A stretch of 64,000 nt of DNA from Chloroflexota bacterium (GTDB lineage: Bacteria; Chloroflexota; Dehalococcoidia; UBA2247; JAUWOP01). Location: the NCBI GenBank assembly GCA_030612045.1, contig JAUWOP010000001.1, forward strand, positions 26,767 to 90,766, read 5' to 3'. The position numbers were made by a program, and so were the translations under genes. Shown one piece after another: positions 1 to 64,000 of this stretch. Numbering within the stretch: position 1 is the first letter of the stretch; every line of letters starts with the position of its first letter. The notes below the pieces were generated by a model, which had not been told where the DNA came from, ran no database searches, and saw only the letters and a list, made by a program, of their open reading frames with translations.

Positions 1-292
1 AACTTCCCACTACCCTTGCCGTATCGGCAATACTTTCACCCTTCGATAATGAAGAGGAGTGTAGCTCTGCCGATGATATAACACTACCTCCCAAACGGTG
101 CATTGCAGCCTCGAAGGATAGTCGTGTCCGGGTACTGGGTTCATAGAACAAGGTTGCCATTATTTTACCCTGGCAAAGCCCAAATTGCCCACTCATATTT
201 TCATTCATCTGGTCGGCTAGCGAAAAGATTAACTCAACCTCTTCATTGGAGAGGTCGTCAATAGTGATGACACTTCTGCCTGCCATGCTCAT
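1..292 (-). CDS. pyrB: Aspartate carbamoyltransferase catalytic subunit, N-terminal part (3' portion lies beyond the window edge)
   Basis: Reverse-strand translation MSMAGRSVITIDDLSNEEVELIFSLADQ...FYEPSTRTRLSFEAAMHRLGG contains the STRTR carbamoyl-phosphate binding motif. This ORF is not in the supplied track. Confidence 0.6.
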   Translation of the reverse strand, partial: MSMAGRSVITIDDLSNEEVELIFSLADQMNENMSGQFGLCQGKIMATLFYEPSTRTRLSFEAAMHRLGGSVISSAELHSSSLSKGESIADTARVVGS

Positions 293-613
293 GCTACCCT
301 TTCCTTCCCTGGGTTACTTGGTTTGACAGTTCCACACTTTAGTAGCAATGGCTGACTCCCGATGAGCGCGCCAGAGTCACTATTATCTTCAGGCATAAAA
401 AAACCCCCCTACCCTACTGGTGGGAGGTTAATCGAATATATCCGCTCATATTGAGGCTATACACAGCCCTCACTCCAACCTCATGGGCTGAATTCAAGGG
501 GCAACTTTCCGACTCCAAGTAACTTTAAGTATATCACATATGTTTACTACTTTTCAAATTGCCCCAATTGGGGATAAAATAGAGGGTGTACATAATAGGG
601 AGGTAGCAACCTT

Positions 614-1339
614 TTGGCATACATCATATCCCCAATGCATCTTGAAGATATACTCCAGGTCGTGGAGATTAGCCACGAGGCGTTCCCTTCAGAATGTCCG
701 CCGCTCTCCTTCAATTCCTTTAAGCGAGAGCTGGACAATGAGAGGGCTCACTACCTGGTAGCACGGGAGCAATCCGATTCTCCAATTTGTCAGAGCTACC
801 CCTTTCTTAACACTCACACTAGCACTGCGTCTGGAAGGAAGAGAACTATCTTACAACGACTGATTTCGAAGTTTAAGGCTTCCCCGGATAGATGGGATAT
901 TAACACAGGCGAAGAAGCTGCCTCGGACTCATGCTTGATTGTGGGATATAGTGGCTTATGGTTTATGGCAGACGAAGCTCACATCATGTCTATTGCTGTG
1001 CGTAGGTCTCACCAACACAGGGGGGTTGGGGAACCGCTTCTTACTGGTCTCATAGACCTGGCGATAGAATGTAATACAAGAGTCCTTACGCTGGAGGTAA
1101 GAGTTGACAATGTGTCTGCTCAGTCGTTGTATACGAAGTACGGTTTTCAAATAGTAGGTACACGCCCCAACTACTATACTGAGGACCACAAGGATGCCCT
1201 CATCATGTGCACTGGAGAGATTGCATCCGATTCTTTTCAGAAGCAGTTTCAGTGTCTAAAGCAGGACTATTCTAAGAAGCATAAGATTGTAAGTAAAGGA
1301 GAAGACTTATGGAGCAACTCTGGGCACCCTGGAGGATAG
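614..1339 (+). CDS. rimI: GNAT family N-acetyltransferase (RimI-like); the true start may be the internal Met near 635
   Basis: HEAF...HIMSIAVRRSHQHRGVGEPLL...LEVRVDNVSAQSLYTKYGF matches the acetyl-CoA binding Q/RxxGxG/A motif of the GNAT fold. Confidence 0.65.
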   Translation: MAYIISPMHLEDILQVVEISHEAFPSECPPLSFNSFKRELDNERAHYLVAREQSDSPICQSYPFLNTHTSTASGRKRTILQRLISKFKASPDRWDINTGEEAASDSCLIVGYSGLWFMADEAHIMSIAVRRSHQHRGVGEPLLTGLIDLAIECNTRVLTLEVRVDNVSAQSLYTKYGFQIVGTRPNYYTEDHKDALIMCTGEIASDSFQKQFQCLKQDYSKKHKIVSKGEDLWSNSGHPGG

Positions 1340-1785
1340 AATATATTCAGATGGAAAAGTCAGAGGGGTGTGTGATGTGCCAAAAGCCATTGGAGTCCCA
1401 GGATGAGGCAAACTATATTCTCTACAGAGGTGAGGAGAACTTTGTCATGCTCAACGCCTGGCCCTACAATCCTGGCCACCTGATGGTAATTCCTTACCGC
1501 CATATAGGAAATCTGGAAGAGCTATCTAATGCAGAGTTATGGGAACATGGGGATATAGTCAGAAAATGCCTTCATGCTCTGAAGACTGTGTTTAATCCTG
1601 GCGGTTTTAATCTGGGCATAAACTGCGGAAAGGTAGCGGGAGCGGGTATTGTGGGGCATATTCACACTCACATTGTACCTCGATGGGAGGGAGATACCAA
1701 CTTTATACCTGTCATCTCCAATACACGAGTGTTGCCAGAGGCATTATCTTCTACCTATCAGAAGTTGAAGGGGCAAATACGCTGA
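1309..1785 (+). CDS. HIT family hydrolase (histidine triad)
   Basis: HIHTHIVPR is the HxHxHxx triad. Cysteines near the N-terminus. Overlaps the rimI 3' end; the start could instead be at 1351. Confidence 0.7.
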   Translation: MEQLWAPWRIEYIQMEKSEGCVMCQKPLESQDEANYILYRGEENFVMLNAWPYNPGHLMVIPYRHIGNLEELSNAELWEHGDIVRKCLHALKTVFNPGGFNLGINCGKVAGAGIVGHIHTHIVPRWEGDTNFIPVISNTRVLPEALSSTYQKLKGQIR

Positions 1786-1786
1786 G

Positions 1787-1832
1787 CATTCAGTTTTCAG
1801 CTATTAGCCGCCAGATAGCTGTGCTGAAAGCG
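1787..1832. repeat. Family D short repeat (CAGCTATyAGC / GCTGAAAGC motifs), copy D1
   Basis: cattcagttttcagctattagcc...agctgtgctgaaagcgg. Related copies at 14524, 26374, 29728, 30329. Confidence 0.4.
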
Positions 1833-1877
1833 GTGGGCACTCACCTCCGAGGGCTATAGTATCTTCCCCCTTAAATT

Positions 1878-1906
1878 ATAGAGGAAACCCTTATGGTTTC
1901 CTCTAT
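1878..1906. terminator. Perfect 12-bp-stem hairpin between convergent genes; probable terminator for the minus-strand gene and possibly bidirectional
   Basis: atagaggaaacc-cttat-ggtttcctctat. There is no clean U tract on the plus side. Confidence 0.4.
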
Positions 1907-1976
1907 ATCCAAAAAAGAATACTCTACCCTTACACTCCCGACTCAAAAGAGGTATCAGCTTTTGCACATACCACCT

Positions 1977-2201
1977 TTAATATTCTATAACAGCTACAGC
2001 CTCTCCACCTTTGACCAATTGACCTGGTGAAACCTTAATCTCCTTAATTGTGCCTGATACAGGAGCAAGGATGGGGTTCTCCATCTTCATAGACTCCATC
2101 ATGCAAACCACATCACCCTCCTCCACCCCGTTACCTAACGATATAGTTATCTCTATTATTTTACCAGTTATCGGTACCTCTACTATTTCTGAAGCCAACA
2201 C
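1977..2201 (-). CDS. Small biotin/lipoyl-attachment domain protein (biotin carboxyl carrier type)
   Basis: 74 aa containing ...GDVVCMMESMKMENPILAPVSG..., with the biotinylation Lys in the MKM context. Confidence 0.65.
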   Translation of the reverse strand: MLASEIVEVPITGKIIEITISLGNGVEEGDVVCMMESMKMENPILAPVSGTIKEIKVSPGQLVKGGEAVAVIEY

Positions 2202-2354
2202 AATCCTCCTTTATATTCTTTTAATAAAAAACAGCAACTGAGAATTATTATATCGTGTGGCTTTTGTGGAGTCAATATACTGTACTCGTTCAATACTATA
2301 TTGACAAAATGACCATACATTGCTACACTATGTAGGTTATTTGTGAGATGAGAG

Positions 2355-3149
2355 ATGGAAGTTAGAATAGTAGGGGCTCATTGCTGTGAGTCAGTAGAGA
2401 CAAAGCTGACATGTATGGTATTGGATGGTATCCTTGCTCTGGATGCAGGAGGATTGACTACAAACCTTTGTTTTGCTGCGCAGGAGAGAATTCGGGCAAT
2501 CTTGCTTACCCACCAGCACCTTGACCATGTCAAGGGTATTGGTACTATTGGCTATTTCAATGGACTGCTGATAGATTCAGGATTAAAAGATACACCTAAA
2601 CATGTCTACGCTATCCCAAGCGTGTTAAAGAATCTCTCAACTGACCTACTTAATAATAGGACCTTTCCTGATTTTACTACCTGGCCCTCTGTGGAGAAAC
2701 CTGCCCTACAGTTCCATCCCGTGGAGTCCTACAAGGAATCCACCATAGAGGGATATAGAGTCCTACCACTCCCTGTAAATCATACTGTGCCCGCAGTGGG
2801 CTACTATGTGACTGCCCCAGATGGGGAAAGCTTGTTCTTTACCGGTGATTCTGGCCCCGGCTGGGTCAAACGAACATACGAATATATCACCCCTGATCTT
2901 ATTATCACAGAGCTCTCAGGCACGAACCATCACACAGAGACAGCCATAAAAATAGGTCACCTTACACCTCAGCTTCTCAAACAGGAACTGAGCGAATTTC
3001 ACCACTATAAGGGGTATTTGTCACCTGTCATCTTGATTCATCTTACTCCTCTCATTGAAGAGGAAATTAGACAGGAGGTAGAGGAAGTTGCCTCGGAGCT
3101 GGGAGCAAACATTCGTCTGGGGCGAGAGGGTATGAGAATTAGTGTTTGA
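2355..3149 (+). CDS. Metallo-beta-lactamase fold hydrolase
   Basis: THQHLDHVKGIG carries the HxHxDH motif; downstream His/Asp ligands are present. Confidence 0.6.
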   Translation: MEVRIVGAHCCESVETKLTCMVLDGILALDAGGLTTNLCFAAQERIRAILLTHQHLDHVKGIGTIGYFNGLLIDSGLKDTPKHVYAIPSVLKNLSTDLLNNRTFPDFTTWPSVEKPALQFHPVESYKESTIEGYRVLPLPVNHTVPAVGYYVTAPDGESLFFTGDSGPGWVKRTYEYITPDLIITELSGTNHHTETAIKIGHLTPQLLKQELSEFHHYKGYLSPVILIHLTPLIEEEIRQEVEEVASELGANIRLGREGMRISV

Positions 3150-3209
3150 ACGCACTGTGTGGGAATGCTGGAATACCAGAGGAAGGAATAGGGGAAGGGG
3201 GTTCTTAAA

Positions 3210-3554
3210 ATGAAGATGCTTTTTGTTGACCCCAAATTCTACCGCTGGGGATTTAGCTACCCTAACAGTGTTTCTGCCTTTGGTCCTATCTGTGTGGCTA
3301 CCTATCTGAAACATAATGGGCAAGAGGCTGAGATACTCGACATGAATGCCAGGAATGTCGGATGGGAGGAGCTTCCATCTATAATCAGAGAGAAGAACCC
3401 TAATATTGTTGGTATCCCCAGTGCGATGAATTGCTATGTTCCTGAAGCCCTGGAAGTTGCCGGGATTACCAAATCAGCAAACCTCAATATTGTCACTATT
3501 GGTGGAGGGATGAATTTTACCATACATAAAACCCTAATTCCTACTCCCCCATAA
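3210..3554 (+). pseudogene. N-terminal cobalamin-binding domain of a B12-binding radical SAM enzyme; the radical SAM domain is missing (truncated gene)
   Basis: MKMLFVDPKF...PICVATYLKHNGQEAEILDMNA...NPNIVGIPSAMN...IVTIGGG matches the B12-binding domain pattern. The ORF stops after 114 aa and abuts a convergent gene. Confidence 0.45.
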
Positions 3555-3957
3555 TCTGTACTACAATTTGCCGTGTGCGGGAGCGATTATCAAAGTCCAC
3601 GAAGACAATTTGCTGCCATGTTCCCAAAGATAACTTCCCATTACTGAAAGGTATAGTTAGAGAAGCCCCCAGAATCGAGGCACGCACATGAGAGTAGCCA
3701 TTGCCATCTCCCCAGGCTTGGTCATGAGCATAGGGAATATCAGTAGGGATGACCCTGTCCCACATTTTCTTGAAATCGGAGAGCAACCCTGACTCATTCT
3801 CAATAGTGGTAATACCTGCTGTAGAGCCAGTAACAAACAAGGTCACTATCCCATCTTTAATCTCAGATTCTGCTATTTTGCTTGCCACCTGAGAAGTAAT
3901 ATCAACGATATCACAGTGCCCTTGGGTCTGAAAACTAATCCTTTTGGTAGCTATCAT
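3541..3957 (-). CDS. YjbQ/UPF0047 family protein (secondary thiamine-phosphate synthase-like)
   Basis: 138 aa, ...VTLFVTGSTAGITTIENESGLLSDFKK...HDQAWGDGNGYSHVRASILG..., typical of UPF0047. Confidence 0.65.
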   Translation of the reverse strand: MIATKRISFQTQGHCDIVDITSQVASKIAESEIKDGIVTLFVTGSTAGITTIENESGLLSDFKKMWDRVIPTDIPYAHDQAWGDGNGYSHVRASILGASLTIPFSNGKLSLGTWQQIVFVDFDNRSRTRQIVVQIMGE

Positions 3958-4149
3958 AGTATATAAAGAGGCAAGAATTCCCTCACTCCCTTCTGTAAAC
4001 GGATTATATGAAATTTAGCTCTAAGTGTCAACAATGTTCCTTCTGAAAAGCTCCAATTGGCAGGATAATTAGTAAGATTGAGACTTGTATGGCAAGCATG
4101 CTACACTTATTAGTGGTGGGAGCAAATAGATGTTGAGGAAGGGAGAGTA

Positions 4150-5061
4150 ATGGCGGTTAGACTCTACAAGGAACCCAAACTTGAAGACCCTGTTTTGATA
4201 GCTGGTTGGCCAGGTATTGGAAATATCGGAATAATAGCTGTCGATACCTTAAGAGGAGCAGTAAAGGCAGAGGAATTTGGGGAGATAGAACCCTGGGATT
4301 TCTTCTATCCTAAGAAGGTTTTAATCGAAGATGGTGAGTTAAAGGATTTAGAGTTTCCCATCAATAAATTCTACTTCAGAAAAACTGAGAAAAAGGATTT
4401 GATATTTTTTATTGGAGAGGAACAGCCTGCTGGGATAGGAAGGGCTTACGCCGAAGGAATAAAAGCTTACCAGATGGCTAATCTCATCTTGGATGTTGCC
4501 CTAAAATTTGGGTGCCGGAGAGTTTATACTTCAGGCGCGGCTGTTGCCCCTATCCATCATACAGTGAAGCCAAGAGTTTGGGCGGTACCAAATAGTGGAG
4601 ACTTAGTTGATGAACTGAGAAGCTATGAAAATATAGTGCTAATGTCAGATATTGAGGAAAGAGGTGGGCAGGGCAATATCACTGGCTTAAACGGGCTCTT
4701 GCTGGGAGTTGCCAAGAAGAGGGGTCTAGAAGCTATCTGTGTAATGGGTGAGATACCAATCTATTTTCAGGGGTTCCCCTTTCCCTACCCAAAAGCATCA
4801 AAATCGGTTCTCGATGTATTAACTGCCATTCTGGGAATTAGCATCGAGATGGAGAGATTTACTGCCATTGTTGAGCGCAACGAAAGAGAAATCGAGAGAT
4901 TATATGAGAAATTCCCTTCAGAGATAAAGGAACAGCTCGATAAATTAAGATATGTGACTTATACCAAGCCGACTGAGCCAGGACCAATAACCGAAGAAGA
5001 CAAGGTAAGAATCTTAGAAGACATTGATAGATTCTTTAAAAAAGAACCAAAGGAAGACTAA
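4150..5061 (+). CDS. PAC2 (proteasome assembly chaperone 2-like) family protein, copy 1
   Basis: PVLIAGWPGIGNIGIIAVDTL...EFGEIEP...FF resembles PAC2 family N-terminal motifs. Good RBS gaggaagggagag. C-terminal coiled-coil tail. Confidence 0.5.
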   Translation: MAVRLYKEPKLEDPVLIAGWPGIGNIGIIAVDTLRGAVKAEEFGEIEPWDFFYPKKVLIEDGELKDLEFPINKFYFRKTEKKDLIFFIGEEQPAGIGRAYAEGIKAYQMANLILDVALKFGCRRVYTSGAAVAPIHHTVKPRVWAVPNSGDLVDELRSYENIVLMSDIEERGGQGNITGLNGLLLGVAKKRGLEAICVMGEIPIYFQGFPFPYPKASKSVLDVLTAILGISIEMERFTAIVERNEREIERLYEKFPSEIKEQLDKLRYVTYTKPTEPGPITEEDKVRILEDIDRFFKKEPKED

Positions 5062-5063
5062 AG

Positions 5064-5900
5064 TTGGGCGAGAGATGCCCCTTTATTAAGATTTATGGGA
5101 AACCGGAACTACAAAGCTCATCCCTGATAGTGGGCTGGGATGAAGATGCTGGCAGGCTGGGGACAAAGGTTACTGACTGCCTGAATAAGAAGCTGGGATG
5201 TGATGAATTCGGGGAAATTGAACCTGCAGGTTTCTTCCCAATAGACGGAGTCTTAGTAGAAGATGACATAGCCCAATTTCCAGAAAGTAAATTCTATTGC
5301 TGTAATAAAGAGAATCTGGTATTTTTTAAAAGTACCCCACCAAGAGCCGAGTGGTATAAATTTCTAAATTCAGTATTAGATGTGGCTGAACATTACTGCC
5401 ATGTGAGAGAGTTATACACTATTGGTGCCATGATTACTTCACGCCCCCATACTATCCCTCGAGAGTTGCTAGCTATGGTCAACTCATCGAAAATGAAGAA
5501 GATGTTGAGTCAGTATAATATAGCCACAGATACAGAGTATGAAACCCCACATGGACAAAGACCAACCTTAAGCTCTCTTCTTCTATGGGTTGCAAAAAGG
5601 AGAAATATTCCAGGAGTAGGACTCTGGGTGCCAATACCTTTTTATCTGGCATCGACTGAAGACCCTCAGGCATGGAGAAGAGCCATCGGATTTTTTGATG
5701 AGAGATTCAACTTGGGAATCGATTTCAGAGATATTGATGAAGAAGTGATAAGGCAAAATAAAAAGCTTACTGAATTAGCAAACCAGTTTCCTGAGTTCAA
5801 CGAATATGTCCGCAGATTAGAATGGAACCTCAGTCTAACTGAGAATGAAAGTGAGAAGCTTACTGAGACAACCGAAGAGTTCCTCAAGAAAAGAGATTAA
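5064..5900 (+). CDS. PAC2 family protein, copy 2 (diverged tandem paralog)
   Basis: SLIVGWDEDAGRLGTKVTDCL...EFGEIEPAGFF shares the GW...G..G...D.L...EFGEIEP..FF pattern with copy 1. Starts 3 nt after copy 1's stop. Confidence 0.45.
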   Translation: MGERCPFIKIYGKPELQSSSLIVGWDEDAGRLGTKVTDCLNKKLGCDEFGEIEPAGFFPIDGVLVEDDIAQFPESKFYCCNKENLVFFKSTPPRAEWYKFLNSVLDVAEHYCHVRELYTIGAMITSRPHTIPRELLAMVNSSKMKKMLSQYNIATDTEYETPHGQRPTLSSLLLWVAKRRNIPGVGLWVPIPFYLASTEDPQAWRRAIGFFDERFNLGIDFRDIDEEVIRQNKKLTELANQFPEFNEYVRRLEWNLSLTENESEKLTETTEEFLKKRD

Positions 5901-5990
5901 ACTCAGGTTTATCTCCGAAGAGTAAGAGTGGCTCACTAAAAGGGGTACTCCTATTATCTCGTGAACTGGAGGCGGCCTACCATGAAGAGA

Positions 5991-6066
5991 TGGTGGGCGG
6001 TAGAGGATTTGAACCTCTGACCCCTTGCGTGTGAAGCAAGTGCTCTCACCACTGAGCTAACCGCCC
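5991..6066 (-). tRNA. tRNA-Val (anticodon CAC), CCA encoded
   Basis: Reverse complement folds as GGGCGGT/ACCGCCC acceptor, GCTC/GAGC D-stem, CTTGC-TTCACAC-GCAAG anticodon arm, AGAGG-TTCAAAT-CCTCT T-arm, discriminator A73. Confidence 0.85.
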
Positions 6067-6843
6067 CAAATTATATCCAATTTGTCCCCGGTTCCTGTCG
6101 AAAATCCGCTAAAGCAAAAGGTCTTTTCGCTACCTTTAATCTTGCCCCACTGTCTCCTGCTCCCTCTCAAGATCGCATTATATCGCTGCCACATCACACA
6201 GTCAAATATACGTACGTAGCTTCATCCTGCTTGCAAATAACAAGCATATAATCTGCCCCCCATTCTTAACCTAACCGGCAGATGTTGACTTGCTATATTT
6301 CCTAATGAATCGGACTACTCTATCAACATTAGCAGTAGTAGCTTCCCTCAGCCTTCTTGCTACTCCCCTTGCCGTTCTCACGTCTTTATCCAATTGACGC
6401 CATATTCGCTTACCAATATACCTGATACCTGGCTATTTCCCTCTGGCACATCCTCTGACCTAAGGTCGCTTACAGCATCAATAAGGTTCTGCTGCTCACA
6501 AGTAAGCCCGTTTCCTGTTCTATCTTAAGCAGCTCAATTGCCGTGGGGATAAAGCCCTCCGGTGGAGTGGGACTTATCTCCGAGCAAAATGCTATCCATT
6601 CCTCTATCTTCTCAGGTTCAATCCCTATGCCCAGTAGCCTCTCAAGAAAGCGAAAGCCCAGTTTTGCTTGCGCAAGGTCTAAGTTTTATTCCGAAAATAG
6701 ACTCACCCCACATTTTCATGGTTCGTTGGTGGGCAGCCGCCCATGAGTGTTTGTTTTCTGATTAGCACAATTAGGGGTCTTGGTAGGCTTGCAGCCGCCA
6801 TTCCTTGGAACTAGAATGTAGGTAAAGGTGGGAAAGCTCAGCA

Positions 6844-7878
6844 ATGATTCACATCGATGGGTCAGAAAGGTCAGGAAGCGGGACTATCGTGCGATATGCT
6901 ATAGCCCTCTGCTCGCTGCTCGGTGAAGAATTGCATATCATCAACATCCGGGCAAAGCGGGACAAGCCAGGACTGCGTCCGCAGCACCTGGCCTCGGTGA
7001 GAGCCTGCGCCCAGATGTGCGATGCCCAAGTGGAGGGGGCAGAAGTAAACTCCAAGGAGATTGCCTACAAACCGGGAGGAAAGATAAAGGGTGGTTACTA
7101 CGAGTGGGATATCGGCACTGCCGGCTCGACCACCATGTTGGTGATGTCACTGCTTCCTCTGGCCTGCTTTGCCGATAAGGATACCACCATCAGAGTAACT
7201 GGCGGACTGTTTCAGGACTTTGCCCCCTCGGCCCATCACATGCAACGTGTATTATTCCCCACGCTGCAAAAGATGGGCGTGCAGACATCTCTGGAAGTAA
7301 TCCGCCCCGGGTATGTTCCCAAAGGGGGTGGCGTCATTCAGGTCAACATAAAGTCGGTCAACAGCATAAAGCCTTTGGCACTGTCCCGTCAGGGTAGAGT
7401 TAAGTCCATCAAGGGATTGTCCCTCTCCTCTCATTTGAAGAAACCAAGGGTGAGCGAGAGGATGGCAAGAGAATGTCGAGAATTTCTTGTTCAAAAAGGG
7501 TATCGCCCAGACATAGAAACCCTGTGGGACGAAACCTCCTCGCAAGAGGGGGCCAGCCTAGCCATCTGGGCGGAGACTGATACCGGCTGCCTGTTGGGGG
7601 CTGACCGTGCAGGAAGGAGAGGTCGTAGCTCCGAGGAGATCGGCAGATATGTGGCACGGACGCTTCTGGAGGACCTGGGGGCTGGCGCTACCGTTGATCG
7701 ATATCTGGCGGATCAGCTAATCATCTATGCGGCGCTCGCCAGAGGGACTACACAGTGCATCATACCACGCCTCACAGGGCATGTGGAAACTAACCTCTGG
7801 CTGGTGGAGCAGTTCGGGGCTCGCCCGCGACTCGAGGGAAACGATTTACAAATTGAAGGACTGGAGCTTACCAGGTAA
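6844..7878 (+). CDS. rtcA: RNA 3'-terminal phosphate cyclase
   Basis: MIHIDGSERSGSGTIVRYAIALCSLLG...HIINIRAKRDKPGLRPQHL is the typical RtcA N-terminus. 344 aa. Confidence 0.8.
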   Translation: MIHIDGSERSGSGTIVRYAIALCSLLGEELHIINIRAKRDKPGLRPQHLASVRACAQMCDAQVEGAEVNSKEIAYKPGGKIKGGYYEWDIGTAGSTTMLVMSLLPLACFADKDTTIRVTGGLFQDFAPSAHHMQRVLFPTLQKMGVQTSLEVIRPGYVPKGGGVIQVNIKSVNSIKPLALSRQGRVKSIKGLSLSSHLKKPRVSERMARECREFLVQKGYRPDIETLWDETSSQEGASLAIWAETDTGCLLGADRAGRRGRSSEEIGRYVARTLLEDLGAGATVDRYLADQLIIYAALARGTTQCIIPRLTGHVETNLWLVEQFGARPRLEGNDLQIEGLELTR

Positions 7879-8097
7879 GGGTGAGAATGTCCTCATCGAT
7901 GCCATGACGGGTGGGGGGACCATATTGACTCATTTTGGCATGACCATGCTTAAGACAAAACCCTGGGAATTGGCGAGCCGATTAACCGATGAGTCAGGGA
8001 TTGAGGTGATTGCATCCTCAGATGGGATGACGATAGCACTTGACCCTAACGAATGCTCACGACTCTTACCTCCCCCCCTACCGGAATGATAAGTTGC

Positions 8098-8127
8098 TTG
8101 ACGGCATTTTGGGATGTTAGTTATAAT
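8098..8127 (+). promoter_or_regulatory. Sigma70-like promoter for tRNA-Gly
   Basis: TTGACG (8098-8103), 18-nt spacer, TATAAT (8122-8127), about 11 nt before the tRNA 5' end. Confidence 0.5.
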
Positions 8128-8138
8128 AAACTTTGCGA

Positions 8139-8213
8139 GCGGGTGTAACTCAGTGGTAGAGTGCTTGCTTCCCAAGCAAGGAGCCGTGGGTTCGAATCCC
8201 ATCACCCGCTCCA
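8139..8213 (+). tRNA. tRNA-Gly (anticodon CCC), CCA encoded, bacterial-type U73 discriminator
   Basis: GCGGGTG/CACCCGC acceptor, ACTC/GAGT D-stem, CTTGC-TTCCCAA-GCAAG anticodon arm, TTCGAAT T-loop. Confidence 0.85.
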
Positions 8214-8482
8214 CAAAGCTAAGGATATCCGGCCTGTAAGAACTTGCATGAGTCAAGCAGCAGTGGTAGTCTACTAATTGCTTCTCAAAGAATCAGAGGA
8301 ATAACCTCTGCATCTGAGTAACTCTCACTATAATTGTTCAACACTCCACCACTGAGTTTAGTTAGTAACTATGAATATCTTCATCAAACTTACTGCCACT
8401 CGCTGCAGGATTTCTCTAATTATGCTATTTTAATAGGAGGGGATTTGCTTCAAAGGACTTCAGCTTGATATAATGAATCATC

Positions 8483-9484
8483 ATGATGGTAACCTCAGTT
8501 TCTGAAAAGCTGATACCAGTAGTAGACCTGGGTGGCTCAAAAATTATTGCTGCTTTGGTCTCCTACAATGGCGAGATTATTGCCGAAGAGCATGTTGCTA
8601 CCCTGGCAGAGCAGGGTCCCAATGCAGTAATTGACAGGATGCTCGCTACCCTCAAAGGGGTCATTTCTAAGGCTAACCTGTCTCTATCTTCACCTGCTAT
8701 TTCTAGGTTGGTCATTGCCTCCGCCGGAGCCATTGATAAGCATAATGGGATAGTAACCTCCTCTCCCAACCTTCCAGGGTGGCAAAATATCACCCTGAAA
8801 GAGACTGTGGAAAAGGAGATGGGACGGGAGGTTCTCCTTATAAACGATGCTAGCGCCGCCGCAATAGGCGAGCATCGCTTCGGTGCAGGCAGGGGAGTGG
8901 ATAATCTCATCTATGTTACAGTAAGCACCGGTATTGGTGGAGGAATCATTACAGATGGCAAATTATACACTGGCGTCTCGGGTAGTGCCGGTGAAATAGG
9001 GCATATGTGTATCAATCTCAATGGTCCTCATTGTAGCTGTGGTAACATAGGATGCCTAGAAAGCCTTGCTTCAGGGAAAGCTATAGCAAGAGAAGCCCAG
9101 AGGCGCATTACTCAGGGGACAAAGAGTCTCATTCTTGAATTAGCCGAAGGAGAGATACATAATATCAATGCCAGAATAGTTTCTGATGCTGCTCGAAGGG
9201 GAGATACTCTGGCAATAGAACTTATCTCCCAGGTAGCTACTTATCTTGGAATAGGACTGGTAAACCTGGTCAACATCTTCAATCCAGAGATGATTATCAT
9301 CGGAGGAGGAATGTCACAAATGGGAGAGATGCTTCTCTCTCCCGCCCGCCAAATTGTGGAAGAAAGAGCCTACCGACTACCCGCTGAGGCAGTGCAGATT
9401 GTGCCCAGTGAACTGGGTGATTATTCCAGTATCTTGGGCAGTGTTGCCTTCCTCCAGTTAGATGAGTTTAATTCGGTGCGTTGA
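8483..9484 (+). CDS. ROK family sugar kinase (glucokinase-like)
   Basis: VVDLGGSKI N-terminal ATPase motif, ...IGGGI..., and the ROK zinc motif HMCINLNGPHCSCGNIGCLE. Confidence 0.8.
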   Translation: MMVTSVSEKLIPVVDLGGSKIIAALVSYNGEIIAEEHVATLAEQGPNAVIDRMLATLKGVISKANLSLSSPAISRLVIASAGAIDKHNGIVTSSPNLPGWQNITLKETVEKEMGREVLLINDASAAAIGEHRFGAGRGVDNLIYVTVSTGIGGGIITDGKLYTGVSGSAGEIGHMCINLNGPHCSCGNIGCLESLASGKAIAREAQRRITQGTKSLILELAEGEIHNINARIVSDAARRGDTLAIELISQVATYLGIGLVNLVNIFNPEMIIIGGGMSQMGEMLLSPARQIVEERAYRLPAEAVQIVPSELGDYSSILGSVAFLQLDEFNSVR

Positions 9485-9645
9485 CAATCAAGATTAGCTA
9501 ATGATAGACTAAAAAGTAGTGGCTTGGATACTTTAGTATGCTAGCTAGCATGGAAGGTTGAGTATCGAGCTAAAGTAGGTTTGTGAAGGTGCAACTCCTG
9601 TTAATTATCCCAGTAAGTTAGACTGTCAACTAAAAGGAGAGTGAG

Positions 9646-10740
9646 ATGCAGGTTACACTAAGCGTGATCAAAGCTGATGTTGGAGGGTTCGTAGGTCATT
9701 CCAGCTCACATCCTGAAGTCTTAGATAAAGCTAGGAAATCGATGGATAAAGCTAAGAAACAAGGAATGCTCATTGATTATCATGTTACTCGCTGCGGAGA
9801 TGACCTGCAGTTGATTATGACCCATGAGATGGGGGAAAATAATGGTGCTATACACAAACTGGCATGGGATACCTTCCTGGAGTGTACTGAGGTTGCTAAG
9901 CGGCTGAAGCTACATGGAGCAGGTCAGGACCTCCTTAGTGACGCCTTTTCGGGTAATGTAAAGGGAATGGGTCCCGGGGTAGCCGAGATGCAGTTTGAAG
10001 AGAGAGAGGCTGAGACCATAATTATCTTTATGGCAGATAAGACTTCATCTGGAGCATGGAATTTGCCCCTCTATAAGATGTTCGCTGACCCATTTAATAC
10101 TATTGGACTGGTTATCGCCTCCAATATGCATAAGGGGTTTTCTTTCGAGGTACATGATGTTAAGGGACATAAGAAGATTGTGTTCCATGCCCCTGAAGAA
10201 ATCTATGATATGTTGGTCTTCATGGGAGCACCAAGCCATTATGCTGTCAAGGCAGTGTATCACCGTGAGACTGGAGAGATTGCTGCTGTCTCCTCTACTG
10301 AGCGTCTTTCTTTAATTGCGGGAAGGTATGTGGGTAAGGATGACCCTGTGTGTGTAGTTCGCTCCCAGGGACAATTTCCTGCCGTGGGAGAAATCTTGGA
10401 GCCCTTCACTATGCCAACATTGGTAGAAGGTTGGATGCGTGGTTCACACCATGGACCATTGATGCCAGTAGCTGTGGAGCAATCTAATCCTAGTCGTTTC
10501 GATGGTCCCCCTAGGGTGATTTCCCTGGGGTTCCAGATTGCCAATGGTATGCTGGTAGGACCCCGAGATATGTTCGATGACCCCTCCTTCGATGATGCTC
10601 GCCACCTGGCAAACCAGGCTGCTGAGTACATGAGGCGACATGGACCCTTTGAGCCCCATCGCCTTCCCCTGGAAGAAATGGAATACACTACTATGCCTCA
10701 GGTGATGAAAAAACTGGAGGTAAGGTTTACAGATTTGTGA
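9646..10740 (+). CDS. fbp: Fructose-1,6-bisphosphate aldolase/phosphatase (class V FBPase, archaeal type)
   Basis: MQVTLSVIKADVGGFVGHSSSHPEVL...DYHVTRCGDDLQLIMTH is the characteristic N-terminus of the bifunctional FBP aldolase/phosphatase. Confidence 0.8.
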   Translation: MQVTLSVIKADVGGFVGHSSSHPEVLDKARKSMDKAKKQGMLIDYHVTRCGDDLQLIMTHEMGENNGAIHKLAWDTFLECTEVAKRLKLHGAGQDLLSDAFSGNVKGMGPGVAEMQFEEREAETIIIFMADKTSSGAWNLPLYKMFADPFNTIGLVIASNMHKGFSFEVHDVKGHKKIVFHAPEEIYDMLVFMGAPSHYAVKAVYHRETGEIAAVSSTERLSLIAGRYVGKDDPVCVVRSQGQFPAVGEILEPFTMPTLVEGWMRGSHHGPLMPVAVEQSNPSRFDGPPRVISLGFQIANGMLVGPRDMFDDPSFDDARHLANQAAEYMRRHGPFEPHRLPLEEMEYTTMPQVMKKLEVRFTDL

Positions 10741-11360
10741 CTGCTAAACTACTCCTCGCTACAGGAAATGCTGCTAAACAGCAGGAGTATTTTCAGCTAC
10801 TGGAAGGTATTCCCTTCCAGCTCACTACCCCTGCGAGGGAGAATATCAAGTTAGTAGTGGCAGAGACAGGCACTACACTGGAGGAGAATGCTCGTCTTAA
10901 GGCTGTTGCCTATACCGTAGTAAGTGGTTTACTAACTCTGGCTGATGACTCTGGTCTGGAGGTAGTAGTATTGGGAGGAGCACCAGGGGTTCTTTCGGCA
11001 AGGTATGCAGGAGATAATGCCTCTGATGCAGATAAGGTTTCATATCTTCTTTCACAGCTTAGTGGAGTACCAATGGCGGAGCGTCTGGCCCACTTCCGAT
11101 GCATTATTGCTATCGCTCATCCCACAGATAAGATGGAGCTTTGTGAGGGAGTGTGTTGTGGTCTCATTACCCTTGAACCAAGAGGAGAACATGGCTTTGG
11201 CTATGACCCGATTTTTTATCTGCCCAAATTGGGTAAGACAATGGCTGAGCTTACTATGGATGAGAAGAATAAGCTGAGTCATAGAGGGATAGCTGCCCGA
11301 AAAGCCAGAGCCATCTTAGAATCTTACATAAGTCCATGTCTACCAGGAGGTGTGATGTGA
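10737..11360 (+). CDS. rdgB: Non-canonical purine NTP pyrophosphatase (RdgB/HAM1 family)
   Basis: LLLATGNAAKQQEY...DDSGLEV...FGYDPIFY are Ham1 family motifs. Overlaps fbp by 4 nt. Confidence 0.8.
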   Translation: MTAKLLLATGNAAKQQEYFQLLEGIPFQLTTPARENIKLVVAETGTTLEENARLKAVAYTVVSGLLTLADDSGLEVVVLGGAPGVLSARYAGDNASDADKVSYLLSQLSGVPMAERLAHFRCIIAIAHPTDKMELCEGVCCGLITLEPRGEHGFGYDPIFYLPKLGKTMAELTMDEKNKLSHRGIAARKARAILESYISPCLPGGVM

Positions 11361-12604
11361 AATTGACGTGTCTTCAAGAAAATCTGAACAAGGGGTTAGG
11401 GGTTGTTAGTCGAGCAGTAGCAACGCGGACAACCTTGCCCATTACTAATAATGTTCTTCTTTCTGCAAAGGAGTCTCGCCTCAAGCTATCAGCTACTAAC
11501 CTGGAGATGGCTGTAATGTGCTGGGTTGGAGCCAAGGTAGAAGAGGAGGGGGCAATCACGGTTCCTGCTCGACTCTTTATGGAGCTTGTTAATTCCCTGC
11601 CCAATGATTTGATAGGATTGAGTCTTTCTCGACATGTATTAGAACTGAAATGCGCTCGTCTTCATTCTCACATTAATGGGATAGATGCCGAGGACTTCCC
11701 TCCTATTTCTGTAGTTGAGGATGGCTTACGAATCCAAATTGAGGCTGAAGCACTCCGAACAGCCATTAGCCATGTGGTTTTTGTTACTGCTTCGGAGGAC
11801 ACTCGACCAGTGCTCACCGGTGTTCATATTGAGATAGAGAATGATACTATAACATTAGCTGCTGCTGATGGATTCAGATTAGCAGTGTATCAATTACCGC
11901 TGACTTCCTCGGTGGATGAGAAGGTGGAATTTATTGTCCCTGGACGTACCTTGACGGAATTACTTCGGCTTATTGGCGAGCAAGAAGAGCCAGTAGAGTT
12001 AATTGTTAATCCTGCCAGAGGACAGGCTTCATTCAAGCTAAAGAATGCTGAGATGACAACGCAACTTATTCAAGGGAGTTTCCCTAACTACAGACAACTT
12101 ATCCCCCAAAACTATGAAACCCGAGCAGTGGTTAATGTTAAGGATTTTCTCAAAGCAGTAAAAACCGCATCTATATTCGCCCGAGATGCAAGCGGAATAG
12201 TGCGTCTCATGATAAGTATGAATGCTGAGGGTGAAGGCACTTATGCTGCAGACCTGGGGTCGGGTAATCATGGGGGAAACAGTTCGGAATCGGAAACTAC
12301 CATTACACAGGTGGCTCCGAGAAGTGAAGCATTGGCATTGGGCAAAGTAAGCATAATTTCCTCTTCGGAACAGGTAGGTGACAATGTAAGTGAGATAGAT
12401 GCCAGTGTGGAAAGGCTCTCTCCAGAGCAAAGTGAGCTGGCTAGGATTGCCTTCAATTGCAGGTATCTTAGTGAAGTGCTGAGTGCCCTTCACGAGGAAC
12501 AGATAGCATTGGAGATTACCACCCCCTCAAGTGCAGGAGTTATTCGTCCTGTAGGCTCTGATAACTATGTCTACGTGATTATGCCAATGTTTGTTCAGTG
12601 GTGA
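11336..12604 (+). CDS. dnaN: DNA polymerase III beta sliding clamp, carrying an extra low-complexity insertion of about 50 aa in the C-terminal domain; the start is possibly GTG 11357, which has a better RBS
   Basis: KLTCLQENLNKGLGVVSRAVATRTTLPITNNVLL...LKLSATNLEM is canonical DnaN. 422 aa against the usual ~370. The extra GEGTYAADLGSGNHGGNSSESETTITQVAPRSEALALGKVSIISSSEQVGDN segment is the insertion. AGGAGG lies 6 nt upstream of GTG 11357. Confidence 0.8.
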   Translation: MSTRRCDVKLTCLQENLNKGLGVVSRAVATRTTLPITNNVLLSAKESRLKLSATNLEMAVMCWVGAKVEEEGAITVPARLFMELVNSLPNDLIGLSLSRHVLELKCARLHSHINGIDAEDFPPISVVEDGLRIQIEAEALRTAISHVVFVTASEDTRPVLTGVHIEIENDTITLAAADGFRLAVYQLPLTSSVDEKVEFIVPGRTLTELLRLIGEQEEPVELIVNPARGQASFKLKNAEMTTQLIQGSFPNYRQLIPQNYETRAVVNVKDFLKAVKTASIFARDASGIVRLMISMNAEGEGTYAADLGSGNHGGNSSESETTITQVAPRSEALALGKVSIISSSEQVGDNVSEIDASVERLSPEQSELARIAFNCRYLSEVLSALHEEQIALEITTPSSAGVIRPVGSDNYVYVIMPMFVQW

Positions 12605-12688
12605 AGCTAATTGCAGAAAGAACCAGAGGGATAGCCTCTGGTTCTTTCAGTTCTTTGGCGAAAAGGTAGCGGCAGGAGTATGAGGAGC

Positions 12689-13159
12689 TCAAGACTCCTC
12701 CTTAGGGGATTCTTTAGCTATAACCTTGATTTCCTTGGGTTTCAATTCCTCTAACCGTGGAATAGTTAGGGTGAGAATCCCATCTTTAAAGGTAGCCTCT
12801 GTCTTATCGGTGTTAAGCCCGGTAGGAAGCTGGATAGAACGGCTGAAGCTACCATAATGGTGCTCCTGATAGAGGTAATTCTCTTTCTTAACTTCCGTCT
12901 CAGACTTCGACTCACCCTTTATAGTCAGGGTATCTCCAGTAATAGTTACATCCATCTCATCAGGCTTTGTCCCTGGCACAGATGCCTTGATTACTATCCT
13001 ATCAGACTCTTGATACATGTCAATAGGTACCGCAGGTGTCTCTCCCAGCACACTACTAATCAGCCGAGAAGGGCGCATAAAACTACCCTCTAACAATTTA
13101 TCCATCGACTGCCGCACACGCATTAATTCATCGAATGGCTCCCAACGCATTAAATCCAT
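12689..13159 (-). CDS. Hsp20/alpha-crystallin small heat-shock protein
   Basis: Alpha-crystallin domain ...PIDMYQESDRIVIKASVPG...GILTLTIPR... 156 aa. Confidence 0.85.
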   Translation of the reverse strand: MDLMRWEPFDELMRVRQSMDKLLEGSFMRPSRLISSVLGETPAVPIDMYQESDRIVIKASVPGTKPDEMDVTITGDTLTIKGESKSETEVKKENYLYQEHHYGSFSRSIQLPTGLNTDKTEATFKDGILTLTIPRLEELKPKEIKVIAKESPKEES

Positions 13160-13227
13160 CGATACTAAGCTCCTTTCTGATTTATTAGGTTTCCTCTCCC
13201 CTAGCCACTATCCGCATCACTAAATTA

Positions 13228-13256
13228 AATATACCACCCTATAAAAAATTTGTCAA
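13228..13256 (-). promoter_or_regulatory. Sigma70-like promoter for hsp20 (minus strand)
   Basis: Read on the minus strand: TTGACA (13251-13256), 17 nt, TATATT (13228-13233). Confidence 0.45.
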
Positions 13257-13295
13257 GAGTTTTAAACAAAAATTATCACTTTCCTCATAAAAGTA

Positions 13296-13325
13296 TTGAC
13301 ATATTTCTTTAAAATATATTATAAT
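13296..13325 (+). promoter_or_regulatory. Near-consensus sigma70 promoter for the dnaJ-hspR-clpC operon, divergent from the hsp20 promoter
   Basis: TTGACA (13296-13301), 18-nt spacer, TATAAT (13320-13325). Confidence 0.55.
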
Positions 13326-13399
13326 ACCTGTAGTTGTAATAAGAGAGATAGCATTACCATAGAAGTTTGGAGAAGGAGAGGATACCCAAGGGGAAGAGT

Positions 13400-14425
13400 A
13401 TGAAAGGAAAGAAAGATTATTATCAGATTCTCGGGGTAAAGCGGGATGCCACTGAAAAGGAGATTAAGCAGGCTTATCGTAAGCTGGCTCGCAAGTACCA
13501 CCCTGACCTCAATCCAGGCAATAAGGCATCTGAGGAGAAGTTTAAGGAGATAAATGAGGCTCATGAGGTGCTCTCTGATACAGAGAAGCGTAAGAAGTAT
13601 GACCAGTTTGGGGAGCAGTGGATGTATGCTGACCAGTTTGCTAAGGGAGGAGGAGCTCATTGGGACTTCGGCAGTGGTGAGGGGCAGTCTACTTTTGACT
13701 TCAGAGGATTCTCCCCGGAAGGGGGTAGCCTGGATGATATACTGGGAGGAATCTTCTCGGGCTTCACTACAGGGCGTACTGCTGGGGGACGAGGAATGCC
13801 TCGTACCCGGCGAGGTAGGGACACAGAGCACCCCATTGAGATTACCCTAGAGGAAACATACCATGGCGCTACCCGTTTCATCCAACTTCAATCAGAGGCG
13901 GCTTGTCCCAGTTGTGGTGGAGCAGGGATGGTTCATAATGTTATCTGTTCCTCATGCCATGGTACAGGAATAATCCTTGAAGGGCGTCGTTTGGAGGTCA
14001 AGATTCCTGCTGGTATCAGTAATGGGTCAAGAATTCGCCTCGCTGGTAAGGGAGAAGCTGGTTCAGGCAGAGGCACTTCAGGTGACCTTTACTTAGTGGT
14101 CTCAATCAAGCACCATGAGCGTTTTGAGAGAAAAGGAGATGACCTCTATACTGAGGTGTCTGTTCCTCTGCTCACCGCAATACTTGGTGATGAGGTAAAG
14201 GTGCCTACCCTTAAAGGGAGTGTGAACCTTAAGATTCCTGCTGAGACTCAAAACGGGCAGGTTTTTCGTCTAGCAGGGCAGGGCATGACACGAATGAATA
14301 ACTCAGATTGTGGTTCCCTATATGTTAGTGTAAAGGTAACCCTCCCTACTCACTTTACAGAACAGGAGAAAAAATTATTCCGAGAGCTGCAAGCACTTCA
14401 GATAGAGAAGGTACATGAGAATTGA
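13400..14425 (+). CDS. DnaJ-class J-domain co-chaperone (CbpA/DnaJ-like, two zinc-finger CxxCxGxG pairs); the track ORF starts at TTG 13367
   Basis: J domain KDYYQILGV...[14 protein letters not shown] with HPD, a G/F-rich region, CPSCGGAGM / CSSCHGTG, and a C-terminal substrate-binding region. Confidence 0.8.
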
Positions 14426-14523
14426 AGACTGAGGAAGCTCTCTTCTTAGCTTTTCCCGTAAAGGAAGTGCTTCTCCCACACCTCATAAACGAAGCCGTCA
14501 GTGGTCAGCAGAGGGGGAGTGGA

Positions 14524-14558
14524 CTGAAAACTGAAAGCCGATAGCTGAAAGCTAAAAA
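14524..14558. repeat. Family D short repeat, copy D2 (intergenic between dnaJ and hspR)
   Basis: ctgaaaactgaaagccgatagctgaaagctaaaaag. Confidence 0.35.
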
Positions 14559-14578
14559 GAATAGAAAGGGTATGGAGA

Positions 14579-14896
14579 ATGGCAGAATTTGAATTTGATG
14601 AGTCAGAGCCTTGTTATGTCATAAGTATAGTAGCTAAGCGGGTTGGTATCCATATCCAAACCTTGCGGTATTATGAAAAGATGGGTGTTATTCAGCCAAC
14701 ACGCTCTGAGGGGAATATTCGCCTCTATTCAGAAAAGGACATCGAGAGGTTGCGGAAGGTCAAAATGCTAACAGATGACCTGGGAGTAAACCTCGCTGGA
14801 GTTGATGTCATCCTGCGCATGACAGAACATATGATAGAAATGGAAAGAGAGATGGAGCAGCTACGGGAGGAAATCAGAAAGCTAGATATGAGATAG
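14579..14896 (+). CDS. hspR: MerR-family heat-shock repressor HspR
   Basis: MerR HTH YVISIVAKRVGIHIQTLRYYEKMGVIQPTR, coiled-coil C-terminus, sits in a dnaJ-hspR-clp operon context. Confidence 0.75.
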   Translation: MAEFEFDESEPCYVISIVAKRVGIHIQTLRYYEKMGVIQPTRSEGNIRLYSEKDIERLRKVKMLTDDLGVNLAGVDVILRMTEHMIEMEREMEQLREEIRKLDMR

Positions 14897-14911
14897 AGAC
14901 AGACCACAGCC

Positions 14912-14943
14912 GGGTAGGTTGACCGATGTCGGTCAACCTACCC
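14912..14943. repeat. Family C 32-bp palindrome, copy C1 (centre TG)
   Basis: gggtaggttgaccga-tg-tcggtcaacctaccc, in the intergenic gap between hspR and clpC. Confidence 0.7.
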
Positions 14944-15057
14944 ATGATGAGATGGGCATTGATAGAGACCCTTCCCCTTTCTATCCCTGTTTGGTAAGGG
15001 GGAGTTGGGGCTGATAGCTAGGTCTCTATCTCTGTCTGATAAGGGGGTGTCACCATA

Positions 15058-17499
15058 ATGAAACAGGACAAATTTACTGAACAGGCACAGGAGGTACTGG
15101 CTACTTCACAGGAGTTGGTACGGCGTTATCACCACAGCCAATGGGATGTAGAGCACATTCTTCTGGCTCTCTTAGAACAAGAGCAGGGATTAGCCACTAA
15201 TATACTTCAGCAGTTGGGAGTAGATACCAGTGATATAAGACGGCGAGTAGAAATGGCGCTGGGACAAGCTCCTCGGGTTGCCTACGAGGGGAATCAGATT
15301 TATGCTACACCACGAGTAGCTCATCTTCTGGAAAATGCTGCTGAGGAGGCAGAACGATTCAAGGATGAATTTGTGGGGACTGAGCACATTCTTATTGCTA
15401 CTGCCACGGAGCAGAAAGGTGAGGCGGCTCGCATCTTGCACGAAGCAGGTATTGATAGAGAAAAGCTCTACTCCGCTCTGCAACGCATTCGAGGCACACA
15501 CCGTGTCACCGACCCCCGGGCAGAGAGCAAATACCATTCTCTGGAGAAGTATGGCCGTGACCTTACCGAGATGGCACAACGGGGAAGGCTTGACCCAGTT
15601 ATAGGGCGTGATGAAGAGATAAAGCGGGTAATGCAGATACTGACACGACGCACAAAGAATAATCCAGTGATTATTGGTGAGGCAGGTGTGGGCAAGACTG
15701 CTATTGCTGAGGGCTTAGCACAGAAGATAGCCACTGAGGATGCTCCTGTATCATTAAGAGGAAAAAGGGTAGTGGCACTTGACCTTGGTGCTCTTGTAGC
15801 CGGTACTAAGTTCCGGGGGGAGTTCGAAGAGCGACTCAAGGCAGTCATGGATGAGATTCGTGAGGCAAAGGGAGAGGTTATACTCTTCATTGATGAGCTC
15901 CATACAGTAGTAGGAGCCGGTGCAGCAGAGGGAGCACTGGATGCCGGAAATATGCTTAAACCAGCGCTGGCACGGGGAGAGCTACAATGTATTGGAGCTA
16001 CCACTCTCGACGAATACCGAGAGCATATTGAAAAGGACAAGGCTCTGGAAAGACGGTTCCAGCCACTTATTCTCAATGAGCCCAGTGTGGAGGACACTGT
16101 CGAAATGCTACGAGGACTGCGCCCCAGGTATGAGGCACACCACAAGGTTACCATTGACGATTCTGCCTTGGTAGCAGCAGCCCACTTAAGCCAGCACTAC
16201 ATAAGTGATCGCTTTCTACCAGATAAAGCTATTGACCTGATAGATGAGGCGGCGAGTAAGCTGCGTATTGAGAACGGTAGTGCACCACCCCAGGTTAGAG
16301 AATTAGAGCGCCGCTTGCAGCACTTGCTTGATGAGGAGGAAGCTGCTTCACAGCGCCAGGACTACCAGCGTGCTGCTGAGATAAAGACAGAGAGGCTTCG
16401 TCTGGAGGAAGAATATAATCATGAAAAGGCAAAGTGGCTGCAGTACAGGAGACCTGATGGTGTGGTGAGTGAAGATGACATCGCTGAACTCATCTCCAAG
16501 TGGACAGGTATCCCAGTAGCTCGTATGGTGGAGAGTGAAGCCAACCGTCTCCTTCACATGGAGGAGCGCCTCCACCAGAGAATCGTGGACCAGGAAGAGG
16601 CAGTGATAGCTCTTTCTGAAGCTATCCGCCGTGCCAGGGCAGGGCTTAAAGACCCCAAGAGACCTATCGGAAGCTTCATTTTCCTTGGACCCACCGGTGT
16701 AGGCAAGACTGAGCTGGTGCGGGCACTGGCAGAGTTACTCTTTGATGACGAAAATGCCATGGTCCGCCTGGATATGTCAGAATATATGGAAAAGTATGCC
16801 GTATCCCGTCTCATTGGAGCGCCACCGGGGTATATTGGTTATGAAGAAGGAGGACAACTTACAGAGGCAGTAAGGCGTCGTCCCTATCAGACAATCCTCC
16901 TTGATGAGATTGAGAAGGCACACCCTGATGTGTTCAATATTCTGCTCCAGGTTTTGGAGGATGGCAGGCTGACAGATGGACATGGCAGAACGGTAGACTT
17001 CAAAAATACTGTGATAATCATGACCAGTAATGTAGGAACTGAGGACATTGAACGCGACCTCAGTATCCATGGCGAGCAGATGGATTCTCAACAGCTACAC
17101 AGGGCAGTAGAGGGTGCCCTCAAACGCACCTTCCGTCCTGAATTTCTCAACCGTGTTGATGACATTATCGTCTTCCAACCCCTAAGTGAGGAGAGCATCA
17201 GGCAGATTGTTGACCTGATGATGAGAGAGGTGCAGAAGCGTCTCAATGAGCACAAGATAACCATCGAACTGACAGAAGAAGCTAAACAATGGTTAGTTAA
17301 AGAGGACTATAATCCCACCTATGGGGCAAGACCACTGCGCCGTGCCATCCAGCGCTATATAGAAAATCCACTGGCGAAGAAGATACTGGAGGAAAAATTT
17401 AACACAACTGCTGCAGATAGTGAAGGAAGCACCATCCTGGTTGATGTGAAAAATGGAGAGCTGGCATTTACCGTGAAAGAAGTGCCTGAGGGCGTTTAG
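15058..17499 (+). CDS. clpC: Class I Clp/Hsp100 AAA+ chaperone; ClpC-like by its length and short UVR-type middle domain
   Basis: Two Clp-N repeats, Walker A GEAGVGKT and [11 protein letters not shown]-like motif [27 protein letters not shown]. 813 aa. Confidence 0.85.
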
Positions 17500-17755
17500 G
17501 GTGATGTGTCACTAATGTACTGAACGAGTACACTCCCTTGAGCCAAATGATATGAGAGTGTATAGTTAACAGCGGGATTCCTTACAATCCCCGTTTGGGG
17601 AAACTAGCTAGAGGGGGACTCACCATTACACTGTTTCTCCTGACGGGCGATGTCACTAAGTTAAGCCCAAGCTATTATAGTCTTAGTGAAGCATCTACTC
17701 CTGTAGCAAGGAATGATTGTTCTTCTGGGGAAGATACTTTGTGAGGACATGCTAA

Positions 17756-17953
17756 TTGGGAGGAAATAAGAGGAATTTCTTGAATAAATCTCAGATGATT
17801 ACTAACCTTTATAAGGATAAATTCATAGATGAACAAGTACTATGGAATCTTTTAGGCTCAAGGCTTAAAAAATCAGAAATAGAACAAATAGATGAAACCT
17901 TTAGAAAGTGTAAAGGAAGAGGCAAAGCTAATCATGGGGGACTAAATGAGTGA
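17756..17953 (+). CDS. Hypothetical small basic protein (65 aa) in an AT-rich gap. A 31-aa ORF follows at 17950-18045 with an ATGA overlap
   Basis: ORF only. Local GC is lower than the surroundings. No family recognised. Confidence 0.25.
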   Translation: MGGNKRNFLNKSQMITNLYKDKFIDEQVLWNLLGSRLKKSEIEQIDETFRKCKGRGKANHGGLNE

Positions 17954-18050
17954 AGATATTAGGCCTAGAGAGAGGTTATTAGCCACTGATAATCCTAAAT
18001 TAGTTGGGAGGTATGCAGGGCAACTTGTTTTCATTATGTGAGGAGAAGAG

Positions 18051-19118
18051 GTGATTCAACGACACTATTCTCAGAGCATTCAAATAGGGAAGGTAACTAT
18101 TGGCGGTGACGCCCCTATCGTAGTACAGTCCATGACCAAGACTGATACCAGGGATGCTGCTGCCACTATCGAGCAAATTCGCCGACTGGAGGAGTGTGGC
18201 TGTGAACTCGTTCGGGTAGCAGTCCCCGACCTCAAGGCAGCTCAATCTATAGCCGAGATAAAGAAGGGTATCAACATCCCCCTGGTTGCCGATATCCACT
18301 TTGACTATCGGCTTGCGCTGGCATCTCTTGAGCATGGCGCCGATGCTCTGCGTCTTAACCCGGGAAACCTTCGTGACCCTGAGCACATTGCTGCTGTGGT
18401 TCAAGCTGCTAAAGAGAGGCAGACACCTATTCGTATCGGAGTGAATGCAGGGAGTATGCCACCAGATGAAGGCTGTCAGTCATCAGCTATCAGCTCTACG
18501 ACAGGCATCGTTAGCCGGATGGTTGAGGCTGCTATGGCACAGATACGTTTACTGGAGAGCCTGGACTTTAATCTCATCAAGGTATCCCTCAAGGCTTTCG
18601 ATGTGCCTACCACTGTTGAAGCCTACAGGGCTATTGCTTCTAGAATACCCTATCCACTACACCTGGGGATAACTGAGTCGGGTCTGACTCTACCAGGGTC
18701 TATCCGTAGCGCTATAGGACTGGGGATTCTACTCTCGGAGGGTATTGGGGACACCATCAGAGTCTCCTTGACTGACACCCCTGAGAAGGAAGTATTTGCT
18801 GCCTACGAGATATTAAAGTCTCTCAACCTGAGGGAACATGGGCCCACCCTCGTAAGTTGCCCTACCTGCGGCAGGTGTGAAATTGACCTGATAAGTCTGG
18901 CTAAGAAGGTGGGGGAGAGATTGCAAGGGGTAAGTAAACCCATCAAGGTAGCTGTGATGGGTTGCGTAGTAAATGGGCCTGGCGAAGCCAGGGAGGCTGA
19001 TGTAGGTATTGCTGGTGGAAAGGGCAAGGGGGCTCTATTTAGAAAAGGCAAGGTGGTGCGCACTCTACCAGAGGAAGAACTCCTGAGTGCCCTGATGTCG
19101 GAGATAGAAGACCTCTAA
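18051..19118 (+). CDS. ispG: 4-hydroxy-3-methylbut-2-en-1-yl diphosphate synthase (GcpE)
   Basis: IGKVTIGGDAPIVVQSMTKTDTRD..., C-terminal CPTCGRCEID Fe-S cysteines, GTG start with RBS gaggagaagag. Confidence 0.9.
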   Translation: MIQRHYSQSIQIGKVTIGGDAPIVVQSMTKTDTRDAAATIEQIRRLEECGCELVRVAVPDLKAAQSIAEIKKGINIPLVADIHFDYRLALASLEHGADALRLNPGNLRDPEHIAAVVQAAKERQTPIRIGVNAGSMPPDEGCQSSAISSTTGIVSRMVEAAMAQIRLLESLDFNLIKVSLKAFDVPTTVEAYRAIASRIPYPLHLGITESGLTLPGSIRSAIGLGILLSEGIGDTIRVSLTDTPEKEVFAAYEILKSLNLREHGPTLVSCPTCGRCEIDLISLAKKVGERLQGVSKPIKVAVMGCVVNGPGEAREADVGIAGGKGKGALFRKGKVVRTLPEEELLSALMSEIEDL

Positions 19119-19135
19119 ATTACCCTGCGGAAATC

Positions 19136-20344
19136 TTGAGATTATCTATGCAGGGGCTTCTAACTATCCCCAGAATAGAAGTACTGTGGAGATACGAAGT
19201 GATAGATTTTGAGCTAACTGAAGAACAGACTATGCTCCGTAATATGATTCGAGAGTTTGCTGAGCGAGAAGTTATCCCAGTTATCAGGAATTATGAGCGC
19301 CAATTCCAGTTCCCTTTTGAGATTGTCGCCAGAATGGCATCCCTGGGCATGCTAGGGGGACCAATACCCCAGCAATATGGAGGCATGGGAGTTGACTGGA
19401 TTACTCACGCTGTTATCTCTGAGGAAATTGGTCGCATCTCTTTTTCATTATGCATAGCTATTCCTATAGCTCATACTTCACTGGTAGAGATGAGTATCCT
19501 GAATTGGGGCAATGAGGAGCAACGGCAAAGCTACCTTCCCCGATTGACCAGGGGTGAGATGATTGGTTGTTTTGCTACCGTAGAGCCAAATGTGGGGAGT
19601 GATGGGGTTGCCATTGAAGCCAGAGCAGAGCTTGATGGGGACCAATGGGTGCTTGACGGTACCAAGATATGGATTACCAACGGCAGCATAGCAGACCTGG
19701 CTATAATCACAGCTCGGACAGAGGAAGGGATTACTGCCTTCCTCGTAGAGAAGGGAACCCCTGGCTTCTCTGTTACCAGGATTGAAGGGGTTATGGGGAT
19801 ACATTCTGCCAGTGAATCCGAGCTAAATCTGACTCAGTGCCGAATTCCTCGGCAAAATTTGCTGGGGAAGGTCGGGAAGGGATTCCATATTGCACTATCC
19901 AGCATTAGCATTGCACGCTATTCTATAGCTGCGGGGTGCACAGGGATAGCCCAGGGATGTGTTGATGCTTGCGTCAAATATGCGCAGGAACGCTACCAGT
20001 TCGGTAAGCCTATCGGTAGTTTTCAGCTAGTTCAGGGAATAATCGCTGATATGGTAGTAGAAACTGAGGCAGCAAGATTCCTTACCTATCGGGCAGGTTA
20101 TCTTAAAGATAGAGACCTTCCCAATGCCAGGGAGACCTCCATTGCTAAATACTATGCTACTGAAGCTGCCCTACGGGCATCCACTAATGCTATTCGGTTA
20201 CACGGTGCCTACGGGTATAGTGATGCTTCTCCTGTAGAACGCTATCATCGTGATGCTATGGGAGCTATCATATTTGGTGGCACTAATGAGATTCAAAAAT
20301 TGATTATAGGACGAGATGTTCTCGGTATTAGTGCCTTCGTGTAG
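19136..20344 (+). CDS. Acyl-CoA dehydrogenase family protein; the real start is probably GTG near 19199
   Basis: DFELTEEQTMLRNMIREFAEREV..., GYSDASPVERYHRDAMGAIIFGGTNEIQ C-terminal motif. Confidence 0.8.
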   Translation: MRLSMQGLLTIPRIEVLWRYEVIDFELTEEQTMLRNMIREFAEREVIPVIRNYERQFQFPFEIVARMASLGMLGGPIPQQYGGMGVDWITHAVISEEIGRISFSLCIAIPIAHTSLVEMSILNWGNEEQRQSYLPRLTRGEMIGCFATVEPNVGSDGVAIEARAELDGDQWVLDGTKIWITNGSIADLAIITARTEEGITAFLVEKGTPGFSVTRIEGVMGIHSASESELNLTQCRIPRQNLLGKVGKGFHIALSSISIARYSIAAGCTGIAQGCVDACVKYAQERYQFGKPIGSFQLVQGIIADMVVETEAARFLTYRAGYLKDRDLPNARETSIAKYYATEAALRASTNAIRLHGAYGYSDASPVERYHRDAMGAIIFGGTNEIQKLIIGRDVLGISAFV

Positions 20345-20350
20345 TACTAT

Positions 20351-22078
20351 TTACCATATATTGGAATGTTTCAATGAGGCTTGCATCTCTGGCAGGGGAA
20401 GTGTGTTAACAATATGCTTTGCCTCACACCAACCACGGCGAGCTACCCCTACACCAAAGCGCATAAACTTTAGGTGCTCTGTGGCATGGGAATCAGTATT
20501 TATCACTAGCTTCACTCCTAACTCCCTGGCTCGGAGTACACGAGTATCCTTTAGGTCAAGGCGATCTGGCATGGCATTTATCTCCAGTATGGTACCAGTT
20601 TGAGCCGCTGACTGGAAGATAGCTTCCCAATCAGCGTTGATTGCCTCTCTTTCCCCTATAAGACGGCAGGATGGGTGAGCTATAATATCTACCAGAGGAT
20701 GTTCTACGGCAGCAAGGATTCTTTGCGTCATCTTGTGCTCCTCTTGTCCCATTGCCGAGTGAACGCCCGCAACAACTATATCCAGTTGCTGCAACAGTTC
20801 CTCGGATAAATCAAGCCTTCCATTAGCTTTGATATCCACTTCAATACCACACAGCAGGTGAATGCCCATCAACCTCTTGTCGAGTTCTCTTATCTCAGTT
20901 ATCTGCTTTCTCAAGCGCTCCTCGCTCAGCCCTCGGGCAGCACCTCTTCCTGCCGAATGGTCAGTAATGGCTAAATACTGGTAGCCTAGTGCTTGAGCTG
21001 CTAGTGCCATTGTCTCAATGGAGTCATGTCCGTCACTCCAGTCAGTATGAACATGCAAATCCCCTTTAATATCCGAAGGGGTCACCAGAATAGGCATGGT
21101 ACCTTTCTCAGCCCTGGCTACTTCCTGCTGGCCCTCCCTCAATTCAGGTGGGATGAACTGGAGCCCCAGGCGATAATAGAAATCCTCCTCGGTAGAGAAT
21201 TTCTCCAGGTGGTCAGTCTTTATATCTGTAATGCCATATTCACTCAGCTTCAATCCCTGGCGATGCCCTCTTTCTCTTAAGGTGATATTATGCTGTTTGC
21301 TGCCGGTGAAGTATTGTAGTAGAGAGCCAAAGGCATCATGTTCCACTACCCTCAAGTCTACCTGAATGTCATGGCAGCTAATTACGCTTGCCTTGGTCCC
21401 CCCTTTAACCAGCGTTTCCTTCACATGAGGTAGACACACAAAGGCATTAATGACCTCTTCAGGATTCTCAGCAGTGCCCATAAGGTCAATATCTCCTACG
21501 GTCTCTCTGAAGCGGCGCAGGCTACCTGCTGTAGTGAGGTTGTGCACTCCTGAGCTCTGACGCAGAGAATTCATCATTTCTTCTGCCAGGGGAAGAGCCA
21601 GTCCCAGGAGAATGCGTTTCTCTTTACTGTGCATTGCCCGAATATGGTGGAGGATATTCTCCCCCGTCTTATCTCCTAGGCGATAAAGTGATGCTACCTT
21701 ACCCTCTAGAATTGCCTGCTCCAGTTGCTCTACTGAGCTTATCCCCAATTCCTGAGAAAGGAGGAGTGCAGTTTTAGGTCCTATGCCGGGAATATTGAGC
21801 ATATCAGTTATACCTGGGGGAAACTCAGCCTGAAGCTTCTCATAGTATTCCAGGTGTCCTGTGGTCAGAAGCTCAGTAATCTTCTTGGAGATGGCATCGC
21901 CGATGCCGGGGACTGTTCTAAGTTTTTTCTCCGCCATTAACTGCGTGAGTTCTACGGGCAGATGCTCAATAGAACGGGCGGCGCGCTGATATGCCCTGAC
22001 CTTGAAGGTTGTCTCACCTTTAATCTCCAGGAGGTCAGCAATATCCTGAAATATCTTAGCAACCTTATCATTCCTCAT
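20351..22078 (-). CDS. polX: Family X DNA polymerase with C-terminal PHP phosphoesterase domain (PolX)
   Basis: MRNDKVAKIFQDIADLLEIKGE...VPGIGDAISKKI (HhH), PHP motifs HVHTDWSDGHDSIE. The start is taken at the internal Met MRNDK. Confidence 0.8.
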   Translation of the reverse strand: MRNDKVAKIFQDIADLLEIKGETTFKVRAYQRAARSIEHLPVELTQLMAEKKLRTVPGIGDAISKKITELLTTGHLEYYEKLQAEFPPGITDMLNIPGIGPKTALLLSQELGISSVEQLEQAILEGKVASLYRLGDKTGENILHHIRAMHSKEKRILLGLALPLAEEMMNSLRQSSGVHNLTTAGSLRRFRETVGDIDLMGTAENPEEVINAFVCLPHVKETLVKGGTKASVISCHDIQVDLRVVEHDAFGSLLQYFTGSKQHNITLRERGHRQGLKLSEYGITDIKTDHLEKFSTEEDFYYRLGLQFIPPELREGQQEVARAEKGTMPILVTPSDIKGDLHVHTDWSDGHDSIETMALAAQALGYQYLAITDHSAGRGAARGLSEERLRKQITEIRELDKRLMGIHLLCGIEVDIKANGRLDLSEELLQQLDIVVAGVHSAMGQEEHKMTQRILAAVEHPLVDIIAHPSCRLIGEREAINADWEAIFQSAAQTGTILEINAMPDRLDLKDTRVLRARELGVKLVINTDSHATEHLKFMRFGVGVARRGWCEAKHIVNTLPLPEMQASLKHSNIW

Positions 22079-22309
22079 TGAGTTCACCCCATAAATAATA
22101 GTTGATTCATAATATCTTGTAAAATCCCTCCCTATCAACATCAATACCATAAACTTGTAGTTAACTACATAAATCATTGTGCAATCGTAATTGTGTTTAT
22201 TATCAACTTGACCTCTGGATTAATGATGGCTAAGATAAGTATAAGGGGTGGAATAGGCATCCTTACCAGAGGTAGAGTATGGGCGGCTGGATGCCTATAA
22301 GTAGTAGAT

Positions 22310-23437
22310 ATGGCTTCAAAGAGAAATTACTATGAGATACTCGGTGTGTCCCGGAATGCCAGTCAGGAAGAGATAAAACAGACTTTCCGCAAGCTAGCAT
22401 TTCAGTATCATCCTGACCACAACCATAATGATGGAACCGGGGAAAAGTTTAAAGAGATAAATGAAGCTTACGAAGTCCTGAGTAACTCAGAGAAACGAGC
22501 ACAGTATGACCGCTTCGGAACCTCTGCCCCGTTTGGACAGAATTTTGAAGGGTTCGGAGATTTTGCTGGAAGCTGGGGTGAGATCTTCGATACCTTTTTT
22601 GGTGGTACCACAAGAGCTAAGCGCAGACCTCCACAGCGGGGGGCTGACCTTCGCAGCACTCTCAATTTATCCTTCAGAGAAGCAGCCTTTGGATGTGAGA
22701 GAGAGATTAAGATAATTCGTGTGGAGAACTGCTCTCTATGTTATGGCTCAGGATGCAAACCGGGGACCAGTCCATCAAGGTGCCCTTACTGCAATGGTAG
22801 CGGCCAGGTGCAGCAGATGCGCCAGAGCCTATTTGGGCGCTTTGTCAGCACCACAATATGTCGCCATTGTAATGGTACGGGAAGTGTTATCTCTACCCCT
22901 TGCCCTCAATGTCATGGCACAGGGAGAGAAAACATGAAGCGGAAGATAATAATTAAGGTTCCTGCTGGCATAGAAGATGGTGCCTGCATCCATCTCAAGA
23001 GCGAGGGAGATACAGGGTTGCATAGGGGTATAAGTGGAGACCTTTATGTCAACATCTCGGTACAGGAAGATGCCTTATTCAAGCGAGAGGGAAACAATAT
23101 CACCTACGAGTTACCGCTGAACTTTGCCCAGGTCGCCCTGGGAGATGAGGTAGAGATACCTACACTGGATGGTAAGGTCTCCCTGCGAATCCCAGCAGGA
23201 GCACAAACAGGTACAGTATTCCGTCTGAAGGGCAAGGGAATAGCTGGGTCGTCTTATGCACCTCAGGGTGATTTATTGGTAATGGTACGAGTAGTTACCC
23301 CTGAAAAACTTACCCCAGAGCAGCAGCATCTATTGGAGGAGCTAGGCAGAAGCCTGTGGAAGGAAGCAATATCCGGCAAGAAAGCTGACAAGCACTTTTT
23401 TAGCCGTATCAAGGATGTCTTCAGTGGAACAGGGTAG
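22310..23437 (+). CDS. dnaJ: Chaperone DnaJ (type I, four CxxCxGxG zinc-finger repeats)
   Basis: J domain with HPD, G/F region, CSLCYGSG / CPYCNGSG / CRHCNGTG / CPQCHGTG. Confidence 0.9.
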
Positions 23438-23446
23438 ATAAATCTT

Positions 23447-25153
23447 ATGCCCATTCAAATTCTTACCACAGAGGTTGCATCTAGAATCGCTGCAGGAGAG
23501 GTCATAGAGAGACCAGCGTCTGTGGTGAAGGAATTAGTAGAGAATTCCCTGGATGCCACTTCTTCCAGTATCCACATGGAGGTACGGGGAGGAGGAGTAA
23601 ACCTCATTAAGATTTCTGATAATGGGATAGGAATCCCTTCCGAAGAAGCAGAGCTTGCTTTCCAGCACCATGCCACCAGTAAGCTCAATAGTCTTGATGG
23701 ACTAAGGAAGGTCTCTACCCTTGGTTTCCGAGGAGAGGCACTCCCAAGTATCGCTGCAGTAGCCGAGGTTGAACTCATTACCCGTTGCGCCACAGGGACT
23801 GCAGGAATATGCCTTAAGCTGGAAAAGGGAATCGTCACTGAAAAAGCCACTGTAGGATGCCCTCAGGGCACCACTGTGGCAGTACGAAACCTGTTCCGTT
23901 TCATTCCTGCCCGACTCAAATTCCTTAAGTCGACAACAACTGAAAACGCACATATAGCTGATGTTATCACCCATTATAGCCTAGCCTTTCCCAAGGTACA
24001 GTTTACACTGGCTACTGAGGGGCGTGAGATACTACACACCAGTGGTAACGGAAAGCTGGAAGATGTAATAGCTGAGGTCTATGGTACAGAGGTTGCCACA
24101 AAGATGCTGAGAGTAAACCCGCCAGAACAGGCAAATAATCCTCATGTTACTATCCAGGGTTATATTAGTCCCCCTCATCTTAGTCGTGCCAGTCGGAGAC
24201 ATCTTAGTTTCTTTATTAACCGACGCTGGATATATAGCTATCTGCTGAATAGGGCAGTGGAGAAGACCTATGAGGGGATGTTAATGAACGGGAGGTATCC
24301 TATGGTGATACTGAGCCTCTCTATGCCACCTGAGAATATTGATGTCAATGTGCATCCCTCTAAAAAAGAGGTCCGCTTCCTGCGGGAGCAGGAAGTCTTT
24401 TCTGTAATACATCAGGTAGTCCATGATACCCTGAGGGAGCAGACACCCCCACCGGAGATGAGACTGCATCCCTCTCCTTTTCATGCCCCGTGGCAACCCC
24501 AGGAAACAGTCAAGAGTCAGGAAGAGGTACTACTGAATACTGGCCCTCTGAATATCGACTCTCATACCTCACTGCCTTTTCTCCGTGTGCTGGGGCAAAT
24601 GGCAACTGTCTATATTATTGCTGAGGGTCCCGATGGATTATATCTGATTGACCAGCATGCCGCTCATGAAAGGGTGTTGTTTGAGAAAATCCTGGCTCAG
24701 CAACAGCATAGCATAGGTGGTACGAATGAGATAGAAGCTCAAGCACTGCTGCAACCCTTAACTCTTGAACTCGATATCCGACAGAAGGAGGTCATCCATT
24801 CCAAGGGTAAGTTGCTAGAGGAGTTTGGCTTTCTACTCGAGCCTTTTGGGAGAAACACCTACCTGGTGCGCAACATCCCTGCATCACTCAAGGAGGAGAA
24901 AGTAGATGTGGTAATAAAGGAAATTCTGGATTCACCTGACGAATCCATGACATCTCCCCAGTGGGTGAGGAAGTTAGCCACTTCTATAGCTTGTCACAGT
25001 GCTATCAGAGCAGGCCAAATCCTGAGTCCTGAGGAGATGCGAGAGTTGATATACCAACTGGAACAGACAGAATCCCCTCGCACCTGCCCCCACGGCAGGC
25101 CCACGATGATACACCTGAGTGTTGGGGAACTGGAAAAAGGGTTCAGGAGATAA
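23447..25153 (+). CDS. mutL: DNA mismatch repair protein MutL
   Basis: GHKL ATPase N-terminus IQILTTEVASRIAAGEVIERPASVVKELVENSLDA, C-terminal dimerisation domain. Confidence 0.9.
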   Translation: MPIQILTTEVASRIAAGEVIERPASVVKELVENSLDATSSSIHMEVRGGGVNLIKISDNGIGIPSEEAELAFQHHATSKLNSLDGLRKVSTLGFRGEALPSIAAVAEVELITRCATGTAGICLKLEKGIVTEKATVGCPQGTTVAVRNLFRFIPARLKFLKSTTTENAHIADVITHYSLAFPKVQFTLATEGREILHTSGNGKLEDVIAEVYGTEVATKMLRVNPPEQANNPHVTIQGYISPPHLSRASRRHLSFFINRRWIYSYLLNRAVEKTYEGMLMNGRYPMVILSLSMPPENIDVNVHPSKKEVRFLREQEVFSVIHQVVHDTLREQTPPPEMRLHPSPFHAPWQPQETVKSQEEVLLNTGPLNIDSHTSLPFLRVLGQMATVYIIAEGPDGLYLIDQHAAHERVLFEKILAQQQHSIGGTNEIEAQALLQPLTLELDIRQKEVIHSKGKLLEEFGFLLEPFGRNTYLVRNIPASLKEEKVDVVIKEILDSPDESMTSPQWVRKLATSIACHSAIRAGQILSPEEMRELIYQLEQTESPRTCPHGRPTMIHLSVGELEKGFRR

Positions 25154-25475
25154 ATATACTGAGCATATTCCAGGGAGCTCGTCTCAAATTCCCCTAGTGT
25201 AGTGTCTCCTAAATGACTTGACAATAGACGCCCCATGTCTCATTCCTGCCCCGTATCAAGTACGGGGTAAACTCCAGCAGGAATCCAGAAGGTCCAAGGA
25301 TGGATTCCGTGTCAAGTATGGAATGACAAACTGTATAGTTATTACGACTACACTACACTAGCTATATATGGCAACGCAAATATTTGCGCATAGGATATAT
25401 GAGGAATTTCTAAACTCTAAACAAACACTCATGGGTAGCTGCCCACCATCGAACTATGAAAATAACCCACTCTTT

Positions 25476-25588
25476 CTGTCATTACGAGCCCTTCCCCTAT
25501 GTCATTGCGAGCGAAGCGAAGACGCAAAGCTAATCTCATTGTCACCCCACCGAGATTGCTTCGGCACTGCGTGCCTCGCAATGACACA
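25476..25588. repeat. Family A nested-palindrome MITE-like element, copy A1
   Basis: tgtcattgcgagcgaagcgaag...ctaatctc / gagattgcttcgg...cctcgcaatgaca inverted arms around a caccccacc loop. Confidence 0.7.
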
Positions 25589-25744
25589 TTATGGGGACGC
25601 TCCTCGCCATGAAAATAGGCTGCGGCCCATACCGTTCGTGGTGAGCTTGCCGAACCATGAACACCCTTCGACAGGTTCAGGGCGAACGGGCAAGAGTCTA
25701 TTTTCGTAATAAACTCAAATGACCCAAATCACAATCTCAAAACT

Positions 25745-25874
25745 AGCCATAACTGCGCTTACGCTCCTCAGAATCTCGAAGACCCTGAGCAACCGATTAA
25801 GGTTCGTCGCTTCGCTCAGAATGACAAAAAGCGAAGGGCTCAGGGTGACATATAAAGAGTAGGTGAACGGTTAC
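25745..25874. repeat. Degenerate family A-related segment ending in the GGTGAACGGTTAC terminus
   Basis: cgcttcgctcagaatgacaaaaagcgaagggctcagggtgaca...aggtgaacggttac. Confidence 0.4.
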
Positions 25875-25882
25875 AAATAAAC

Positions 25883-27112
25883 CTAGAATTTGGGGTTTGA
25901 TGAGGACTGATGCCTCATTTCTCTGAAGAGTTGCCACGAGAGTGGTATCAATTTCACCATTTCTCTGGCTCCGAGATGCCTTAACCCACTACGTAATAGA
26001 TTACCATGCCAGTCGAAGGAGAATTCTGATGATTCCAATAAGGTAATATGGAGATTCCTCGATTTTACCAGTTGAAACATCTGCTCTATTTGTTCGTCAT
26101 CAAGATATTCAAATAAACGGCGTGCCCTATATCCTGTCCTTAGCTCTCTTCCTAGCTTCTTACGCCATCTCCTCTCGTATGGCAGGAGGGCGTGGGCAGT
26201 AAAGTCACCTTCAAGGAAAGCCTCATGAAGGGTATCAACTGCATCCTGTGCACAGAGGAGACCATAGTATATTCCCCCACCGGTAGTAGGCTTTACCTGC
26301 CCGGCAGAGTCGCCTACCACGATAAACCTCTCTCCATAGGTCTGTGGCAAGGGCAGGAGAGGAATGCCCCCATAGCTGATAGCTGATGGCTGATAGCTGT
26401 CAGCTATCAGTGGGATTATCTTACCCTGTGCTGAGAGGGTATCTATAAGTTGTCTCAAATAGGCACCAGGCTTACGCCGAGAAATCACACCTGCTAATGC
26501 CCTCCCATGTATTGTGGGGATGAGCCAGGCAAAGAAACCTGGGGCAATATCGTTACCCAAGTATATCTCTGTTTCCTCAATAGTAGAGTATCCTGATAAC
26601 TCAACCTCCAGTTGAGCCCCGGCTATGAAGTCCTGTATCTTTCCTAGCCCTAGCCTCTGGGGGAGGGAGGAACCAAAACCGGTGGCGATGACCACTACCT
26701 TGCTCTCTATCACTCCCTCTCCCGCTACAATTCGAACTGAATCCCTGCCTCGTTTAATATCTCTTACATGGCTACCCCATACATAGAGCGCCCCGGCTCT
26801 CATGGCTCTCTCCGCCAGTAGAGAATCAAGTTTCTCTCTACATACTATGTAAGCCTGTATCTCTTCCTTCCATATCTTGATGACCTCTCCTGAAGGGGAG
26901 AAGAAGCTGGCAGAGCTTGCCGGTCGAAAGACTATATTACCATCCAGGGAGAATCTTTCCATGCACTCTCTGCTAATAATGCCACTGCAACATATTGCTT
27001 CTCCAGCTCGAGCATGTTCCTCAAAGACAATAACATCATATCCCAGGGAAGCCATACCCTGAGCCACATAACTCCCCACTGGGCCCGCTCCTACTATAGC
27101 TACATCATACAA
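25883..27112 (-). CDS. Geranylgeranyl reductase family FAD-dependent oxidoreductase
   Basis: MYDVAIVGAGPVGSYVAQGMASLGYDVIVFEE Rossmann FAD motif with a GGR-like body. Contains the in-frame D repeat encoding LIADSYQPSAISY. Confidence 0.75.
   Translation of the reverse strand: MYDVAIVGAGPVGSYVAQGMASLGYDVIVFEEHARAGEAICCSGIISRECMERFSLDGNIVFRPASSASFFSPSGEVIKIWKEEIQAYIVCREKLDSLLAERAMRAGALYVWGSHVRDIKRGRDSVRIVAGEGVIESKVVVIATGFGSSLPQRLGLGKIQDFIAGAQLEVELSGYSTIEETEIYLGNDIAPGFFAWLIPTIHGRALAGVISRRKPGAYLRQLIDTLSAQGKIIPLIADSYQPSAISYGGIPLLPLPQTYGERFIVVGDSAGQVKPTTGGGIYYGLLCAQDAVDTLHEAFLEGDFTAHALLPYERRWRKKLGRELRTGYRARRLFEYLDDEQIEQMFQLVKSRNLHITLLESSEFSFDWHGNLLRSGLRHLGAREMVKLIPLSWQLFREMRHQSSSNPKF
26374..26410. 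repeat. Family D repeat with a perfect 10-1-10 palindrome, copy D3, lying in frame inside the geranylgeranyl reductase CDS
   Basis: agctgatagctgatggctgatagctg-t-cagctatcag. The 36-nt block is read through as about 12 codons. Confidence 0.6.
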
Positions 27113-27140
27113 CTGAGTTCACCAGCCTAAATGTAATGAC

Positions 27141-28235
27141 TCAAATATACTCCACCCGGCACCCTCTTCTTCTCATTACCCCCAGTGTTATAGAAAGTGC
27201 TTCGGCATCATGGTCACAGGAAGATAGCACTATCATTGCCGAAGGTAGAGGGTGCATCCCGGAGACCTTTTGCAATGCCTGTGCTGCAGGGTGATTCTCT
27301 GCTCCTCCACAAATAGCTCTATATTCTAATTCCAGGAGTGCTGCTAGTTTCTTCGCTGCCTCAGTCTCAGCTTCCTTCAGTCGATTCAGGGTTTGCCTCA
27401 ATATTTGGATGTTAGGTGGTTGGAGGAACCTAACCCCAAGTTCAACTATTATTATCTGTGGTATCAGTTGCAGCGCTTTCTCAAGTGCTGCTGTAGGGGG
27501 CATGGTAGGGGTTACTTCTATAACCTCCTGATGGTTATATGCTGCCAGTATCACAGGAATGGAATTTCTCGCCAGAGTCATCACAGTGGAGACAAGATTG
27601 AGCGCCAGTTTATCAGCCGCCTCAGCATCACTTACCGCCAGGTTGACCACCACTACAACAGAGCCTCGCGGTGCCTCCAGATATTCCTTCACCACCAGAC
27701 TCCTGAGTTTTGCCGTATGCTTCCAATCTATGTTTATCAAACTATCGCCAGGTTGAAAGAGACGGCTGCTATAGTACTCATCTTTGGCACCATACCTGAG
27801 TTTGGTAGATATTATAGTGGCAGTTCCACCTCCTCTTCCTGCTTCTCCTGCCAGGTATCTTCTTGCCAGCCACTCAGCATATCTAGCTCGGGGAATCACT
27901 ATCATCTCTGCCAGTTCCAGCCTCTGATTTGTCTGAATTAACCCCCATGGGTCAAGGATAGATGCCTGGAGTAATAACTGGGAGGGACCCGCCAGGGGTG
28001 GGGTGAGGAACGCCTCTATACTTACCTCATCTTTAATCTCACACTCGGTGGGTGAGGTGAGCCTAACCCATGGATAGGGGGAACTTAGTTTGGCACGCAG
28101 TGGCATACCATGATGGTTCCAAGCCTTTCCGGAAAGTGATTTTGTCTCACCAGCTACTACCTTGATTTCAGTCTGAGTACTCTCTAAAGGTGTAGTGGAA
28201 AGGTGATGCATGGTGCGGTAGGTGAGCGCCAGCAA
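27141..28235 (-). CDS. DUF58 domain protein (MoxR-partner, vWA-like)
   Basis: FQPGDSLINIDWKHTAKLRSLVVKEY is the DUF58 signature region. Confidence 0.65.
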   Translation of the reverse strand: MLALTYRTMHHLSTTPLESTQTEIKVVAGETKSLSGKAWNHHGMPLRAKLSSPYPWVRLTSPTECEIKDEVSIEAFLTPPLAGPSQLLLQASILDPWGLIQTNQRLELAEMIVIPRARYAEWLARRYLAGEAGRGGGTATIISTKLRYGAKDEYYSSRLFQPGDSLINIDWKHTAKLRSLVVKEYLEAPRGSVVVVVNLAVSDAEAADKLALNLVSTVMTLARNSIPVILAAYNHQEVIEVTPTMPPTAALEKALQLIPQIIIVELGVRFLQPPNIQILRQTLNRLKEAETEAAKKLAALLELEYRAICGGAENHPAAQALQKVSGMHPLPSAMIVLSSCDHDAEALSITLGVMRRRGCRVEYI

Positions 28236-28692
28236 GTAGGCTGCCAGTAAGGCTCATAGTATAGTCACCTAGCAAGAGGGCAATAACCAGCACCACACTC
28301 AGAAACAGCGCCATTGCCTTGAATACAGGGGTAGGTTTTCTGCCCTCCACAGTGGTAGGTTGACCGACATCGGTCAACCCTACCCAAAGGGGGATAAAGG
28401 GCTCTCCTTGAGCATTCCTCCTCAGCTCCCAGTCCAGCAGAGGAATAGCAGGTATTACTATAAAGGCAGACGCTATGCTAAAAGGTTGAGGTATTATTGC
28501 TTTGAAGGTCAGTGGCAATAATGCCAGGCTCAGCAAAATCAGGGGTAGCCCTACTCTGGGACTGACTGTCTTCCACAGAAAGTATGCCTGTAACAAGAAT
28601 AGTGCTATTGCTACCGCAGAGTAGGGCATTGGTGAGAGCACCATCACCACTACTGTGGCAAGCATGATGTATATGCGAGAGAAAAGGTTCAT
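28168..28692 (-). CDS. Hypothetical integral membrane protein (about 4 TM) between moxR and the DUF58 gene; contains an in-frame family C palindrome
   Basis: Strongly hydrophobic helices. Palindrome C2 encodes the loop GLTDVGQPTTVEG. Confidence 0.45.
   Translation of the reverse strand: MNLFSRIYIMLATVVVMVLSPMPYSAVAIALFLLQAYFLWKTVSPRVGLPLILLSLALLPLTFKAIIPQPFSIASAFIVIPAIPLLDWELRRNAQGEPFIPLWVGLTDVGQPTTVEGRKPTPVFKAMALFLSVVLVIALLLGDYTMSLTGSLLAGAHLPHHASPFHYTFREYSD
28355..28386. repeat. Family C palindrome, copy C2 (centre CA, one extra C), in frame inside the membrane-protein ORF
   Basis: ggtaggttgaccga-ca-tcggtcaaccctaccc. Confidence 0.65.
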
Positions 28693-28737
28693 AATCCCCC
28701 TAACCCCCTTTAGAAGAGGGGGAAAGAGGGGGATTAT
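28693..28737. repeat. Family B hairpin element, copy B1 (moxR / membrane-protein spacer)
   Basis: aatccccctaaccccctttagaagagggggaaagagggggatt, a nested inverted repeat. Confidence 0.6.
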
Positions 28738-28758
28738 TCTTCTTTAATGATTTGGACA

Positions 28759-29709
28759 TTACACTCCCCTGGGCACAGGGACCCTCTCTATAGCTCTCTC
28801 AATAATGTCTCGTGGAGTTATCTCTCCCACAATATCTGTCTCCTGATTCAGGTGAATGCGGTGCTCCACTACCGGGCGGATAAGCCGCTTCACATCATCT
28901 GGTATCACGAAATCCCGTTCTTGTAAGAAGGCTAGCGCCCGTGCCCCCTTATATAGAGAGATGCTGGCTCTAGGTCCAGCACCACTGGAGACATCCTCAT
29001 CTCCCCGAACATGATTTACTATTCTAACAATATAATTCTCTATCTCAGGGGAAACAAACACCTTGGTGACAGCCTTTCTAAATTCTATCACCTCAGCAGG
29101 GCTTATCACTGGCTCTATCTGGAGGATGTCAAGGCTGTCAATCCTGCGAAGTATCTCGACTTCCTCTGCCCCCGGAGGATAGTTGCTCTCTGCATAGAGC
29201 ATGAAACGGTCAGCTTGAACCTCAGTAAATGGGTAGGTTCCTTCAGCTCCATATTTGAGCTGGGTGGCAATAACCAGGAATGGTTGTGGGAGGGTGTGGG
29301 TCACCCCTTCTACTGTTACCTGCCCCTCCTGCATTGCCTCCAGTAGAGCTGATTGAGTTCGCGGGGTAGTAAGATTTAGCTCATCAGCTAACACCACATT
29401 AGCAAAAATGGGTCCTGGGATGAACCGTGACTTACCATTGAGGTCGTAAATATTGAACCCTGTGATGTCACTGGGGAGTATGTCAGGGGTGAATTGAATG
29501 CGTTTGAATTCACCACCCAGGGCGAGGGCGAAGCTCTTAGCAATAGTAGTCTTGGCAGTGCCGTTGGCACCCTCAATGAGGATATGTCCCCCGCTGAGGA
29601 TTGCCACCCCCAGTAGCTCCTTCAGCTCTGCCAGCCCCACCACTACACGGGAGACCTCATCCACTATCTTCCCAAATGCTTCAAGTGATACCTTAGGTGT
29701 TTCAATCAT
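28759..29709 (-). CDS. MoxR-family AAA+ ATPase
   Basis: HILIEGANGTAKTT Walker A, DELNLTTPRTQSALLEAMQE Walker B / sensor, length 316 aa. Confidence 0.85.
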   Translation of the reverse strand: MIETPKVSLEAFGKIVDEVSRVVVGLAELKELLGVAILSGGHILIEGANGTAKTTIAKSFALALGGEFKRIQFTPDILPSDITGFNIYDLNGKSRFIPGPIFANVVLADELNLTTPRTQSALLEAMQEGQVTVEGVTHTLPQPFLVIATQLKYGAEGTYPFTEVQADRFMLYAESNYPPGAEEVEILRRIDSLDILQIEPVISPAEVIEFRKAVTKVFVSPEIENYIVRIVNHVRGDEDVSSGAGPRASISLYKGARALAFLQERDFVIPDDVKRLIRPVVEHRIHLNQETDIVGEITPRDIIERAIERVPVPRGV

Positions 29710-29727
29710 AGTTCACTCCTTCTGGTA

Positions 29728-29769
29728 GTTGTCAGCATTCAGTTATCAGCCATCAGCATCCAGCTTTTG
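29728..29769. repeat. Family D repeat, copy D4 (immediately upstream of the moxR start)
   Basis: gttgtcagcattcagttatcagccatcagcatccagc. Confidence 0.4.
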
Positions 29770-29807
29770 TATAAGTCCTGTAAACATGCGTTTCACTTCC
29801 TGTAAGC

Positions 29808-29917
29808 GTTCACCCCCTTTCATGTCGTTGCGAGGAGCGTGGCGACGAAGCAATCTCTTCCACCCCACCGAGATTGCTTCGCCTTCGGCTCGCAATGACA
29901 CAGGTGAACGGTTACCA
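29808..29917. repeat. Family A element, copy A2, with GTTCACC...GGTGAAC termini
   Basis: gttcaccccctttcatgtcgttgcgag...ctcgcaatgacacaggtgaacggttacc. Confidence 0.7.
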
Positions 29918-30023
29918 CTTCTTTTACTTGACCATCCAATGCCTCATGGGTTTTTATATCCAGGTATCCCAACTCTTGAGACAGAAGTAGATGATATTCG
30001 TAAGTGTTCACCTGCTCCCTATC

Positions 30024-30106
30024 AAATCCCCCTTAGTCCCCCTTTTCTAAAGGGGGAAAAGAATGTAAGCCTCCCCCTTTTCTAAAGGGGGACTAAGGGG
30101 GATTTT
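30024..30106. repeat. Family B composite element, copy B2 (two CCCCCTTTTCTAAAGGGGG hairpins inside an outer inverted repeat)
   Basis: aatcccccttagt-cccccttttctaaaggggg-...-cccccttttctaaaggggg-actaagggggatt. Identical over more than 80 bp to the reverse complement of copy B5 at 52330. Confidence 0.7.
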
Positions 30107-30206
30107 TCTTCTCGGGGAAAGGATAGCGTAGCCTTATATACAGACAGTACCATTCCGTGAGCCTTCTGCCATACTTCCAAGCTTCTAAAATCTCTCATTT
30201 TCAGTT

Positions 30207-30327
30207 GCCGTTCACCCATGTCATTGCGAGCGAAGCGAAGCAATCTCACCCCCCCCACCACCGAGATTAGCTTGCGTCTTCGTCGCTACACTTCTCGCAA
30301 TGACATGAGAGTGGGTGAACACTTACC
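30207..30327. repeat. Family A element, copy A3, flanked by a 13-bp direct repeat attttcagttgcc
   Basis: gttcacccatgtcattgcgagcgaagcgaagcaatctc-acccccccaccacc-gagattagcttgcg...tctcgcaatgacatgagagtgggtgaacacttacc. The direct repeat sits at 30198-30210 and 30328-30340. Confidence 0.65.
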
Positions 30328-30328
30328 A

Positions 30329-30423
30329 TTTTCAGTTGCCAGCTATCTTTTTAGCTTTCAGTTATCAGCTTTCAGCCTCCACGCCCCTGCTGATGGCTGA
30401 ATGCTGATAGCTGACAGCTAAAT
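30329..30423. repeat. Family D repeat cluster, copy D5, running up to the stop of the DUF4350 gene
   Basis: ttcagttgccagctatctttttagctttcagttatcagctttcagcc...gctgatggctgaatgctgatagctgacagct. Confidence 0.45.
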
Positions 30424-31322
30424 TAATGTTTCCATACTCGCCTCCAGGTCAGTGCTAACACCACTACGATTATACCCAGAACAACCAGCGGTGCGTCAAG
30501 AACACCGCGAGTCTCCTCCAGTCCCTCCTTGGCTACAGTCAATGCCCCTTCAGGAAGATGCGACTGGTCGAGCAGAACCTGACTATCCGAGCCGGTGGCA
30601 TTCCTGAGGAACACAGCGTTGTCCTCCATACCTTCCATACTGTTAATCAGGATGCTGGGGTCAGCTACCAGAATAACCCTTCCTGAGCCGTATGCAGTGG
30701 TGGCAATTACCGGGAGGGGACCCTTAGGCTCATCTTCGTCCCAATTTAGGTTGCCATTCTCATCCACGAAGCTGAAGTGGGAGGATTGAGCGATGACTTC
30801 AGCCTCAGAAACGTCCTTCAAAGCAGTAGCGTGGTCGAATACAATGGCTTCCACACCTGTGACCAGAGGGGAGGGGGAGAAGTCCGTTATTTGGGGAAAC
30901 TGCTCATTCTTGTAATTGAACAGGGGGTCCAGGAGGGGTGTGCCATAGAACCTTACACTCAACCCCATGTGCTCCAGCACCTCATTTCCGCAGCCATAGT
31001 CATCCATAAGCAGCAGGGTTCCCCCACCAGAAACATATAATTTTACCTGCTCTAGTTCAGCAGTAGAGAATTTAGTATAGGGTATCAGCACCAGGGTGGT
31101 GCCTGAAGGGTCAGCAGGGAGGTCTGCCAGGGAGTTCACCCCGGTGGCGGTAAACTGAGCAGTGAAATCCGTCGCACCGTTCCAGGAGGGATTGTCCTCT
31201 CTGAAATCGTCTATTACCGGATAGAGCCAGACGAGCACACCCAGCGCTATCACCGTTACTACCCCGGAAATCCACAATACCCTACGCCAGTTTACCCTTT
31301 TGTAAAGCTCATCATTACCCAC
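30423..31322 (-). CDS. DUF4350-like protein with N- and C-terminal TM helices
   Basis: TM VLWISGVVTVIALGVLVWL at the N-terminus, a large soluble domain, and TM PLVVLGIIVVVLALTW at the C-terminus. This layout is typical of DUF4350 proteins found with MoxR and DUF58. Confidence 0.5.
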   Translation of the reverse strand: MGNDELYKRVNWRRVLWISGVVTVIALGVLVWLYPVIDDFREDNPSWNGATDFTAQFTATGVNSLADLPADPSGTTLVLIPYTKFSTAELEQVKLYVSGGGTLLLMDDYGCGNEVLEHMGLSVRFYGTPLLDPLFNYKNEQFPQITDFSPSPLVTGVEAIVFDHATALKDVSEAEVIAQSSHFSFVDENGNLNWDEDEPKGPLPVIATTAYGSGRVILVADPSILINSMEGMEDNAVFLRNATGSDSQVLLDQSHLPEGALTVAKEGLEETRGVLDAPLVVLGIIVVVLALTWRRVWKH

Positions 31323-31334
31323 AAATAAAACTCC

Positions 31335-31428
31335 TCTTCCCTAAGGGGGGGGGAATGGAAGTCCCCCTTCCCTAAAGGAAGATCCCATCAGTCCCCCTTT
31401 TCTAAAGGGGGATTTAGGGGGATTACAA
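31335..31428. repeat. Family B element, copy B3 (contains a G9 tract)
   Basis: ccctaagggggggggaatggaagtcccccttccctaaagg...gtcccccttttctaaagggggatttagggggatt. Confidence 0.55.
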
Positions 31429-31716
31429 ATTCTCATACACTCTTTCGACAGCTCCACTAAGGTTCTCAAACACCTCTCTATCTGAAAACCGCAAGACTTT
31501 CAATCCATGCTCCTTCATATAATCATCCCTAATCTTATCCTTCTTAACCCCCTCATCATTGTAGTGCTGGCTACCATCAATTTCAATAATTAGCTTTGCT
31601 TTTGGACAGTAGAAATCGACTATATAGTTACCTATAATCCTCTGCCTATAAAATTGATACCCTTTCAACTGCTTTCTCCTCACCTTAGACCAAAACAGCC
31701 TTTCTGCATCAGTCAT
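31423..31716 (-). CDS. DUF559 / Vsr-like PD-(D/E)xK endonuclease-domain protein (97 aa)
   Basis: ...YQFYRQRIIGNYIVDFYCPKAKLIIEIDGSQH...LRF matches the D...EIDG DUF559 core. Confidence 0.6.
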   Translation of the reverse strand: MTDAERLFWSKVRRKQLKGYQFYRQRIIGNYIVDFYCPKAKLIIEIDGSQHYNDEGVKKDKIRDDYMKEHGLKVLRFSDREVFENLSGAVERVYENL

Positions 31717-31796
31717 ATTATTTCGTAGTTGTCTTGAGTATTCTTGTAGATTTGTATTGTAAAACAGCGAAATATCTTACTCCTGCAAAGAGGTTC

Positions 31797-31835
31797 TAAT
31801 CCCCCTCTTTCCCCCTTTTCTAAAGGGGGATTACG
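31797..31835. repeat. Family B hairpin, copy B4, 3 nt beyond the stop of the 652-aa gene; possible terminator
   Basis: taatccccctctttcccccttttctaaagggggattacg. Confidence 0.5.
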
Positions 31836-31837
31836 TC

Positions 31838-33796
31838 CTACGCCAGCCCACTCTTTAGCCCCCTTTGCACCTGCTGAGACAGGTTCTCGGCTCGGGTAAT
31901 CTCCTCATCCCCGGGTGCAACCGCAGAATACAACGCCTTTTCTGCTATTGCTGTCAGTATAGTGAAGTCCTCCTCCACATCTCCTAAACCAGTGCGGCAG
32001 TCTTTCAGAAACTCCCTCATAGTCATATGAGGCTCAAATGCCACACTGCTGACTGCCTCTACTATCTCCACCGCATCATAGTATGCCACCACAGCCCCTC
32101 CCCCTTGGGGTCGTTGTGGGGTTGCATTGCTCGCCTCATCTTTCGCTAACTGCTCTACGGGTGGCGCGACCGTAACTATTTGACCTGGTAGAGATATATC
32201 CACTTGTCCCCTTCTGCGGGTGTACAACACTACACCAATGCATACCAGTGCGACAAAGAGGAATCCGATGTTGATAATATTAGCTACAAAGGTTTTTACC
32301 TCGGTTTGAGTCTGGTCATACCATGGCTCGGCAGGAATGACCGTCACCTCTACAGCCTGATTTCCCATGTAAGTAGGGTCCAGAGGAATATGGAGAACAG
32401 CTCTAAACTCACCATCTTCTCCAGTAATTGTCTCCACTGATTCCCCTCTCAGTGTTAAGGTTACTACGGCACCCGGTACTGGAGCCCCTCCAGAAAGGAC
32501 ACATCCCGTTATCGTAATATCACTGGAGGAGAATACGATATAGGGAGAGCGGACTTCAACCTGGGTCACCATCTTTGTTATCGTTAAGGTTATTTCTTCC
32601 GATACACCAGCATATCGCTGCCAGGAGGCAACAGAGACATTAAGGGTGTGGTCTCCTACGCTTGTATCAGACGGTGGTGTCAATATCAGGGTGAATTGCC
32701 CATCTTCTCCAGTTTTACCCGAAGCCTGAGGTAGAGACCCATCATCAAGGAATACCTCCACTATCCTTCCGTTCAGAGAAGAGCCATCAGAGGTTATTCG
32801 CCCGTTGACACTCATGGGGAATCCCGGGTGTGCTTCCTCCGGAACCGTCAATTCCAGATAGGTGTCGTAGAAACCTATCTGGATAGTTTCCGTAGCAGAA
32901 GTTCCCTGATAGATATCTTTGTCACTATCTGCTGGCGTATACACTGCCCTGACTTCCATTGTGGAGACATACTTGTAGGGGACAGTCAAACTCTTACTGT
33001 ATTTGCCCTCCTCATCAGTTGTCACTGTTCCCTGGAGCGAGTCTACTATGTAGAGGGCTATTACCCTACTACCCAAGGGGCTATTATCCTCACTATCCTT
33101 ATCCTTAAGCATTCCAGAAAGTGTCACCTCATTGCCCACAAATATCTCCTCGGCGGGCACATTAAGACTCAGTTGCGTAGGGGTGAGGTCTGCCTCTTTT
33201 TCTCTCACCTGCTCATCGAGTTGCTCCTGAAGGGATTCATATCGGTCTTTTAGGTCATGCACCTTCTGCACCATACCATCCATATTATCATACGCCTTCT
33301 TCAAAAGACCGGAAGCGGCAGAGGCGAAGACTCCCACCTTTTCACCCAGTGTCCTGGTAGCTGTAGTGAGCTCTGCCAGCAGATTCTCCGCCTCAGTAAT
33401 CTCCGTCCCCACTTCGTCGAGTTTATCCTGAGCCTCACTGAGACGATTCTGGCTAAGAAGGGATGCTGCCTCATCAAGCAGGGTATCTATACTATCCAGT
33501 TTGGCGGAGACATCAGATGTCAGGCTGTTGTAGAGATTGATTATATCCCTCAAATCGTCAGGGATATTAGCTCCATCCAACTGTGCCAGCAGGTTATCAA
33601 CATCAGCAAAGTTTCCTTCAGAGATCAGCCCCATAATCTCACCGTAGTAGTTGAGTAATGAGATAGCACCAAAGGTATCCGTTGCCGTCTCAGGGTCTTC
33701 ATGCGGACTGAAGGGTAACCCCGCCAGCACTGGTGCCCCGGGAAGCAGAGTAGCTATCAGTATAATGAGTAATAAAATGGTGATTAATTTCTTCAT
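31838..33796 (-). CDS. Large secreted protein anchored by one C-terminal TM helix: signal peptide, about 180 aa of coiled coil, three CarboxypepD_reg/Ig-like beta domains, TM, and a cytoplasmic DUF4129-like tail
   Basis: MKKLITILLLIILIATLLPGAPVLAG signal; heptad-rich LxxL region; repeats such as ITITGCVLSGGAPVPGAVVTLTLRGESVETITGEDGEFRAV; TM IINIGFLFVALVCIGVVLY followed by RRRG; tail ...YYDAVEIVEAV...MTMREFLKD...FTILTAIAEKALYS. Confidence 0.55.
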   Translation of the reverse strand: MKKLITILLLIILIATLLPGAPVLAGLPFSPHEDPETATDTFGAISLLNYYGEIMGLISEGNFADVDNLLAQLDGANIPDDLRDIINLYNSLTSDVSAKLDSIDTLLDEAASLLSQNRLSEAQDKLDEVGTEITEAENLLAELTTATRTLGEKVGVFASAASGLLKKAYDNMDGMVQKVHDLKDRYESLQEQLDEQVREKEADLTPTQLSLNVPAEEIFVGNEVTLSGMLKDKDSEDNSPLGSRVIALYIVDSLQGTVTTDEEGKYSKSLTVPYKYVSTMEVRAVYTPADSDKDIYQGTSATETIQIGFYDTYLELTVPEEAHPGFPMSVNGRITSDGSSLNGRIVEVFLDDGSLPQASGKTGEDGQFTLILTPPSDTSVGDHTLNVSVASWQRYAGVSEEITLTITKMVTQVEVRSPYIVFSSSDITITGCVLSGGAPVPGAVVTLTLRGESVETITGEDGEFRAVLHIPLDPTYMGNQAVEVTVIPAEPWYDQTQTEVKTFVANIINIGFLFVALVCIGVVLYTRRRGQVDISLPGQIVTVAPPVEQLAKDEASNATPQRPQGGGAVVAYYDAVEIVEAVSSVAFEPHMTMREFLKDCRTGLGDVEEDFTILTAIAEKALYSAVAPGDEEITRAENLSQQVQRGLKSGLA

Positions 33797-34059
33797 AAAA
33801 GTGCAACACCCCAGATTATCTCTGTCACTGCCGTTGCCACTATAACAAGAAAACCGGCAAAGAGTATATAATTTATGGCAGAGAGGCTGCGCCGTGCCCG
33901 AGGGTCAAGGGAAGAAAATAGCACTGTGAGGGCAAGGGTCTCTACCAAATAAACTGAGAGGTATATCTTTAGCTGTGACACCTCAGCAAATGCCATAATG
34001 ACAGTAGTAATGGCGAAGAGGGATGTCAGCCACAGGATATAGCGATTATAGAGAGTCAT
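33793..34059 (-). CDS. Small membrane protein (88 aa, about 3 TM), translationally coupled to the upstream gene by an ATGA overlap
   Basis: MTLYNRYILWLTSLFAITTVIMAF... The start ATG overlaps the stop of the 34056..34805 gene. Confidence 0.4.
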   Translation of the reverse strand: MTLYNRYILWLTSLFAITTVIMAFAEVSQLKIYLSVYLVETLALTVLFSSLDPRARRSLSAINYILFAGFLVIVATAVTEIIWGVALL

Positions 34060-34805
34060 GCTTGTATCTCCAGCGTGATTCTGCTCTTGTTTTTCTCTTC
34101 TACCTCCTGCTGTATTATGAGAGGTTTGTTGACTACCTCGGCAGCAATAGATGCTACTATGGAGGTGATGGGTGTTCCCAGCCACTCGTAGACCTGGATA
34201 TTCCTGCTTTCTTGATAAGGATGGGAGACCTCCACCTCAATATCACTATCGTTCATACTAATTACCCTGACACCACTTGCCAAATTGAGCAATCCTATAA
34301 GGATATAGTGCAGAGAAGCCTCCAGCCCCTCAGAGGTGGCGGAGGCGACTCCCTCCAGTTTAGTCGCACTTAGTGAACCCGGCGTAGTTACCAGTATCCC
34401 CACATCCTCAGGGCGGGAGCCAAACTTGACTATCATACGATGTGGGAGTGCCCGGTCAATACGAGGAAGCTCCGGGTTAGCATGAAGGGGTATGAGAGCC
34501 TGTGGCTGCCCACTGCCTGTCAGAGAGGAAGGAAGATAAATCGCTTTGGCTCTCAGCCCCACTTCCTCTACCAGAGCAGCGATATTTGCCATGCCTGTCT
34601 CCAGGAAGGTAACGCTTGTCTCCGGGGAAACGGCAGGTATACTCTTCCCCAGGGCGAGGCAAACTGCCCCCAGGATTATCATGGAGATTCCCATGGCTGT
34701 CAGGGGCGTGTCTAATAATAACAAATAGGCAGTAGAGGTAAGCCCTATTCCTCCCACCAGTAATCCTATGCCCAATAGAAGATAAATACTTTTATTACGG
34801 CGCAT
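34056..34805 (-). CDS. Hypothetical membrane protein (two N-terminal TM helices plus a soluble domain of about 170 aa)
   Basis: MRRNKSIYLLLGIGLLVGGIGL...MGISMIILGAVCLALG..., no family recognised. Confidence 0.45.
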   Translation of the reverse strand: MRRNKSIYLLLGIGLLVGGIGLTSTAYLLLLDTPLTAMGISMIILGAVCLALGKSIPAVSPETSVTFLETGMANIAALVEEVGLRAKAIYLPSSLTGSGQPQALIPLHANPELPRIDRALPHRMIVKFGSRPEDVGILVTTPGSLSATKLEGVASATSEGLEASLHYILIGLLNLASGVRVISMNDSDIEVEVSHPYQESRNIQVYEWLGTPITSIVASIAAEVVNKPLIIQQEVEEKNKSRITLEIQA

Positions 34806-34837
34806 ATTATGAGTTCTCTCTGTTTATTTTCGGTACT

Positions 34838-34871
34838 CAGGTAGGTTGACCGACGTCGGTCAACCTACCTG
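34838..34871. repeat. Family C palindrome, copy C3 (perfect 34-bp, centre CG, contains GACGTC)
   Basis: caggtaggttgaccgacgtcggtcaacctacctg. Confidence 0.7.
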
Positions 34872-34877
34872 TAGCCT

Positions 34878-36233
34878 TCACTTATTCTCATCCCACACAG
34901 GGTGCATTACCAATCCTGTAGGAGGCTTCGGGTAGAAATGGGTGGACTTCTGAGGCATACGGTCACCAGCATCAGCTATTGCCATGACACTGGATACAGG
35001 CATAGGATTAATCAAAAAGGCTAGCTGATACTCTCCGGAGTCTACTCGAGATACTGCTTCTAGAGCATCTCTTGTATAGTCCAGGGAATCTTCCTCACGA
35101 GAAGGAGAATCTATACCAATGATGCCCTTCAAAATTATCTCATGGAGTACACTGACATCAAGCTCTCTCCATGGCTCACTGTGCTCTACAGGCAGCATCT
35201 CTCGAAGAGTTAGCATCTTACGAGGCAAGAGCAGATGCAGACACCCCTTATCGAGTCCATAGAGACCAAGGGCTATTGCCTTGTCTCCCTGGTGGTGCAG
35301 AACATCCAGCCAGTTCCTCAGGATTTCCTCCTGTGAAGAACCATTACGAGGGAGCTCTTGTATATGAAACAACTCCTCTAACCTGCTTGTCAACTCAGTA
35401 GGGGTCATGACCACAGGGAGACGAACCAAACGATGAGTAGGCAGCATAAGTATTCCAGGGTCTGCCGCATCCATAATATTTATCATCACAAAATTGAATC
35501 GTTCTTCCCCTGTATAATGGGGCTGCCTCAGTTGCTGCTCCGCCTGATACCTCAAGGCAGTTTCGTAGCGGTGATGACCATCTGCGATATACAAAACCCT
35601 ATCATTGCAAAGTGCAGCGATTTTATCTATCCGTAGTTCATCATCTATTATCCACATGTTGTGTGTCACACCATATTGGTCCGTCACCTCTAGCACTGTC
35701 TCATTCTGGACTAAGTATGGCAGGAGTGATACAAGACCTTCTCCTTCAGAAGGGAGCATTGCCAGAACAGGACTCAGATTGACATGACAGGAGCGCAGAA
35801 GATTGAGACGGTCAACTGCTGGCTTGGGGAGAATAATCTCATGAGGGCGTATCCTGCCACTACTCCACTGTGCCAGTCTGACACTGGCAGCAAGCTCCCA
35901 GCGATTTTGGGTAACCCCCTGATAGCTAAAGCGGTGATTGAAGATATAAAAGGCAGGGTTTTCCCCTCGTATCAATATTCCTTGCTTCAGCCAGTCCTTC
36001 AGTGTAGTTGCCGCTCGTGTGTATCTATTGTTCTCAGCCGAATCTGAAGGATAGACCTCGCCCAATTCTAGTCTTATCACATTATATGGGCTCTTGTGGC
36101 AATAGAGTTGCTGTTCCTTTGGCGATATAATATCATAGGGAGGCGCGATTATTTGTGAGAGGTCTCCTACTTTCTCTAAATTATAGCAAAGCCCCTGAAA
36201 GGGGCAGATATTCTGTAGCTTCATATTCATCAC
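34878..36233 (-). CDS. DUF1015 family protein
   Basis: ...LQNICPFQGLCYNLEKVGDLSQIIAPPYDIIS... resembles the DUF1015 N-terminal motif. 451 aa. Confidence 0.65.
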   Translation of the reverse strand: MMNMKLQNICPFQGLCYNLEKVGDLSQIIAPPYDIISPKEQQLYCHKSPYNVIRLELGEVYPSDSAENNRYTRAATTLKDWLKQGILIRGENPAFYIFNHRFSYQGVTQNRWELAASVRLAQWSSGRIRPHEIILPKPAVDRLNLLRSCHVNLSPVLAMLPSEGEGLVSLLPYLVQNETVLEVTDQYGVTHNMWIIDDELRIDKIAALCNDRVLYIADGHHRYETALRYQAEQQLRQPHYTGEERFNFVMINIMDAADPGILMLPTHRLVRLPVVMTPTELTSRLEELFHIQELPRNGSSQEEILRNWLDVLHHQGDKAIALGLYGLDKGCLHLLLPRKMLTLREMLPVEHSEPWRELDVSVLHEIILKGIIGIDSPSREEDSLDYTRDALEAVSRVDSGEYQLAFLINPMPVSSVMAIADAGDRMPQKSTHFYPKPPTGLVMHPVWDENK

Positions 36234-36312
36234 AGTTTATATACTACCTCCAAAAGAGTTATAATACCAAAGGGGAAGCGAAGAGTCAATTCTATAATCG
36301 GTTTTCACAAGA

Positions 36313-37311
36313 ATGGTACAGATAGCTAAGAGTAAACAAAAGATGCTTCATCACACGAATGGTACCTTATTGCCCGAAGAGAGCAAGGAGGAACTACACC
36401 TTCAGGAGATAACCTGGGAGGGGTTAACATGGCTTAATGTTGAGAAGCCTACCCCAAGGGAAATTGAGTATCTATCCCAACACTACCCCTTTCACCATTT
36501 AGACCTGGATGACTGCCTGAGCCGAATCCAGCTTCCCAAAATAGATGTTTATGATGAGTACCTTTTCATTGTGCTGCACTTCCCCCTGTTTAGCAAAGAG
36601 GCACAGGTTACTATACCCAGTCAGGTTTCGATTTTTATCGGCAGGGATTATTTAGTTACTCTCCATGCAGGAACACTTAAACCCCTGACTAAGCTCTTCC
36701 GAGACTGCCAACTTCGTGAAGAGGCACGGCAGGAGAATATGCGATGCTCTGGCTATCTTCTGTATCGCATTGTTGACAGGTTGATTGATTATTGTTTACC
36801 CATATTGAACAAGATAATAGAGAATATGGATAAGGTGGAAGATGATATTTTTGATGCCAAGAAACGGGAAACAGTAAAGGAGCTTTCTGCCCTGCGCCGC
36901 GATATCATCTCTTACCGTCGCATCATCTCACCATTACGAACTGTAGTTGCTACCCTGGAATACCATACATCTCGCTTCCAGAGAGAGGATATGGAGGTCT
37001 ATTGGGGAGACGCTACAGACCATATTGATAAAATGCGGGATACTCTGGATGAGTGCAAGGAGATTATTGAAGGGTTGAACGACACCAATAACTCCCTCTA
37101 CTCCCATCACACCAATGAGGTAATGCGTATACTCACCATCCTGGCAACTGTAATAATGCCTCTTACTCTGGTTGCCAGTCTCTATGGAATGAATGTGCAT
37201 CTGCCAGGCGACTATGGAGAAGGTTACGCTACATTCATCATCATATTGGTAGTTATGAGTCTCATTACCGGAGGCATGCTGTTCTTCTTTTATCGTCGTG
37301 GCTGGATATGA
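36313..37311 (+). CDS. corA: Magnesium/cobalt transporter CorA
   Basis: C-terminal TM pair with YGMNVHLPG, the GMN signature. Confidence 0.85.
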   Translation: MVQIAKSKQKMLHHTNGTLLPEESKEELHLQEITWEGLTWLNVEKPTPREIEYLSQHYPFHHLDLDDCLSRIQLPKIDVYDEYLFIVLHFPLFSKEAQVTIPSQVSIFIGRDYLVTLHAGTLKPLTKLFRDCQLREEARQENMRCSGYLLYRIVDRLIDYCLPILNKIIENMDKVEDDIFDAKKRETVKELSALRRDIISYRRIISPLRTVVATLEYHTSRFQREDMEVYWGDATDHIDKMRDTLDECKEIIEGLNDTNNSLYSHHTNEVMRILTILATVIMPLTLVASLYGMNVHLPGDYGEGYATFIIILVVMSLITGGMLFFFYRRGWI

Positions 37312-37316
37312 ACAGA

Positions 37317-37375
37317 AGGCTGAAGGCTGAAGGGGTCTAGTAGCCTTCAGCCTAACTACCAGAGTGGGTGAACGG
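37317..37375 (+). repeat. GGCTGAAGG hairpin element plus a solo family-A terminus, in the 72-nt gap upstream of the YhhQ gene. It is a likely terminator for corA; alternatively a candidate preQ1-type aptamer (weak)
   Basis: gaaggctgaaggctgaagg-ggtctagtag-ccttcagcc followed by gagtgggtgaacggttatc. A related hairpin lies at 58121. Confidence 0.35.
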
Positions 37376-37383
37376 TTATCATT

Positions 37384-38052
37384 ATGGGAAACAGGGATAA
37401 GCTTCTTCTCCTCAGTAGTGGATTTGTCATTTCCCTGGCTACGGCAAATATTCTGGCGGTCAAGCTTGTCTCGGTGGGAGGCTTAACACTGCCGGCAGGT
37501 GTGATTGCCTATCCTCTCACCTTTTTATTTTCTGATGTCATCGCGGAGGTGTGGGGGAAGAAGACTGCCCGGACAGTAGTCTGGATTGGGTTCGCTACTA
37601 ACCTGTTAATGTTGTTGCTGCTCTATGTAGGCAAGGTGCTCCCCCCTGACCCATTATGGCATAACCAGGAGTCCTATGAGGCAATCTTGGGAGCAGTGCC
37701 CCGTATTGTAGCTGCATCATTGGTCGCTTATCTCATAGCACAGCATCATGATGTGTGGGCATTCCACTTCTGGAAAGCCAAAACAGGAAGCCGCTTTCTG
37801 TGGCTGAGGAATAATGCCTCTACGCTGGTCTCCCAGGGACTGGATACTGTCATCTTCATCGCCCTGGCATTCTATGCAGTAGTGCCCCTCGAGATGGTTC
37901 TGAACATGATGTGGGCTCAGTATGTAGTAAAACTCCTCTTTGCTCTGGCAGACACTCCCTTTTGCTACCTTCTGGTGGGATGGGCAAGGGGACATATTAG
38001 AAACACCGGTTCTCAACAAGGGGTGGCATTAAATACAGTTGAGAATCCCTGA
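37384..38052 (+). CDS. Queuosine-precursor transporter family membrane protein (YhhQ/DUF165)
   Basis: ...GFVISLATANILAVKLVSVGGLTLPAGVIAYPLTFLFSDVIAEVWGKK... is typical YhhQ. Confidence 0.7.
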   Translation: MGNRDKLLLLSSGFVISLATANILAVKLVSVGGLTLPAGVIAYPLTFLFSDVIAEVWGKKTARTVVWIGFATNLLMLLLLYVGKVLPPDPLWHNQESYEAILGAVPRIVAASLVAYLIAQHHDVWAFHFWKAKTGSRFLWLRNNASTLVSQGLDTVIFIALAFYAVVPLEMVLNMMWAQYVVKLLFALADTPFCYLLVGWARGHIRNTGSQQGVALNTVENP

Positions 38053-38094
38053 ATTTCTACCCTTCATTCTCTCTATGGTGAACATTCTTGAGCT

Positions 38095-38598
38095 ATGGAA
38101 TTGAGATTTATCGCCGACAGTAATGTAGGAAAACTTGCCAAGTGGCTAAGATTGATGGGCTATGACACCTTGTTCTTCAAAGATGTTGACGATAACCTTC
38201 TTATTGAGATTGCCCTGAATGAAGGGAGAATACTCCTGACCAGGGATACCCGCCTTGTTCAAAGACGGGTAGTCACTGGCGTGAGTGTTGCAAAACATGG
38301 AACTCTGAAGGCAATTCTACTTCAGGAAGATAACCCGAAGTTGCAATTGCGCCAGGTAGTAAAAGAACTTAACCTTGAATTGTATGCTGCCCCGTTCACC
38401 CGCTGCATGGAGTGTAATTGCTCTCTGACCCCACGGCACAAGGATGAGGTGCGCAAACTTGTTCCACCTTATGTATTCCGTACACAAAGCCAGTTTATGC
38501 AGTGTGAGGGCTGCAATCGAATTTACTGGAGAGGAACTCATTGGCAGAGGATGCATGAAGAGCTACAGAAGTTGATAGAAGAACAGAACACTGAATAG
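38095..38598 (+). CDS. Mut7-C RNase domain (DUF82) protein with C-terminal zinc ribbon
   Basis: LRFIADSNVGKLAKWLRLMGYDT...LLTRDTRL PIN-like N-terminus and CMECN...CEGCN zinc ribbon. Confidence 0.65.
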   Translation: MELRFIADSNVGKLAKWLRLMGYDTLFFKDVDDNLLIEIALNEGRILLTRDTRLVQRRVVTGVSVAKHGTLKAILLQEDNPKLQLRQVVKELNLELYAAPFTRCMECNCSLTPRHKDEVRKLVPPYVFRTQSQFMQCEGCNRIYWRGTHWQRMHEELQKLIEEQNTE

Positions 38599-38670
38599 CC
38601 ATAATACCTGTGGAAAAAGCATAAGGGAAAGCACCCTTCAGCTATCCAGTAGTAACAGGGTATGTGGTTA

Positions 38671-39129
38671 TTACTTACTATCCAGCATAATAGTAACAGG
38701 GCCATCATTGTAGATTTCTACCAGCATATGTTGTTGGAATCTGCCTGTTTCTACCCTTAGACCACTCCTTCGCAGTACCTCAACAAACCGCTCAAGGAGA
38801 GGCTCAGCTTCATCAGGTGGTGCTGCTGCCATAAAGCTGGGACGCCGTCCCTTTCGTGTATCTGCCAGGAGAGTAAACTGACTTACCACTAGCAGCCCAC
38901 CACCTACATCACGCACTGAGAGATTGAACCTGCCCTGTTCATCGGAGAAAATACGGAGGTTTATAATTTTGTCTGCCAGGTATTTTATATCTTGCTCAGT
39001 ATCCCCCCTGGCTATGCCAACAAATACTACTAAACCTGTGCCAATCTTACCTGCAATTATGCCATTTTTGGTAGTACTCACACTAACACCCACAGCAGCA
39101 TGGGTGACCCGTTGTAGCAATACCTTCAT
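38671..39129 (-). CDS. dtd: D-aminoacyl-tRNA deacylase
   Basis: MKVLLQRV...SQFTLLADTRKGRRPSF...NDGPVT are Dtd signature motifs. Confidence 0.85.
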   Translation of the reverse strand: MKVLLQRVTHAAVGVSVSTTKNGIIAGKIGTGLVVFVGIARGDTEQDIKYLADKIINLRIFSDEQGRFNLSVRDVGGGLLVVSQFTLLADTRKGRRPSFMAAAPPDEAEPLLERFVEVLRRSGLRVETGRFQQHMLVEIYNDGPVTIMLDSK

Positions 39130-39899
39130 TAAATCTCAAAGACATCCATTATGGTCTTATTGCTTATAGCAAAACCCATATTGTCAGCATCCTTGATTAT
39201 GGCATCGTTTATACCTACTATTAGAGCATGTTCACCATCTTCGGTAAGGCTTAGTCCTACTAGCGGTCCCCCGCTGTTACCTGGGTTGAGAGGAGCACTA
39301 GTCTGGATTATATCTGTGAACGTGTGCCCATCTACACCAATAGAACGATTTGTAGCACTTATAATCCCCTGAGATACTGTGGGGGAACCCGGAATATTAT
39401 AGGCATACCCTATTGCCAACACCCACTGACCCACACCCACGCTCTCAGGTGGAGCAATCTCCACATAAGGAAGAGGGTCTTTGGCATTAATCTTTACCAC
39501 TGCCAGGTCTACATCGGGGTAACACCATACCTTGGCATTAGAGAAGGAGCCTACATCTGGAACATCGACTTTGATGTCCGAAGCATTCTCTACCACATGG
39601 TTACAAGTAAGAATATAACCGTCAGCAGTATAGATTACTCCTGAGCCACACTTACCTTCACTGCCATCCTCACTAGTAGTAATGCGTACTACTGTTGGTA
39701 AAGCCTTCTCCAACGCAAGAATAAAATTGGGCAAGGGTGGCTTTTCATCTTGGCAAACAGTAGGCGATGCTGGCACAGAATCACCCCCCCCCATCCCCCA
39801 CTGGAAAAAGGGAGATATAAGGCAGGATGGGAAGACTAAACATGCCACTACGAAGAGCATGAGAACAATAATAAGAAATCCATGCTTCAATCTCATCAT
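39129..39899 (-). CDS. Secreted trypsin-like (S1) serine protease without a PDZ domain; contains a G9 homopolymer in the mature N-terminus
   Basis: Signal peptide, TCNHVV (His), DLAV (Asp), GNSGGPL (Ser). The G9 run (plus strand C9 at 39784-39792) encodes GMGGGDS. Confidence 0.8.
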   Translation of the reverse strand: MMRLKHGFLIIVLMLFVVACLVFPSCLISPFFQWGMGGGDSVPASPTVCQDEKPPLPNFILALEKALPTVVRITTSEDGSEGKCGSGVIYTADGYILTCNHVVENASDIKVDVPDVGSFSNAKVWCYPDVDLAVVKINAKDPLPYVEIAPPESVGVGQWVLAIGYAYNIPGSPTVSQGIISATNRSIGVDGHTFTDIIQTSAPLNPGNSGGPLVGLSLTEDGEHALIVGINDAIIKDADNMGFAISNKTIMDVFEI

Positions 39900-39962
39900 A
39901 CTCTCTATCTTACCACTATGCTCTACTTTATCTCTACAGTAACTTGACGATGTTACATTTCC

Positions 39963-40165
39963 ATGTCATTACGAGCATCTGACCCCGCCGCTACGCTGAG
40001 CGGGTTATATCAGAAAGAAGTTTTGAGTTTCTTAGGAGGAGCGTGAGCGACGAAGCAATCTCGGAAACAACAGTAAAGTGGATGGCTATGAGATTAGCTT
40101 GCGTCTTCGCCTTCGGCTCGCAATGACGGGTGGAGTTTCATCACCCGCAACCTAATTTAACATTG
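39963..40165. repeat. Family A long-form composite element, copy A4
   Basis: catgtcattacgagc + module cccgccgctacgctgagcggg...cttaggagga + gcgacgaagcaatctc ... gagattagcttgcgtcttcgccttcggctcgcaatgac + gggtggagtttcatcacccgcaacctaatttaacattg. Same architecture as 52224-52497. Confidence 0.7.
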
Positions 40166-40217
40166 CCAAGGTAAACTTTATCGACCATCTGGCATCGTTT
40201 TAGAATTTAAAAGAATC

Positions 40218-40928
40218 TTATTCACAACAGCACCAGTCAGTTTTACCTAGCTTCTCTAGTGCATGCTGTGCTGCAGCCTTCTCTGCTTCTCGCTTACTCT
40301 TACCACAGCCTCTCCCCATTACTACCCCACACACACTTACCTCTATAAGAAACCTCTTATCATGGTCTGGACCCTTAGCACTCACTGTATGATAGACAGG
40401 CGCCTTCCTCTCCCTTGACTGGACAACTTCCTGAAGTTTTGACTTAGGGTCATCAAGAATTCCTTCCTCCACTACTTTCCTAATCTTATCATCTAGAAGC
40501 CGCCGTACTACCTCAGCGCTGGCAGAACTGCCCTGGTCAATAAGTAATGCCCCCACAAATGCCTCTAATGTGGAGGCAAGATTTCTTGGTTTACTACACC
40601 CTCCGCTTTTTTGCTCTCCTTGCCCCAGATATAAGTAATCCCCCAAGTTGAGAGAGGATGCTAGTGCTGCGAGGTGATTCTTATCCACCACCAATGACCG
40701 AGCTTTGGTCATCGTTCCCTCATTCAGGTCACCTGAATACTTGTACAGTAATTCCGCTACCACAAATCCCAGAAAAGCATCCCCGAGGAATTCCAATCGC
40801 TCATTAGAACTCAGCATGGCATCCGGATTCTCATTGCAGAAAGAGCAATGGACGAAAGCCTGGTGTAATAGAGAAGGATTATTGAAGGTGACACCAATAC
40901 TCTTCTGTAATTCAACCCAATCTGCCAT
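40218..40928 (-). CDS. rnc: Ribonuclease III
   Basis: ERLEFLGDAFLGFVVAELLY RNase III signature and a C-terminal dsRBD. Confidence 0.9.
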   Translation of the reverse strand: MADWVELQKSIGVTFNNPSLLHQAFVHCSFCNENPDAMLSSNERLEFLGDAFLGFVVAELLYKYSGDLNEGTMTKARSLVVDKNHLAALASSLNLGDYLYLGQGEQKSGGCSKPRNLASTLEAFVGALLIDQGSSASAEVVRRLLDDKIRKVVEEGILDDPKSKLQEVVQSRERKAPVYHTVSAKGPDHDKRFLIEVSVCGVVMGRGCGKSKREAEKAAAQHALEKLGKTDWCCCE

Positions 40929-41131
40929 AACGCTAACACCTCCTGTATGCTACTATCCCATCACCGCTCCTAAAGCGTATCGCTCTCACCCTGATTTGTC
41001 AATCAAATCTTCCTTACTGCCTGTAAAATTGACAGGAGTTCATGAATCCTTCCAGTTGCATATGCTCTTACTCCACTGATATAATATATACGGCTAGCTA
41101 CAAGTTGTATGGCATTAGAATCTAGTTAATT

Positions 41132-43588
41132 ATGTATAACCCCCAGGAAATTGAAAAGAAGTGGCAAGGGAAATGGGCTGAGGATAGGCTCTATTCGGTT
41201 AAGAATGATGACCCCCGCCCCAAATGGTATGCTCTCACGATGTTCCCCTATACTTCTGGTAACCTCCACATAGGGCATTGGTATGCCCTGGCACCGGCTG
41301 ATGTTCATGCTCGATTTAAACGGATGCAGGGCTATAATGTGCTCCATCCCATAGGATTTGATGCCTTTGGGCTACCGGCAGAGAATGCCGCTATAAAACA
41401 AGGAATCCATCCTTATACCTGGACGATGCAGAATATCGAAAATATGCGCCGCCAGCTAAAAAGCATTGGGGCTATCTACGATTGGGAGCGAGAGGTCATC
41501 ACCTGTGCCCCTGAATACTATAAATGGACACAGTGGTTCTTCCTTAAGTTATACGAGGCAGGACTGGCCTACCGGGCTAAGGCTCCGGTTAACTGGTGTC
41601 CACAATGCCAGACAGTTCTGGCAAATGAACAGGTGGTGGGAGAGGGTAGGTGTGAACGGTGTAGCTCTATAGTAAGTAAGAAAGATATGGAACAGTGGTT
41701 CTTTCGTATCACCGAATATGCTGAGGAGATGTTGAAGCATGGTAAAATTCAGTGGCCGGAGCGCATAAACTTACTCCAGAAAAATTGGATTGGTAGAAGT
41801 GAGGGGATAGAGATTTTCTTTGCTTTGGACCACCCTTGTGTAGAGGAGAAGGAACTTCGTGTATTTACTACCCGCCCCGATACTATCTACGGGGTAACCT
41901 TTATCGTACTCGCCCCAGAACATCCCCTGGTAGAGAAACTCACTTCTTCAGAGTGCCGCCCAGCAGTAGAGGAGTATGTCGCCCAGACACGACTCCAGAC
42001 AGAGATTGAGCGTCTCTCCACTGAGAAAGAGAAGAGTGGGGTATTCATTGGTGCCTATGCTATTAATCAGCTCAGTAGAGAAAAAATACCTTTGTGGGTT
42101 GCTGATTATGCTCTTCTTAGCTACGGTACAGGAGTGGTGATGGGTGTTCCCGCTCATGACGCTAGGGACTTTGACTTCGCTAAAAAGTATAGTTTACCGA
42201 TAAGGGTAGTTATTGCTCCGCCTGATTGGGGGGGTGAAGAATTAGAGAGTGCATATGTTGGGCTCGGCGTTATGGGCAACTCTGGTCAATTTGATGGACT
42301 CCTTAGTGATAAGGGGTTAGAGGCAATCGCTGATTTCGTAGTAGAGCAGGGATATGGGAAGCGGACGGTGCACTATCATCTACATGATTGGTTAATTTCT
42401 CGGCAGCGATATTGGGGGGCACCAATTCCCATCATCTACTGTAAGCGATGTGGTACCATACCTATTCCCGAGGAGGAGCTACCGGTGCTCCTTCCACCTG
42501 ATGCTGAATTCAGACCTACCGGTGAATCACCACTCAGGTATTGTGATTCCTTTATTCATACCAAGTGCCCGCGGTGTAATGCCCCTGCTTTACGTGAGAC
42601 TGATACTATGGATACCTTTATGTGTTCCTCGTGGTACTTTCTGCGCTATGCCTCACCACACTTCCAAGAGGGACCCTTTGACCCAGAACAGTTAAGACAC
42701 TGGTTGCCTGTAGACCAATACATGGGTGGTGCAGAGCACGCCGTGATGCATCTACTCTATGCTCGGTTCTTTATCAAGGCAATCCGCGATATCGGACTAG
42801 TAGATTTTGATGAGCCCTTTATCCGTCTCTTCAACCAGGGCACAATAGTGACACAGCACCAGAAGATGAGCAAATCCAGGGGTAACGTAGTTAATCCTGA
42901 CGAGTATGTAGCCAAACTGGGCGCTGATACGGTGCGTGCCTACCTAATGTTTGTAGGACCCTGGGAGCAAGGTGGTGAGTGGAACGACGACGGAATTAGC
43001 GGTATCCACCGCTGGCTCAATCGAGTATGGAAACTCCTGATGGACATTGAAGAGAGAGAGTTTCCTGAGTCTTCTTCAGATTCAGAAGCAGCTAGAGACC
43101 TACAATACCATCTCCATAAGACAATCCGGAAGGTAACCAATGACCTTGAGGGGTTTCGCTTTAATACCATGCTGGCAACTCTAATGGAGTTTACTAACCA
43201 TCTAACTAATATAGCAGTAACAAAATCGGTTGAGCGTGCCTCATGGCATGAAGCTCTCGGGACCTTATTGCTTCTTCTTGCTCCCACGGCACCTCATTTG
43301 GCTGAAGAGTTGTGGGCCGCTAGTGGTCATCCCTACAGCATCCATAATCAGTCATGGCCTACATGGATAGAAGAACTCACCGAGAATGAACAGGTGACCC
43401 TGGTGATTCAGGTAAATGGTAGGTTAAGGGACAAGATACTGGTGCCTTCCTCAATTACCGAGACGGAGGCATGTGAGATGGCACTGAGCAGGGAGAAGAT
43501 AAAGCCTCACCTGGAACGAAAAGAGGTTATAAGGATGGTTTATGTACCTAAACGGTTGGTAAACCTCGTAACAAATCCCATCTGCTAG
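41132..43588 (+). CDS. leuS: Leucine--tRNA ligase (bacterial type)
   Basis: PYTSGNLHIGHWY (HIGH motif), KMSKS, 818 aa. Confidence 0.95.
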   Translation: MYNPQEIEKKWQGKWAEDRLYSVKNDDPRPKWYALTMFPYTSGNLHIGHWYALAPADVHARFKRMQGYNVLHPIGFDAFGLPAENAAIKQGIHPYTWTMQNIENMRRQLKSIGAIYDWEREVITCAPEYYKWTQWFFLKLYEAGLAYRAKAPVNWCPQCQTVLANEQVVGEGRCERCSSIVSKKDMEQWFFRITEYAEEMLKHGKIQWPERINLLQKNWIGRSEGIEIFFALDHPCVEEKELRVFTTRPDTIYGVTFIVLAPEHPLVEKLTSSECRPAVEEYVAQTRLQTEIERLSTEKEKSGVFIGAYAINQLSREKIPLWVADYALLSYGTGVVMGVPAHDARDFDFAKKYSLPIRVVIAPPDWGGEELESAYVGLGVMGNSGQFDGLLSDKGLEAIADFVVEQGYGKRTVHYHLHDWLISRQRYWGAPIPIIYCKRCGTIPIPEEELPVLLPPDAEFRPTGESPLRYCDSFIHTKCPRCNAPALRETDTMDTFMCSSWYFLRYASPHFQEGPFDPEQLRHWLPVDQYMGGAEHAVMHLLYARFFIKAIRDIGLVDFDEPFIRLFNQGTIVTQHQKMSKSRGNVVNPDEYVAKLGADTVRAYLMFVGPWEQGGEWNDDGISGIHRWLNRVWKLLMDIEEREFPESSSDSEAARDLQYHLHKTIRKVTNDLEGFRFNTMLATLMEFTNHLTNIAVTKSVERASWHEALGTLLLLLAPTAPHLAEELWAASGHPYSIHNQSWPTWIEELTENEQVTLVIQVNGRLRDKILVPSSITETEACEMALSREKIKPHLERKEVIRMVYVPKRLVNLVTNPIC

Positions 43589-43629
43589 CTTTCTCTTAGC
43601 CAAGAGGAGATGTAACCCCAATGAATTTA

Positions 43630-44502
43630 CTAAATATCCTGTGCCTTTTCACGCAGACTGGCAATTACCTCTTCTATCACATAATCCGGAGTGGAAGCTC
43701 CTGCAGTAATACCGGTTGTCTCTCGCCTCAGCCAGGAATCCTCTATCTCTGAAGCTACTTCAATGTGATGGGTCTCTACCCCGGCGGCAGTGCATATTTC
43801 AGCAAGTCGTCTAGTATTGGCACTGTTCCTTCCCCCTATTACCAGCATCATATCTACCCTTCTGGCAATTTCTAGAGCAGATTGCTGACGCTTCCAAGTA
43901 GCATCGCATATAGTATTTATAACTTGTAGTTCCCTGAGATTTGGCAGGAGAGCTTCGATAATCTGGCTTACAAAGTGAGCAAACTGAGAACGATTCTGGG
44001 TTGTCTGTGATAGTATTCCCAGTCGAGATGGTAGCTCTTCAGCACAGGTATTACGAAAAAGATTGAGCACTGCTGCACTGTCCATCGTGGCAATTCCCCG
44101 TTCCCCCACCCACCCCAGTATGCCCTTAACCTCGGTGTGATTAGATTCACCGAAGATGACCACCAGGAACTCTCTCTCTGACATCTCGGCAGCAGTTGTT
44201 TGTACCCTCCGTACCATAGGACAAGTAGTATCAATTACCTCTAGACCCCGCTTCTGGGCTTCTTCTATTACTTCTCTACCTGCGCCGTGTGCAGGGATAG
44301 CAATTACCTTACTCCGTACTTGATTCAAGTTCTCTACCACCCTCATACCTTGTCTGGTGAAGGCAGAAACTACTTCCTGATTGTGTACTGTTGGTCCCAG
44401 CGAATCTAGTCCACCATATCGCTGAAGCGCCTCTGCTACAAGCTTCACTGAACGTCTTACACCAAAGCAGAAGCCCATCTCACTGGCTCTTTCTATTCTC
44501 AT
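43630..44502 (-). CDS. ispH: 4-hydroxy-3-methylbut-2-enyl diphosphate reductase
   Basis: MRIERASEMGFCFGVRRSV...GPTVHN... is the LytB N-terminal motif, with conserved cysteines. Confidence 0.85.
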   Translation of the reverse strand: MRIERASEMGFCFGVRRSVKLVAEALQRYGGLDSLGPTVHNQEVVSAFTRQGMRVVENLNQVRSKVIAIPAHGAGREVIEEAQKRGLEVIDTTCPMVRRVQTTAAEMSEREFLVVIFGESNHTEVKGILGWVGERGIATMDSAAVLNLFRNTCAEELPSRLGILSQTTQNRSQFAHFVSQIIEALLPNLRELQVINTICDATWKRQQSALEIARRVDMMLVIGGRNSANTRRLAEICTAAGVETHHIEVASEIEDSWLRRETTGITAGASTPDYVIEEVIASLREKAQDI

Positions 44503-45164
44503 TTACTATCCTCCCTATACACACCACAATAGCTGTCAGGAAGAAGTAAGGCAAGCTGTCTCATGATGTAATCGGTAAGTTCACTCAATTGCCGATGGTT
44601 CGACCTGCCACCAGCATAAGGTAACTTGAAGGGTTCACCGATGTGGATTGTTACTTTGGGTCTACGATGCAGGTTAGTAAATAGGTGGACTCCCCCCCGA
44701 ATCTTTTCACTACCTTCCACTGCCACAGGAAGAATATAGGCATCATTACGCAAGGCAATGAGAGCTACGCCAGGATAGGCACGCTGCAGCCCTCCAGAGA
44801 TACTCCGAGTTCCCTCAGGAAACATACCTAATGCCCATCCCTGCCGCATTCTTTCTCTTACCATACGCATTGCCTCCCTATCAGAATTACCACGACTTAT
44901 CGGGAATGCTCCATAGGCATGCAGCATAGACCTTGCAAAGAAACTCCCGAAAAGTTCCTCTTTAGCCATGAAGGCAATCCTGCGCCGCATACAAAACCCT
45001 ACAAGAAGAGGGTCAAGAGCATGCAGGTGATTGGCAACGACAACAAGCGGACCTTCAGGTATCCCGGGACATGAAGGATTGTCATGTCTCACGACCCGGT
45101 AACAACAGAGGAGGTGAATAAGGACTCTGGCTAATGGCCGGGATGCCTCATAAATCAAGTGCAC
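44499..45164 (-). CDS. plsC: 1-acyl-sn-glycerol-3-phosphate acyltransferase
   Basis: NHLHALD (HxxxxD) and FPEGTRS motifs. Confidence 0.8.
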   Translation of the reverse strand: MHLIYEASRPLARVLIHLLCCYRVVRHDNPSCPGIPEGPLVVVANHLHALDPLLVGFCMRRRIAFMAKEELFGSFFARSMLHAYGAFPISRGNSDREAMRMVRERMRQGWALGMFPEGTRSISGGLQRAYPGVALIALRNDAYILPVAVEGSEKIRGGVHLFTNLHRRPKVTIHIGEPFKLPYAGGRSNHRQLSELTDYIMRQLALLLPDSYCGVYREDSK

Positions 45165-45173
45165 TTTTTAGGC

Positions 45174-45926
45174 TTACCGTCTTTCTACCAAGCTAAGTAT
45201 TAAACCTACTATTTGGCTTACAGTAAGTTCTCCTGTATCTATGATGTGGGCATCTGAAGCAGGATGAAGAGGAGAATAGGAACGATGAGTATCAATCTCG
45301 TCACGCCGTTTCAACTCAGCAAGAACAGTCACATACTTGATACCTTCTGCGGCAGCACGCTCCTGATAGCGGCGGCGTGCCCTTTCTCTCACAGGAGCAT
45401 CAAGGAAGATCTTTAGCTCAGCATGAGGTAAGACAACTGTACCAATGTCGCGCCCCGCCATAACAACCTTGCCTCCCTTGGCAAGCTGTTGCTGTTGAGC
45501 TACCATAGCATGACGCACACCTGCTATCCTTGACACCTGAGATACAAAGGAGTCTACTGATGCAAGGTAAATCTCATGGCTAATATCCTGATGCTCAATG
45601 AAAATAGCAGACTCACACCTATCACCTTTCATATTTTCTGAAGGTGCAGGAAATCCTTCTTCTCTGTAACCTATGGAGGAAAGAATTCCTTCAGACCTCG
45701 AGTAGCATGGAATAACAACCTCAATATTAGCTTCAGAGGCAAGCCGACTTAGTGCTGTTTCATCATTGGAATTTATGCCACGGTACAAGGCAAGCCATGT
45801 CACCGCACGATACATCATACCAGTATCAATAAATCGATACCCCAGCTTCTGTGCTACCAAATTGCCCACTGTGCTCTTACCTACTGCCACAGGACCATCA
45901 ATGGTAATCAGAGAAGGTTTACCCAT
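45174..45926 (-). CDS. cmk: Cytidylate kinase
   Basis: ITIDGPVAVGKSTV P-loop, ...RFIDTGMMYRAVT.... Confidence 0.85.
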   Translation of the reverse strand: MGKPSLITIDGPVAVGKSTVGNLVAQKLGYRFIDTGMMYRAVTWLALYRGINSNDETALSRLASEANIEVVIPCYSRSEGILSSIGYREEGFPAPSENMKGDRCESAIFIEHQDISHEIYLASVDSFVSQVSRIAGVRHAMVAQQQQLAKGGKVVMAGRDIGTVVLPHAELKIFLDAPVRERARRRYQERAAAEGIKYVTVLAELKRRDEIDTHRSYSPLHPASDAHIIDTGELTVSQIVGLILSLVERR

Positions 45927-47046
45927 CTTTCACAACACCTGTGCCTGATGCATCATCGGCTAGATTTTTGATAATGAGCTCACACATTTCCCTTGTTCCT
46001 ACCTGAGTTTTACCTTGCTCCATTATATCATAGGTGCGGTACCCCTGTTCCAAAACCTTGCTTATAGATTTCTCAATCATTTCTGCTTCTTTTTCCAGAG
46101 TGAAGGAGTAGCGAAGCATCATACCACAACTCAGGATAGTAGCTATAGGATTTACCAGATTCTGTCCTGCCCTCCGAGGAACACTGCCATGAATAGGCTC
46201 ATACATACCAAAGGTTTGCTCACCACTCTGAGGTATCCCTGATAAGCTAGCAGAAGCTAACATTCCCATAGAACCTGCCAGCATTGATGCCTCATCAGTG
46301 AGTATATCACCGAACATATTCTCGGTAACAATAGTATCAAAATAGATTGGCTGTCGAATTAGTCTCATAGCGCAGGCATCTACTAGCATGTGGTCCAGCT
46401 CTACATCAGGATATTCCTCAGCTACTTCAGTAACTACCTTGCGCCACAATCGGGAGGATTCCAGGACATTTGCTTTGTCTACCGAGGTTAATTTCCCGCG
46501 TCGTCTCCTCGCCAGTTCAAACCCTACCCTTACTATGCGCTCAATTTCCTGTTCAGAGTATGCCATAGAGTCTATAGCCCGTCTGCCACGATTAGTACGC
46601 CATTGCCTCTTAGGCCTACCAAAATAGACTCCACCGGTGAGTTCACGTACAAACATGAGGTCTACATCCTTAATAATCTGTGGTTTCAGAGTAGTAGAGT
46701 CAGCCAGCACAGGAAGAACCTTTACAGGGCGGAGATTAGCGAAAAGCCCCAGTTCCTTACGCAGTGCCAGGAGTCCATCCTCAGGACGAACTCTAGCCTC
46801 CGGGTTGTCCCATTTGGGACCACCTACCGCTCCCAGAAGTACAGCATCACTTCCATTACACAATTTCAGGGTTTGGGGGGCGAGAGCCACACCAAACTCA
46901 TCAATTGCCGTTCCACCCACCAAATCATAGTGCAGATTAAATTCATGTCCAGACCTCTTCGCAACTACTTTCAAAACCGCAACTCCAGCGGTGATGACCT
47001 CTGGACCTACACCATCACCCGGCAGAACTGTAATATCAAATCTCAT
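45919..47046 (-). CDS. leuB: 3-isopropylmalate dehydrogenase (beta-decarboxylating dehydrogenase family)
   Basis: [14 protein letters not shown]-terminus and family motifs. Adjacent to leuD. Confidence 0.8.
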
Positions 47047-47606
47047 TCCGTCTCCTTTTTCGCAATACCTACATCTTTCGCAGCGCTTGCACTTGCTGCA
47101 AGCCTTTTCCTGGTATACTCAATTAACCCTGGTGCTGCCATCAACTCCAGCATGAACTCAGGGTAAGGGAGAGCATAAAATATTCTACTCTCGCTCATAG
47201 CATTCACGCTAGTATAATTCCTAATTTCGCCACTCTCAAGCTCAACCTCCAGAATATCCCCCTCTTCTGTTGCATCAACTGCTGCTTCACATTCTAGAAC
47301 CGGCAGGGCAATGTTGACAGCATTACGGTAGAAGATGCGAGCGAAGCTCTTGGCAATGACACAAGAGATACCTGCCGCCTTGATTGCCAAAGGAGCATGT
47401 TCACGGGAGGAGCCACAACCAAAATTAGTGGTAGCAACAATAATATCACCTGGCTGTACTCGGCTTGTGAACTCAGTATCAATATCCTCCATACAGTGCT
47501 TAGCCAGTTCACCAATGTCAGAGGTATTCAGGTAACGAGCGGGAATAATTACATCCGTATTTACATCAGCGCCATATTTATGAACCCTACCTTTGAGTTT
47601 CAACAA
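47043..47606 (-). CDS. leuD: 3-isopropylmalate / (R)-2-methylmalate dehydratase small subunit (LeuD type 2)
   Basis: [21 protein letters not shown]...[11 protein letters not shown]. Confidence 0.8.
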
Positions 47607-47617
47607 GTGACCTCCTT

Positions 47618-47977
47618 CTATCCCTGAGACTTCCTCATCTTACTATCGATGAATCGTACAAATTTTCCTACCCATTCCATATCCAGACCTTCGTTGAGCT
47701 CAATCATTTTTCTTCTAAGATGGGGAACCTCTTTAAGCTCTCCTGCATTAATAGCATCCTGTATTTGCAGGCATAATACCTTGAGTTCCTCTTCGTCTTC
47801 ATCCCGCTCATCCATTCTGGAGAAGAAGCTATTCTGGTTACATCTAGGACAAGCTCTTACCCTCATACCAGGGCTTGCACTTGTGTATACCGGGTCCATA
47901 TCCCTCTTGAACTCACTCCTTGGACCCTCATAGCCACAGTGCTGGCATCTCATTTTGCTAACCCTCCTTATTCCCAA
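47618..47977 (-). CDS. Hypothetical zinc-ribbon protein (CxxC...CxxC) with acidic linker; the start is probably the internal Met MRCQHCG
   Basis: CQHCGYEG...CPRCNQNS. Confidence 0.4.
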
Positions 47978-48116
47978 CCATTATTGACAATCATGCCCTG
48001 TAGCATTTATCCTATCTGCTAAGGCATCTCTTCTTGTGACCTTCTAGTTAGAGGGTATTACCAAGTCATATTATAGCGGAAAAGGAGTACCTCAGCCACA
48101 GTTTTTAGATTTAGAT

Positions 48117-49304
48117 ATGGTAGATGTACAGCACCAAGTTAAACATAATTTGATTTCCCGTCGGATAAGTCAAATTCCTCCTTCAGGCATCAGGAGATTT
48201 TTTGATATCCTGTCCTCATTAGAGGGAGTCATCTCTCTAGGGATAGGTGAGCCAGATTTTACCACACCCTGGCATATCAGGGAATCAGCCATCTACTCTC
48301 TGGAGAGAGGCAACACGATGTATACCTCTAATTTGGGTTTGTTGGAGCTACGTGAGGAGCTTGCTTGCTATCTGAGAAAAAGTTATGGGTTAAAGTATGA
48401 CCCCTGCTCAGAGATACTCATCACTGTAGGAGTGAGTGAAGCCCTCGACCTTACCCTACGAGCACTTATTGACCCTGGTGATGAGGTTATTCTATCTGAC
48501 CCAAGCTATGTTGCCTATGAGCCATGTATTATCTTGTCTGGGGGTGTTCCTGTTTTTGTACCTACTGATTCAGAGAACCAGTTTAGGCTGGATCCTGTAG
48601 AGATAGAAAGGCGGATTACTCCTAATACCAAGGCTATTCTCATTAGCTATCCTTCAAATCCTACCGGTGCAGTAATGCCCCGTGAGGGATTACTTGAACT
48701 AGCAGCAATAGCTGAGCAACATGACTTACTGGTGATATCTGATGAAATCTATAGCAGCCTTGTATATGGCGTGGAACATACCTGCTTTGCTTCTCTCCCA
48801 GGTATGAGAAAGAGGACTGTGTTGCTTGGTGGTTTCTCCAAGGCTTATGCGATGACAGGGTGGCGAGTAGGTTATGCTGCTGCCTCTGCTGAAATTATCC
48901 AGGCAATGACCAGGATTCATCAATATGCCATAATGTGTGTTCCCACCATGGGACAAGTGGCAGCAGTAGAAGCATTACGGGCAGGTGATGCAGAGGTGAA
49001 CCGAATGGTATCAGAATATGACCAACGCCGCCGTGTGATGGTTAAGGGACTGAATAATCTCGGTCTCCCCTGCATTGAGCCTCAGGGTGCCTTTTATGCC
49101 TTCCCCTCAGTAAAAAGAACAGGGCTATCTTCAGATGAGTTTGCTGAGAGATTACTACGGGAAGGGAAGGTAGCAGTAGTACCGGGCTCAGTTTTTGGGA
49201 AGTGTGGTGAGGGATATATTCGCTGCTGTTATGCTACCTCTATCGCTGAGATTAATGAAGCTCTGATGAGGATGAAGTATTTTGTGGAGAAGTTCCACAT
49301 TTAA
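48117..49304 (+). CDS. Pyridoxal-phosphate-dependent aminotransferase, class I (aspartate/aromatic type)
   Basis: ...SYPSNPTGAV...SKAYAMTGWRVGY (PLP Lys region), 395 aa. Confidence 0.85.
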   Translation: MVDVQHQVKHNLISRRISQIPPSGIRRFFDILSSLEGVISLGIGEPDFTTPWHIRESAIYSLERGNTMYTSNLGLLELREELACYLRKSYGLKYDPCSEILITVGVSEALDLTLRALIDPGDEVILSDPSYVAYEPCIILSGGVPVFVPTDSENQFRLDPVEIERRITPNTKAILISYPSNPTGAVMPREGLLELAAIAEQHDLLVISDEIYSSLVYGVEHTCFASLPGMRKRTVLLGGFSKAYAMTGWRVGYAAASAEIIQAMTRIHQYAIMCVPTMGQVAAVEALRAGDAEVNRMVSEYDQRRRVMVKGLNNLGLPCIEPQGAFYAFPSVKRTGLSSDEFAERLLREGKVAVVPGSVFGKCGEGYIRCCYATSIAEINEALMRMKYFVEKFHI

Positions 49305-49570
49305 TTCAGGAATTCCTGGTCTACCTTCCTCAAGCTGACATCTGGTTCAGTATCTAATCCCACATCCATGCGAGCTTCACCCAATGGCAGCTCCTTTCCC
49401 TCACACAGACAATCAGTGATATAGTTCCTGAATTCCCTTTCTGCGCCACAGAACCTACATACTCCCCTGCTGATAGGGCCATCCGCCCTCTCCAGCATCC
49501 AGTGATGCCGACATCGGGGCTGAGCCTCTACATCTCCTATATCTAAAACTTTCGTATCACCTTTTTCCAT
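49301..49570 (-). CDS. Hypothetical small cysteine-rich protein
   Basis: CRHHW...CRFCGAE; no family recognised. Confidence 0.3.
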   Translation of the reverse strand: MEKGDTKVLDIGDVEAQPRCRHHWMLERADGPISRGVCRFCGAEREFRNYITDCLCEGKELPLGEARMDVGLDTEPDVSLRKVDQEFLN

Positions 49571-49674
49571 TTCTGAACACCTCCTTTCCTGCCTTATTCT
49601 CCAATGGTGATATTATGCCACTGTCACCAGCTTTTGTATGTGACTTTTATCCCTCTTTACCACAGAAGTAATTG

Positions 49675-49755
49675 TTCACCCACTCTTAGGTCATTGTGAG
49701 TGAAGCGAAGCAATGACACCTGGTGAACGGTAGACGGTTTACGGTTGCGCAGCTA
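49675..49755. repeat. Family A minimal element, copy A5 (termini joined with most of the interior deleted)
   Basis: gttcacccactcttaggtcattgtgagtgaagcgaagcaatgacacctggtgaacggtagac. Confidence 0.55.
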
Positions 49756-50021
49756 GTCACGTCTAACGTTCAACGGTAACCAAAACGAGCAGCCCAACCG
49801 CAACCGTAGAACGAAAAAGGGGAATAGGATTCATGCTAGATGACTTAGCAGCTATGTTCCAATACAACACGGGCAATAACCACATTTGTAGAAGCAATCT
49901 CCACATGCCCATGCTAAGAAACAGCATCAGTACTCACTTCTACATTAGGGATTTTCAAATGGGCTCTATCCAATAACAAAAGTTGGTGGGTTTCAGACTA
50001 AGTAACTTGAGGGACAAAGTA

Positions 50022-51041
50022 CTATCTAATCTCTTCTTCGAGTCTTCTCATCCAGGTTCTTAGCAGGACTCTATCATAGATGATTTCTTCCCACACAGAA
50101 TAGGGGTCAAGCTCTCCCCTCTCCACTATTTCCAGGTAGCGGGTAAACTCCCCTCCTTCATTGATGAGCTCAGAGAATTTAGATGTAATCTTTGTTCCTA
50201 TCATATTAGTCAGCTCTTTCTTCCTCTGTTCACACCGCTTTAAGTCGAGTTTACCCATTTGCTGTAAAGCTTGGTGGTGACTTTCAATCCTCTCGTATAA
50301 CTCTTCAATACCAATGTCATTAGCCGCCTGAGCAGTAAGCGCGGGTACCTCCCACCAGGTTTGTTTGAGATTCTGGTGCAGCATTGCCTCTAATTCAGCT
50401 ACCAGATTCTCAGCACCACCACGGTCAGCTTTGTTGACTACAAAGACATCCCCAATCTCCATTAAACCTGCCTTCAAGGTTTGAATGGTATCTCCAGCTT
50501 CAGGAACTAACACCACCACAATAGTATCTACAGCTTCCATAATATCCAGCTCGGTCTGTCCAACCCCTACTGTCTCCACTAAAATGATATCCTTACCGGC
50601 AGCATCAAGGAGTTTTATCACACCTCGGACGGTCCGAGGGAGTCCCCCCTGACTGCCTCTCGTAGCCATGCTACGAATAAATACACCACTATCTAAGTAG
50701 TGCTGCTGCATTCGGATTCGGTCACCCAGCATTGCTCCACCTGAAAAAGGGCTAGTGGGGTCAACAGCTACTATTCCTACTGTGAGCCCCTTCCTCCTCA
50801 GAACAGCAGTCAATCTATCTATCAAGGTACTCTTACCACCCCCAGGGGGACCCGTAACTCCAACGACATAGGACTTCCCTGTGTGAGGATAAATAGATTT
50901 TATGATTTGAGGTGTTTCTGATGCTTCTCTCTCTACTAGCGTAATAAGACGAGCTAGCGCTAGCTGGTCACTACCCAGCATCTGCTCTACTAATTCCACT
51001 ACTGAAGAACCTCCTGAATTAGGCTGCCCGTTCCCTGACAT
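50022..51041 (-). CDS. meaB: Methylmalonyl-CoA mutase-associated GTPase MeaB/ArgK
   Basis: [19 protein letters not shown]-loop, ...DRIRM..., VVNKAD. Confidence 0.85.
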
Positions 51042-51423
51042 TCTCTCGAATAAACTCTGCTATCTTTCCGATTGAGCTTCCCGGTCCGAAGATACCAGCA
51101 ATACCTTCCTCTTGCAGATGGGGAACGTCTTCAGGGGGGATAATTCCACCACCAATCACCAATACATCATCCCTTTTCTTCTCTTTCAACAATCCCACTA
51201 CCTTGGGGAAAAGATAGCTATGAGCCCCCGAAAGGCAACTCAAACCTACTACATCTACATCCTCTTGAAGGGCAGCCTGCACAATCTTCTCAGGAGATTG
51301 CCGCAATCCTGTATAGATTACCTCAAACCCCTCATCCCTCAAACCAAGCGTTAGAACCTTAGCACCCCGGTCATGTCCATCTAACCCAGGTTTTGCTACC
51401 AGTACCTTTATAAACCTTGCCAT
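51019..51423 (-). CDS. Methylmalonyl-CoA mutase family B12-binding domain subunit
   Basis: [19 protein letters not shown] carries the DxHxxG B12-binding motif. 134 aa. Confidence 0.85.
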
Positions 51424-51621
51424 TCTCTCAAATGCCCCCTTTCAGCAGCATCTTTCATCTCTACACACACATAAGATACCCTCAATTAAGTAAGCTTGTC
51501 AACCATAGGGAATGGGTTGTTAGAAAAAATTCAAAACTGGACTGTCTAAACTTGAAAACTATACTGTGTAAAGGTGAAAAGTGAACTCAGATGATACACT
51601 CCTCCATGGAAGGGGGGATGT

Positions 51622-52095
51622 ATGCAGATACATAAACGGTTCACTGCCGAGCAGGTGAAAGTCTTGCTCAAGGGATACTTGCCAGGGGACATTAGACAGG
51701 TCAGCAATTGGAGAGATCTTAGGGATCAATAAAACCAGATTCTTTGCTCTTCTAACGCAATACCGCCGGGATCCAGATAACCTTTCCCTTACTTACCGGA
51801 GGGCTGCCTCAGCTAGGCTGCCTGCTTCTGTCGAAAGGGAAATTGGGAAGGAATTGATGTTAGACAAGAAGAAAACAGCCTGTTTAGACCTTTTACCTTA
51901 CCCAAGCCATACAGCTCGACTAAGGATGTCTTCTGCTTAAGGGAGAAACGGACGGTCAATGGCTATCGGAGAATATCCCTGTTCAACCACGAAATAGAAG
52001 CGCCAAAAGCGCCACTGCGAGAGGAGGTTGAAGTTCATCTGATTCCTGATGCAGCAAGGGGGGCTTTAGAGATTCCAATATGGCGGGATAACTGA
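51622..52095 (+). pseudogene. Degraded IS481-like transposase remnant (three frameshifted fragments)
   Basis: Frame 1 MQIHKRFTAEQVKVLLKGYLPGDIRQVSNWRDL; frame 2 GINKTRFFALLTQYRRDP...RLPASVEREIGKEL; frame 3 NGYRRISLFNHEIEAP...VEVHLIPD. M-IHK-RFT plus an HTH resembles IS481-family N-termini. No intact ORF. Confidence 0.4.
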
Positions 52096-52223
52096 ATGGT
52101 GCAGTCGGTTACCTGCCCGTTAAAGGAGTTCCCAAGAGTTCACCTTTCAACTTTTCCTAACAGCTTCCGTACTGGAGGTCGTTTATATTGAACGACACAA
52201 TTAAATGTGCATACACTGGAGTT

Positions 52224-52497
52224 GTAACCGTTCACCCTGTGTCATTGCGAGCATCCGACCCGCCGCTGCGCTGGGCGGGTTATATCAGAAAGGAACTCTG
52301 AGTTCCTTAGGAGGAGTGTAGCGATGAGTAATCCCCCTTAGTCCCCCTTTAGAAAAGGGGGAGGCTTACATTCTTTTCCCCCTTTAGAAAAGGGGGACTA
52401 AGGGGGATTTGATGGAGGATGAGATTAGCCTTGCGTCTTCGCTCCGCTCGCAATGACGGGTGGAATTTCATCACCCGCAACCTAATCTAACATTGTC
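52224..52497. repeat. Family A long-form element, copy A6, with a complete family B composite (copy B5, 52330-52410) nested inside
   Basis: gtaaccgttcaccctgtgtcattgcgagc + cccgccgctgcgctgggcggg module + [B5] + gagattagccttgcgtcttcgctccgctcgcaatgac + gggtggaatttcatcacccgcaacctaatctaacattg. Confidence 0.7.
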
Positions 52498-52671
52498 GAG
52501 TTACTAAATGACCTCGAAGTTTCTTGGTTGACACCCAATTTAGGGATAGGATACTATCTATACTGTGGGTAGTTGTTCAAATCTTTGTTACAGAATTTGT
52601 ATAGAGCACAGAGGAAGTTATTACCATTCCTTTGATAAGTCTAGAGTGTTTCAGCGCGAGGAGGGCTGTCT

Positions 52672-52992
52672 ATGCCTACAGAAGTTACAAGCAGCATAGG
52701 AACCATCGAGACTGAGGCTGAGAAGATACTTGTGGAGGCTAGAGCTGAAGTCAGTAAGATTTTGCTTAAAGCTAAAGAGGAGAGCGTCAAGATTCTGTCC
52801 TCTGAATTACCCATGGATGAAACTAAGGTGGAGTGTGAGCATATTATACAGAGTGCGAGAGAAGAAGCTGGTAGAAAAGCTGAAGATTCCAGAGAAAAAG
52901 CCTCCAAAATCAGGGCTGATATTAATAACAGGTTAGAGGGAATTGTGGAGCGTATGGCAGCTATCATCGCTACTGGGGTAGACCCCAGGTGA
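52672..52992 (+). CDS. atpH: A/V-type ATPase subunit H (small coiled-coil subunit)
   Basis: 106-aa charged helical protein at the head of an H-I-K-E-C-F-A-B-D operon. Confidence 0.55.
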   Translation: MPTEVTSSIGTIETEAEKILVEARAEVSKILLKAKEESVKILSSELPMDETKVECEHIIQSAREEAGRKAEDSREKASKIRADINNRLEGIVERMAAIIATGVDPR

Positions 52993-54992
52993 TACCTGTA
53001 TTTATTAACTCCCCTGAACCCATGGCTAAGACCAGGGTAATGACAACGAAGGATTACTCTGAGAAAGCCCTTAAAACCTTGCACAGGCTTGGAGTGCTTC
53101 ATGTCGAGGAGAGTGAAGAGCTAAATCCTGTAGATAGAGCGGCTATTAGCTCCCAGCGGAGGGAAGTTAGCAAGCTATTAGCATGTATGGACAGCGTGCT
53201 GGCTTACATACCGGAGAAGGAAAGGGTGGCTCTGGGAGAGGATATTATAGTAACGTATGTTCGGCCCTTCAGTGAACTCGACAGCGAAGTAGCAGCATTA
53301 TACACCAGACTTACTAACTTGCACCAGGGAATCGTAGGGCACGATGAGGAGCTTAACTGGCTAATAGAACTAAAGAGATATTTTGGTGCTCTCGCCGGAC
53401 AAAGTGATTTTAGGTTAAAGGATTTAAGTTTTTCAGGAGGATACCTTTTCTCCCGGGTCTTTGCGCTTCCCAGCGAGATATATGAAACTTCGCATGATAA
53501 GATTAAGGGTTACCTGCTGGTAAGTAATACCGCCACTGTGGAAAATGAGACTGTTCTCTATGTAATTGCCAGGACTAAAGACCAGAAGATTGTAGAGTCT
53601 CTAGTTACAGATACCGCAGGTAAAATCCTCAAGGTACCAGATGAAGATTTAACACTGAGAGAATTTCTGGGAGCAGTTGATGGTAAGATTCACGACCTTG
53701 AAGAAGAACTGTCAAGACTCCATGCGGAGCTCCAGAGTAAGACTAGAGAGAACCTGGAGAGAATTGCCCTTCTAAGAGAAACATTGCTAGCAGAGAACGA
53801 GAGGCTCTCAGTCCTGGAGAAAGCCTGCGAAGCAAAGTATGTAACATTAGTTGAAGGATGGATTCCGGAGAGTAATGTTGAATCTGCCATTTCTGAACTT
53901 AAAGAAAATATAGGCTATGTGTTTGTTGACATCAGAGAGCCAGAACAAGCAGAGGAGCCTCCTACCAGGCTGAGGAACCCATCAGGATTTAAGCCATTCC
54001 AGAGTGTGGTAGACCTCTTCGGTACTCCTAAATACCGAGAGTGGGACCCAACACCGATAGTAGCCTACTCCTTCGCTATCTTCTTTGGTCTCATGGCAGC
54101 CGATGTGGTTTATGCTATCGGCATTATACTGGGCACAAGATTTCTTCTAGGCAAATTCGTTGATGACCCTGAAACCGATGGCTTTAAGCTATTTCAGAAA
54201 TTGCTTTATACCTGTGGTGGGGTTGCCCTGGTTTTTGGCTTGCTTACCGGAAATTACCTGGGGGATATGCCTAGTAAGTTTTTTGGAGTTGAATCACTGG
54301 CACTTGTAGAAGGGGTCCAACAAATGTTAGGAGACCCTCTGAAGTTTATTGTGCTCTCATTAGTGCTGGGTTTTATCCACGTAAACATAGCTCATCTGCT
54401 GGGGTTTATCAGGGGAGTAAGGGAAAAGGGAGTAGCGCCTGGTAAGATTGGGCTGTTTGCGCTTCAAATTGGTGGGATACCCTGGGTCATACACAACCTG
54501 CTTGGCATTGACATCCCGTTGCTGAGTACCTTAGCATACAGCATTCTTCTGTACCTTGTAGTGGTGGGCGTAATCTTGGTTATTGTTTCTTCTGTTATGC
54601 AGAAGGGTGCTTTCCTAGGAGGTATTTTCTGGATATTTGATATAACCGGGATACTAGGTGATATTATGTCTTATTGTAGAATAGCCGGGGTAGGTTTAGC
54701 TACATTTTATCTGGCATTCTGTTTCAATCTGATAGCAGACTTGATAGGAGGTGCTATCTCAGGGATAATACCCGGGGTAGTAGGGATTGTAATCAGCATC
54801 ATTGTAATGGTGGTCATATTGCTTGTTCTCCATGCCCTTAATCTATTTCTCACTGGTCTGGCGTCCTTTATACATTCACTCAGGTTATGCTTTGTAGAGT
54901 TCATGTTCAAGTTCTTTGAAGGAGGGGGCAGGGAGTATAGCCCATTTCGGCTAAGTACCAGGACATCGGTGTTGGTTAAGGGAGGAGCATGA
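52989..54992 (+). CDS. atpI: A/V-type ATPase subunit I (membrane a-subunit)
   Basis: 667 aa with a soluble N-terminal half and a C-terminal multi-TM domain. Position in operon. Confidence 0.8.
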   Translation: MIPVFINSPEPMAKTRVMTTKDYSEKALKTLHRLGVLHVEESEELNPVDRAAISSQRREVSKLLACMDSVLAYIPEKERVALGEDIIVTYVRPFSELDSEVAALYTRLTNLHQGIVGHDEELNWLIELKRYFGALAGQSDFRLKDLSFSGGYLFSRVFALPSEIYETSHDKIKGYLLVSNTATVENETVLYVIARTKDQKIVESLVTDTAGKILKVPDEDLTLREFLGAVDGKIHDLEEELSRLHAELQSKTRENLERIALLRETLLAENERLSVLEKACEAKYVTLVEGWIPESNVESAISELKENIGYVFVDIREPEQAEEPPTRLRNPSGFKPFQSVVDLFGTPKYREWDPTPIVAYSFAIFFGLMAADVVYAIGIILGTRFLLGKFVDDPETDGFKLFQKLLYTCGGVALVFGLLTGNYLGDMPSKFFGVESLALVEGVQQMLGDPLKFIVLSLVLGFIHVNIAHLLGFIRGVREKGVAPGKIGLFALQIGGIPWVIHNLLGIDIPLLSTLAYSILLYLVVVGVILVIVSSVMQKGAFLGGIFWIFDITGILGDIMSYCRIAGVGLATFYLAFCFNLIADLIGGAISGIIPGVVGIVISIIVMVVILLVLHALNLFLTGLASFIHSLRLCFVEFMFKFFEGGGREYSPFRLSTRTSVLVKGGA

Positions 54993-55008
54993 AGGTGAGG
55001 AGTAAAAG

Positions 55009-55491
55009 GTGCTGATTGACCCATCTTCTCTGGCTACATTGGGTGGGGGAGTAGCGCTAGGCGGCGGACTACTAGGTGCATCAATAGGTATAGCCATTGC
55101 TGCTTCTGCTGGGACAGCCACATTGTCTCAGGATCGCTCACAGCTCAGGAATGTAGTTATATTGGCAGCTTTACCAATGTCCCGATCTTTTTATGGGATC
55201 ATCCTGCTAATAATTATCCTCACAGTAGTAGTTCCTAAGTTAGATGCAATGTCAGGGGGTGGGGGGGGTAATGGCTTCGCTGTATTTGCCTGTGGTATCG
55301 GGGCAGCTTTGGCTCTAGGTGTCTCAGGAGCATACCAGGGCTCTGTATGTGCTGCAGGCATTTCATACTTACCTAAGACAAAGGGACGAATACTGGCTAA
55401 TGCTGTAATGTTAGCTGTGTTTGTTGAACTTATAGCTGTATTGGGGCTGGTGTTTACTATACTAGCGCTGAGTATGCTGAATCTTATGTAG
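55009..55491 (+). CDS. atpK: A/V-type ATPase proteolipid subunit K (4-TM, duplicated hairpin), copy 1; contains a G5-T-G8 tract
   Basis: Gly-rich TM helices, conserved Glu in VFVELIAVLGL. The G8 run at 55261-55268 encodes SGGGGGNG. Confidence 0.8.
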   Translation: MLIDPSSLATLGGGVALGGGLLGASIGIAIAASAGTATLSQDRSQLRNVVILAALPMSRSFYGIILLIIILTVVVPKLDAMSGGGGGNGFAVFACGIGAALALGVSGAYQGSVCAAGISYLPKTKGRILANAVMLAVFVELIAVLGLVFTILALSMLNLM

Positions 55492-55548
55492 AAAAGAGGG
55501 CTAAACTGTAGCCACCATAAGTAATCATACAATGAAGGGAGGCATGAA

Positions 55549-56028
55549 ATGGTAATTGACCCAGGGTCCTTGGCAGTTCTTGGAGGTGCTATAGCACTAG
55601 GTGGAGGCTTGGCAGGTTCATCAATAGGGATAGCCAGGGCCGGAGTTAATGGAGTAGCTACGCTGGCTGAAGAGCCGGGGCAACTCAGGAATGTTATTGT
55701 TCTGGCATCTCTACCAATGACACAAACCTTTTATGGACTTATAGTGCTGATACTTATTCTAACCACAGTAAAAGGTAATGTGGAGGCACCAGAGGCTTGG
55801 GCTGGGGCGGGTTTTGCTATATTTGCCTGTGGGATTATAGCTGCCTGTGCGGAATGCTTCTCCGGAGCATATCAGGGCTCCGTGTGTGCTTCAGGTATCG
55901 CAATGTTAACTAAAACGAAGGGAGCGATACTCACTAATGCCATGATGCTAGCAGTCTTTGTGGAATTAATAGGTGTACTAGGACTGGTATTCACCATACT
56001 GGCAGTAAGTATGCTAGGTCTCATGTAA
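55549..56028 (+). CDS. atpK: A/V-type ATPase proteolipid subunit K, copy 2 (tandem paralog)
   Basis: Same architecture; VFVELIGVLGL. Confidence 0.8.
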   Translation: MVIDPGSLAVLGGAIALGGGLAGSSIGIARAGVNGVATLAEEPGQLRNVIVLASLPMTQTFYGLIVLILILTTVKGNVEAPEAWAGAGFAIFACGIIAACAECFSGAYQGSVCASGIAMLTKTKGAILTNAMMLAVFVELIGVLGLVFTILAVSMLGLM

Positions 56029-56038
56029 GGAGTGCCAC

Positions 56039-56632
56039 ATGAATGGAATGGAGAAGATAAGCGAGGCTATCCTAGAGAAGGTGAAAGGGGATGCCCGGAA
56101 TATAGTAGCTGATGCTGAGGAAAAGGCACGTCAGGAAATAGAGAAAGCCAAAAAGCAGAGAGAGAAAAGACTTGAAGAAGAGGAGCATAAGCTAGTACGG
56201 GAAGCTAAAGAGGAGGCTGCTCGAATTCTGGCTCAAGCCTCTATAGCAGCCCGCCAGGAGTTGGTAAGGGCTAAGACTGACATGATTGATAAGGTAATTG
56301 ACAGAGTAAGAAGTGTTCTGTCAGAAACCTCAAGCAATGCAGCTACGCTACTTAGCCTGGCTCAGGAGGCTTATGATGCCCTCGGTGTCGACAAGGTCAG
56401 GGTCTATGTCGCCACCAGGGATATAGATACGACACGAAGAGCCATAGGAACGAACAAAGAGCTAGCTGAGAAGATAGTAGATATTAGAGAGTTCGACTGT
56501 GTAGGGGGATTGATAGTAGAGAGTCTCGATGGGAAAATGAGGATAGATAATACCTACGGGGCTAGGCTTGAGATATTATTACCCAAGATTCTGCCTGAGG
56601 TAAGTAATGACCTCTTTAGCCAAATCAGGTAG
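56039..56632 (+). CDS. atpE: A/V-type ATPase subunit E
   Basis: Charged helical N-terminus with a C-terminal globular part. 197 aa. Operon position. Confidence 0.65.
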   Translation: MNGMEKISEAILEKVKGDARNIVADAEEKARQEIEKAKKQREKRLEEEEHKLVREAKEEAARILAQASIAARQELVRAKTDMIDKVIDRVRSVLSETSSNAATLLSLAQEAYDALGVDKVRVYVATRDIDTTRRAIGTNKELAEKIVDIREFDCVGGLIVESLDGKMRIDNTYGARLEILLPKILPEVSNDLFSQIR

Positions 56633-56707
56633 GTAACAGATAGACACAGAGTTAGAGATAGAGAAGGTAGAGTAGTCTCTGCCTCTATCTTAATTCTCTA
56701 TCTGGAA

Positions 56708-57763
56708 GTGTGGGAGTTCATTTTGCTTGATCCAAGTAATGCATTTATATCAGCATACCTGAAAGGCGAAGAATCCAAGCTGATAACTCTTGAACATATA
56801 GATAAGATGTTATCAGCATCCAGCATCCGGGATATATTAGAAATCATCAAAGGGAGCGATATTGGGGATTACCTTCAAGGAGTCCCTATTAACACCTTTG
56901 ATGATATTGATGCATGTCTGTGGAAGTACTTGCTGAGTTGCATCGAGCATATAGAATCGTTCAACCTCCTGCCAGATGACATACGGCGGATATTGAGGGC
57001 ATACCTAGTAAAATATGATATCTCGAATGTCAAGGCTGCTTTGTGGGGTATCTCGAGCGGCAAAAAGGCCCGCATGATGCCGCTGGGTGCCATTCAGAGT
57101 TATGGAATGCTGGACAGACTCTCTCATGTTGAAAACATAGATGGCATCATTGAACTACTTACTGAATGTAGATTGGGAGATTATGCACCTATCTTGAAGG
57201 AATACGAGATAGAGGGGGAGATAAGGTCAAGGCTCATGGTTGAAGCCAGATTAGATAGTGAGTACTACAAGAACATGTTAGGCATGGCAAATGACACACA
57301 GGATGGTTTTATCCTGGCGAAAGCCTTTGGTGTTATTATAGACCTAACAAACCTGCAAATTACATCGAGAGCTATAATTGAGGGTATAGGGACTGAAGTA
57401 GCTGAATGTACCATTAGCGGTGGGTATATAATATCAGAGAAAACTATCAGGGAGCTGCTACCGCTTACACTAGCTGATATACCTCATAGATTAGAGAATA
57501 CTCCATACCATGAGGTAGCACGGGAATTATCAGATAGCTATGATAGGACTAAGAGTATTACTAGTATAGAGGAAACTATCGACAAATATGAGTTTAGATT
57601 ACTCAAGGGGGTATTATCAACATGGGTGCTATCCCCTTTAGTAGTAGCATGGTATCTGATACTCAAAGAGAATGAAATACGAAACCTAAGGCTAGTTATA
57701 AAGATGATATTTGATAGTATCCCCCTAAGTGAAATAAAGGACTATCTGGTACTTTCATCATGA
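56708..57763 (+). CDS. atpC: A/V-type ATPase subunit C
   Basis: 351 aa. Operon position between E and F. Confidence 0.6.
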   Translation: MWEFILLDPSNAFISAYLKGEESKLITLEHIDKMLSASSIRDILEIIKGSDIGDYLQGVPINTFDDIDACLWKYLLSCIEHIESFNLLPDDIRRILRAYLVKYDISNVKAALWGISSGKKARMMPLGAIQSYGMLDRLSHVENIDGIIELLTECRLGDYAPILKEYEIEGEIRSRLMVEARLDSEYYKNMLGMANDTQDGFILAKAFGVIIDLTNLQITSRAIIEGIGTEVAECTISGGYIISEKTIRELLPLTLADIPHRLENTPYHEVARELSDSYDRTKSITSIEETIDKYEFRLLKGVLSTWVLSPLVVAWYLILKENEIRNLRLVIKMIFDSIPLSEIKDYLVLSS

Positions 57764-58113
57764 TGCCTATTAGACAACTGGGTATAGCTGTTATAGGAGA
57801 TAAAGACCTGGTTAATGGATTAAGGCTAATTGGTGTTAGTAGATATTATATGATAGAAGATAGCCACAATGCCTCTGAGGATGTCAGAGAGGCTCTAGGA
57901 GAACTGATAGGTGACCCTGGTATCGGTGTAGTAATAATATTAGAAGAGTATGCCAAACATGTTGAGGATTTAATAATCCAGCTTAGAGGGGGAAAGAGGT
58001 TTGTACCAGTAATTGTTGAAGTCCCGCCAAGGGGTGGTACAACCTATGGGGATGTGGGAGAATATTACAAGGAGTTTATCAAGAGATTCCTTGGCTTTGA
58101 GATAGAGATTTAG
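57760..58113 (+). CDS. atpF: A/V-type ATPase subunit F
   Basis: 117 aa, ...IAVIGDKDLVNGLRLIGV... is typical of subunit F. Confidence 0.7.
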   Translation: MMPIRQLGIAVIGDKDLVNGLRLIGVSRYYMIEDSHNASEDVREALGELIGDPGIGVVIILEEYAKHVEDLIIQLRGGKRFVPVIVEVPPRGGTTYGDVGEYYKEFIKRFLGFEIEI

Positions 58114-58120
58114 ATAGATG

Positions 58121-58170
58121 AGGCTAAAGGTTGAAGGTCTCCTTCAGTCTTCAGCCTAGCTATCTTTTGT
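58121..58170. repeat. GGYTGAAGG hairpin element related to 37317 and to family D (agctatctttt)
   Basis: gaggctaaaggttgaagg-tct-ccttcagtcttcagcctagctatcttttg, in the gap between atpF and atpA. Confidence 0.4.
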
Positions 58171-58185
58171 TGTGGAGGCATTGAA

Positions 58186-59937
58186 ATGGGGAAGATACGG
58201 AGGGTTTCAGGCCCGCTGGTCATCGGTGAAGAGATGGAGGGCGCCCAGATTTATGAGCTTGTTGAAATAGGTAAGGAGGGGCTGGTAGGAGAGGTTATTG
58301 GGCTGGAGGGAGATAATGTAATAATTCAGGCACATGAAGATACTTTAGGACTGGAGGTGGGTGAAGAGGTCAGGGGGACAGGGAGCATTTTATCCGTAGA
58401 GTTAGGCCCCGGAATAGTGGGAGCTATCTATGACGGGTTACAGAAATCCTTGACTGATTTGATGAAGGATAGCTCGTTCATAAAACGAGGAGTGAAATCA
58501 CCGGCATTACCTCGAGATAAGAAGTGGAGCTTCACACCCAAAATTAAGGTAGGAGATACGGTCAACGAAGGGGATATAATAGGCACAGTTCCTGAGACCG
58601 AGCTTGTCGAGCACAGAATAATGGTGCCACCAGGAGTTAAGGGAGTAGTAGAGAAGATAGGTGAGGGCAATTATACTGTTGAAGAACCGATAGTATGGCT
58701 GAAGGGTGATAGGGAGACAAAAGAGCTTACCATGGTACAAAGATGGCCTGTAAGGAAACCTCGTCCCTATAAAGGAAGGCTTGCTCCTTCAGGGCTGCTA
58801 GTTACCGGAATGCGGATTATGGATTACCTGTTTCCCCTAGCTTTGGGTGGTAAGGCAGCAATACCAGGAGGTTTCGGTACTGGTAAGACCGTTGCACTAC
58901 AGCAGCTTGCCAGGTGGTCTCAGACACAACTTAACATCTATGTGGGGTGCGGCGAAAGAGGCAACGAGATGTCCGATGTGCTCTATAGCTTCAGAAAGCT
59001 TAAGGACCCCGCTACAGGCAGGTTACTGCAGGAGAAAGAGATATTCCTGGCTAATACCTCTAATATGCCTGTGGTAGCCCGTGAAGCAAGCATCTTTGTC
59101 GGTATCACCCTGGCTGAGTATTTTAGGGACATGGGTTACGATGTGCTGATGGTGGCAGATTCAACCTCAAGATGGGCTGAAGCTATGAGAGAGATTGGTG
59201 GCAGACTGGAAGAGATGCCTGGTGAGGAGGGTTTTCCTGCATATATGGGTTCACGACTTGCCTCATTTTATGAGAGGGCAGGGGTGGTGGAATGCCTCGG
59301 TGCACCTGAGAGGAAGGGGTCAATAACACTGGTTGGTGCGGTAAGCCCTCCCGGAGCTGATTTCAGTGAGCCGGTAACTCAGAATACACTCAGGATAGTA
59401 GATGCATTGTACTCCCTGGATGTTTCACTGGCGAATAAGAGACATTTCCCCACCATAAGCTGGCTTACCAGCTACAGTCTTTACGTAGATGCGGTGAGAG
59501 ATTGGTGGAACCAGATTGATTCAGGGTGGGAAAATCTGAGAGCTAACGCACTGAGTATTCTACAGCAGGAAGCTGAGCTTGAGGAAATTGTAAGGCTGGT
59601 GGGTCCTGAGGCACTGCCTGAAAGGGACAAGCTATTATTACTGGCAGCAAGAATGATACGCGAGGATTTCCTCCAGCAGAGTGCTTACCATGAAGTTGAT
59701 ACCTATTCTGAACCTTCCAGGGCTAATCTTATGATGAAGACCATAAGCAAGTTTTATGAGCTGACTCAAGCAATGCTAGATTCTGGAGTGAGTGTAGCAG
59801 ATGTTCGTTCTTCTCCTATAGTGTATAAAATATCACGCATGAAGGATATACCCCATGAGGACTTCGAGCAGAGAATCAAGGAGCTGTGGTTGGAGATGGA
59901 GTCTAGCTTGGTGCCTCAGAAAGGAGGGGTCTTATGA
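58186..59937 (+). CDS. atpA: A/V-type ATPase catalytic subunit A (no intein)
   Basis: GPFGSGKT-type P-loop (GGFGTGKTV), 583 aa. Confidence 0.9.
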
Positions 59938-61352
59938 ATTTCTCTCCCCTTTATGTAAAGGAATCTAGGGCAATTAACAGTGCTAAGGGCTCTCTGCTCG
60001 TAGCAGAGAGTATCCCAGGGATAAAGCTTGGGGAAATGGTTGATATCATACTCCGAAATAAGGATGTGAGAGCAGCCCAGGCAATAGACATTAGTAAAGA
60101 AACGGCTGTATTTCAGGTATTTGGTGGGGTAAGTGAGGTAGACCTTACGGGGAGTAAGATAAGATGCAGAGGAGAGTCCTTAAAACTAGCAGTATCCATT
60201 GACATCCTGGGGAGGATATTTAATGGATTGGGAGAACCTATAGATGGAGGTTCCCCCACGGTTGCCGAAGACTATCGGGATATTGGTGGTGCCCCTATGA
60301 ATCCTGCATCTCGTGAGCCCCCGTCTGAGTTTATTGAGACTGGCATATCAGCTATAGACGGGCTAAATGCTCTGGTAAGGGGGCAGAAGCTGCCCATATT
60401 CAGTGGCTCAGGTTTACCACATAATCGAATTATAGCTCAAATAGTTAGACAGGCTACTATAAAGGGCAAAGAGGAGGGATTTGCCATAGTATTCGCCGCT
60501 GTTGGTGTGAGCTACAACGATGCTGCTTTTTTTATGCGGAACCTTGAAGAGACAGGAGCGCTGGAAAGGTCTGTAGCATTTATCAATATAGCGTCAGACC
60601 CCGTAATAGAGCGTATTTCAACACCAAGGCTGGCATTAACTGCTGCCGATTACCTGGCACTGGAACACCATATGCATGTACTGGTGATAATTAGCGACAT
60701 GACCAGCTATTGTGAAGCTCTCCGTGAGCTTTCCGCTACACGGGAGGAGATACCCTCAAGAAGAGGATACCCCGGATACATGTATACTGACCTTGCTACA
60801 ATGTATGAGAGGGCTGGCAGAATATTCGGGCAAGAAGGCTCAGTGACTATAATGCCCATTCTGACCATGCCTGATGATGACATAACACACCCTATTCCTG
60901 ACCTCACTGGTTACATAACCGAAGGACAAATTGTGCTCTCCAGAGAGCTAGAAAGAAAGGGCGTATATCCCCCTATAAATGTCTTCTTGTCTCTGTCCCG
61001 AATGATGAAAGAGGGAATCGGAGCAGGTAAAACCAGGGAGGACCATAATAATGTCTTCATGCAGCTGTATGCTGCCTATGCTGAAGGATGCTATCTCAGG
61101 GAGATATCAACCATCATAGGCGCCGAGGCATTGAGTGAGAGAGATAAATTATACCTGACGATTGCAGACAGGTTCGAGAGGGAATTTATCTCTCAGGGTG
61201 AGCGTGAAAAGAGGTCAGTGGAGGAAACTCTCGATATAGGATGGAGGCTATTCTCATCTCTGCCCGAGGGAGACTTGAAGCTGATTAGCGAGGGCTATAT
61301 TCAGAAATACCTTCCAAAACATAGGGAAGAAGGGGTTTTAGTTCCTGATTAA
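59934..61352 (+). CDS. atpB: A/V-type ATPase subunit B
   Basis: 472 aa non-catalytic B subunit; ...[12 protein letters not shown]... Confidence 0.9.
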
Positions 61353-61363
61353 AGGCGAAGTAA

Positions 61364-61993
61364 ATGGCACAACCGTTCAAAGTTAGACCGACAAAGATTG
61401 AGTTAGTGAACCTGAAGCGCAGGCTTGCATTATCTTCGAGAGTACAGAAGATAATAAAGGATAGACTTTCCATACTAACTCTGGAATTTTTGCAGACGGC
61501 AAGAGAGACTGTAGAAGCCAAGAGGAGATTGCTTAGCAATTTCGCTGAGGTCTATAGAGCATTATCAATTACCGTAGGGTATCATGGGTATATAGCCTTG
61601 GAAAAGGAATTGATAGCCTCCGAGAGAGATTTGGGAGTTGCTGCTGGCTCAAGAAGTGTGGCAGGAGTGAGAACTCCTTCCTTTGAGCTAATGAGTCACA
61701 ATGGAGTAGGACGAGGATATAATTTAGTTGATACCTCTTCATGGGTAGACCAAACGGCACAATTATCTGAAAAATGTCTTGAGGCTATTGTCGAGTTAGC
61801 TGAGTCCCAGAGGAATCTGGAGCTACTCGGAATGGAGATAAGCAGGACAAAAAGAATCTCTAACGCCCTGGAATATATAGTAATTCCCGGCTTGCAAGCA
61901 ACGATAAAGTACCTGGAGCAGAAGTTTGAGGAGAGGGATAGAGAAGAGAAAACACGATTAAAACGTGTGAAGATACTACTCCAGCAAAGATAA
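61364..61993 (+). CDS. atpD: A/V-type ATPase subunit D
   Basis: MAQPFKVRPTKIELVNLKRRL is the typical D-subunit N-terminus. Confidence 0.8.
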   Translation: MAQPFKVRPTKIELVNLKRRLALSSRVQKIIKDRLSILTLEFLQTARETVEAKRRLLSNFAEVYRALSITVGYHGYIALEKELIASERDLGVAAGSRSVAGVRTPSFELMSHNGVGRGYNLVDTSSWVDQTAQLSEKCLEAIVELAESQRNLELLGMEISRTKRISNALEYIVIPGLQATIKYLEQKFEERDREEKTRLKRVKILLQQR

Positions 61994-62063
61994 CTAGAGA
62001 TAGCGGTAGAGAGGGGACAACTGGTCTCTGTCTCTATCACAAACCCCCATCTGACGTTGAAAT

Positions 62064-62492
62064 ATGTTACCTTATGAGAAAGCACTTCAGGAATATCTGA
62101 GGGATGAGCTTAGGGTAGTAAATGCTCATCTTCCCAGCCACCAAAAATCGTTATCAGCCTTGCTCCAGGAGGATTATCCTCATGTAAGATGCCAGGATGG
62201 TAATGTTTACCTCTTCAAGAAGAAGGAGTTGGAATATCTTGCCAGCCTGGTAGATGCCGCAGAGCAGGAAGCACTATCACTTCCTATACTTATAGAATCG
62301 GGTTCAAATCAAGGTGAAGTAGCAATAATATGCAGGGGAGAGGTGGAGGAGAAGGTTATTTCCCATATTCTTGATATGCCTGTTACGAGCCAAAAAGGAA
62401 AAATTGTGATATATAGACCACAGCTAGCCTTACTAAGGAAGACATTAAAAACCACAACCCAGTATGTGTTTTCCCCCGCAATCCTCAAATAA
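62064..62492 (+). CDS. DUF61/UPF0216-like protein (family otherwise typical of archaea)
   Basis: ...ELRVVNAHLPSHQKSLSALLQEDYPHV...LPILIE...IVIYRPQLALLRKTLKTTTQYVF resembles UPF0216 motifs. Confidence 0.45.
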   Translation: MLPYEKALQEYLRDELRVVNAHLPSHQKSLSALLQEDYPHVRCQDGNVYLFKKKELEYLASLVDAAEQEALSLPILIESGSNQGEVAIICRGEVEEKVISHILDMPVTSQKGKIVIYRPQLALLRKTLKTTTQYVFSPAILK

Positions 62493-62860
62493 GAGCTTGT
62501 CCAGTCATCAGCCCTCAGATACTTCCACTAATCAGCAGATTGATAGACGGTAAGTATTCACCCACTCGATTACTAATCACAGGAGTCTTCGAGTTGCACC
62601 TGCTTTCCCATGGAATATTGAAGGTTCTCGTTGGTATTTGCAAGCGCCGTGAGAACAAACTCACCCCACAAGTTACCCTCCCTCAGAGGAATGTTGTGGT
62701 AGAAAAATCACACGATGAGAACTTATTCCCAGTAAGTAGGAGCGGAGAAAGCAATTGAGCTTTTACTGGGGTAGTGAAGAAAATACGGATTATTTTTGTT
62801 CTTGTACAAGAGGAGACTTAGAGTAAGGGAAGGCATTTGCTAGCCTTGGGGCAAGGTGAA

Positions 62861-63020
62861 TTAAGGAGTGGAAATTATCTCTAAATTCCCAACCCTTTCA
62901 AAATCCCTGTCAGCAGTCAGGATGGCTAGATCATGGTAAAGGCGATAGGAGTTTAGCCACAGTCTTTTCATTGCCCCGCAGGTATTCAATAATCCAGGTG
63001 GTGTCAACCAGGTATCTCAC
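62861..63020 (-). pseudogene. Decayed VapC-type PIN toxin (N-terminal and C-terminal fragments in different frames, middle deleted)
   Basis: The GTG start overlaps the antitoxin stop. VRYLVDTTWIIEYLRGNEKTVAKLL then a frameshifted ...LAILTADRDFERVGNLEIIS. Confidence 0.5.
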
Positions 63021-63241
63021 AAGCTGATTTCCTGACCATGGTGGCGTCGGCTGGCATAGATATCCCTTAGGAATTCGTCAAAATCCAAAGTCTCCTTCCA
63101 ACTTCCAGCCGCCCTAACAAAAGCATCCTCCCGAGGGATTTCCTTTATGACGACCACTATCTTCTCACCTTCTTTAAGTTCCAACTTTTCCAAGGGCTCG
63201 ATTACACCTTTGGAAAACCTGGCTCTAATTTCCTTTGCCAT
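63017..63241 (-). CDS. DUF104-family antitoxin-like protein
   Basis: ...RFSKGVIEPLEKLELKEGEKIVVVIKEI... matches the DUF104 pattern. Confidence 0.55.
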   Translation of the reverse strand: MAKEIRARFSKGVIEPLEKLELKEGEKIVVVIKEIPREDAFVRAAGSWKETLDFDEFLRDIYASRRHHGQEISL

Positions 63242-63638
63242 ATTTCCCCCTTTGATGCGTTCTTCCTTTTACTCACTCCTAATAGGTAGTATACCATAAA
63301 AGACTTATCCCGAGATGCAGACAAACTCTCGCCAGAGCTGCGTTCCTGTTTTGCTACACGCAGACTTCAATCCTACACCAGAGAGGAGTATCGCACAGTA
63401 ATAAAGGGGGTACTCACGCACCGTGAGGAGGTCGCTCCAGAGATAGCTGAGGAGGTTGCCCACAGGCTTGATGGCAGAACCCAGGATGTGCGGGATGCCG
63501 TCCGGGTTGCCAGGCTATCACCCCAGGTAGGAGTGGAGAAGGCAATTGAGATTTTGCTGGGGTAGAGTGCAATTTCACGTTTAGGCAGCCTTGAAACCTT
63601 CCATTACCTTATGACTGAGTGAACATTCTGGACTTTTG

Positions 63639-63986
63639 TTACTTGCTGAGCCGCTTCGTTGTAAGCTTCCTCTGAGCACCAGGGGTCTTAGTGAGTTGCT
63701 CTAGTTCATCTAACCGTTGCTCAAAAAAGGTAGCAATCTGCTGCAATTCCTCAACATCTTTTGTGCCGCTAATGAGCTGATCAAGTAAGTGAGCGTCACT
63801 TGGTAAACCGATCTCAACAAGCTGTGCAGGCATTTCAGGCCGTGATAGTGGAAACACATGTGCTCGAAGTAGGAAGGCACGCGCAATATGAGTAGCAAAC
63901 ATAAGATATTCCTCTTCAGCAGCATCCCAATCGCCATCCTCAAGCATGCGAGAGGCTATAGATTGGCGTTTGCGAGCATGGTGCAC
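63639..63986 (-). CDS. HEPN-domain protein (probable toxin of a HEPN/MNT pair; the partner would lie beyond the window end)
   Basis: 115-aa helical protein containing an R-x(4-6)-H type motif. Confidence 0.4.
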   Translation of the reverse strand: MHHARKRQSIASRMLEDGDWDAAEEEYLMFATHIARAFLLRAHVFPLSRPEMPAQLVEIGLPSDAHLLDQLISGTKDVEELQQIATFFEQRLDELEQLTKTPGAQRKLTTKRLSK

Positions 63987-64000
63987 TTTTAGTTGCCAGT

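Follow-up and report, generated by a model that had tools for sequence, protein, structure and literature searches.

The gene for a 652-aa membrane protein, found in a 64-kb window of Chloroflexota DNA (the window being the whole stretch that was analysed), belongs, as a standard component, to a conserved but uncharacterised envelope cassette of seven genes with a MoxR ATPase, common to Dehalococcoidia-type bacteria and Bathyarchaeia-type archaea. We propose, with moderate confidence, that its product forms an extracellular arm on an envelope complex driven by MoxR/DUF58, to which it would be coupled through a cytoplasmic DUF4129 tail. The evidence comprises the gene order around the family, the predicted domain architecture of the protein and a comparison with MoxR–DUF58 systems described earlier.

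The cassette and its distribution

The plus-strand translation of the gene interval is full of stop codons, and the minus strand holds the 652-aa open reading frame (Table 1). The stop codon of the upstream 88-aa gene shares bases with the ATG of the 652-aa gene in an ATGA overlap, through which the 652-aa gene is probably translationally coupled to this DUF8044 gene. Genes for DUF4350, MoxR and DUF58 follow downstream on the same strand, in agreement with the MoxR-operon membership proposed in a preliminary description of this DNA. In the window, two insertions break up the operon, a DUF559 gene and 713 bp of repeat-rich sequence, and what is a single DUF58 gene in relatives is here split into two reading frames that overlap by 68 nt in different frames; because of these three features, the MoxR/DUF58 system may be impaired in the organism from which the window derives. 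The positive-inside rule would place MoxR, the soluble domains of DUF58 and DUF7982, and the DUF4129 tail on the cytoplasmic side. Against a cytoplasmic DUF58, Makarova et al. call the vWA/DUF58 subunit 'likely secreted', that is, opposite MoxR across the membrane (PMC5898192). The gene content of the window is bacterial (DnaN, the MEP pathway, RNase III and MutL), and in a rough NJ tree the 652-aa protein clusters with a Chloroflexota clade.

Table 1 Features of the 652-aa gene and of its cassette in the window.
Feature	Coordinates	Strand	Basis or remark
652-aa gene, whole	31838..33796	minus	ATG start; stop codon 31838-31840
Predicted Sec signal peptide, residues 1-25	33722..33796	minus	MKK, hydrophobic core, VLA|G; hydropathy and (-3,-1) rule
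PHEDP motif, residues 31-35	33692..33706	minus	Alignment of 109 relatives; disordered in AF2
Extracellular helical head (predicted), residues 44-201	33194..33667	minus	AF2: two short and three long amphipathic helices (36-43 residues)
Ig-like repeat 1, residues 205-310	32867..33184	minus	Copy-number-variable spacer module, 0-8 copies in relatives
Ig-like repeat 2, residues 311-410	32567..32866	minus	Weak Big_1 match; AF2, hhalign
Ig-like repeat 3, residues 411-505	32282..32566	minus	CarboxypepD_reg (PF13620), 40.9 bits
TM helix, residues 506-529	32210..32281	minus	Hydropathy, AF2; RRRG (528-531) across its cytoplasmic end
Disordered cytoplasmic linker (predicted), residues 530-566	32099..32209	minus	13% mean identity, pLDDT about 33
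Cytoplasmic three-helix DUF4129 domain (predicted), residues 567-652 (86 aa)	31841..32098	minus	Pfam, AF2
Cassette gene 1, DUF7982 protein, 249 aa	34056..34805	minus	N-terminal TM hairpin and soluble domain of ~195 aa, probably cytoplasmic
Cassette gene 2, DUF8044, ~88 aa	33793..34059	minus	3 TM helices
DUF559 (Vsr-like endonuclease) gene, 97 aa	31423..31716	minus	Between 652-aa gene and DUF4350; outside conserved cassette
Cassette gene 4, DUF4350 protein, 299 aa	30423..31322	minus	N-terminal signal anchor, acidic ectodomain, C-terminal TM helix; 81 bits
Cassette gene 5, MoxR-type AAA+ ATPase	28759..29709	minus	AAA_3 (170 bits) and AAA_lid_2
Cassette gene 6a, 174-aa polytopic membrane ORF	28168..28692	minus	Counterpart of N-terminal TM region of relatives' single DUF58 protein (~510 aa)
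Cassette gene 6b, DUF58 (vWA-like) soluble part, 364 aa	27141..28235	minus	23.8 bits, cutoff 23.4

An exhaustive profile search revealed at least 623 clusters (50% identity) at E<1e-30 that share the architecture of the protein. A word-indexed search with the whole protein yielded 11 matches, a gross underestimate compared with the profile search, and a scan of the GTDB species-representative genomes with the 652-aa protein alone found no relative, so the species of the window is not itself represented there. With a degenerate DNA pattern built on the tail motif T-x-R-E-[FY]-x14-F-x-x-L-T-x-x-x-E-x-x-L-Y, whose recall was estimated, we also scanned a collection of 185,579 species. Among the matches listed, at least 119 species-representative genomes carried the gene: 92 of Chloroflexota, mostly Dehalococcoidia, and 27 of archaea, mostly Bathyarchaeia. 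The named hosts among these matches are all Chloroflexota or archaea, three records being labelled only 'uncultured bacterium/archaeon', and no named wall-bearing phylum is among them.

For synteny we examined 121 loci, 119 of them with 8-kb blocks. The order DUF7982>DUF8044>652-aa gene homologue>DUF4350>MoxR>DUF58 was found wherever neighbours were detectable (118/119 blocks, with three local rearrangements). The exceptions were L060, at which no neighbours were detected, L033 and L065, in which DUF4350-MoxR-DUF58 is inverted upstream, and L005, in which DUF7982 lies past DUF58. Detection across the 121 loci was highest for DUF4350 (115), followed by MoxR (98), DUF8044 (86), DUF7982 (83) and DUF58 (68), and at L001, L002, L122 and L124 separate gene calls and Pfam labels agreed with the cassette order. 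The preliminary description had called a stalk of this size unusual for a MoxR-operon component, a view that does not survive a family of this size and the same cassette slot in at least 119 genomes; Ig-like or FN3 surface proteins adjoining MoxR-DUF58 had, moreover, already been described (PMC5898192; PMC8430577).

PADLOC matched no defence-system model to the cassette proteins, returning chance-level coiled-coil matches for the 652-aa protein a weak mad8 match for MoxR (E=4.5e-5) and no match for the remaining cassette proteins; an anti-phage defence system with a MoxR-like ATPase was rejected on this result. A literature search on DUF7982 and DUF8044 returned nothing, and the sole experimental treatment of DUF4129 found concerns a type III effector with a weak KEGG match, which is not relevant here.

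Architecture of the 652-aa protein

A Kyte-Doolittle scan detected only two hydrophobic segments in the protein, at residues 1-26 and about 505-527. From the N-terminus, the predicted domain order runs from the signal peptide through a three-helix-bundle head and three Ig-like repeats to the TM helix, a disordered linker and the DUF4129 tail, so arranged that the product would be a type I membrane protein with the helical head on an Ig-like stalk outside and the tail inside, its sidedness being taken from the positive-inside rule. The ectodomain is acidic and contains one Cys only. Pfam and NCBIfam searches found no known ligand-binding or signalling domain in the protein, NCBIfam giving sub-threshold coiled-coil noise and nothing else, and a PDB sequence search found no relative of it, of DUF7982 or of DUF4350.

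The N-terminus is consistent with a Sec/SPase I signal peptide: among 109 full-length relatives, 76 have A/G/S at position -1 of the cleavage site and 83 have V/A/I/T/G at position -3. PHEDP, which lies about six residues past the predicted cleavage site, is more conserved than any other motif of the family (H in 104/109, E in 97/109 and the second P in 106/109). It belongs to a conserved, disordered N-terminal peptide with the family consensus PHE(D/N)P. An ATCUN-type N-terminal metal site was considered for this motif and rejected, since its His would stand at about position 7 of the mature chain and not at position 3.

The preliminary description had read about 180 residues behind the signal peptide as a heptad-rich coiled coil. 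AF2 predicts helices at residues 44-60, 63-74, 80-115, 119-154 and 159-201, and a hydrophobic periodicity of 3.5 residues is significant in each long head helix (p<=0.0005 versus shuffles). The heptad phase is broken between the helices, and the periodicity across residues 44-201 as a whole is not significant. In an AF2 model that, like the others used here, draws on a shallow alignment of 10-11 sequences, residues 27-208 fold as a compact domain (pTM 0.73), and the best PDB matches of the head model are single-chain antiparallel three-helix bundles, for example syntaxin Habc and designed three-helix bundles. Because of the phase breaks, the compact model and these matches, the helical region is predicted to form a distal antiparallel three-helix-bundle head rather than an extended coiled-coil stalk, the stalk being formed by the Ig repeats. 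The helices of the original claim and their periodicity thus stand, and its stalk does not. A dimeric or trimeric coiled-coil stalk protein was rejected likewise, as a continuous heptad register is absent over residues 44-201 and the AF2 domain is compact; in an oligomer, the head helices could nevertheless form intermolecular coiled coils instead of the three-helix bundle. No Pfam family matches the head (residues 44-201).

The three repeats that follow are homologous to one another (hhalign probability 97.6-98.2%, E 4e-12 to 3e-14) and are predicted to adopt a beta-sandwich fold (AF2 pLDDT 80-94). Foldseek aligns the AF2 model with PDB entries that contain tandem Ig-like and macroglobulin domains (E about 1e-11; top matches 5irb and 6xi3), and repeat 3 exceeds the Pfam gathering score of CarboxypepD_reg (40.9 versus 32.3 bits). 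Relatives have the layout head-(Ig1)n-Ig2-Ig3-TM-tail with n=0-8, head and tail being always present, and the length differences among them are due to Ig1 copy number only.

Past the TM helix, at least two K/R occur within 12 residues in 114 of the 117 relatives scored. The DUF4129 domain is C-terminal to this helix, and so cytoplasmic by the positive-inside rule, and carries the motifs T-x-R-E-F-L and F-x-x-L-T-x-x-x-E-x-x-L-Y-S. Pfam DUF4129 (PF13559) aligned with residues 571-638 over profile positions 1-66 of 69 (E=6.9e-4), scoring 20.1 bits against a gathering score of 24.8. It was matched at E<=0.01 by 11/11 aligned homologues (best 6.8e-7), and many relatives bear a precomputed PF13559 label; the family as a whole would thus match DUF4129, the window sequence taken alone being sub-threshold. 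A protein search with a tail profile returned only fragments of the 652-aa protein's own family. With these results, most of the architecture given in the preliminary description is retained, namely the signal peptide (as a prediction), the three CarboxypepD_reg or Ig-like beta repeats, on which hhalign, Pfam (for repeat 3), AF2 and Foldseek agree, the single C-terminal TM helix with flanking RRRG, and the DUF4129-like tail.

Conservation is even along the chain, with peaks in Ig1, the tail and the PHEDP segment; mean pairwise identity is 25% for the head, 28% for Ig2 and Ig3, and 34% for the tail. The protein might be read as an adhesin or environmental sensor, whose ectodomain binds a ligand or surface outside and whose DUF4129 tail signals to MoxR/DUF58. 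Its tandem Ig-like domains do resemble adhesin extender regions, as in the two top Foldseek matches, and both adhesion and TNF-alpha binding have been reported for the FN3 protein encoded in a bifidobacterial fn3-MoxR-DUF58-tgm cluster (PMC8430577). However, the head is not hypervariable but about as conserved as Ig2/Ig3, so the pattern is unlike that of a diversifying adhesin tip, and the even conservation of head and tail likewise appears to argue against one. The strictly conserved motifs at the mature N-terminus, the single copy per cassette with no paralogue elsewhere in the 64-kb window, and the searches for ligand-binding or signalling domains point the same way, and we hold an adhesin or sensor to be improbable.

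Relation to known MoxR–DUF58 systems

The arCOG01314/DUF4350 neighbourhood, which combines DUF4350, MoxR, vWA and Ig-protein genes, was predicted to encode a novel secretion or membrane-remodelling complex (Makarova, Galperin & Koonin 2015, PMC5898192). The cassette matches this system, itself a prediction, by gene set rather than by arCOG assignment of its members. Both have DUF4350 (bearing a signal peptide plus a TM helix at the C-terminus), a COG0714 MoxR ATPase and vWA/DUF58, here in a same-strand operon, together with membrane-anchored extracellular Ig-like proteins and small membrane proteins of 2-3 and 5 TM helices (here 2 in DUF7982, 3 in DUF8044 and 4-5 in the N-terminal part of the DUF58 protein). 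DUF1616/pfam07760 'predicted S-layer' genes adjoin the cassette in L001 and L124 and are also present in the neighbourhoods of Makarova et al. That work covered archaea, whereas most carriers found here, among the matches listed, are bacteria (Chloroflexota), and it does not name the DUF4129 tail, the helical head or the order DUF7982>DUF8044>Ig protein. In the bifidobacterial PFNA cluster (pkb2-fn3-MoxR-duf58-tgm), too, a surface protein of Ig-like fold (FN3) is encoded directly upstream of MoxR and DUF58 (PMC8430577). Its beta-sandwich family is a different one, however, and the cluster has a kinase and a transglutaminase and lacks the DUF4350/DUF7982/DUF8044 context.

In Pseudomonas aeruginosa, PA2875 and PA2874 are presumably MoxR and DUF58, and we take the tail of TgpA (PA2873) to be a DUF4129 domain. 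TgpA has a large domain outside the cytoplasm, a single TM helix and a cytoplasmic C-terminal tail of ~100 aa; its gene lies in an operon of four (PA2875-PA2872), and the protein is critical for viability (PMC3507681). That study makes no reference to MoxR. The 652-aa protein shares this ectodomain-TM-tail layout and the operon logic but differs in having no transglutaminase core or DUF3488 membrane domain, its ectodomain being a helical bundle with Ig repeats. A TgpA-type transglutaminase (DUF3488-TGase-DUF4129) was accordingly rejected, as neither PF01841 nor PF11992 matched at E<=0.1 and the ectodomain has one Cys.

DUF4129 is thus carried by different ectodomains, a transglutaminase in TgpA (if its tail is indeed DUF4129) and Ig-like domains here, which would also suit a client rather than a subunit: the 652-aa protein would be the substrate of a MoxR/DUF58 chaperone pair responsible for its folding, insertion or export, with the tail as a recognition tag. 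The disordered linker and the C-terminal position of the tail fit such a role, for which the dependence of RipA export on MoxR1 in M. tuberculosis offers a comparison. MoxR ATPases are, moreover, generally described as chaperones that mature specific complexes (PMC8430577). Yet the stoichiometric operon position points to a stable complex, as does the translational coupling to small membrane subunits, and export is already explained by the Sec signal peptide; a client role therefore seems to us quite improbable.

SlaB, the S-layer stalk of Sulfolobales, combines a Sec signal, beta-sandwich domains and a long helical region with a single C-terminal TM anchor, and is not known to have a cytoplasmic domain or a MoxR operon. 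The 652-aa protein resembles it by architecture only and could by analogy be a pillar of a pseudoperiplasm, a spacer that bridges the gap from the membrane to an S-layer of protein in cells that lack a wall, with the head docked to the S-layer, the number of Ig1 repeats setting the width of the gap and MoxR/DUF58 needed only for assembly. The host range is consistent with this, as no named wall-bearing phylum appears among the matches listed from the 185,579-species collection, although this taxonomic picture comes from one motif-based scan, and Dehalococcoides is described as lacking peptidoglycan and as having an S-layer. Ig1 copy number as the sole source of length variation, the acidic, evenly conserved ectodomain and the nearby DUF1616/pfam07760 genes also favour a pillar. 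Set against these points, no S-layer gene was identified in the 64-kb window, SlaB has its domains in the opposite order to the one here (head distal, Ig proximal), a PDB sequence search and Foldseek gave no sequence or fold match between the two proteins, and it is not obvious why a passive pillar should require an ATPase or a conserved domain in the cytoplasm. We regard such a pillar as unlikely.

Proposed role and significance

We favour the extracellular-arm reading, under which the protein would be exported by its Sec-type signal peptide and anchored by one TM helix. Outside, the three Ig-like domains, spanning perhaps ~12 nm, would bear the three-helix-bundle head (~5-6 nm) and the disordered PHE(D/N)P peptide; inside, a flexible linker would lead to the three-helix DUF4129 domain. 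This tail may be the handle by which a MoxR hexamer, with DUF58 as its adaptor, spends ATP to assemble or remodel the complex, a link to which gene neighbourhood points. The ectodomain would act beside that of DUF4350, and the number of Ig1 repeats would set its distance from the membrane. On these grounds we suggest that the protein is built into an envelope machine, the secretion or membrane-remodelling system predicted by Makarova et al. (2015), as a structural or assembly component and is not a free adhesin. A bolder version, which we think doubtful, makes the cassette an ATP-driven trans-envelope machine of one-membrane, protein-layer, wall-less prokaryotes that was exchanged between Bathyarchaeia and Dehalococcoidia. 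The 652-aa protein would then be an adjustable ruler or pillar in which Ig1 copies set the reach of the head and the DUF4129 tail passes MoxR/DUF58 work across the membrane, for example in S-layer anchoring, assembly or secretion.

For the 652-aa gene itself, the gain lies mostly in a correct annotation and less in a discovery; the gene is a further example of a known, uncharacterised kind. Few prokaryotic gene pairs that lack a known mechanism are as widespread as the MoxR-DUF58 module, and no function has been assigned to DUF4129, DUF4350, DUF7982 or DUF8044. The family described here offers a clean, highly syntenic version of such a module, with two outward ectodomain proteins, four soluble parts that are probably cytoplasmic and an extracellular length that varies by copy number, and its carriers, Dehalococcoidia and Bathyarchaeia, are environmentally dominant, poorly cultivable lineages. 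If the coupling of tail to ATPase is true, the cassette would provide a testable model of how MoxR acts on envelope proteins generally, the TgpA system of Pseudomonas included.

Architecture and topology of the 652-aa protein

A single ATG-initiated open reading frame (ORF) fills the interval of the 652-aa gene, whose plus-strand translation carries many stops, and its ATG overlaps the stop of the preceding 88-aa gene (…TTATGA), an arrangement that usually signals translational coupling. A hydropathy scan revealed just two hydrophobic segments in the protein, residues 1–26 and about 505–527. The first is laid out like a Sec signal peptide, with MKK leading into a hydrophobic core that ends in a Pro/Gly break and VLA↓G; among 109 full-length relatives, the cleavage site carries A, G or S at −1 in 76/109 and V, A, I, T or G at −3 in 83/109. 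The second is directly followed by RRRG, and 114 of the 117 relatives scored have at least two K/R within 12 residues past the transmembrane (TM) helix; the segment between both stretches is strongly acidic (79 D/E versus 30 K/R). Because K/R residues follow the second of only two hydrophobic segments, the positive-inside rule predicts that the N-terminal part lies outside and the C-terminus inside.

Pfam searches returned CarboxypepD_reg (40.9 bits; gathering score 32.3), a weak match to Big_1 and, for the helical region, coiled-coil noise only. The C-terminal tail matched DUF4129 over profile positions 1–66/69 (E = 6.9e-4; 20.1 bits, under the gathering score of 24.8), and because 11/11 aligned homologues match DUF4129 at E ≤ 0.01 (best 6.8e-7), sequence comparison places the tail of the family as a whole in DUF4129. 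The preliminary description was thus accurate as to the signal peptide, helices, three beta repeats, TM helix with RRRG and DUF4129 tail.

Domain boundaries were taken from a full-length AF2 model built on an 11-sequence alignment (mean pLDDT 77). The beta domains resemble tandem Ig-like adhesin extender and complement/alpha-2-macroglobulin MG domains (Foldseek against the PDB, E down to 1e-11) and are mutually homologous (97.6–98.2% probability, E 4e-12 to 3e-14; hhalign of family sub-alignments). The N-terminal helices, here called the head, had been described as a coiled-coil stalk. A 3.5-residue hydrophobic periodicity is significant in each of the three long helices (p ≤ 0.0005), but the heptad register is lost at the helix breaks, so that no continuous register runs through the whole helical region (p = 0.36). 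Modelled separately, residues 27–208 gave a compact fold (pTM 0.73) whose best PDB matches, none better than E = 0.016, were single-chain antiparallel three-helix bundles (syntaxin/Sso Habc, designed bundles and gp41 mimetics). Because of the register breaks, the pTM and these matches, the most plausible reading of the head is a compact bundle measuring about 5–6 nm, borne on the outer end of the three Ig-like domains, rather than an extended coiled-coil stalk; the models are of monomers from shallow alignments, and an oligomer could differ.

Features of the 652-aa protein and its cassette, from upstream to downstream; genes downstream of the 652-aa gene lie on the same strand. Domain limits are from the AF2 model; identity is the mean pairwise value over 69 full-length genome-derived sequences.
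Feature	Window position	Residues	Description	Identity
DUF7982 gene			249 aa, TM hairpin and soluble domain	
DUF8044 gene			about 88 aa, 3 TM helices	
652-aa gene	31838–33796, minus			
PHEDP segment	33692–33706	31–35		33%
Head helices		44–60, 63–74, 80–115, 119–154, 159–201		25%
Beta domains Ig1, Ig2, Ig3		207–308, 312–406, 412–505		35% (Ig1), 28% (Ig2 and Ig3)
CarboxypepD_reg match		428–466		
TM helix		507–529		25%
Disordered stretch		530–566		
Linker				13%
Tail		567–650	three helices	34%
DUF4129 match		571–638		
DUF559 gene	31423–31716, minus		97 aa, Vsr-like endonuclease, 107 bits	
DUF4350 gene			81 bits; signal anchor, acidic ectodomain, C-terminal TM	
713-bp insert	29710–30422		non-coding	
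MoxR gene			AAA_3 (170 bits) and AAA_lid_2	
174-aa ORF			polytopic membrane protein, next after MoxR; the first of the two DUF58 ORFs below	
DUF58	27141–28692, minus		two ORFs, 174 aa and 364 aa	

Family extent, modular stalk and distribution

One near-identical protein turned up in a word-indexed search, together with 10 homologues at 30–36% identity, all of them full length. An exhaustive profile search covering 1.84 billion cluster representatives retrieved 2586 proteins at E ≤ 1e-3, of which 1318 reached E ≤ 1e-10 and 623 reached E ≤ 1e-30; over 100 of the best 150 align end to end at about 640 aa. The family is sizeable and uncharacterised, and the 652-aa protein is typical of it; it shares at most about 35% identity with any genome-derived member. 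Parsing of 160 sequences with sub-domain HMMs gave the architecture head-(Ig1)n-Ig2-Ig3-TM-tail, where n = 1 in 118, n = 0 in 17 and n = 2–8 in 9, the remainder being mostly fragments. Across length variants of 541–1383 aa (P0013, P0017, P0019, P0027 and others) the number of Ig1 copies (0–8) is the sole difference, the longest carrying eight in 1383 aa, and head, Ig2, Ig3, TM helix and tail are invariant. The most conserved motif of the family, P-H-E-(D/N)-P, lies about six residues past the predicted cleavage site (H in 104/109, E in 97/109 and the second P in 106/109 sequences); it is disordered in the AF2 model and may be a docking peptide.

When species-representative genomes were scanned for the tail motif, written as a degenerate DNA pattern, at least 119 stretches matched, each one listed encoding a family member. 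Among the matches listed, 92 carriers are bacterial by record title (91 Chloroflexota, mostly Dehalococcoidia/Dehalococcoidales, and one 'uncultured bacterium'), with no other bacterial phylum represented, and 27 are archaeal, mostly Bathyarchaeia, with Thermococci, Methanosuratincola and Nitrososphaerota MAGs; several archaeal carriers sit on contigs of 0.2–1.7 Mb. In a rough NJ tree, eight diverse archaeal sequences are basal, a 13-member Bathyarchaeia clade falls between two 24-member Chloroflexota clades, and the window protein lies inside one bacterial clade. The nesting of the Bathyarchaeia clade suggests that the seven-gene cassette, which Chloroflexota and archaea share in full, passed between domains at least once, the tree being only indicative.

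The gene content of the window is bacterial, including DnaN (11336–12604), IspG (18051–19118), IspH, RNase III and MutL; archaeal-type genes at 4150–5061, 9646–10740 and 52989–61993 encode a class V fructose-1,6-bisphosphatase (FBPase_3, 614 bits) and a PAC2-family protein, as well as a V/A-type ATPase operon with subunits I, C/AC39, A, B and D.

The cassette and its copy in the window

Among the matches listed, the order DUF7982>DUF8044>family gene>DUF4350>MoxR>DUF58 held in 8-kb blocks wherever these genes were detected, except in three rearranged blocks and one (L060) with no detected neighbours. Detection counts across the 121 loci examined were 115 for DUF4350, 98 for MoxR, 86 for DUF8044, 83 for DUF7982 and 68 for DUF58. 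The DUF8044 and DUF7982 labels come from precomputed Pfam matches on the near-identical contig L002 and on two further loci (L001 and L124); a direct Pfam search of the window proteins gave no match to either.

The window copy carries two insertions. The DUF559 gene, between the 652-aa gene and DUF4350, recurs among the 121 loci only in L002 and in L056, there upstream of the family gene. The 713-bp insert separates DUF4350 from MoxR, genes that overlap in L001. Nested inverted repeats with arm lengths of 49, 34 and 33 nt occur in this insert, along with ORF fragments that we take to be a four-helix-bundle/23S-rRNA-IVS-type ORF (MRDFRSLEVWQKAHGMVLSVYKATLSFPREEK); it resembles MITE-like or small selfish elements that have decayed within the operon. 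In L122 (9739–11271) and L124 (12488–14023), a single ORF of about 510 aa encodes the membrane-anchored DUF58 protein; in the window the protein is split between two ORFs in different frames with a 68-nt overlap, aligning to residues 1–144 and 145–510 of the single form. The identical split occurs in the independently assembled L002, and L001 (13810–15370) is split at another point (291 + 219 aa), reflecting either a frameshift or recurrent gene fission.

Known counterparts and a proposed mode of action

Neighbourhoods of arCOG01314 (DUF4350) contain a MoxR/COG0714 ATPase and a vWA protein that carries an Ig-like domain, alongside membrane-anchored proteins whose Ig-like domains are extracellular and small membrane proteins of 2–3 and 5 TM helices; they were proposed to form a novel secretion system or membrane-remodelling complex (Makarova, Galperin and Koonin 2015, PMC5898192). 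The same authors called pfam07760 (DUF1616) a predicted S-layer or membrane-associated Ig protein (PMC5898192). The window cassette matches the published description in each component, and DUF1616, part of these neighbourhoods, adjoins the cassette in L001 and L124. It lies just upstream there (3145–4809 and 7007–7588, respectively), and in L001 an IS605 OrfB element interrupts it.

We take the tail of Pseudomonas aeruginosa TgpA to be Pfam DUF4129, and PA2875 and PA2874 to be MoxR and DUF58. TgpA, encoded in the operon PA2875–PA2872 and critical for viability, carries a large domain in the periplasm, a sixth TM helix and, at its C-terminus, a tail (PMC3507681). In the bifidobacterial PFNA cluster, an FN3 surface protein immediately precedes MoxR, DUF58 and a transglutaminase (PMC8430577). 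A variable ectodomain joined by one TM helix to a cytoplasmic DUF4129 tail, beside MoxR and DUF58, appears to be a recurring design. Given the arCOG01314, TgpA and PFNA precedents, it is not unusual for a MoxR operon to encode an Ig-like surface protein, contrary to the initial impression. The family's cassette had already been predicted to be an envelope machine.

MoxR has no TM helix, and by the positive-inside rule the soluble domains of DUF58, which follows 4–5 TM helices with R/K-rich loops inward, and of DUF7982, which follows an N-in hairpin, are predicted to face the cytoplasm; the DUF4129 tail would therefore share this face with all three. The only large extracellular parts would be the ectodomains of the 652-aa protein and DUF4350. 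vWA proteins serve as adaptors in MoxR–vWA pairs such as RavA–ViaA and CbbQ–CbbO. In the simplest model, DUF58 would act likewise as adaptor, and the tail would be the handle through which a MoxR hexamer acts to assemble or remodel a membrane complex whose outer part, estimated from domain sizes, would reach about 15–20 nm from the membrane.

The ectodomain may instead be an adhesion or sensing arm, as first suggested, but conservation is even along the chain and the family gene is single copy per genome region; for these reasons an integral part of a machine seems likelier than an adhesin. The machine model has a more specific version, suggested by the carriers, which are Dehalococcoidia and archaea among the matches listed, by Ig1, which behaves like a ruler, and by the predicted S-layer genes nearby: in cells that lack a wall, the protein would be an S-layer or pseudoperiplasm pillar. 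For the window's own gene, little is gained beyond a correct annotation; the points of interest lie at the family level, in the seven-gene synteny between Dehalococcoidia and Bathyarchaeia among the matches listed, the copy-number variation of Ig1 and the PHE(D/N)P motif.

Follow-up and report, generated by a model that had tools for sequence, protein, structure and literature searches.

Dispersed hairpin repeats are common. They include REPs, SDRs, SNRs and unnamed families that surface as junk ORFs in MAGs, and most have no known source. One such family, here called B, can now be tied to a specific small nuclease gene with the same ends. It is described from the window, the whole 64,000-nucleotide stretch of Chloroflexota DNA that was analysed. 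There, a composite of family B has replaced the loop of a larger palindrome of family A, and the B module also makes up the inverted repeats at either end of a DUF559 cassette found in many bacterial phyla.

Among described systems, REP/BIME elements and REPINs are likewise short extragenic palindromes arranged in mosaics, and the doublet of the B composite folds as a REPIN-like long hairpin (PMC3116915). REPs associated with RAYTs have one end of their stem-loop tagged by a conserved tetranucleotide, GTAG or CGTC (PMC3733652). B units, in contrast, start with (A/T)AATCCCCC and lack either tag. Their sequence is conserved across phyla rather than species-specific, and their associated gene encodes a Vsr-like nuclease, not a Y1 transposase; the window holds no RAYT gene.

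The cyanobacterial SDR4-6 are, like B, very small hairpin-capable repeats that insert precisely in other repeats and for which no encoded transposase is known. In Genome Res 18:1484 (2008), Elhai et al. are said to have described SDR units of 21-27 nt, nested in other repeats of Nostocaceae. SDR5 inserts inside HIP1 (PMC5861425, PMC4390886), and SDRs have been reported in Nostocaceae only (PMC5861425). B is nested too, but by description it is set apart from SDRs: its unit is 43-80 nt long, and its host probably belongs to the Chloroflexota. A cyanobacterial source for the window was considered and dropped: there are no HIP1 sites, the relatives of its MeaB are Chloroflexota/Dehalococcoidia proteins at 68% identity or less, and the listed matches to the B 19-mer are not cyanobacterial.

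MITEs such as Nezha, Correia/NEMIS and ERIC resemble B in being non-coding, shorter than 300 bp, strongly structured and intergenic, with terminal inverted repeats and with ends common to a larger gene-carrying element. B differs in that it has no target-site duplication and in that its gene-carrying partner encodes a nuclease, of a family not known to act as a transposase.

The nuclease itself invites comparison with homing genes. Pfam groups DUF559 with Vsr, whose fold serves homing endonucleases (PMC3424549, PMC9403480), and the Vsr-type PD-(D/E)XK clan counts proven homing endonucleases among its members (PMC3239194). Vsr-like/EDxHD homing genes (I-Bth0305I) are, like the DUF559 cassette, small selfish nuclease genes with a patchy distribution across lineages. 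The DUF559 gene, however, is free-standing and bracketed by hairpins in intergenic DNA rather than lodged in an intron or intein, and the documented relationship is one of fold. The SNRs and oligo-G repeats of Deinococcus radiodurans are mosaic, modular and intergenic and contain G-runs (PMC1978522); they are likened to the hairpin ends of DUF559 genes by description, and the link is no more than suggestive.

Family B in the loop of a family A palindrome

A family A element has a shell on the outside (GTAACCGTTCACC), a pair of core arms (GTCATTGCGAG/CTCGCAATGAC), a pair of inner arms (..GCAATCTC/GAGATTAGC..) and, in some copies, a long-form module. The DNA at 52224-52495 is a multi-layer palindromic repeat of this kind, in which a B composite occupies the apical loop of the long form. 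Its parts are as follows.

52224..52236, + strand: left outer end of the family A shell, GTAACCGTTCACC; the motif or its complement flanks other A copies
52241..52251, + strand: left core arm of A, GTCATTGCGAG; pairs with 52447-52457 in the DNA fold
52252..52319, + strand: long-form-specific module of two hairpins (GACCCGCC..GGCGGGT; GGAACTC-T-GAGTTCC), 87% identical to 39976-40050
52320..52329, + strand: remnant of the left inner arm of A, AGCGATGAGT, with counterpart GCGACGAAGCAATC in the copy at 39963 (by alignment and direct reading)
52330..52409, no strand: nested B composite, AATCCCCC-TTAGT-hairpin-16 nt-hairpin-ACTAA-GGGGGATT; identity with the second copy extends to 52413
52410..52446, + strand: remaining A loop TGATGGAGGAT and right inner arm of A GAGATTAGCCTTGCGTCTTCGCTCCG, 95% complementary to 25501-25539
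52447..52495, + strand: right core arm of A CTCGCAATGAC and long-form right extension hairpin GGGTGGAATTTCATCACCC..., 96% identical over 49 nt to 40117-40165

The other copies of A, and the second copy of the B composite, lie elsewhere in the window.

25478..25585, + strand: family A short form with its left arm duplicated
29806..29914, + strand: short form of family A, shell included; loop TTCCACCCCACC
30000..30012, + strand: orphan family A shell end, GTAAGTGTTCACC, 12 nt from the second B composite
30025..30104, no strand: second B composite, in inverted orientation; exact identity spans 30021-30104
30210..30326, + strand: short form of family A; a 14-nt sequence, CATTTTCAGTTGCC, is directly repeated without mismatch on its two sides (30196-30209, 30327-30340)
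39965..40165, + strand: family A long form without B, loop GGAAACAACAGTAAAGTGGATGGCTAT at 40063-40089

Shell sequence, either the motif itself or the complementary GGTGAAC(G/A)(G/C)TTAC, also borders the A copies that lie at 29806, 30210 and 49674. The long-form module at 52252..52319 has only two copies among all collected sequence, this one and 39976-40050, and the stem changes between them preserve pairing. The end of the long form is absent from IMG/VR and from every collected locus. The loop of short copies is small and conserved (aYrCCCCRCC) and holds no B, in the window as in other phyla.

That a B block sits inside an A element had been proposed in a first-pass annotation, and alignment of 39940-40200 with 52200-52530 bears this out: the block fills the apical loop of the copy at 52224 and is lacking from its sister at 39963. 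The two long forms are co-linear on both sides of the block, which the copy at 52224 alone carries. In the predicted fold, B stands at the apex of the A hairpin (-68.8 kcal/mol, z = -8.8).

Both A copies have 'GCGA(C/T)GA' to the left and '(G)GATGG..ATGAGATTAGC' to the right of the replaced part. These shared flanks imply that B replaces roughly TCGGAAACAACAGTAAAG(TG), which amounts to 18-27 nt depending on how a shared AATC is placed. A replacement had been claimed and is present, but it is narrower than the 41 nt first given. The left joint between B and A falls within that AATC. There is no target-site duplication: GAGT precedes and TGAT follows the nested composite, and the free copy, turned to match, has GAAA and TGAT at these places. 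The difference between the two A copies had been taken as the signature of one element inserting into another. B is indeed nested, and absent from the sister copy, but the change is the replacement of a loop, with AATC microhomology and no duplicated target.

The two B composites, 52330-52413 and 30021-30104, are exact reverse complements at 84/84 nucleotides, and with their flanks they match over 91 nt at 97%. The identity had been recognised earlier, with the ends of the range misplaced by 2-3 nt. The surrounding A copies are ~90% identical, and at that level an unbroken run of 84 matches has p ~1e-4 (our arithmetic), which excludes chance as the source of the match. The architecture that had been described, an outer inverted repeat around two hairpins and a spacer, can be read directly in both composites. 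The layout is AATCCCCC-N5-hairpin-16 nt-hairpin-N5-GGGGGATT, and the outer inverted repeat AATCCCCCTTAGT / ACTAAGGGGGATT encloses two CCCCCTTT-(TCT/AGA)-AAAGGGGG hairpins 16 nt apart. As in a MITE, terminal inverted repeats are present and the entire unit is palindromic. The module can be broken down into X (AATCCCCC), H (CCCCCTTT-nnn-AAAGGGGG) and X' (GGGGGATT); the hairpin core is CCCCCTTT-TCT-AAAGGGGG, to which the outer arms are added. In both composites the order of parts is right end, spacer, left end. As single-stranded DNA, the doublet is predicted to form one interrupted hairpin of 31 bp (22 bp, then 9 bp beyond a 3x3 internal loop; -33.1 kcal/mol, with z = -7.5 relative to shuffled sequences). 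The exact composite spacer has no match in IMG/VR or in any collected locus.

The identity of the B composites had also been read as a mark of recent mobility. The A copies are 87-92% identical (8-13% diverged) while the composites are 100% identical, so that B either arrived later, as the claim would have it, or was homogenised later. The copy at 30025, described as lying free between two A copies, does not have neutral surroundings: it adjoins an orphan family A outer end, CAGGTGAACACTTAC, at a distance of 9-11 nt.

Joints between B and A at GATT or AATC recur in other phyla (loci L002, L032, L136 and L148). The broader idea that B units generally sit at the tips of larger palindromes was rejected: none of 42 complete B units elsewhere had complementary flanks of 8 bp or more, and nesting in A is therefore occasional and not the rule.

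Family A may itself be a conventional MITE, given its direct repeats, which resemble target-site duplications. An ORF-carrying partner for A was considered and dropped, as the arm pairs found 548-1377 nt apart in collected loci are separate neighbouring elements. A tblastn search of the collected loci with E. coli YhbQ, a GIY-YIG protein considered as a candidate partner, gave no match.

The DUF559 cassette and the spread of family B

Simpler B hairpins had been reported at three places. They are present at 28693-28735, 31393-31424 and 31798-31832, but only the first is a separate unit; the ranges given for the other two, 31335-31428 and 31797-31835, are the ends of a DUF559 cassette.

28693..28735, no strand: simple B unit, AATCCCCC-TAA-CCCCCTTTAGAAGAGGGGG-AAAGA-GGGGGATT, in a 66-nt spacer between two co-oriented genes
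31393..31424, - strand: right terminal repeat of the cassette, on the gene strand (TGT)AATCCCCC-TAAAT-CCCCCTTTAGAAAAGGGGG; positioned as in 57 of 71 relatives
31423..31776, - strand: DUF559 gene (Vsr-like PD-(D/E)XK endonuclease), with an ATG-started ORF at 31423-31716
31798..31832, - strand: left terminal repeat of the cassette, on the gene strand AATCCCCCTTTAGAAAAGGGGG-AAAGA-GGGGGATT; positioned as in 58 of 67 relatives

The resident cassette, 31393-31832, reads H-N-X' .. DUF559 ORF .. X-N-H within about 0.45 kb. The TAA stop codon of the gene overlaps AATCCCCC of the right terminal repeat, and at this end additional degenerate hairpins extend as far as 31335. The product matches Pfam PF04480 (E = 7e-31; 106.8 bits, where the cutoff is 20.6) and PDB 3hrl (E = 1.2e-17). 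Against NCBIfam PRK09767/YcjD it scores 67 bits, under the equivalog cutoff of 218, and it is therefore a member of the DUF559 family and not a YcjD ortholog. The conserved N-terminal frame, LFYNTNLQEYSRQLRNN, runs to ~31776 without a canonical start codon, and on this reading of the sequence the product may be inactive. No Y1_Tnp or other transposase domain was found in the ~58 window ORFs scanned with Pfam.

Over 33 nt, the left end of the cassette (31797-31829) is 97% complementary to the simple unit at 28693. On one side of that unit's spacer is a MoxR-like ATPase gene (28759-29709), and on the other is a co-oriented ORF (28168-28692), whose start codon the unit abuts. The left cassette hairpin had been noted for its closeness to a stop codon. 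It is close, but it ends 5 nt, not 3 nt, from the stop of ORF 31838-33796. The view that such hairpins act as terminators finds no support in the scan for a stem with a T-tract, which called no intrinsic terminator at any B unit, or in the position of the 28693 unit directly upstream of a start codon.

The cassette is not peculiar to the window. A set of 71 distinct metagenomic DUF559 relatives was collected, at 63-84% amino-acid identity. Left ends of the form H-N-GGGGATT finish 54-90 nt before the conserved Met in 58 of 67 of these relatives, and right ends, AATCCCC-N-H, begin 1-12 nt after the stop in 57 of 71; the background for the two motifs is 12 + 12 per 193 kb of strand. DNA homology from one cassette to another is bounded by the outer edges of both hairpins, and the flanks are unrelated. 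The ends come in two variants that differ by a T/A insertion, compensated in all four G/C runs, and the variant class makes up 14 of 44 distinct right ends. In the 161 loci selected for B that were searched, only two further DUF559 matches were found, one of them a partial gene at the end of its locus; both have B hairpins 10-90 nt upstream.

More distant DUF559 genes, at 35-47% identity on cultured Deinococcus, Pseudanabaena, Sinorhizobium and Sphingomonas replicons, have G/C-run hairpin terminal repeats of their own. In D. psychrotolerans the end repeats are 56 nt long and 98% identical, and the insertion lies between paaD and paaZ. Two Deinococcus plasmids carry DUF559 genes with G/C-run hairpin terminal repeats of about 56 nt, and the Pseudanabaena gene has composite X-H-sp-H-X' ends. 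The G/C-run hairpins beside DUF559 in Pseudanabaena and Picosynechococcus look, presumably, SDR-class. Flanking repeats are borderline in Picosynechococcus and Synechocystis, and not significant for five of 13 distant genes (E. coli, Neisseria, Azospirillum, Photobacterium and Methylobacterium).

DUF559 has been reported as enriched among genes with flanking inverted repeats (PMC9881135). A description of a hairpin-flanked cassette was not found in the literature searched on DUF559, YcjD and Vsr-like proteins, and the repeat sequences gave chance matches only in full-text literature. A phage vehicle for DUF559 is not supported, as the relatives in IMG/VR are three weak loci only.

The repeat itself is spread still more widely. 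More than 119 genome contigs, from MAGs labelled as at least 11 phyla, contain the exact B 19-mer, where chance would give about 4 occurrences in 596 Gb (our arithmetic). The 19-mer is present in 42 IMG/VR stretches as well. Among the matches listed, record titles name Thermodesulfobacteriota, Nitrospirota, Nitrospinota, Planctomycetota, Pseudomonadota, Chloroflexota, Atribacterota, Acidobacteriota, Omnitrophota, Deferribacterales and others, and none of these matches is cyanobacterial. Further copies of family B are abundant at the family level, and B is neither organism-specific nor an isolated local repeat.

Origin of the nested copy

The explanation that best covers these observations is that the tip of A received its B composite by copying at a later date and that B units without an ORF are derivatives of DUF559 cassettes. 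Taken as a whole it has somewhat better than even chances. The ORF-less units at 28693, 30025 and 52330 would be non-autonomous or solo-end derivatives of the cassette family, and the composite would most likely have entered the A hairpin after the two long forms had diverged. The process could start when the extruded tip of the A hairpin breaks, perhaps through cutting by the DUF559 nuclease, which would in this way mobilise B. Repair of the break might then be templated by another B copy, by way of the AATC/GATT microhomology common to the inner arms of A and the outer arms of B. Such repair would take away about 20 nt of the A loop and leave no target duplication.

Two observations speak against regarding B units as derivatives. 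The dispersed units have the order X-H-X', the opposite of the cassette's H-X'..X-H, and a DUF559 gene is present in only 3 of ~160 loci selected for B. B could equally be a preferred target of the cassette. A broader proposal is tentative and less likely than not: that DUF559 genes within G/C-run hairpin inverted repeats are a widespread, undescribed and minimal mobile cassette free of any transposase, that its ORF-less ends seed dispersed hairpin repeats in many phyla, and that nesting arises by break and copy at hairpin tips. The seeded families would include B and possibly cyanobacterial SDR-like repeats and the G-run repeats of Deinococcus or rhizobia.

It is rather unlikely, though the strongest of the alternatives, that B is a REP- or MITE-like repeat moved by a conventional transposase (RAYT/IS200-IS605 or DDE) that acts in trans from elsewhere in the genome, with DUF559 as a passenger or as a gene that lands by B. 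The fold of the composite resembles a REPIN-type doublet, the lack of a target duplication fits single-strand Y1 transposition, the majority of B loci have no DUF559, and the view taken here covers 64 kb of the genome. Against this, Pfam detects no transposase gene in the window, and B is without the GTAG/CGTC tag of RAYT-associated REPs (PMC3733652). In addition, the stop codon overlaps the right repeat, in most relatives the spacing between the left repeat and the start is constant, and cassette homology stops exactly at the hairpins, all of which indicates that the ORF and the ends travel together. The hairpin ends of distant DUF559 genes have also co-diverged.

A history without transposition is improbable. 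The ancestral A long form might have held B, which the copy at 39963 then lost, or gene conversion might keep the inverted B copies 22 kb apart identical. The change is a replacement and not a clean insertion, the tips of palindromes are prone to deletion, and only two long forms are available. The 'free' B copy abuts a fragment of A shell and could thus be a decayed A+B element. Loss is nevertheless at odds with the 27-nt loop of copy 39963, which contains no remnant of B, and with the small, conserved, B-free loop of short A copies in the window and in other phyla. The dispersal of the B family through unrelated contexts and phyla also argues against this history.

Less probable again is that B hairpins are selected structural signals in RNA or DNA (terminators, mRNA stabilisers or protein-binding sites) whose nesting is incidental. 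Every B unit is intergenic and strongly structured, compensated variants preserve the stems, and units occur right after stop codons and right before start codons. No T-tract terminator was called at any of them, however, and no Rfam family matches at gathering score; the only window matches at that score are two tRNAs, and 51400-52700 gives merely sub-threshold, spurious matches of the miRNA hairpin type. Such a role would also leave unexplained an identity of 84/84 inside another repeat.

That a metagenome assembler created or misplaced one B copy is scarcely credible: the window is a SPAdes-type metagenome contig, and independent Logan contigs from the same population break in the repeat region at 52428 (L246) and 51645 (L164), but both B copies lie in unique, coherent gene contexts, an independent contig agrees at 3306/3306 nt up to the A arm, and the architecture recurs in many unrelated assemblies.

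If the DUF559 nuclease does drive the spread of B, this would explain how repeats multiply without a transposase partner and why DUF559 genes are patchy and present in multiple copies. The plasmids of Deinococcus or Pseudanabaena would then offer a testable system. Elements made of B and A also break metagenome assemblies, with two independent contigs ending in the repeat region, and they give rise to spurious ORFs. With 22 kb between them, the identical, inverted B copies could serve as substrates for an inversion.

A family B composite nested in a family A element

The site at 52224-52497 exemplifies a modular system of palindromic repeats that crosses phyla; one of its modules, B, is part of a small DUF559 endonuclease cassette, a copy of which lies in the window itself. 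The first-pass annotation, made from the sequence alone, described identical, inverted B composites, one of them nested in a family A element. That nesting is real and the reading largely right; the modular, cross-phylum character and the membership of B in the cassette came in addition. A script comparison of 52330-52413 with 30021-30104 gives an exact reverse complement over 84 of 84 nt, and a repeat finder extends the inverted match to 91 nt at 97%. Likewise, an alignment of 39940-40200 with 52200-52530 places the block in the long form at 52 kb and not in the co-linear copy at 39965-40165. The earlier description is thus right to within 2-3 nt.

The B block reads AATCCCCC-TTAGT-CCCCCTTT(AGA)AAAGGGGG-16 nt-CCCCCTTT(AGA)AAAGGGGG-ACTAA-GGGGGATT, that is, outer arms X and X' around two hairpins (H) and a spacer. 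As single-stranded DNA it forms a single long interrupted hairpin instead of two short ones, with stems of 22 bp and 9 bp on either side of a 3x3 internal loop, and a 14-nt loop; the energy is -33.1 kcal/mol (z = -7.5 relative to dinucleotide-shuffled sequences). Its host, family A, has five to six copies in the window, all of them layered palindromes.

Elements of family A
Outer shell: GTAA(G/C)(Y)GTTCACC ... GGTGAAC(R)(S)TTAC
Core arms: GTCATTGCGAG ... CTCGCAATGAC
Inner arms: ..GAAGCAATCTC ... GAGATT(A)GC..
Small loop: aYrCCCCRCC
Long forms: 39965-40165 and 52224-52495, carrying two additions

The first addition, a module of 68 nt with two hairpins, separates the core left arm from the inner left arm; the second is a right extension of 38 nt. 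Among all sequence compared, neither has a copy besides these two. When 52224-52497 is folded, the A arms are paired, with the B composite at the tip of the structure (-68.8 kcal/mol, z = -8.8).

Relative to the other long form, approximately TCGGAAACAACAGTAAAG(TG) of A is swapped for B. With the joint marked by a slash, the left junction lies within an AATC common to the A inner arm (GAAGCAATC/TC) and the B outer arm (GAGTAATC/CCCC), and the right junction directly before (G)GATGG. Neither the alignment nor a script check of the flanks found a target duplication around the nested B.

The two long forms share 87% and 92% identity on the two sides of B, whereas B itself is 100% identical; by the authors' own arithmetic, 84 consecutive matches at 90% identity have p ~1e-4. 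The A copies had therefore already diverged when B was gained or homogenised. One main rival has B ancestral in A and then lost, or subject to gene conversion.

The DNA around the 'free' copy is not neutral: an orphan A shell end, CAGGTGAACACTTAC, lies 9-11 nt away. This copy sits, with two A short forms, in a 713-nt spacer dense in heptamer repeats. Such tandem repeats (CAGTTAT / CAGCCAT / ATAGCTG) lie on both sides of the A-B-A cluster (29726-29762, 30346-30420) and elsewhere in the window (26372-26405, 18464-18495, 14518-14560, 1780-1813).

The A short form at 30210-30326 has a perfect 14-nt direct repeat, CATTTTCAGTTGCC, on either side (30196-30209, 30327-30340), and the copy at 29806-29914 has CACTTC(C/T)T on both flanks (29798-29805, 29915-29922). 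These repeats resemble target-site duplications, and family A may accordingly be a MITE of the conventional type. A long-form hairpin, at 52289-52307 and 40014-40032, reads GGAACTC-T-GAGTTCC in the first and GAAGTTT-TG-AGTTTC in the second; pairing is kept only with G-U pairs allowed, on the plus strand, and AGGAGG follows directly. From these two copies, the module hairpin hints at an RNA-level structure.

A DUF559 cassette with B ends

The simpler B hairpins annotated earlier at 31335-31428 and 31797-31835 exist, and both proved to flank a DUF559 gene. This 97-aa ORF (31423-31716, minus strand; Pfam, E = 7e-31) encodes a product that matches 3hrl, a solved Neisseria 'endonuclease-like protein' (E = 1e-17), and matches NCBIfam PRK09767/YcjD below the equivalog cutoff. 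DUF559 has been placed together with Vsr in the PD-(D/E)XK superfamily (PMC3424549).

Features of the resident cassette, 31393-31832, gene strand
Left end: AATCCCCCTTTAGAAAAGGGGG-AAAGA-GGGGGATT
Distance from the left end to the called ORF's ATG: 81 nt, the last 60 nt continuing the conserved N-terminal frame
ORF end: TAA stop overlapping the following AATCCCCC
Right end: AATCCCCC-TAAAT-CCCCCTTTAGAAAAGGGGG

A search of metagenome contigs with the DUF559 protein yielded 80 loci at 63-84% identity, 71 of them distinct. In 58 of 67 evaluable relatives, H-N-GGGGATT ends 54-90 nt ahead of the conserved 'MTDAE' methionine, which is 0-30 nt before the real start of the relatives' genes; in 57 of 71, AATCCCC-N-H begins 1-12 nt past the stop. 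Both motifs are present in 49 of 67, several 'negative' relatives being degenerate end variants overlooked by the strict pattern, and the background in the rest of the same loci is 12 and 12 instances of the two motifs per 193 kb of strand. When the window cassette is aligned with five others, homology runs from the left hairpin to the right hairpin, and the flanks are unrelated.

Right ends fall into class 1 (AATCCCCC/CCCCCTTT/AAAGGGGG) and class 2 (AATCTCCCC/CCCCTCTTT/AAAGAGGGG, with matching left ends GGGGAGATT). The T/A insertion of class 2 (14 of 44 distinct right ends) is compensated in all 14, so pairing is maintained in the cassette ends. The simple B unit at 28693 matches the resident cassette's left end at 97% over 33 nt, AAAGA linker included.

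Thirteen distant DUF559 genes (35-47% identity) were taken from annotated records of plasmids or chromids. In six of them the inverted repeats on the two sides are highly significant and contain G/C-run hairpins, whose sequence differs from case to case.

Distant DUF559 genes with highly significant flanking inverted repeats
Deinococcus psychrotolerans: flanking repeat of 56 nt at 98%; the cassette sits between paaD and paaZ
D. proteolyticus
Pseudanabaena ABRG5-3: composite X-H-spacer-H-X' units on either side of the ORF
P. galeata, Sinorhizobium meliloti and Sphingomonas parapaucimobilis

Two more are borderline (Picosynechococcus, Synechocystis), and five show no significant flanking inverted repeats (E. 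coli, Neisseria, Azospirillum, Photobacterium, Methylobacterium). Inverted-repeat ends on DUF559 genes agree with a published enrichment, in which 'DUF559 domain-containing protein' has an odds ratio of 14 among genes that have inverted repeats on both sides and are predicted inversion targets (PMC9881135).

Dispersal of family B

The exact 19-mer CCCCCTTTTCTAAAGGGGG occurs in at least 119 stretches of a species-representative genome collection, where the authors' arithmetic expects ~4 by chance in 596 Gb, both strands, and in 42 IMG/VR stretches. Among the matches listed are MAGs titled as Thermodesulfobacteriota (Syntrophales, Desulfobacterales), Nitrospirota, Nitrospinota, anammox Planctomycetota (Jettenia, Scalindua), Beta- and Gammaproteobacteria, Dehalococcoidia, Atribacterota, Aminicenantes/Acidobacteriota, Omnitrophota, Deferribacterales and others; mis-binning could inflate this phylum count, yet several matches lie on contigs of 0.1-2.6 Mb. 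Most of those listed have the outer arms too, as (A)AATCCCCC-N4-5-hairpin-N3-5-GGGGGGATT.

Arrangements of B units in genome loci
Simple X-H-X': 19
Composite X-H-spacer-H-X', the window's type: 11, with spacers of 9-25 nt
H-X'-spacer-X-H: 26, with spacers mostly of 15 nt

An ORF-less arrangement, hairpin-GGGGGGATTA-(A/T)ATAAGCGCTTAAT-AATCCCCC-hairpin, whose spacer is palindromic and ~15 nt long, is seen at L011-L013, L038, L042, L049, L056, L061, L063, L076, L084, L094, L095, L097 and L105 (L-numbers denote loci collected for comparison), in several MAGs titled 'delta proteobacterium', Syntrophobacterales or 'Proteobacteria'. This may be the cassette in an empty or deleted state. B hairpins also form tandem arrays of 3-4 units with a period of ~40-60 nt (L098 4745-4930; L159 6097-6197, with a DUF559 gene directly downstream; L172; the flanks of L165).

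The cassette has the order H-X'..ORF..X-H, unlike the dispersed X-H-X' or X-H-spacer-H-X'. The dispersed order is a right end joined to a left end, as in a circle junction or between tandem cassettes. Such composites adjoin the ORF directly in L173, L181, L237 and Pseudanabaena. Among 161 loci chosen solely for containing the 19-mer, only two other DUF559 matches were found, one partial at a locus end, and both have B hairpins 10-90 nt upstream.

Joints between B and other palindromes recur. The Desulfobacterales MAG locus L002 has a B doublet in the loop of another palindrome type (GTCATT...AATGAC), Jettenia L032 has a B unit followed by an A right arm, and in IMG/VR contigs L136 and L148 a B left half is joined directly to an A right arm at GGGGG/AGATTGC. 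A/B nesting or fusion at the common AATC/GATT is therefore recurrent. Complementary flanks of at least 8 bp were seen in 0 of 42 complete B units, so nesting is not the rule.

In the proposed mechanism, the Vsr-like nuclease would make the initiating break, and a B copy would enter the A loop by break-and-copy at the tip of the extruded hairpin, using AATC/GATT microhomology. ORF-less B units would descend from the cassette or be mobilised together with it. A main rival invokes a conventional transposase from another part of the genome; a transposase domain is absent from all ~58 window ORFs scanned with Pfam. Another gives B hairpins only a structural or regulatory role; the earlier terminator reading failed a T-tract test, and no family in Rfam matches. 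The last main rival is assembly error.

REP-, MITE- and SDR-like nested palindromes are of the same kind; here the partner is a nuclease gene. In a limited literature, no paper was found on hairpin-flanked DUF559 cassettes or on a link between DUF559 and dispersed repeats, which leaves novelty unproven; the link between gene and repeat appears to be undescribed and lends itself to direct tests.

Genes and other repeats in the window

The window (46.8% G+C, no HIP1 site) belongs to a 78-kb metagenome contig, ENA ERZ4220366 NODE_28, and carries ordinary chromosomal genes by Pfam: dnaN, clpB, dnaJ, mutL, ispG, ispH, leuS and rnc. Apart from the protein itself, the closest relatives of its MeaB are at most 68% identical, and the named ones come from Chloroflexi/Dehalococcoidia MAGs. 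Pfam also finds a V/A-type ATPase operon, which is complete, with tandem c-subunit paralogues at 55009-56028. Oddities for a bacterial contig (4150-5900, 9646-10740, 52989-62492) include two PAC2-family genes, FBPase_3 (class V fructose-1,6-bisphosphatase) and DUF61; with the V/A-ATPase, these coexist with typical bacterial dnaN, clpB, mutL, ispG and ispH.

Directly left of the nested element, at ~51620-52100, a candidate decayed integrase/transposase-like pseudogene was spotted by eye. It is frameshifted, with an internal deletion, an HTH-like N-terminus ('...AIGEILGINKTRFFALL...') and the C-terminus '...RISLFNHEIEAPKAPLREEVEVHLIPD...'. Two independent Logan contigs from the same population break in this intergenic repeat region, L164 stopping at 51645 and L246 beginning at 52428, with one of these ends in the right arm of A. 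The repeats fragment short-read assemblies.

A third repeat family is the intergenic 30-nt near-perfect palindrome GGTAGGTTGACCGAYRTCGGTCAACCTACC (14913-14942, 28354-28383, 34840-34869), with a degenerate fourth copy at 46799-46828. Finally, 6712-6765 and 25410-25463 form an inverted 54-nt pair at 85%, with the palindromic core GGTGGGCAGCCGCCCA / GGGTAGCTGCCCACC. This pair may be another cross-phylum repeat family; in Scalindua rubra (L039) the very similar 'tggtgggcagtgcccaccctac' adjoins a B unit.
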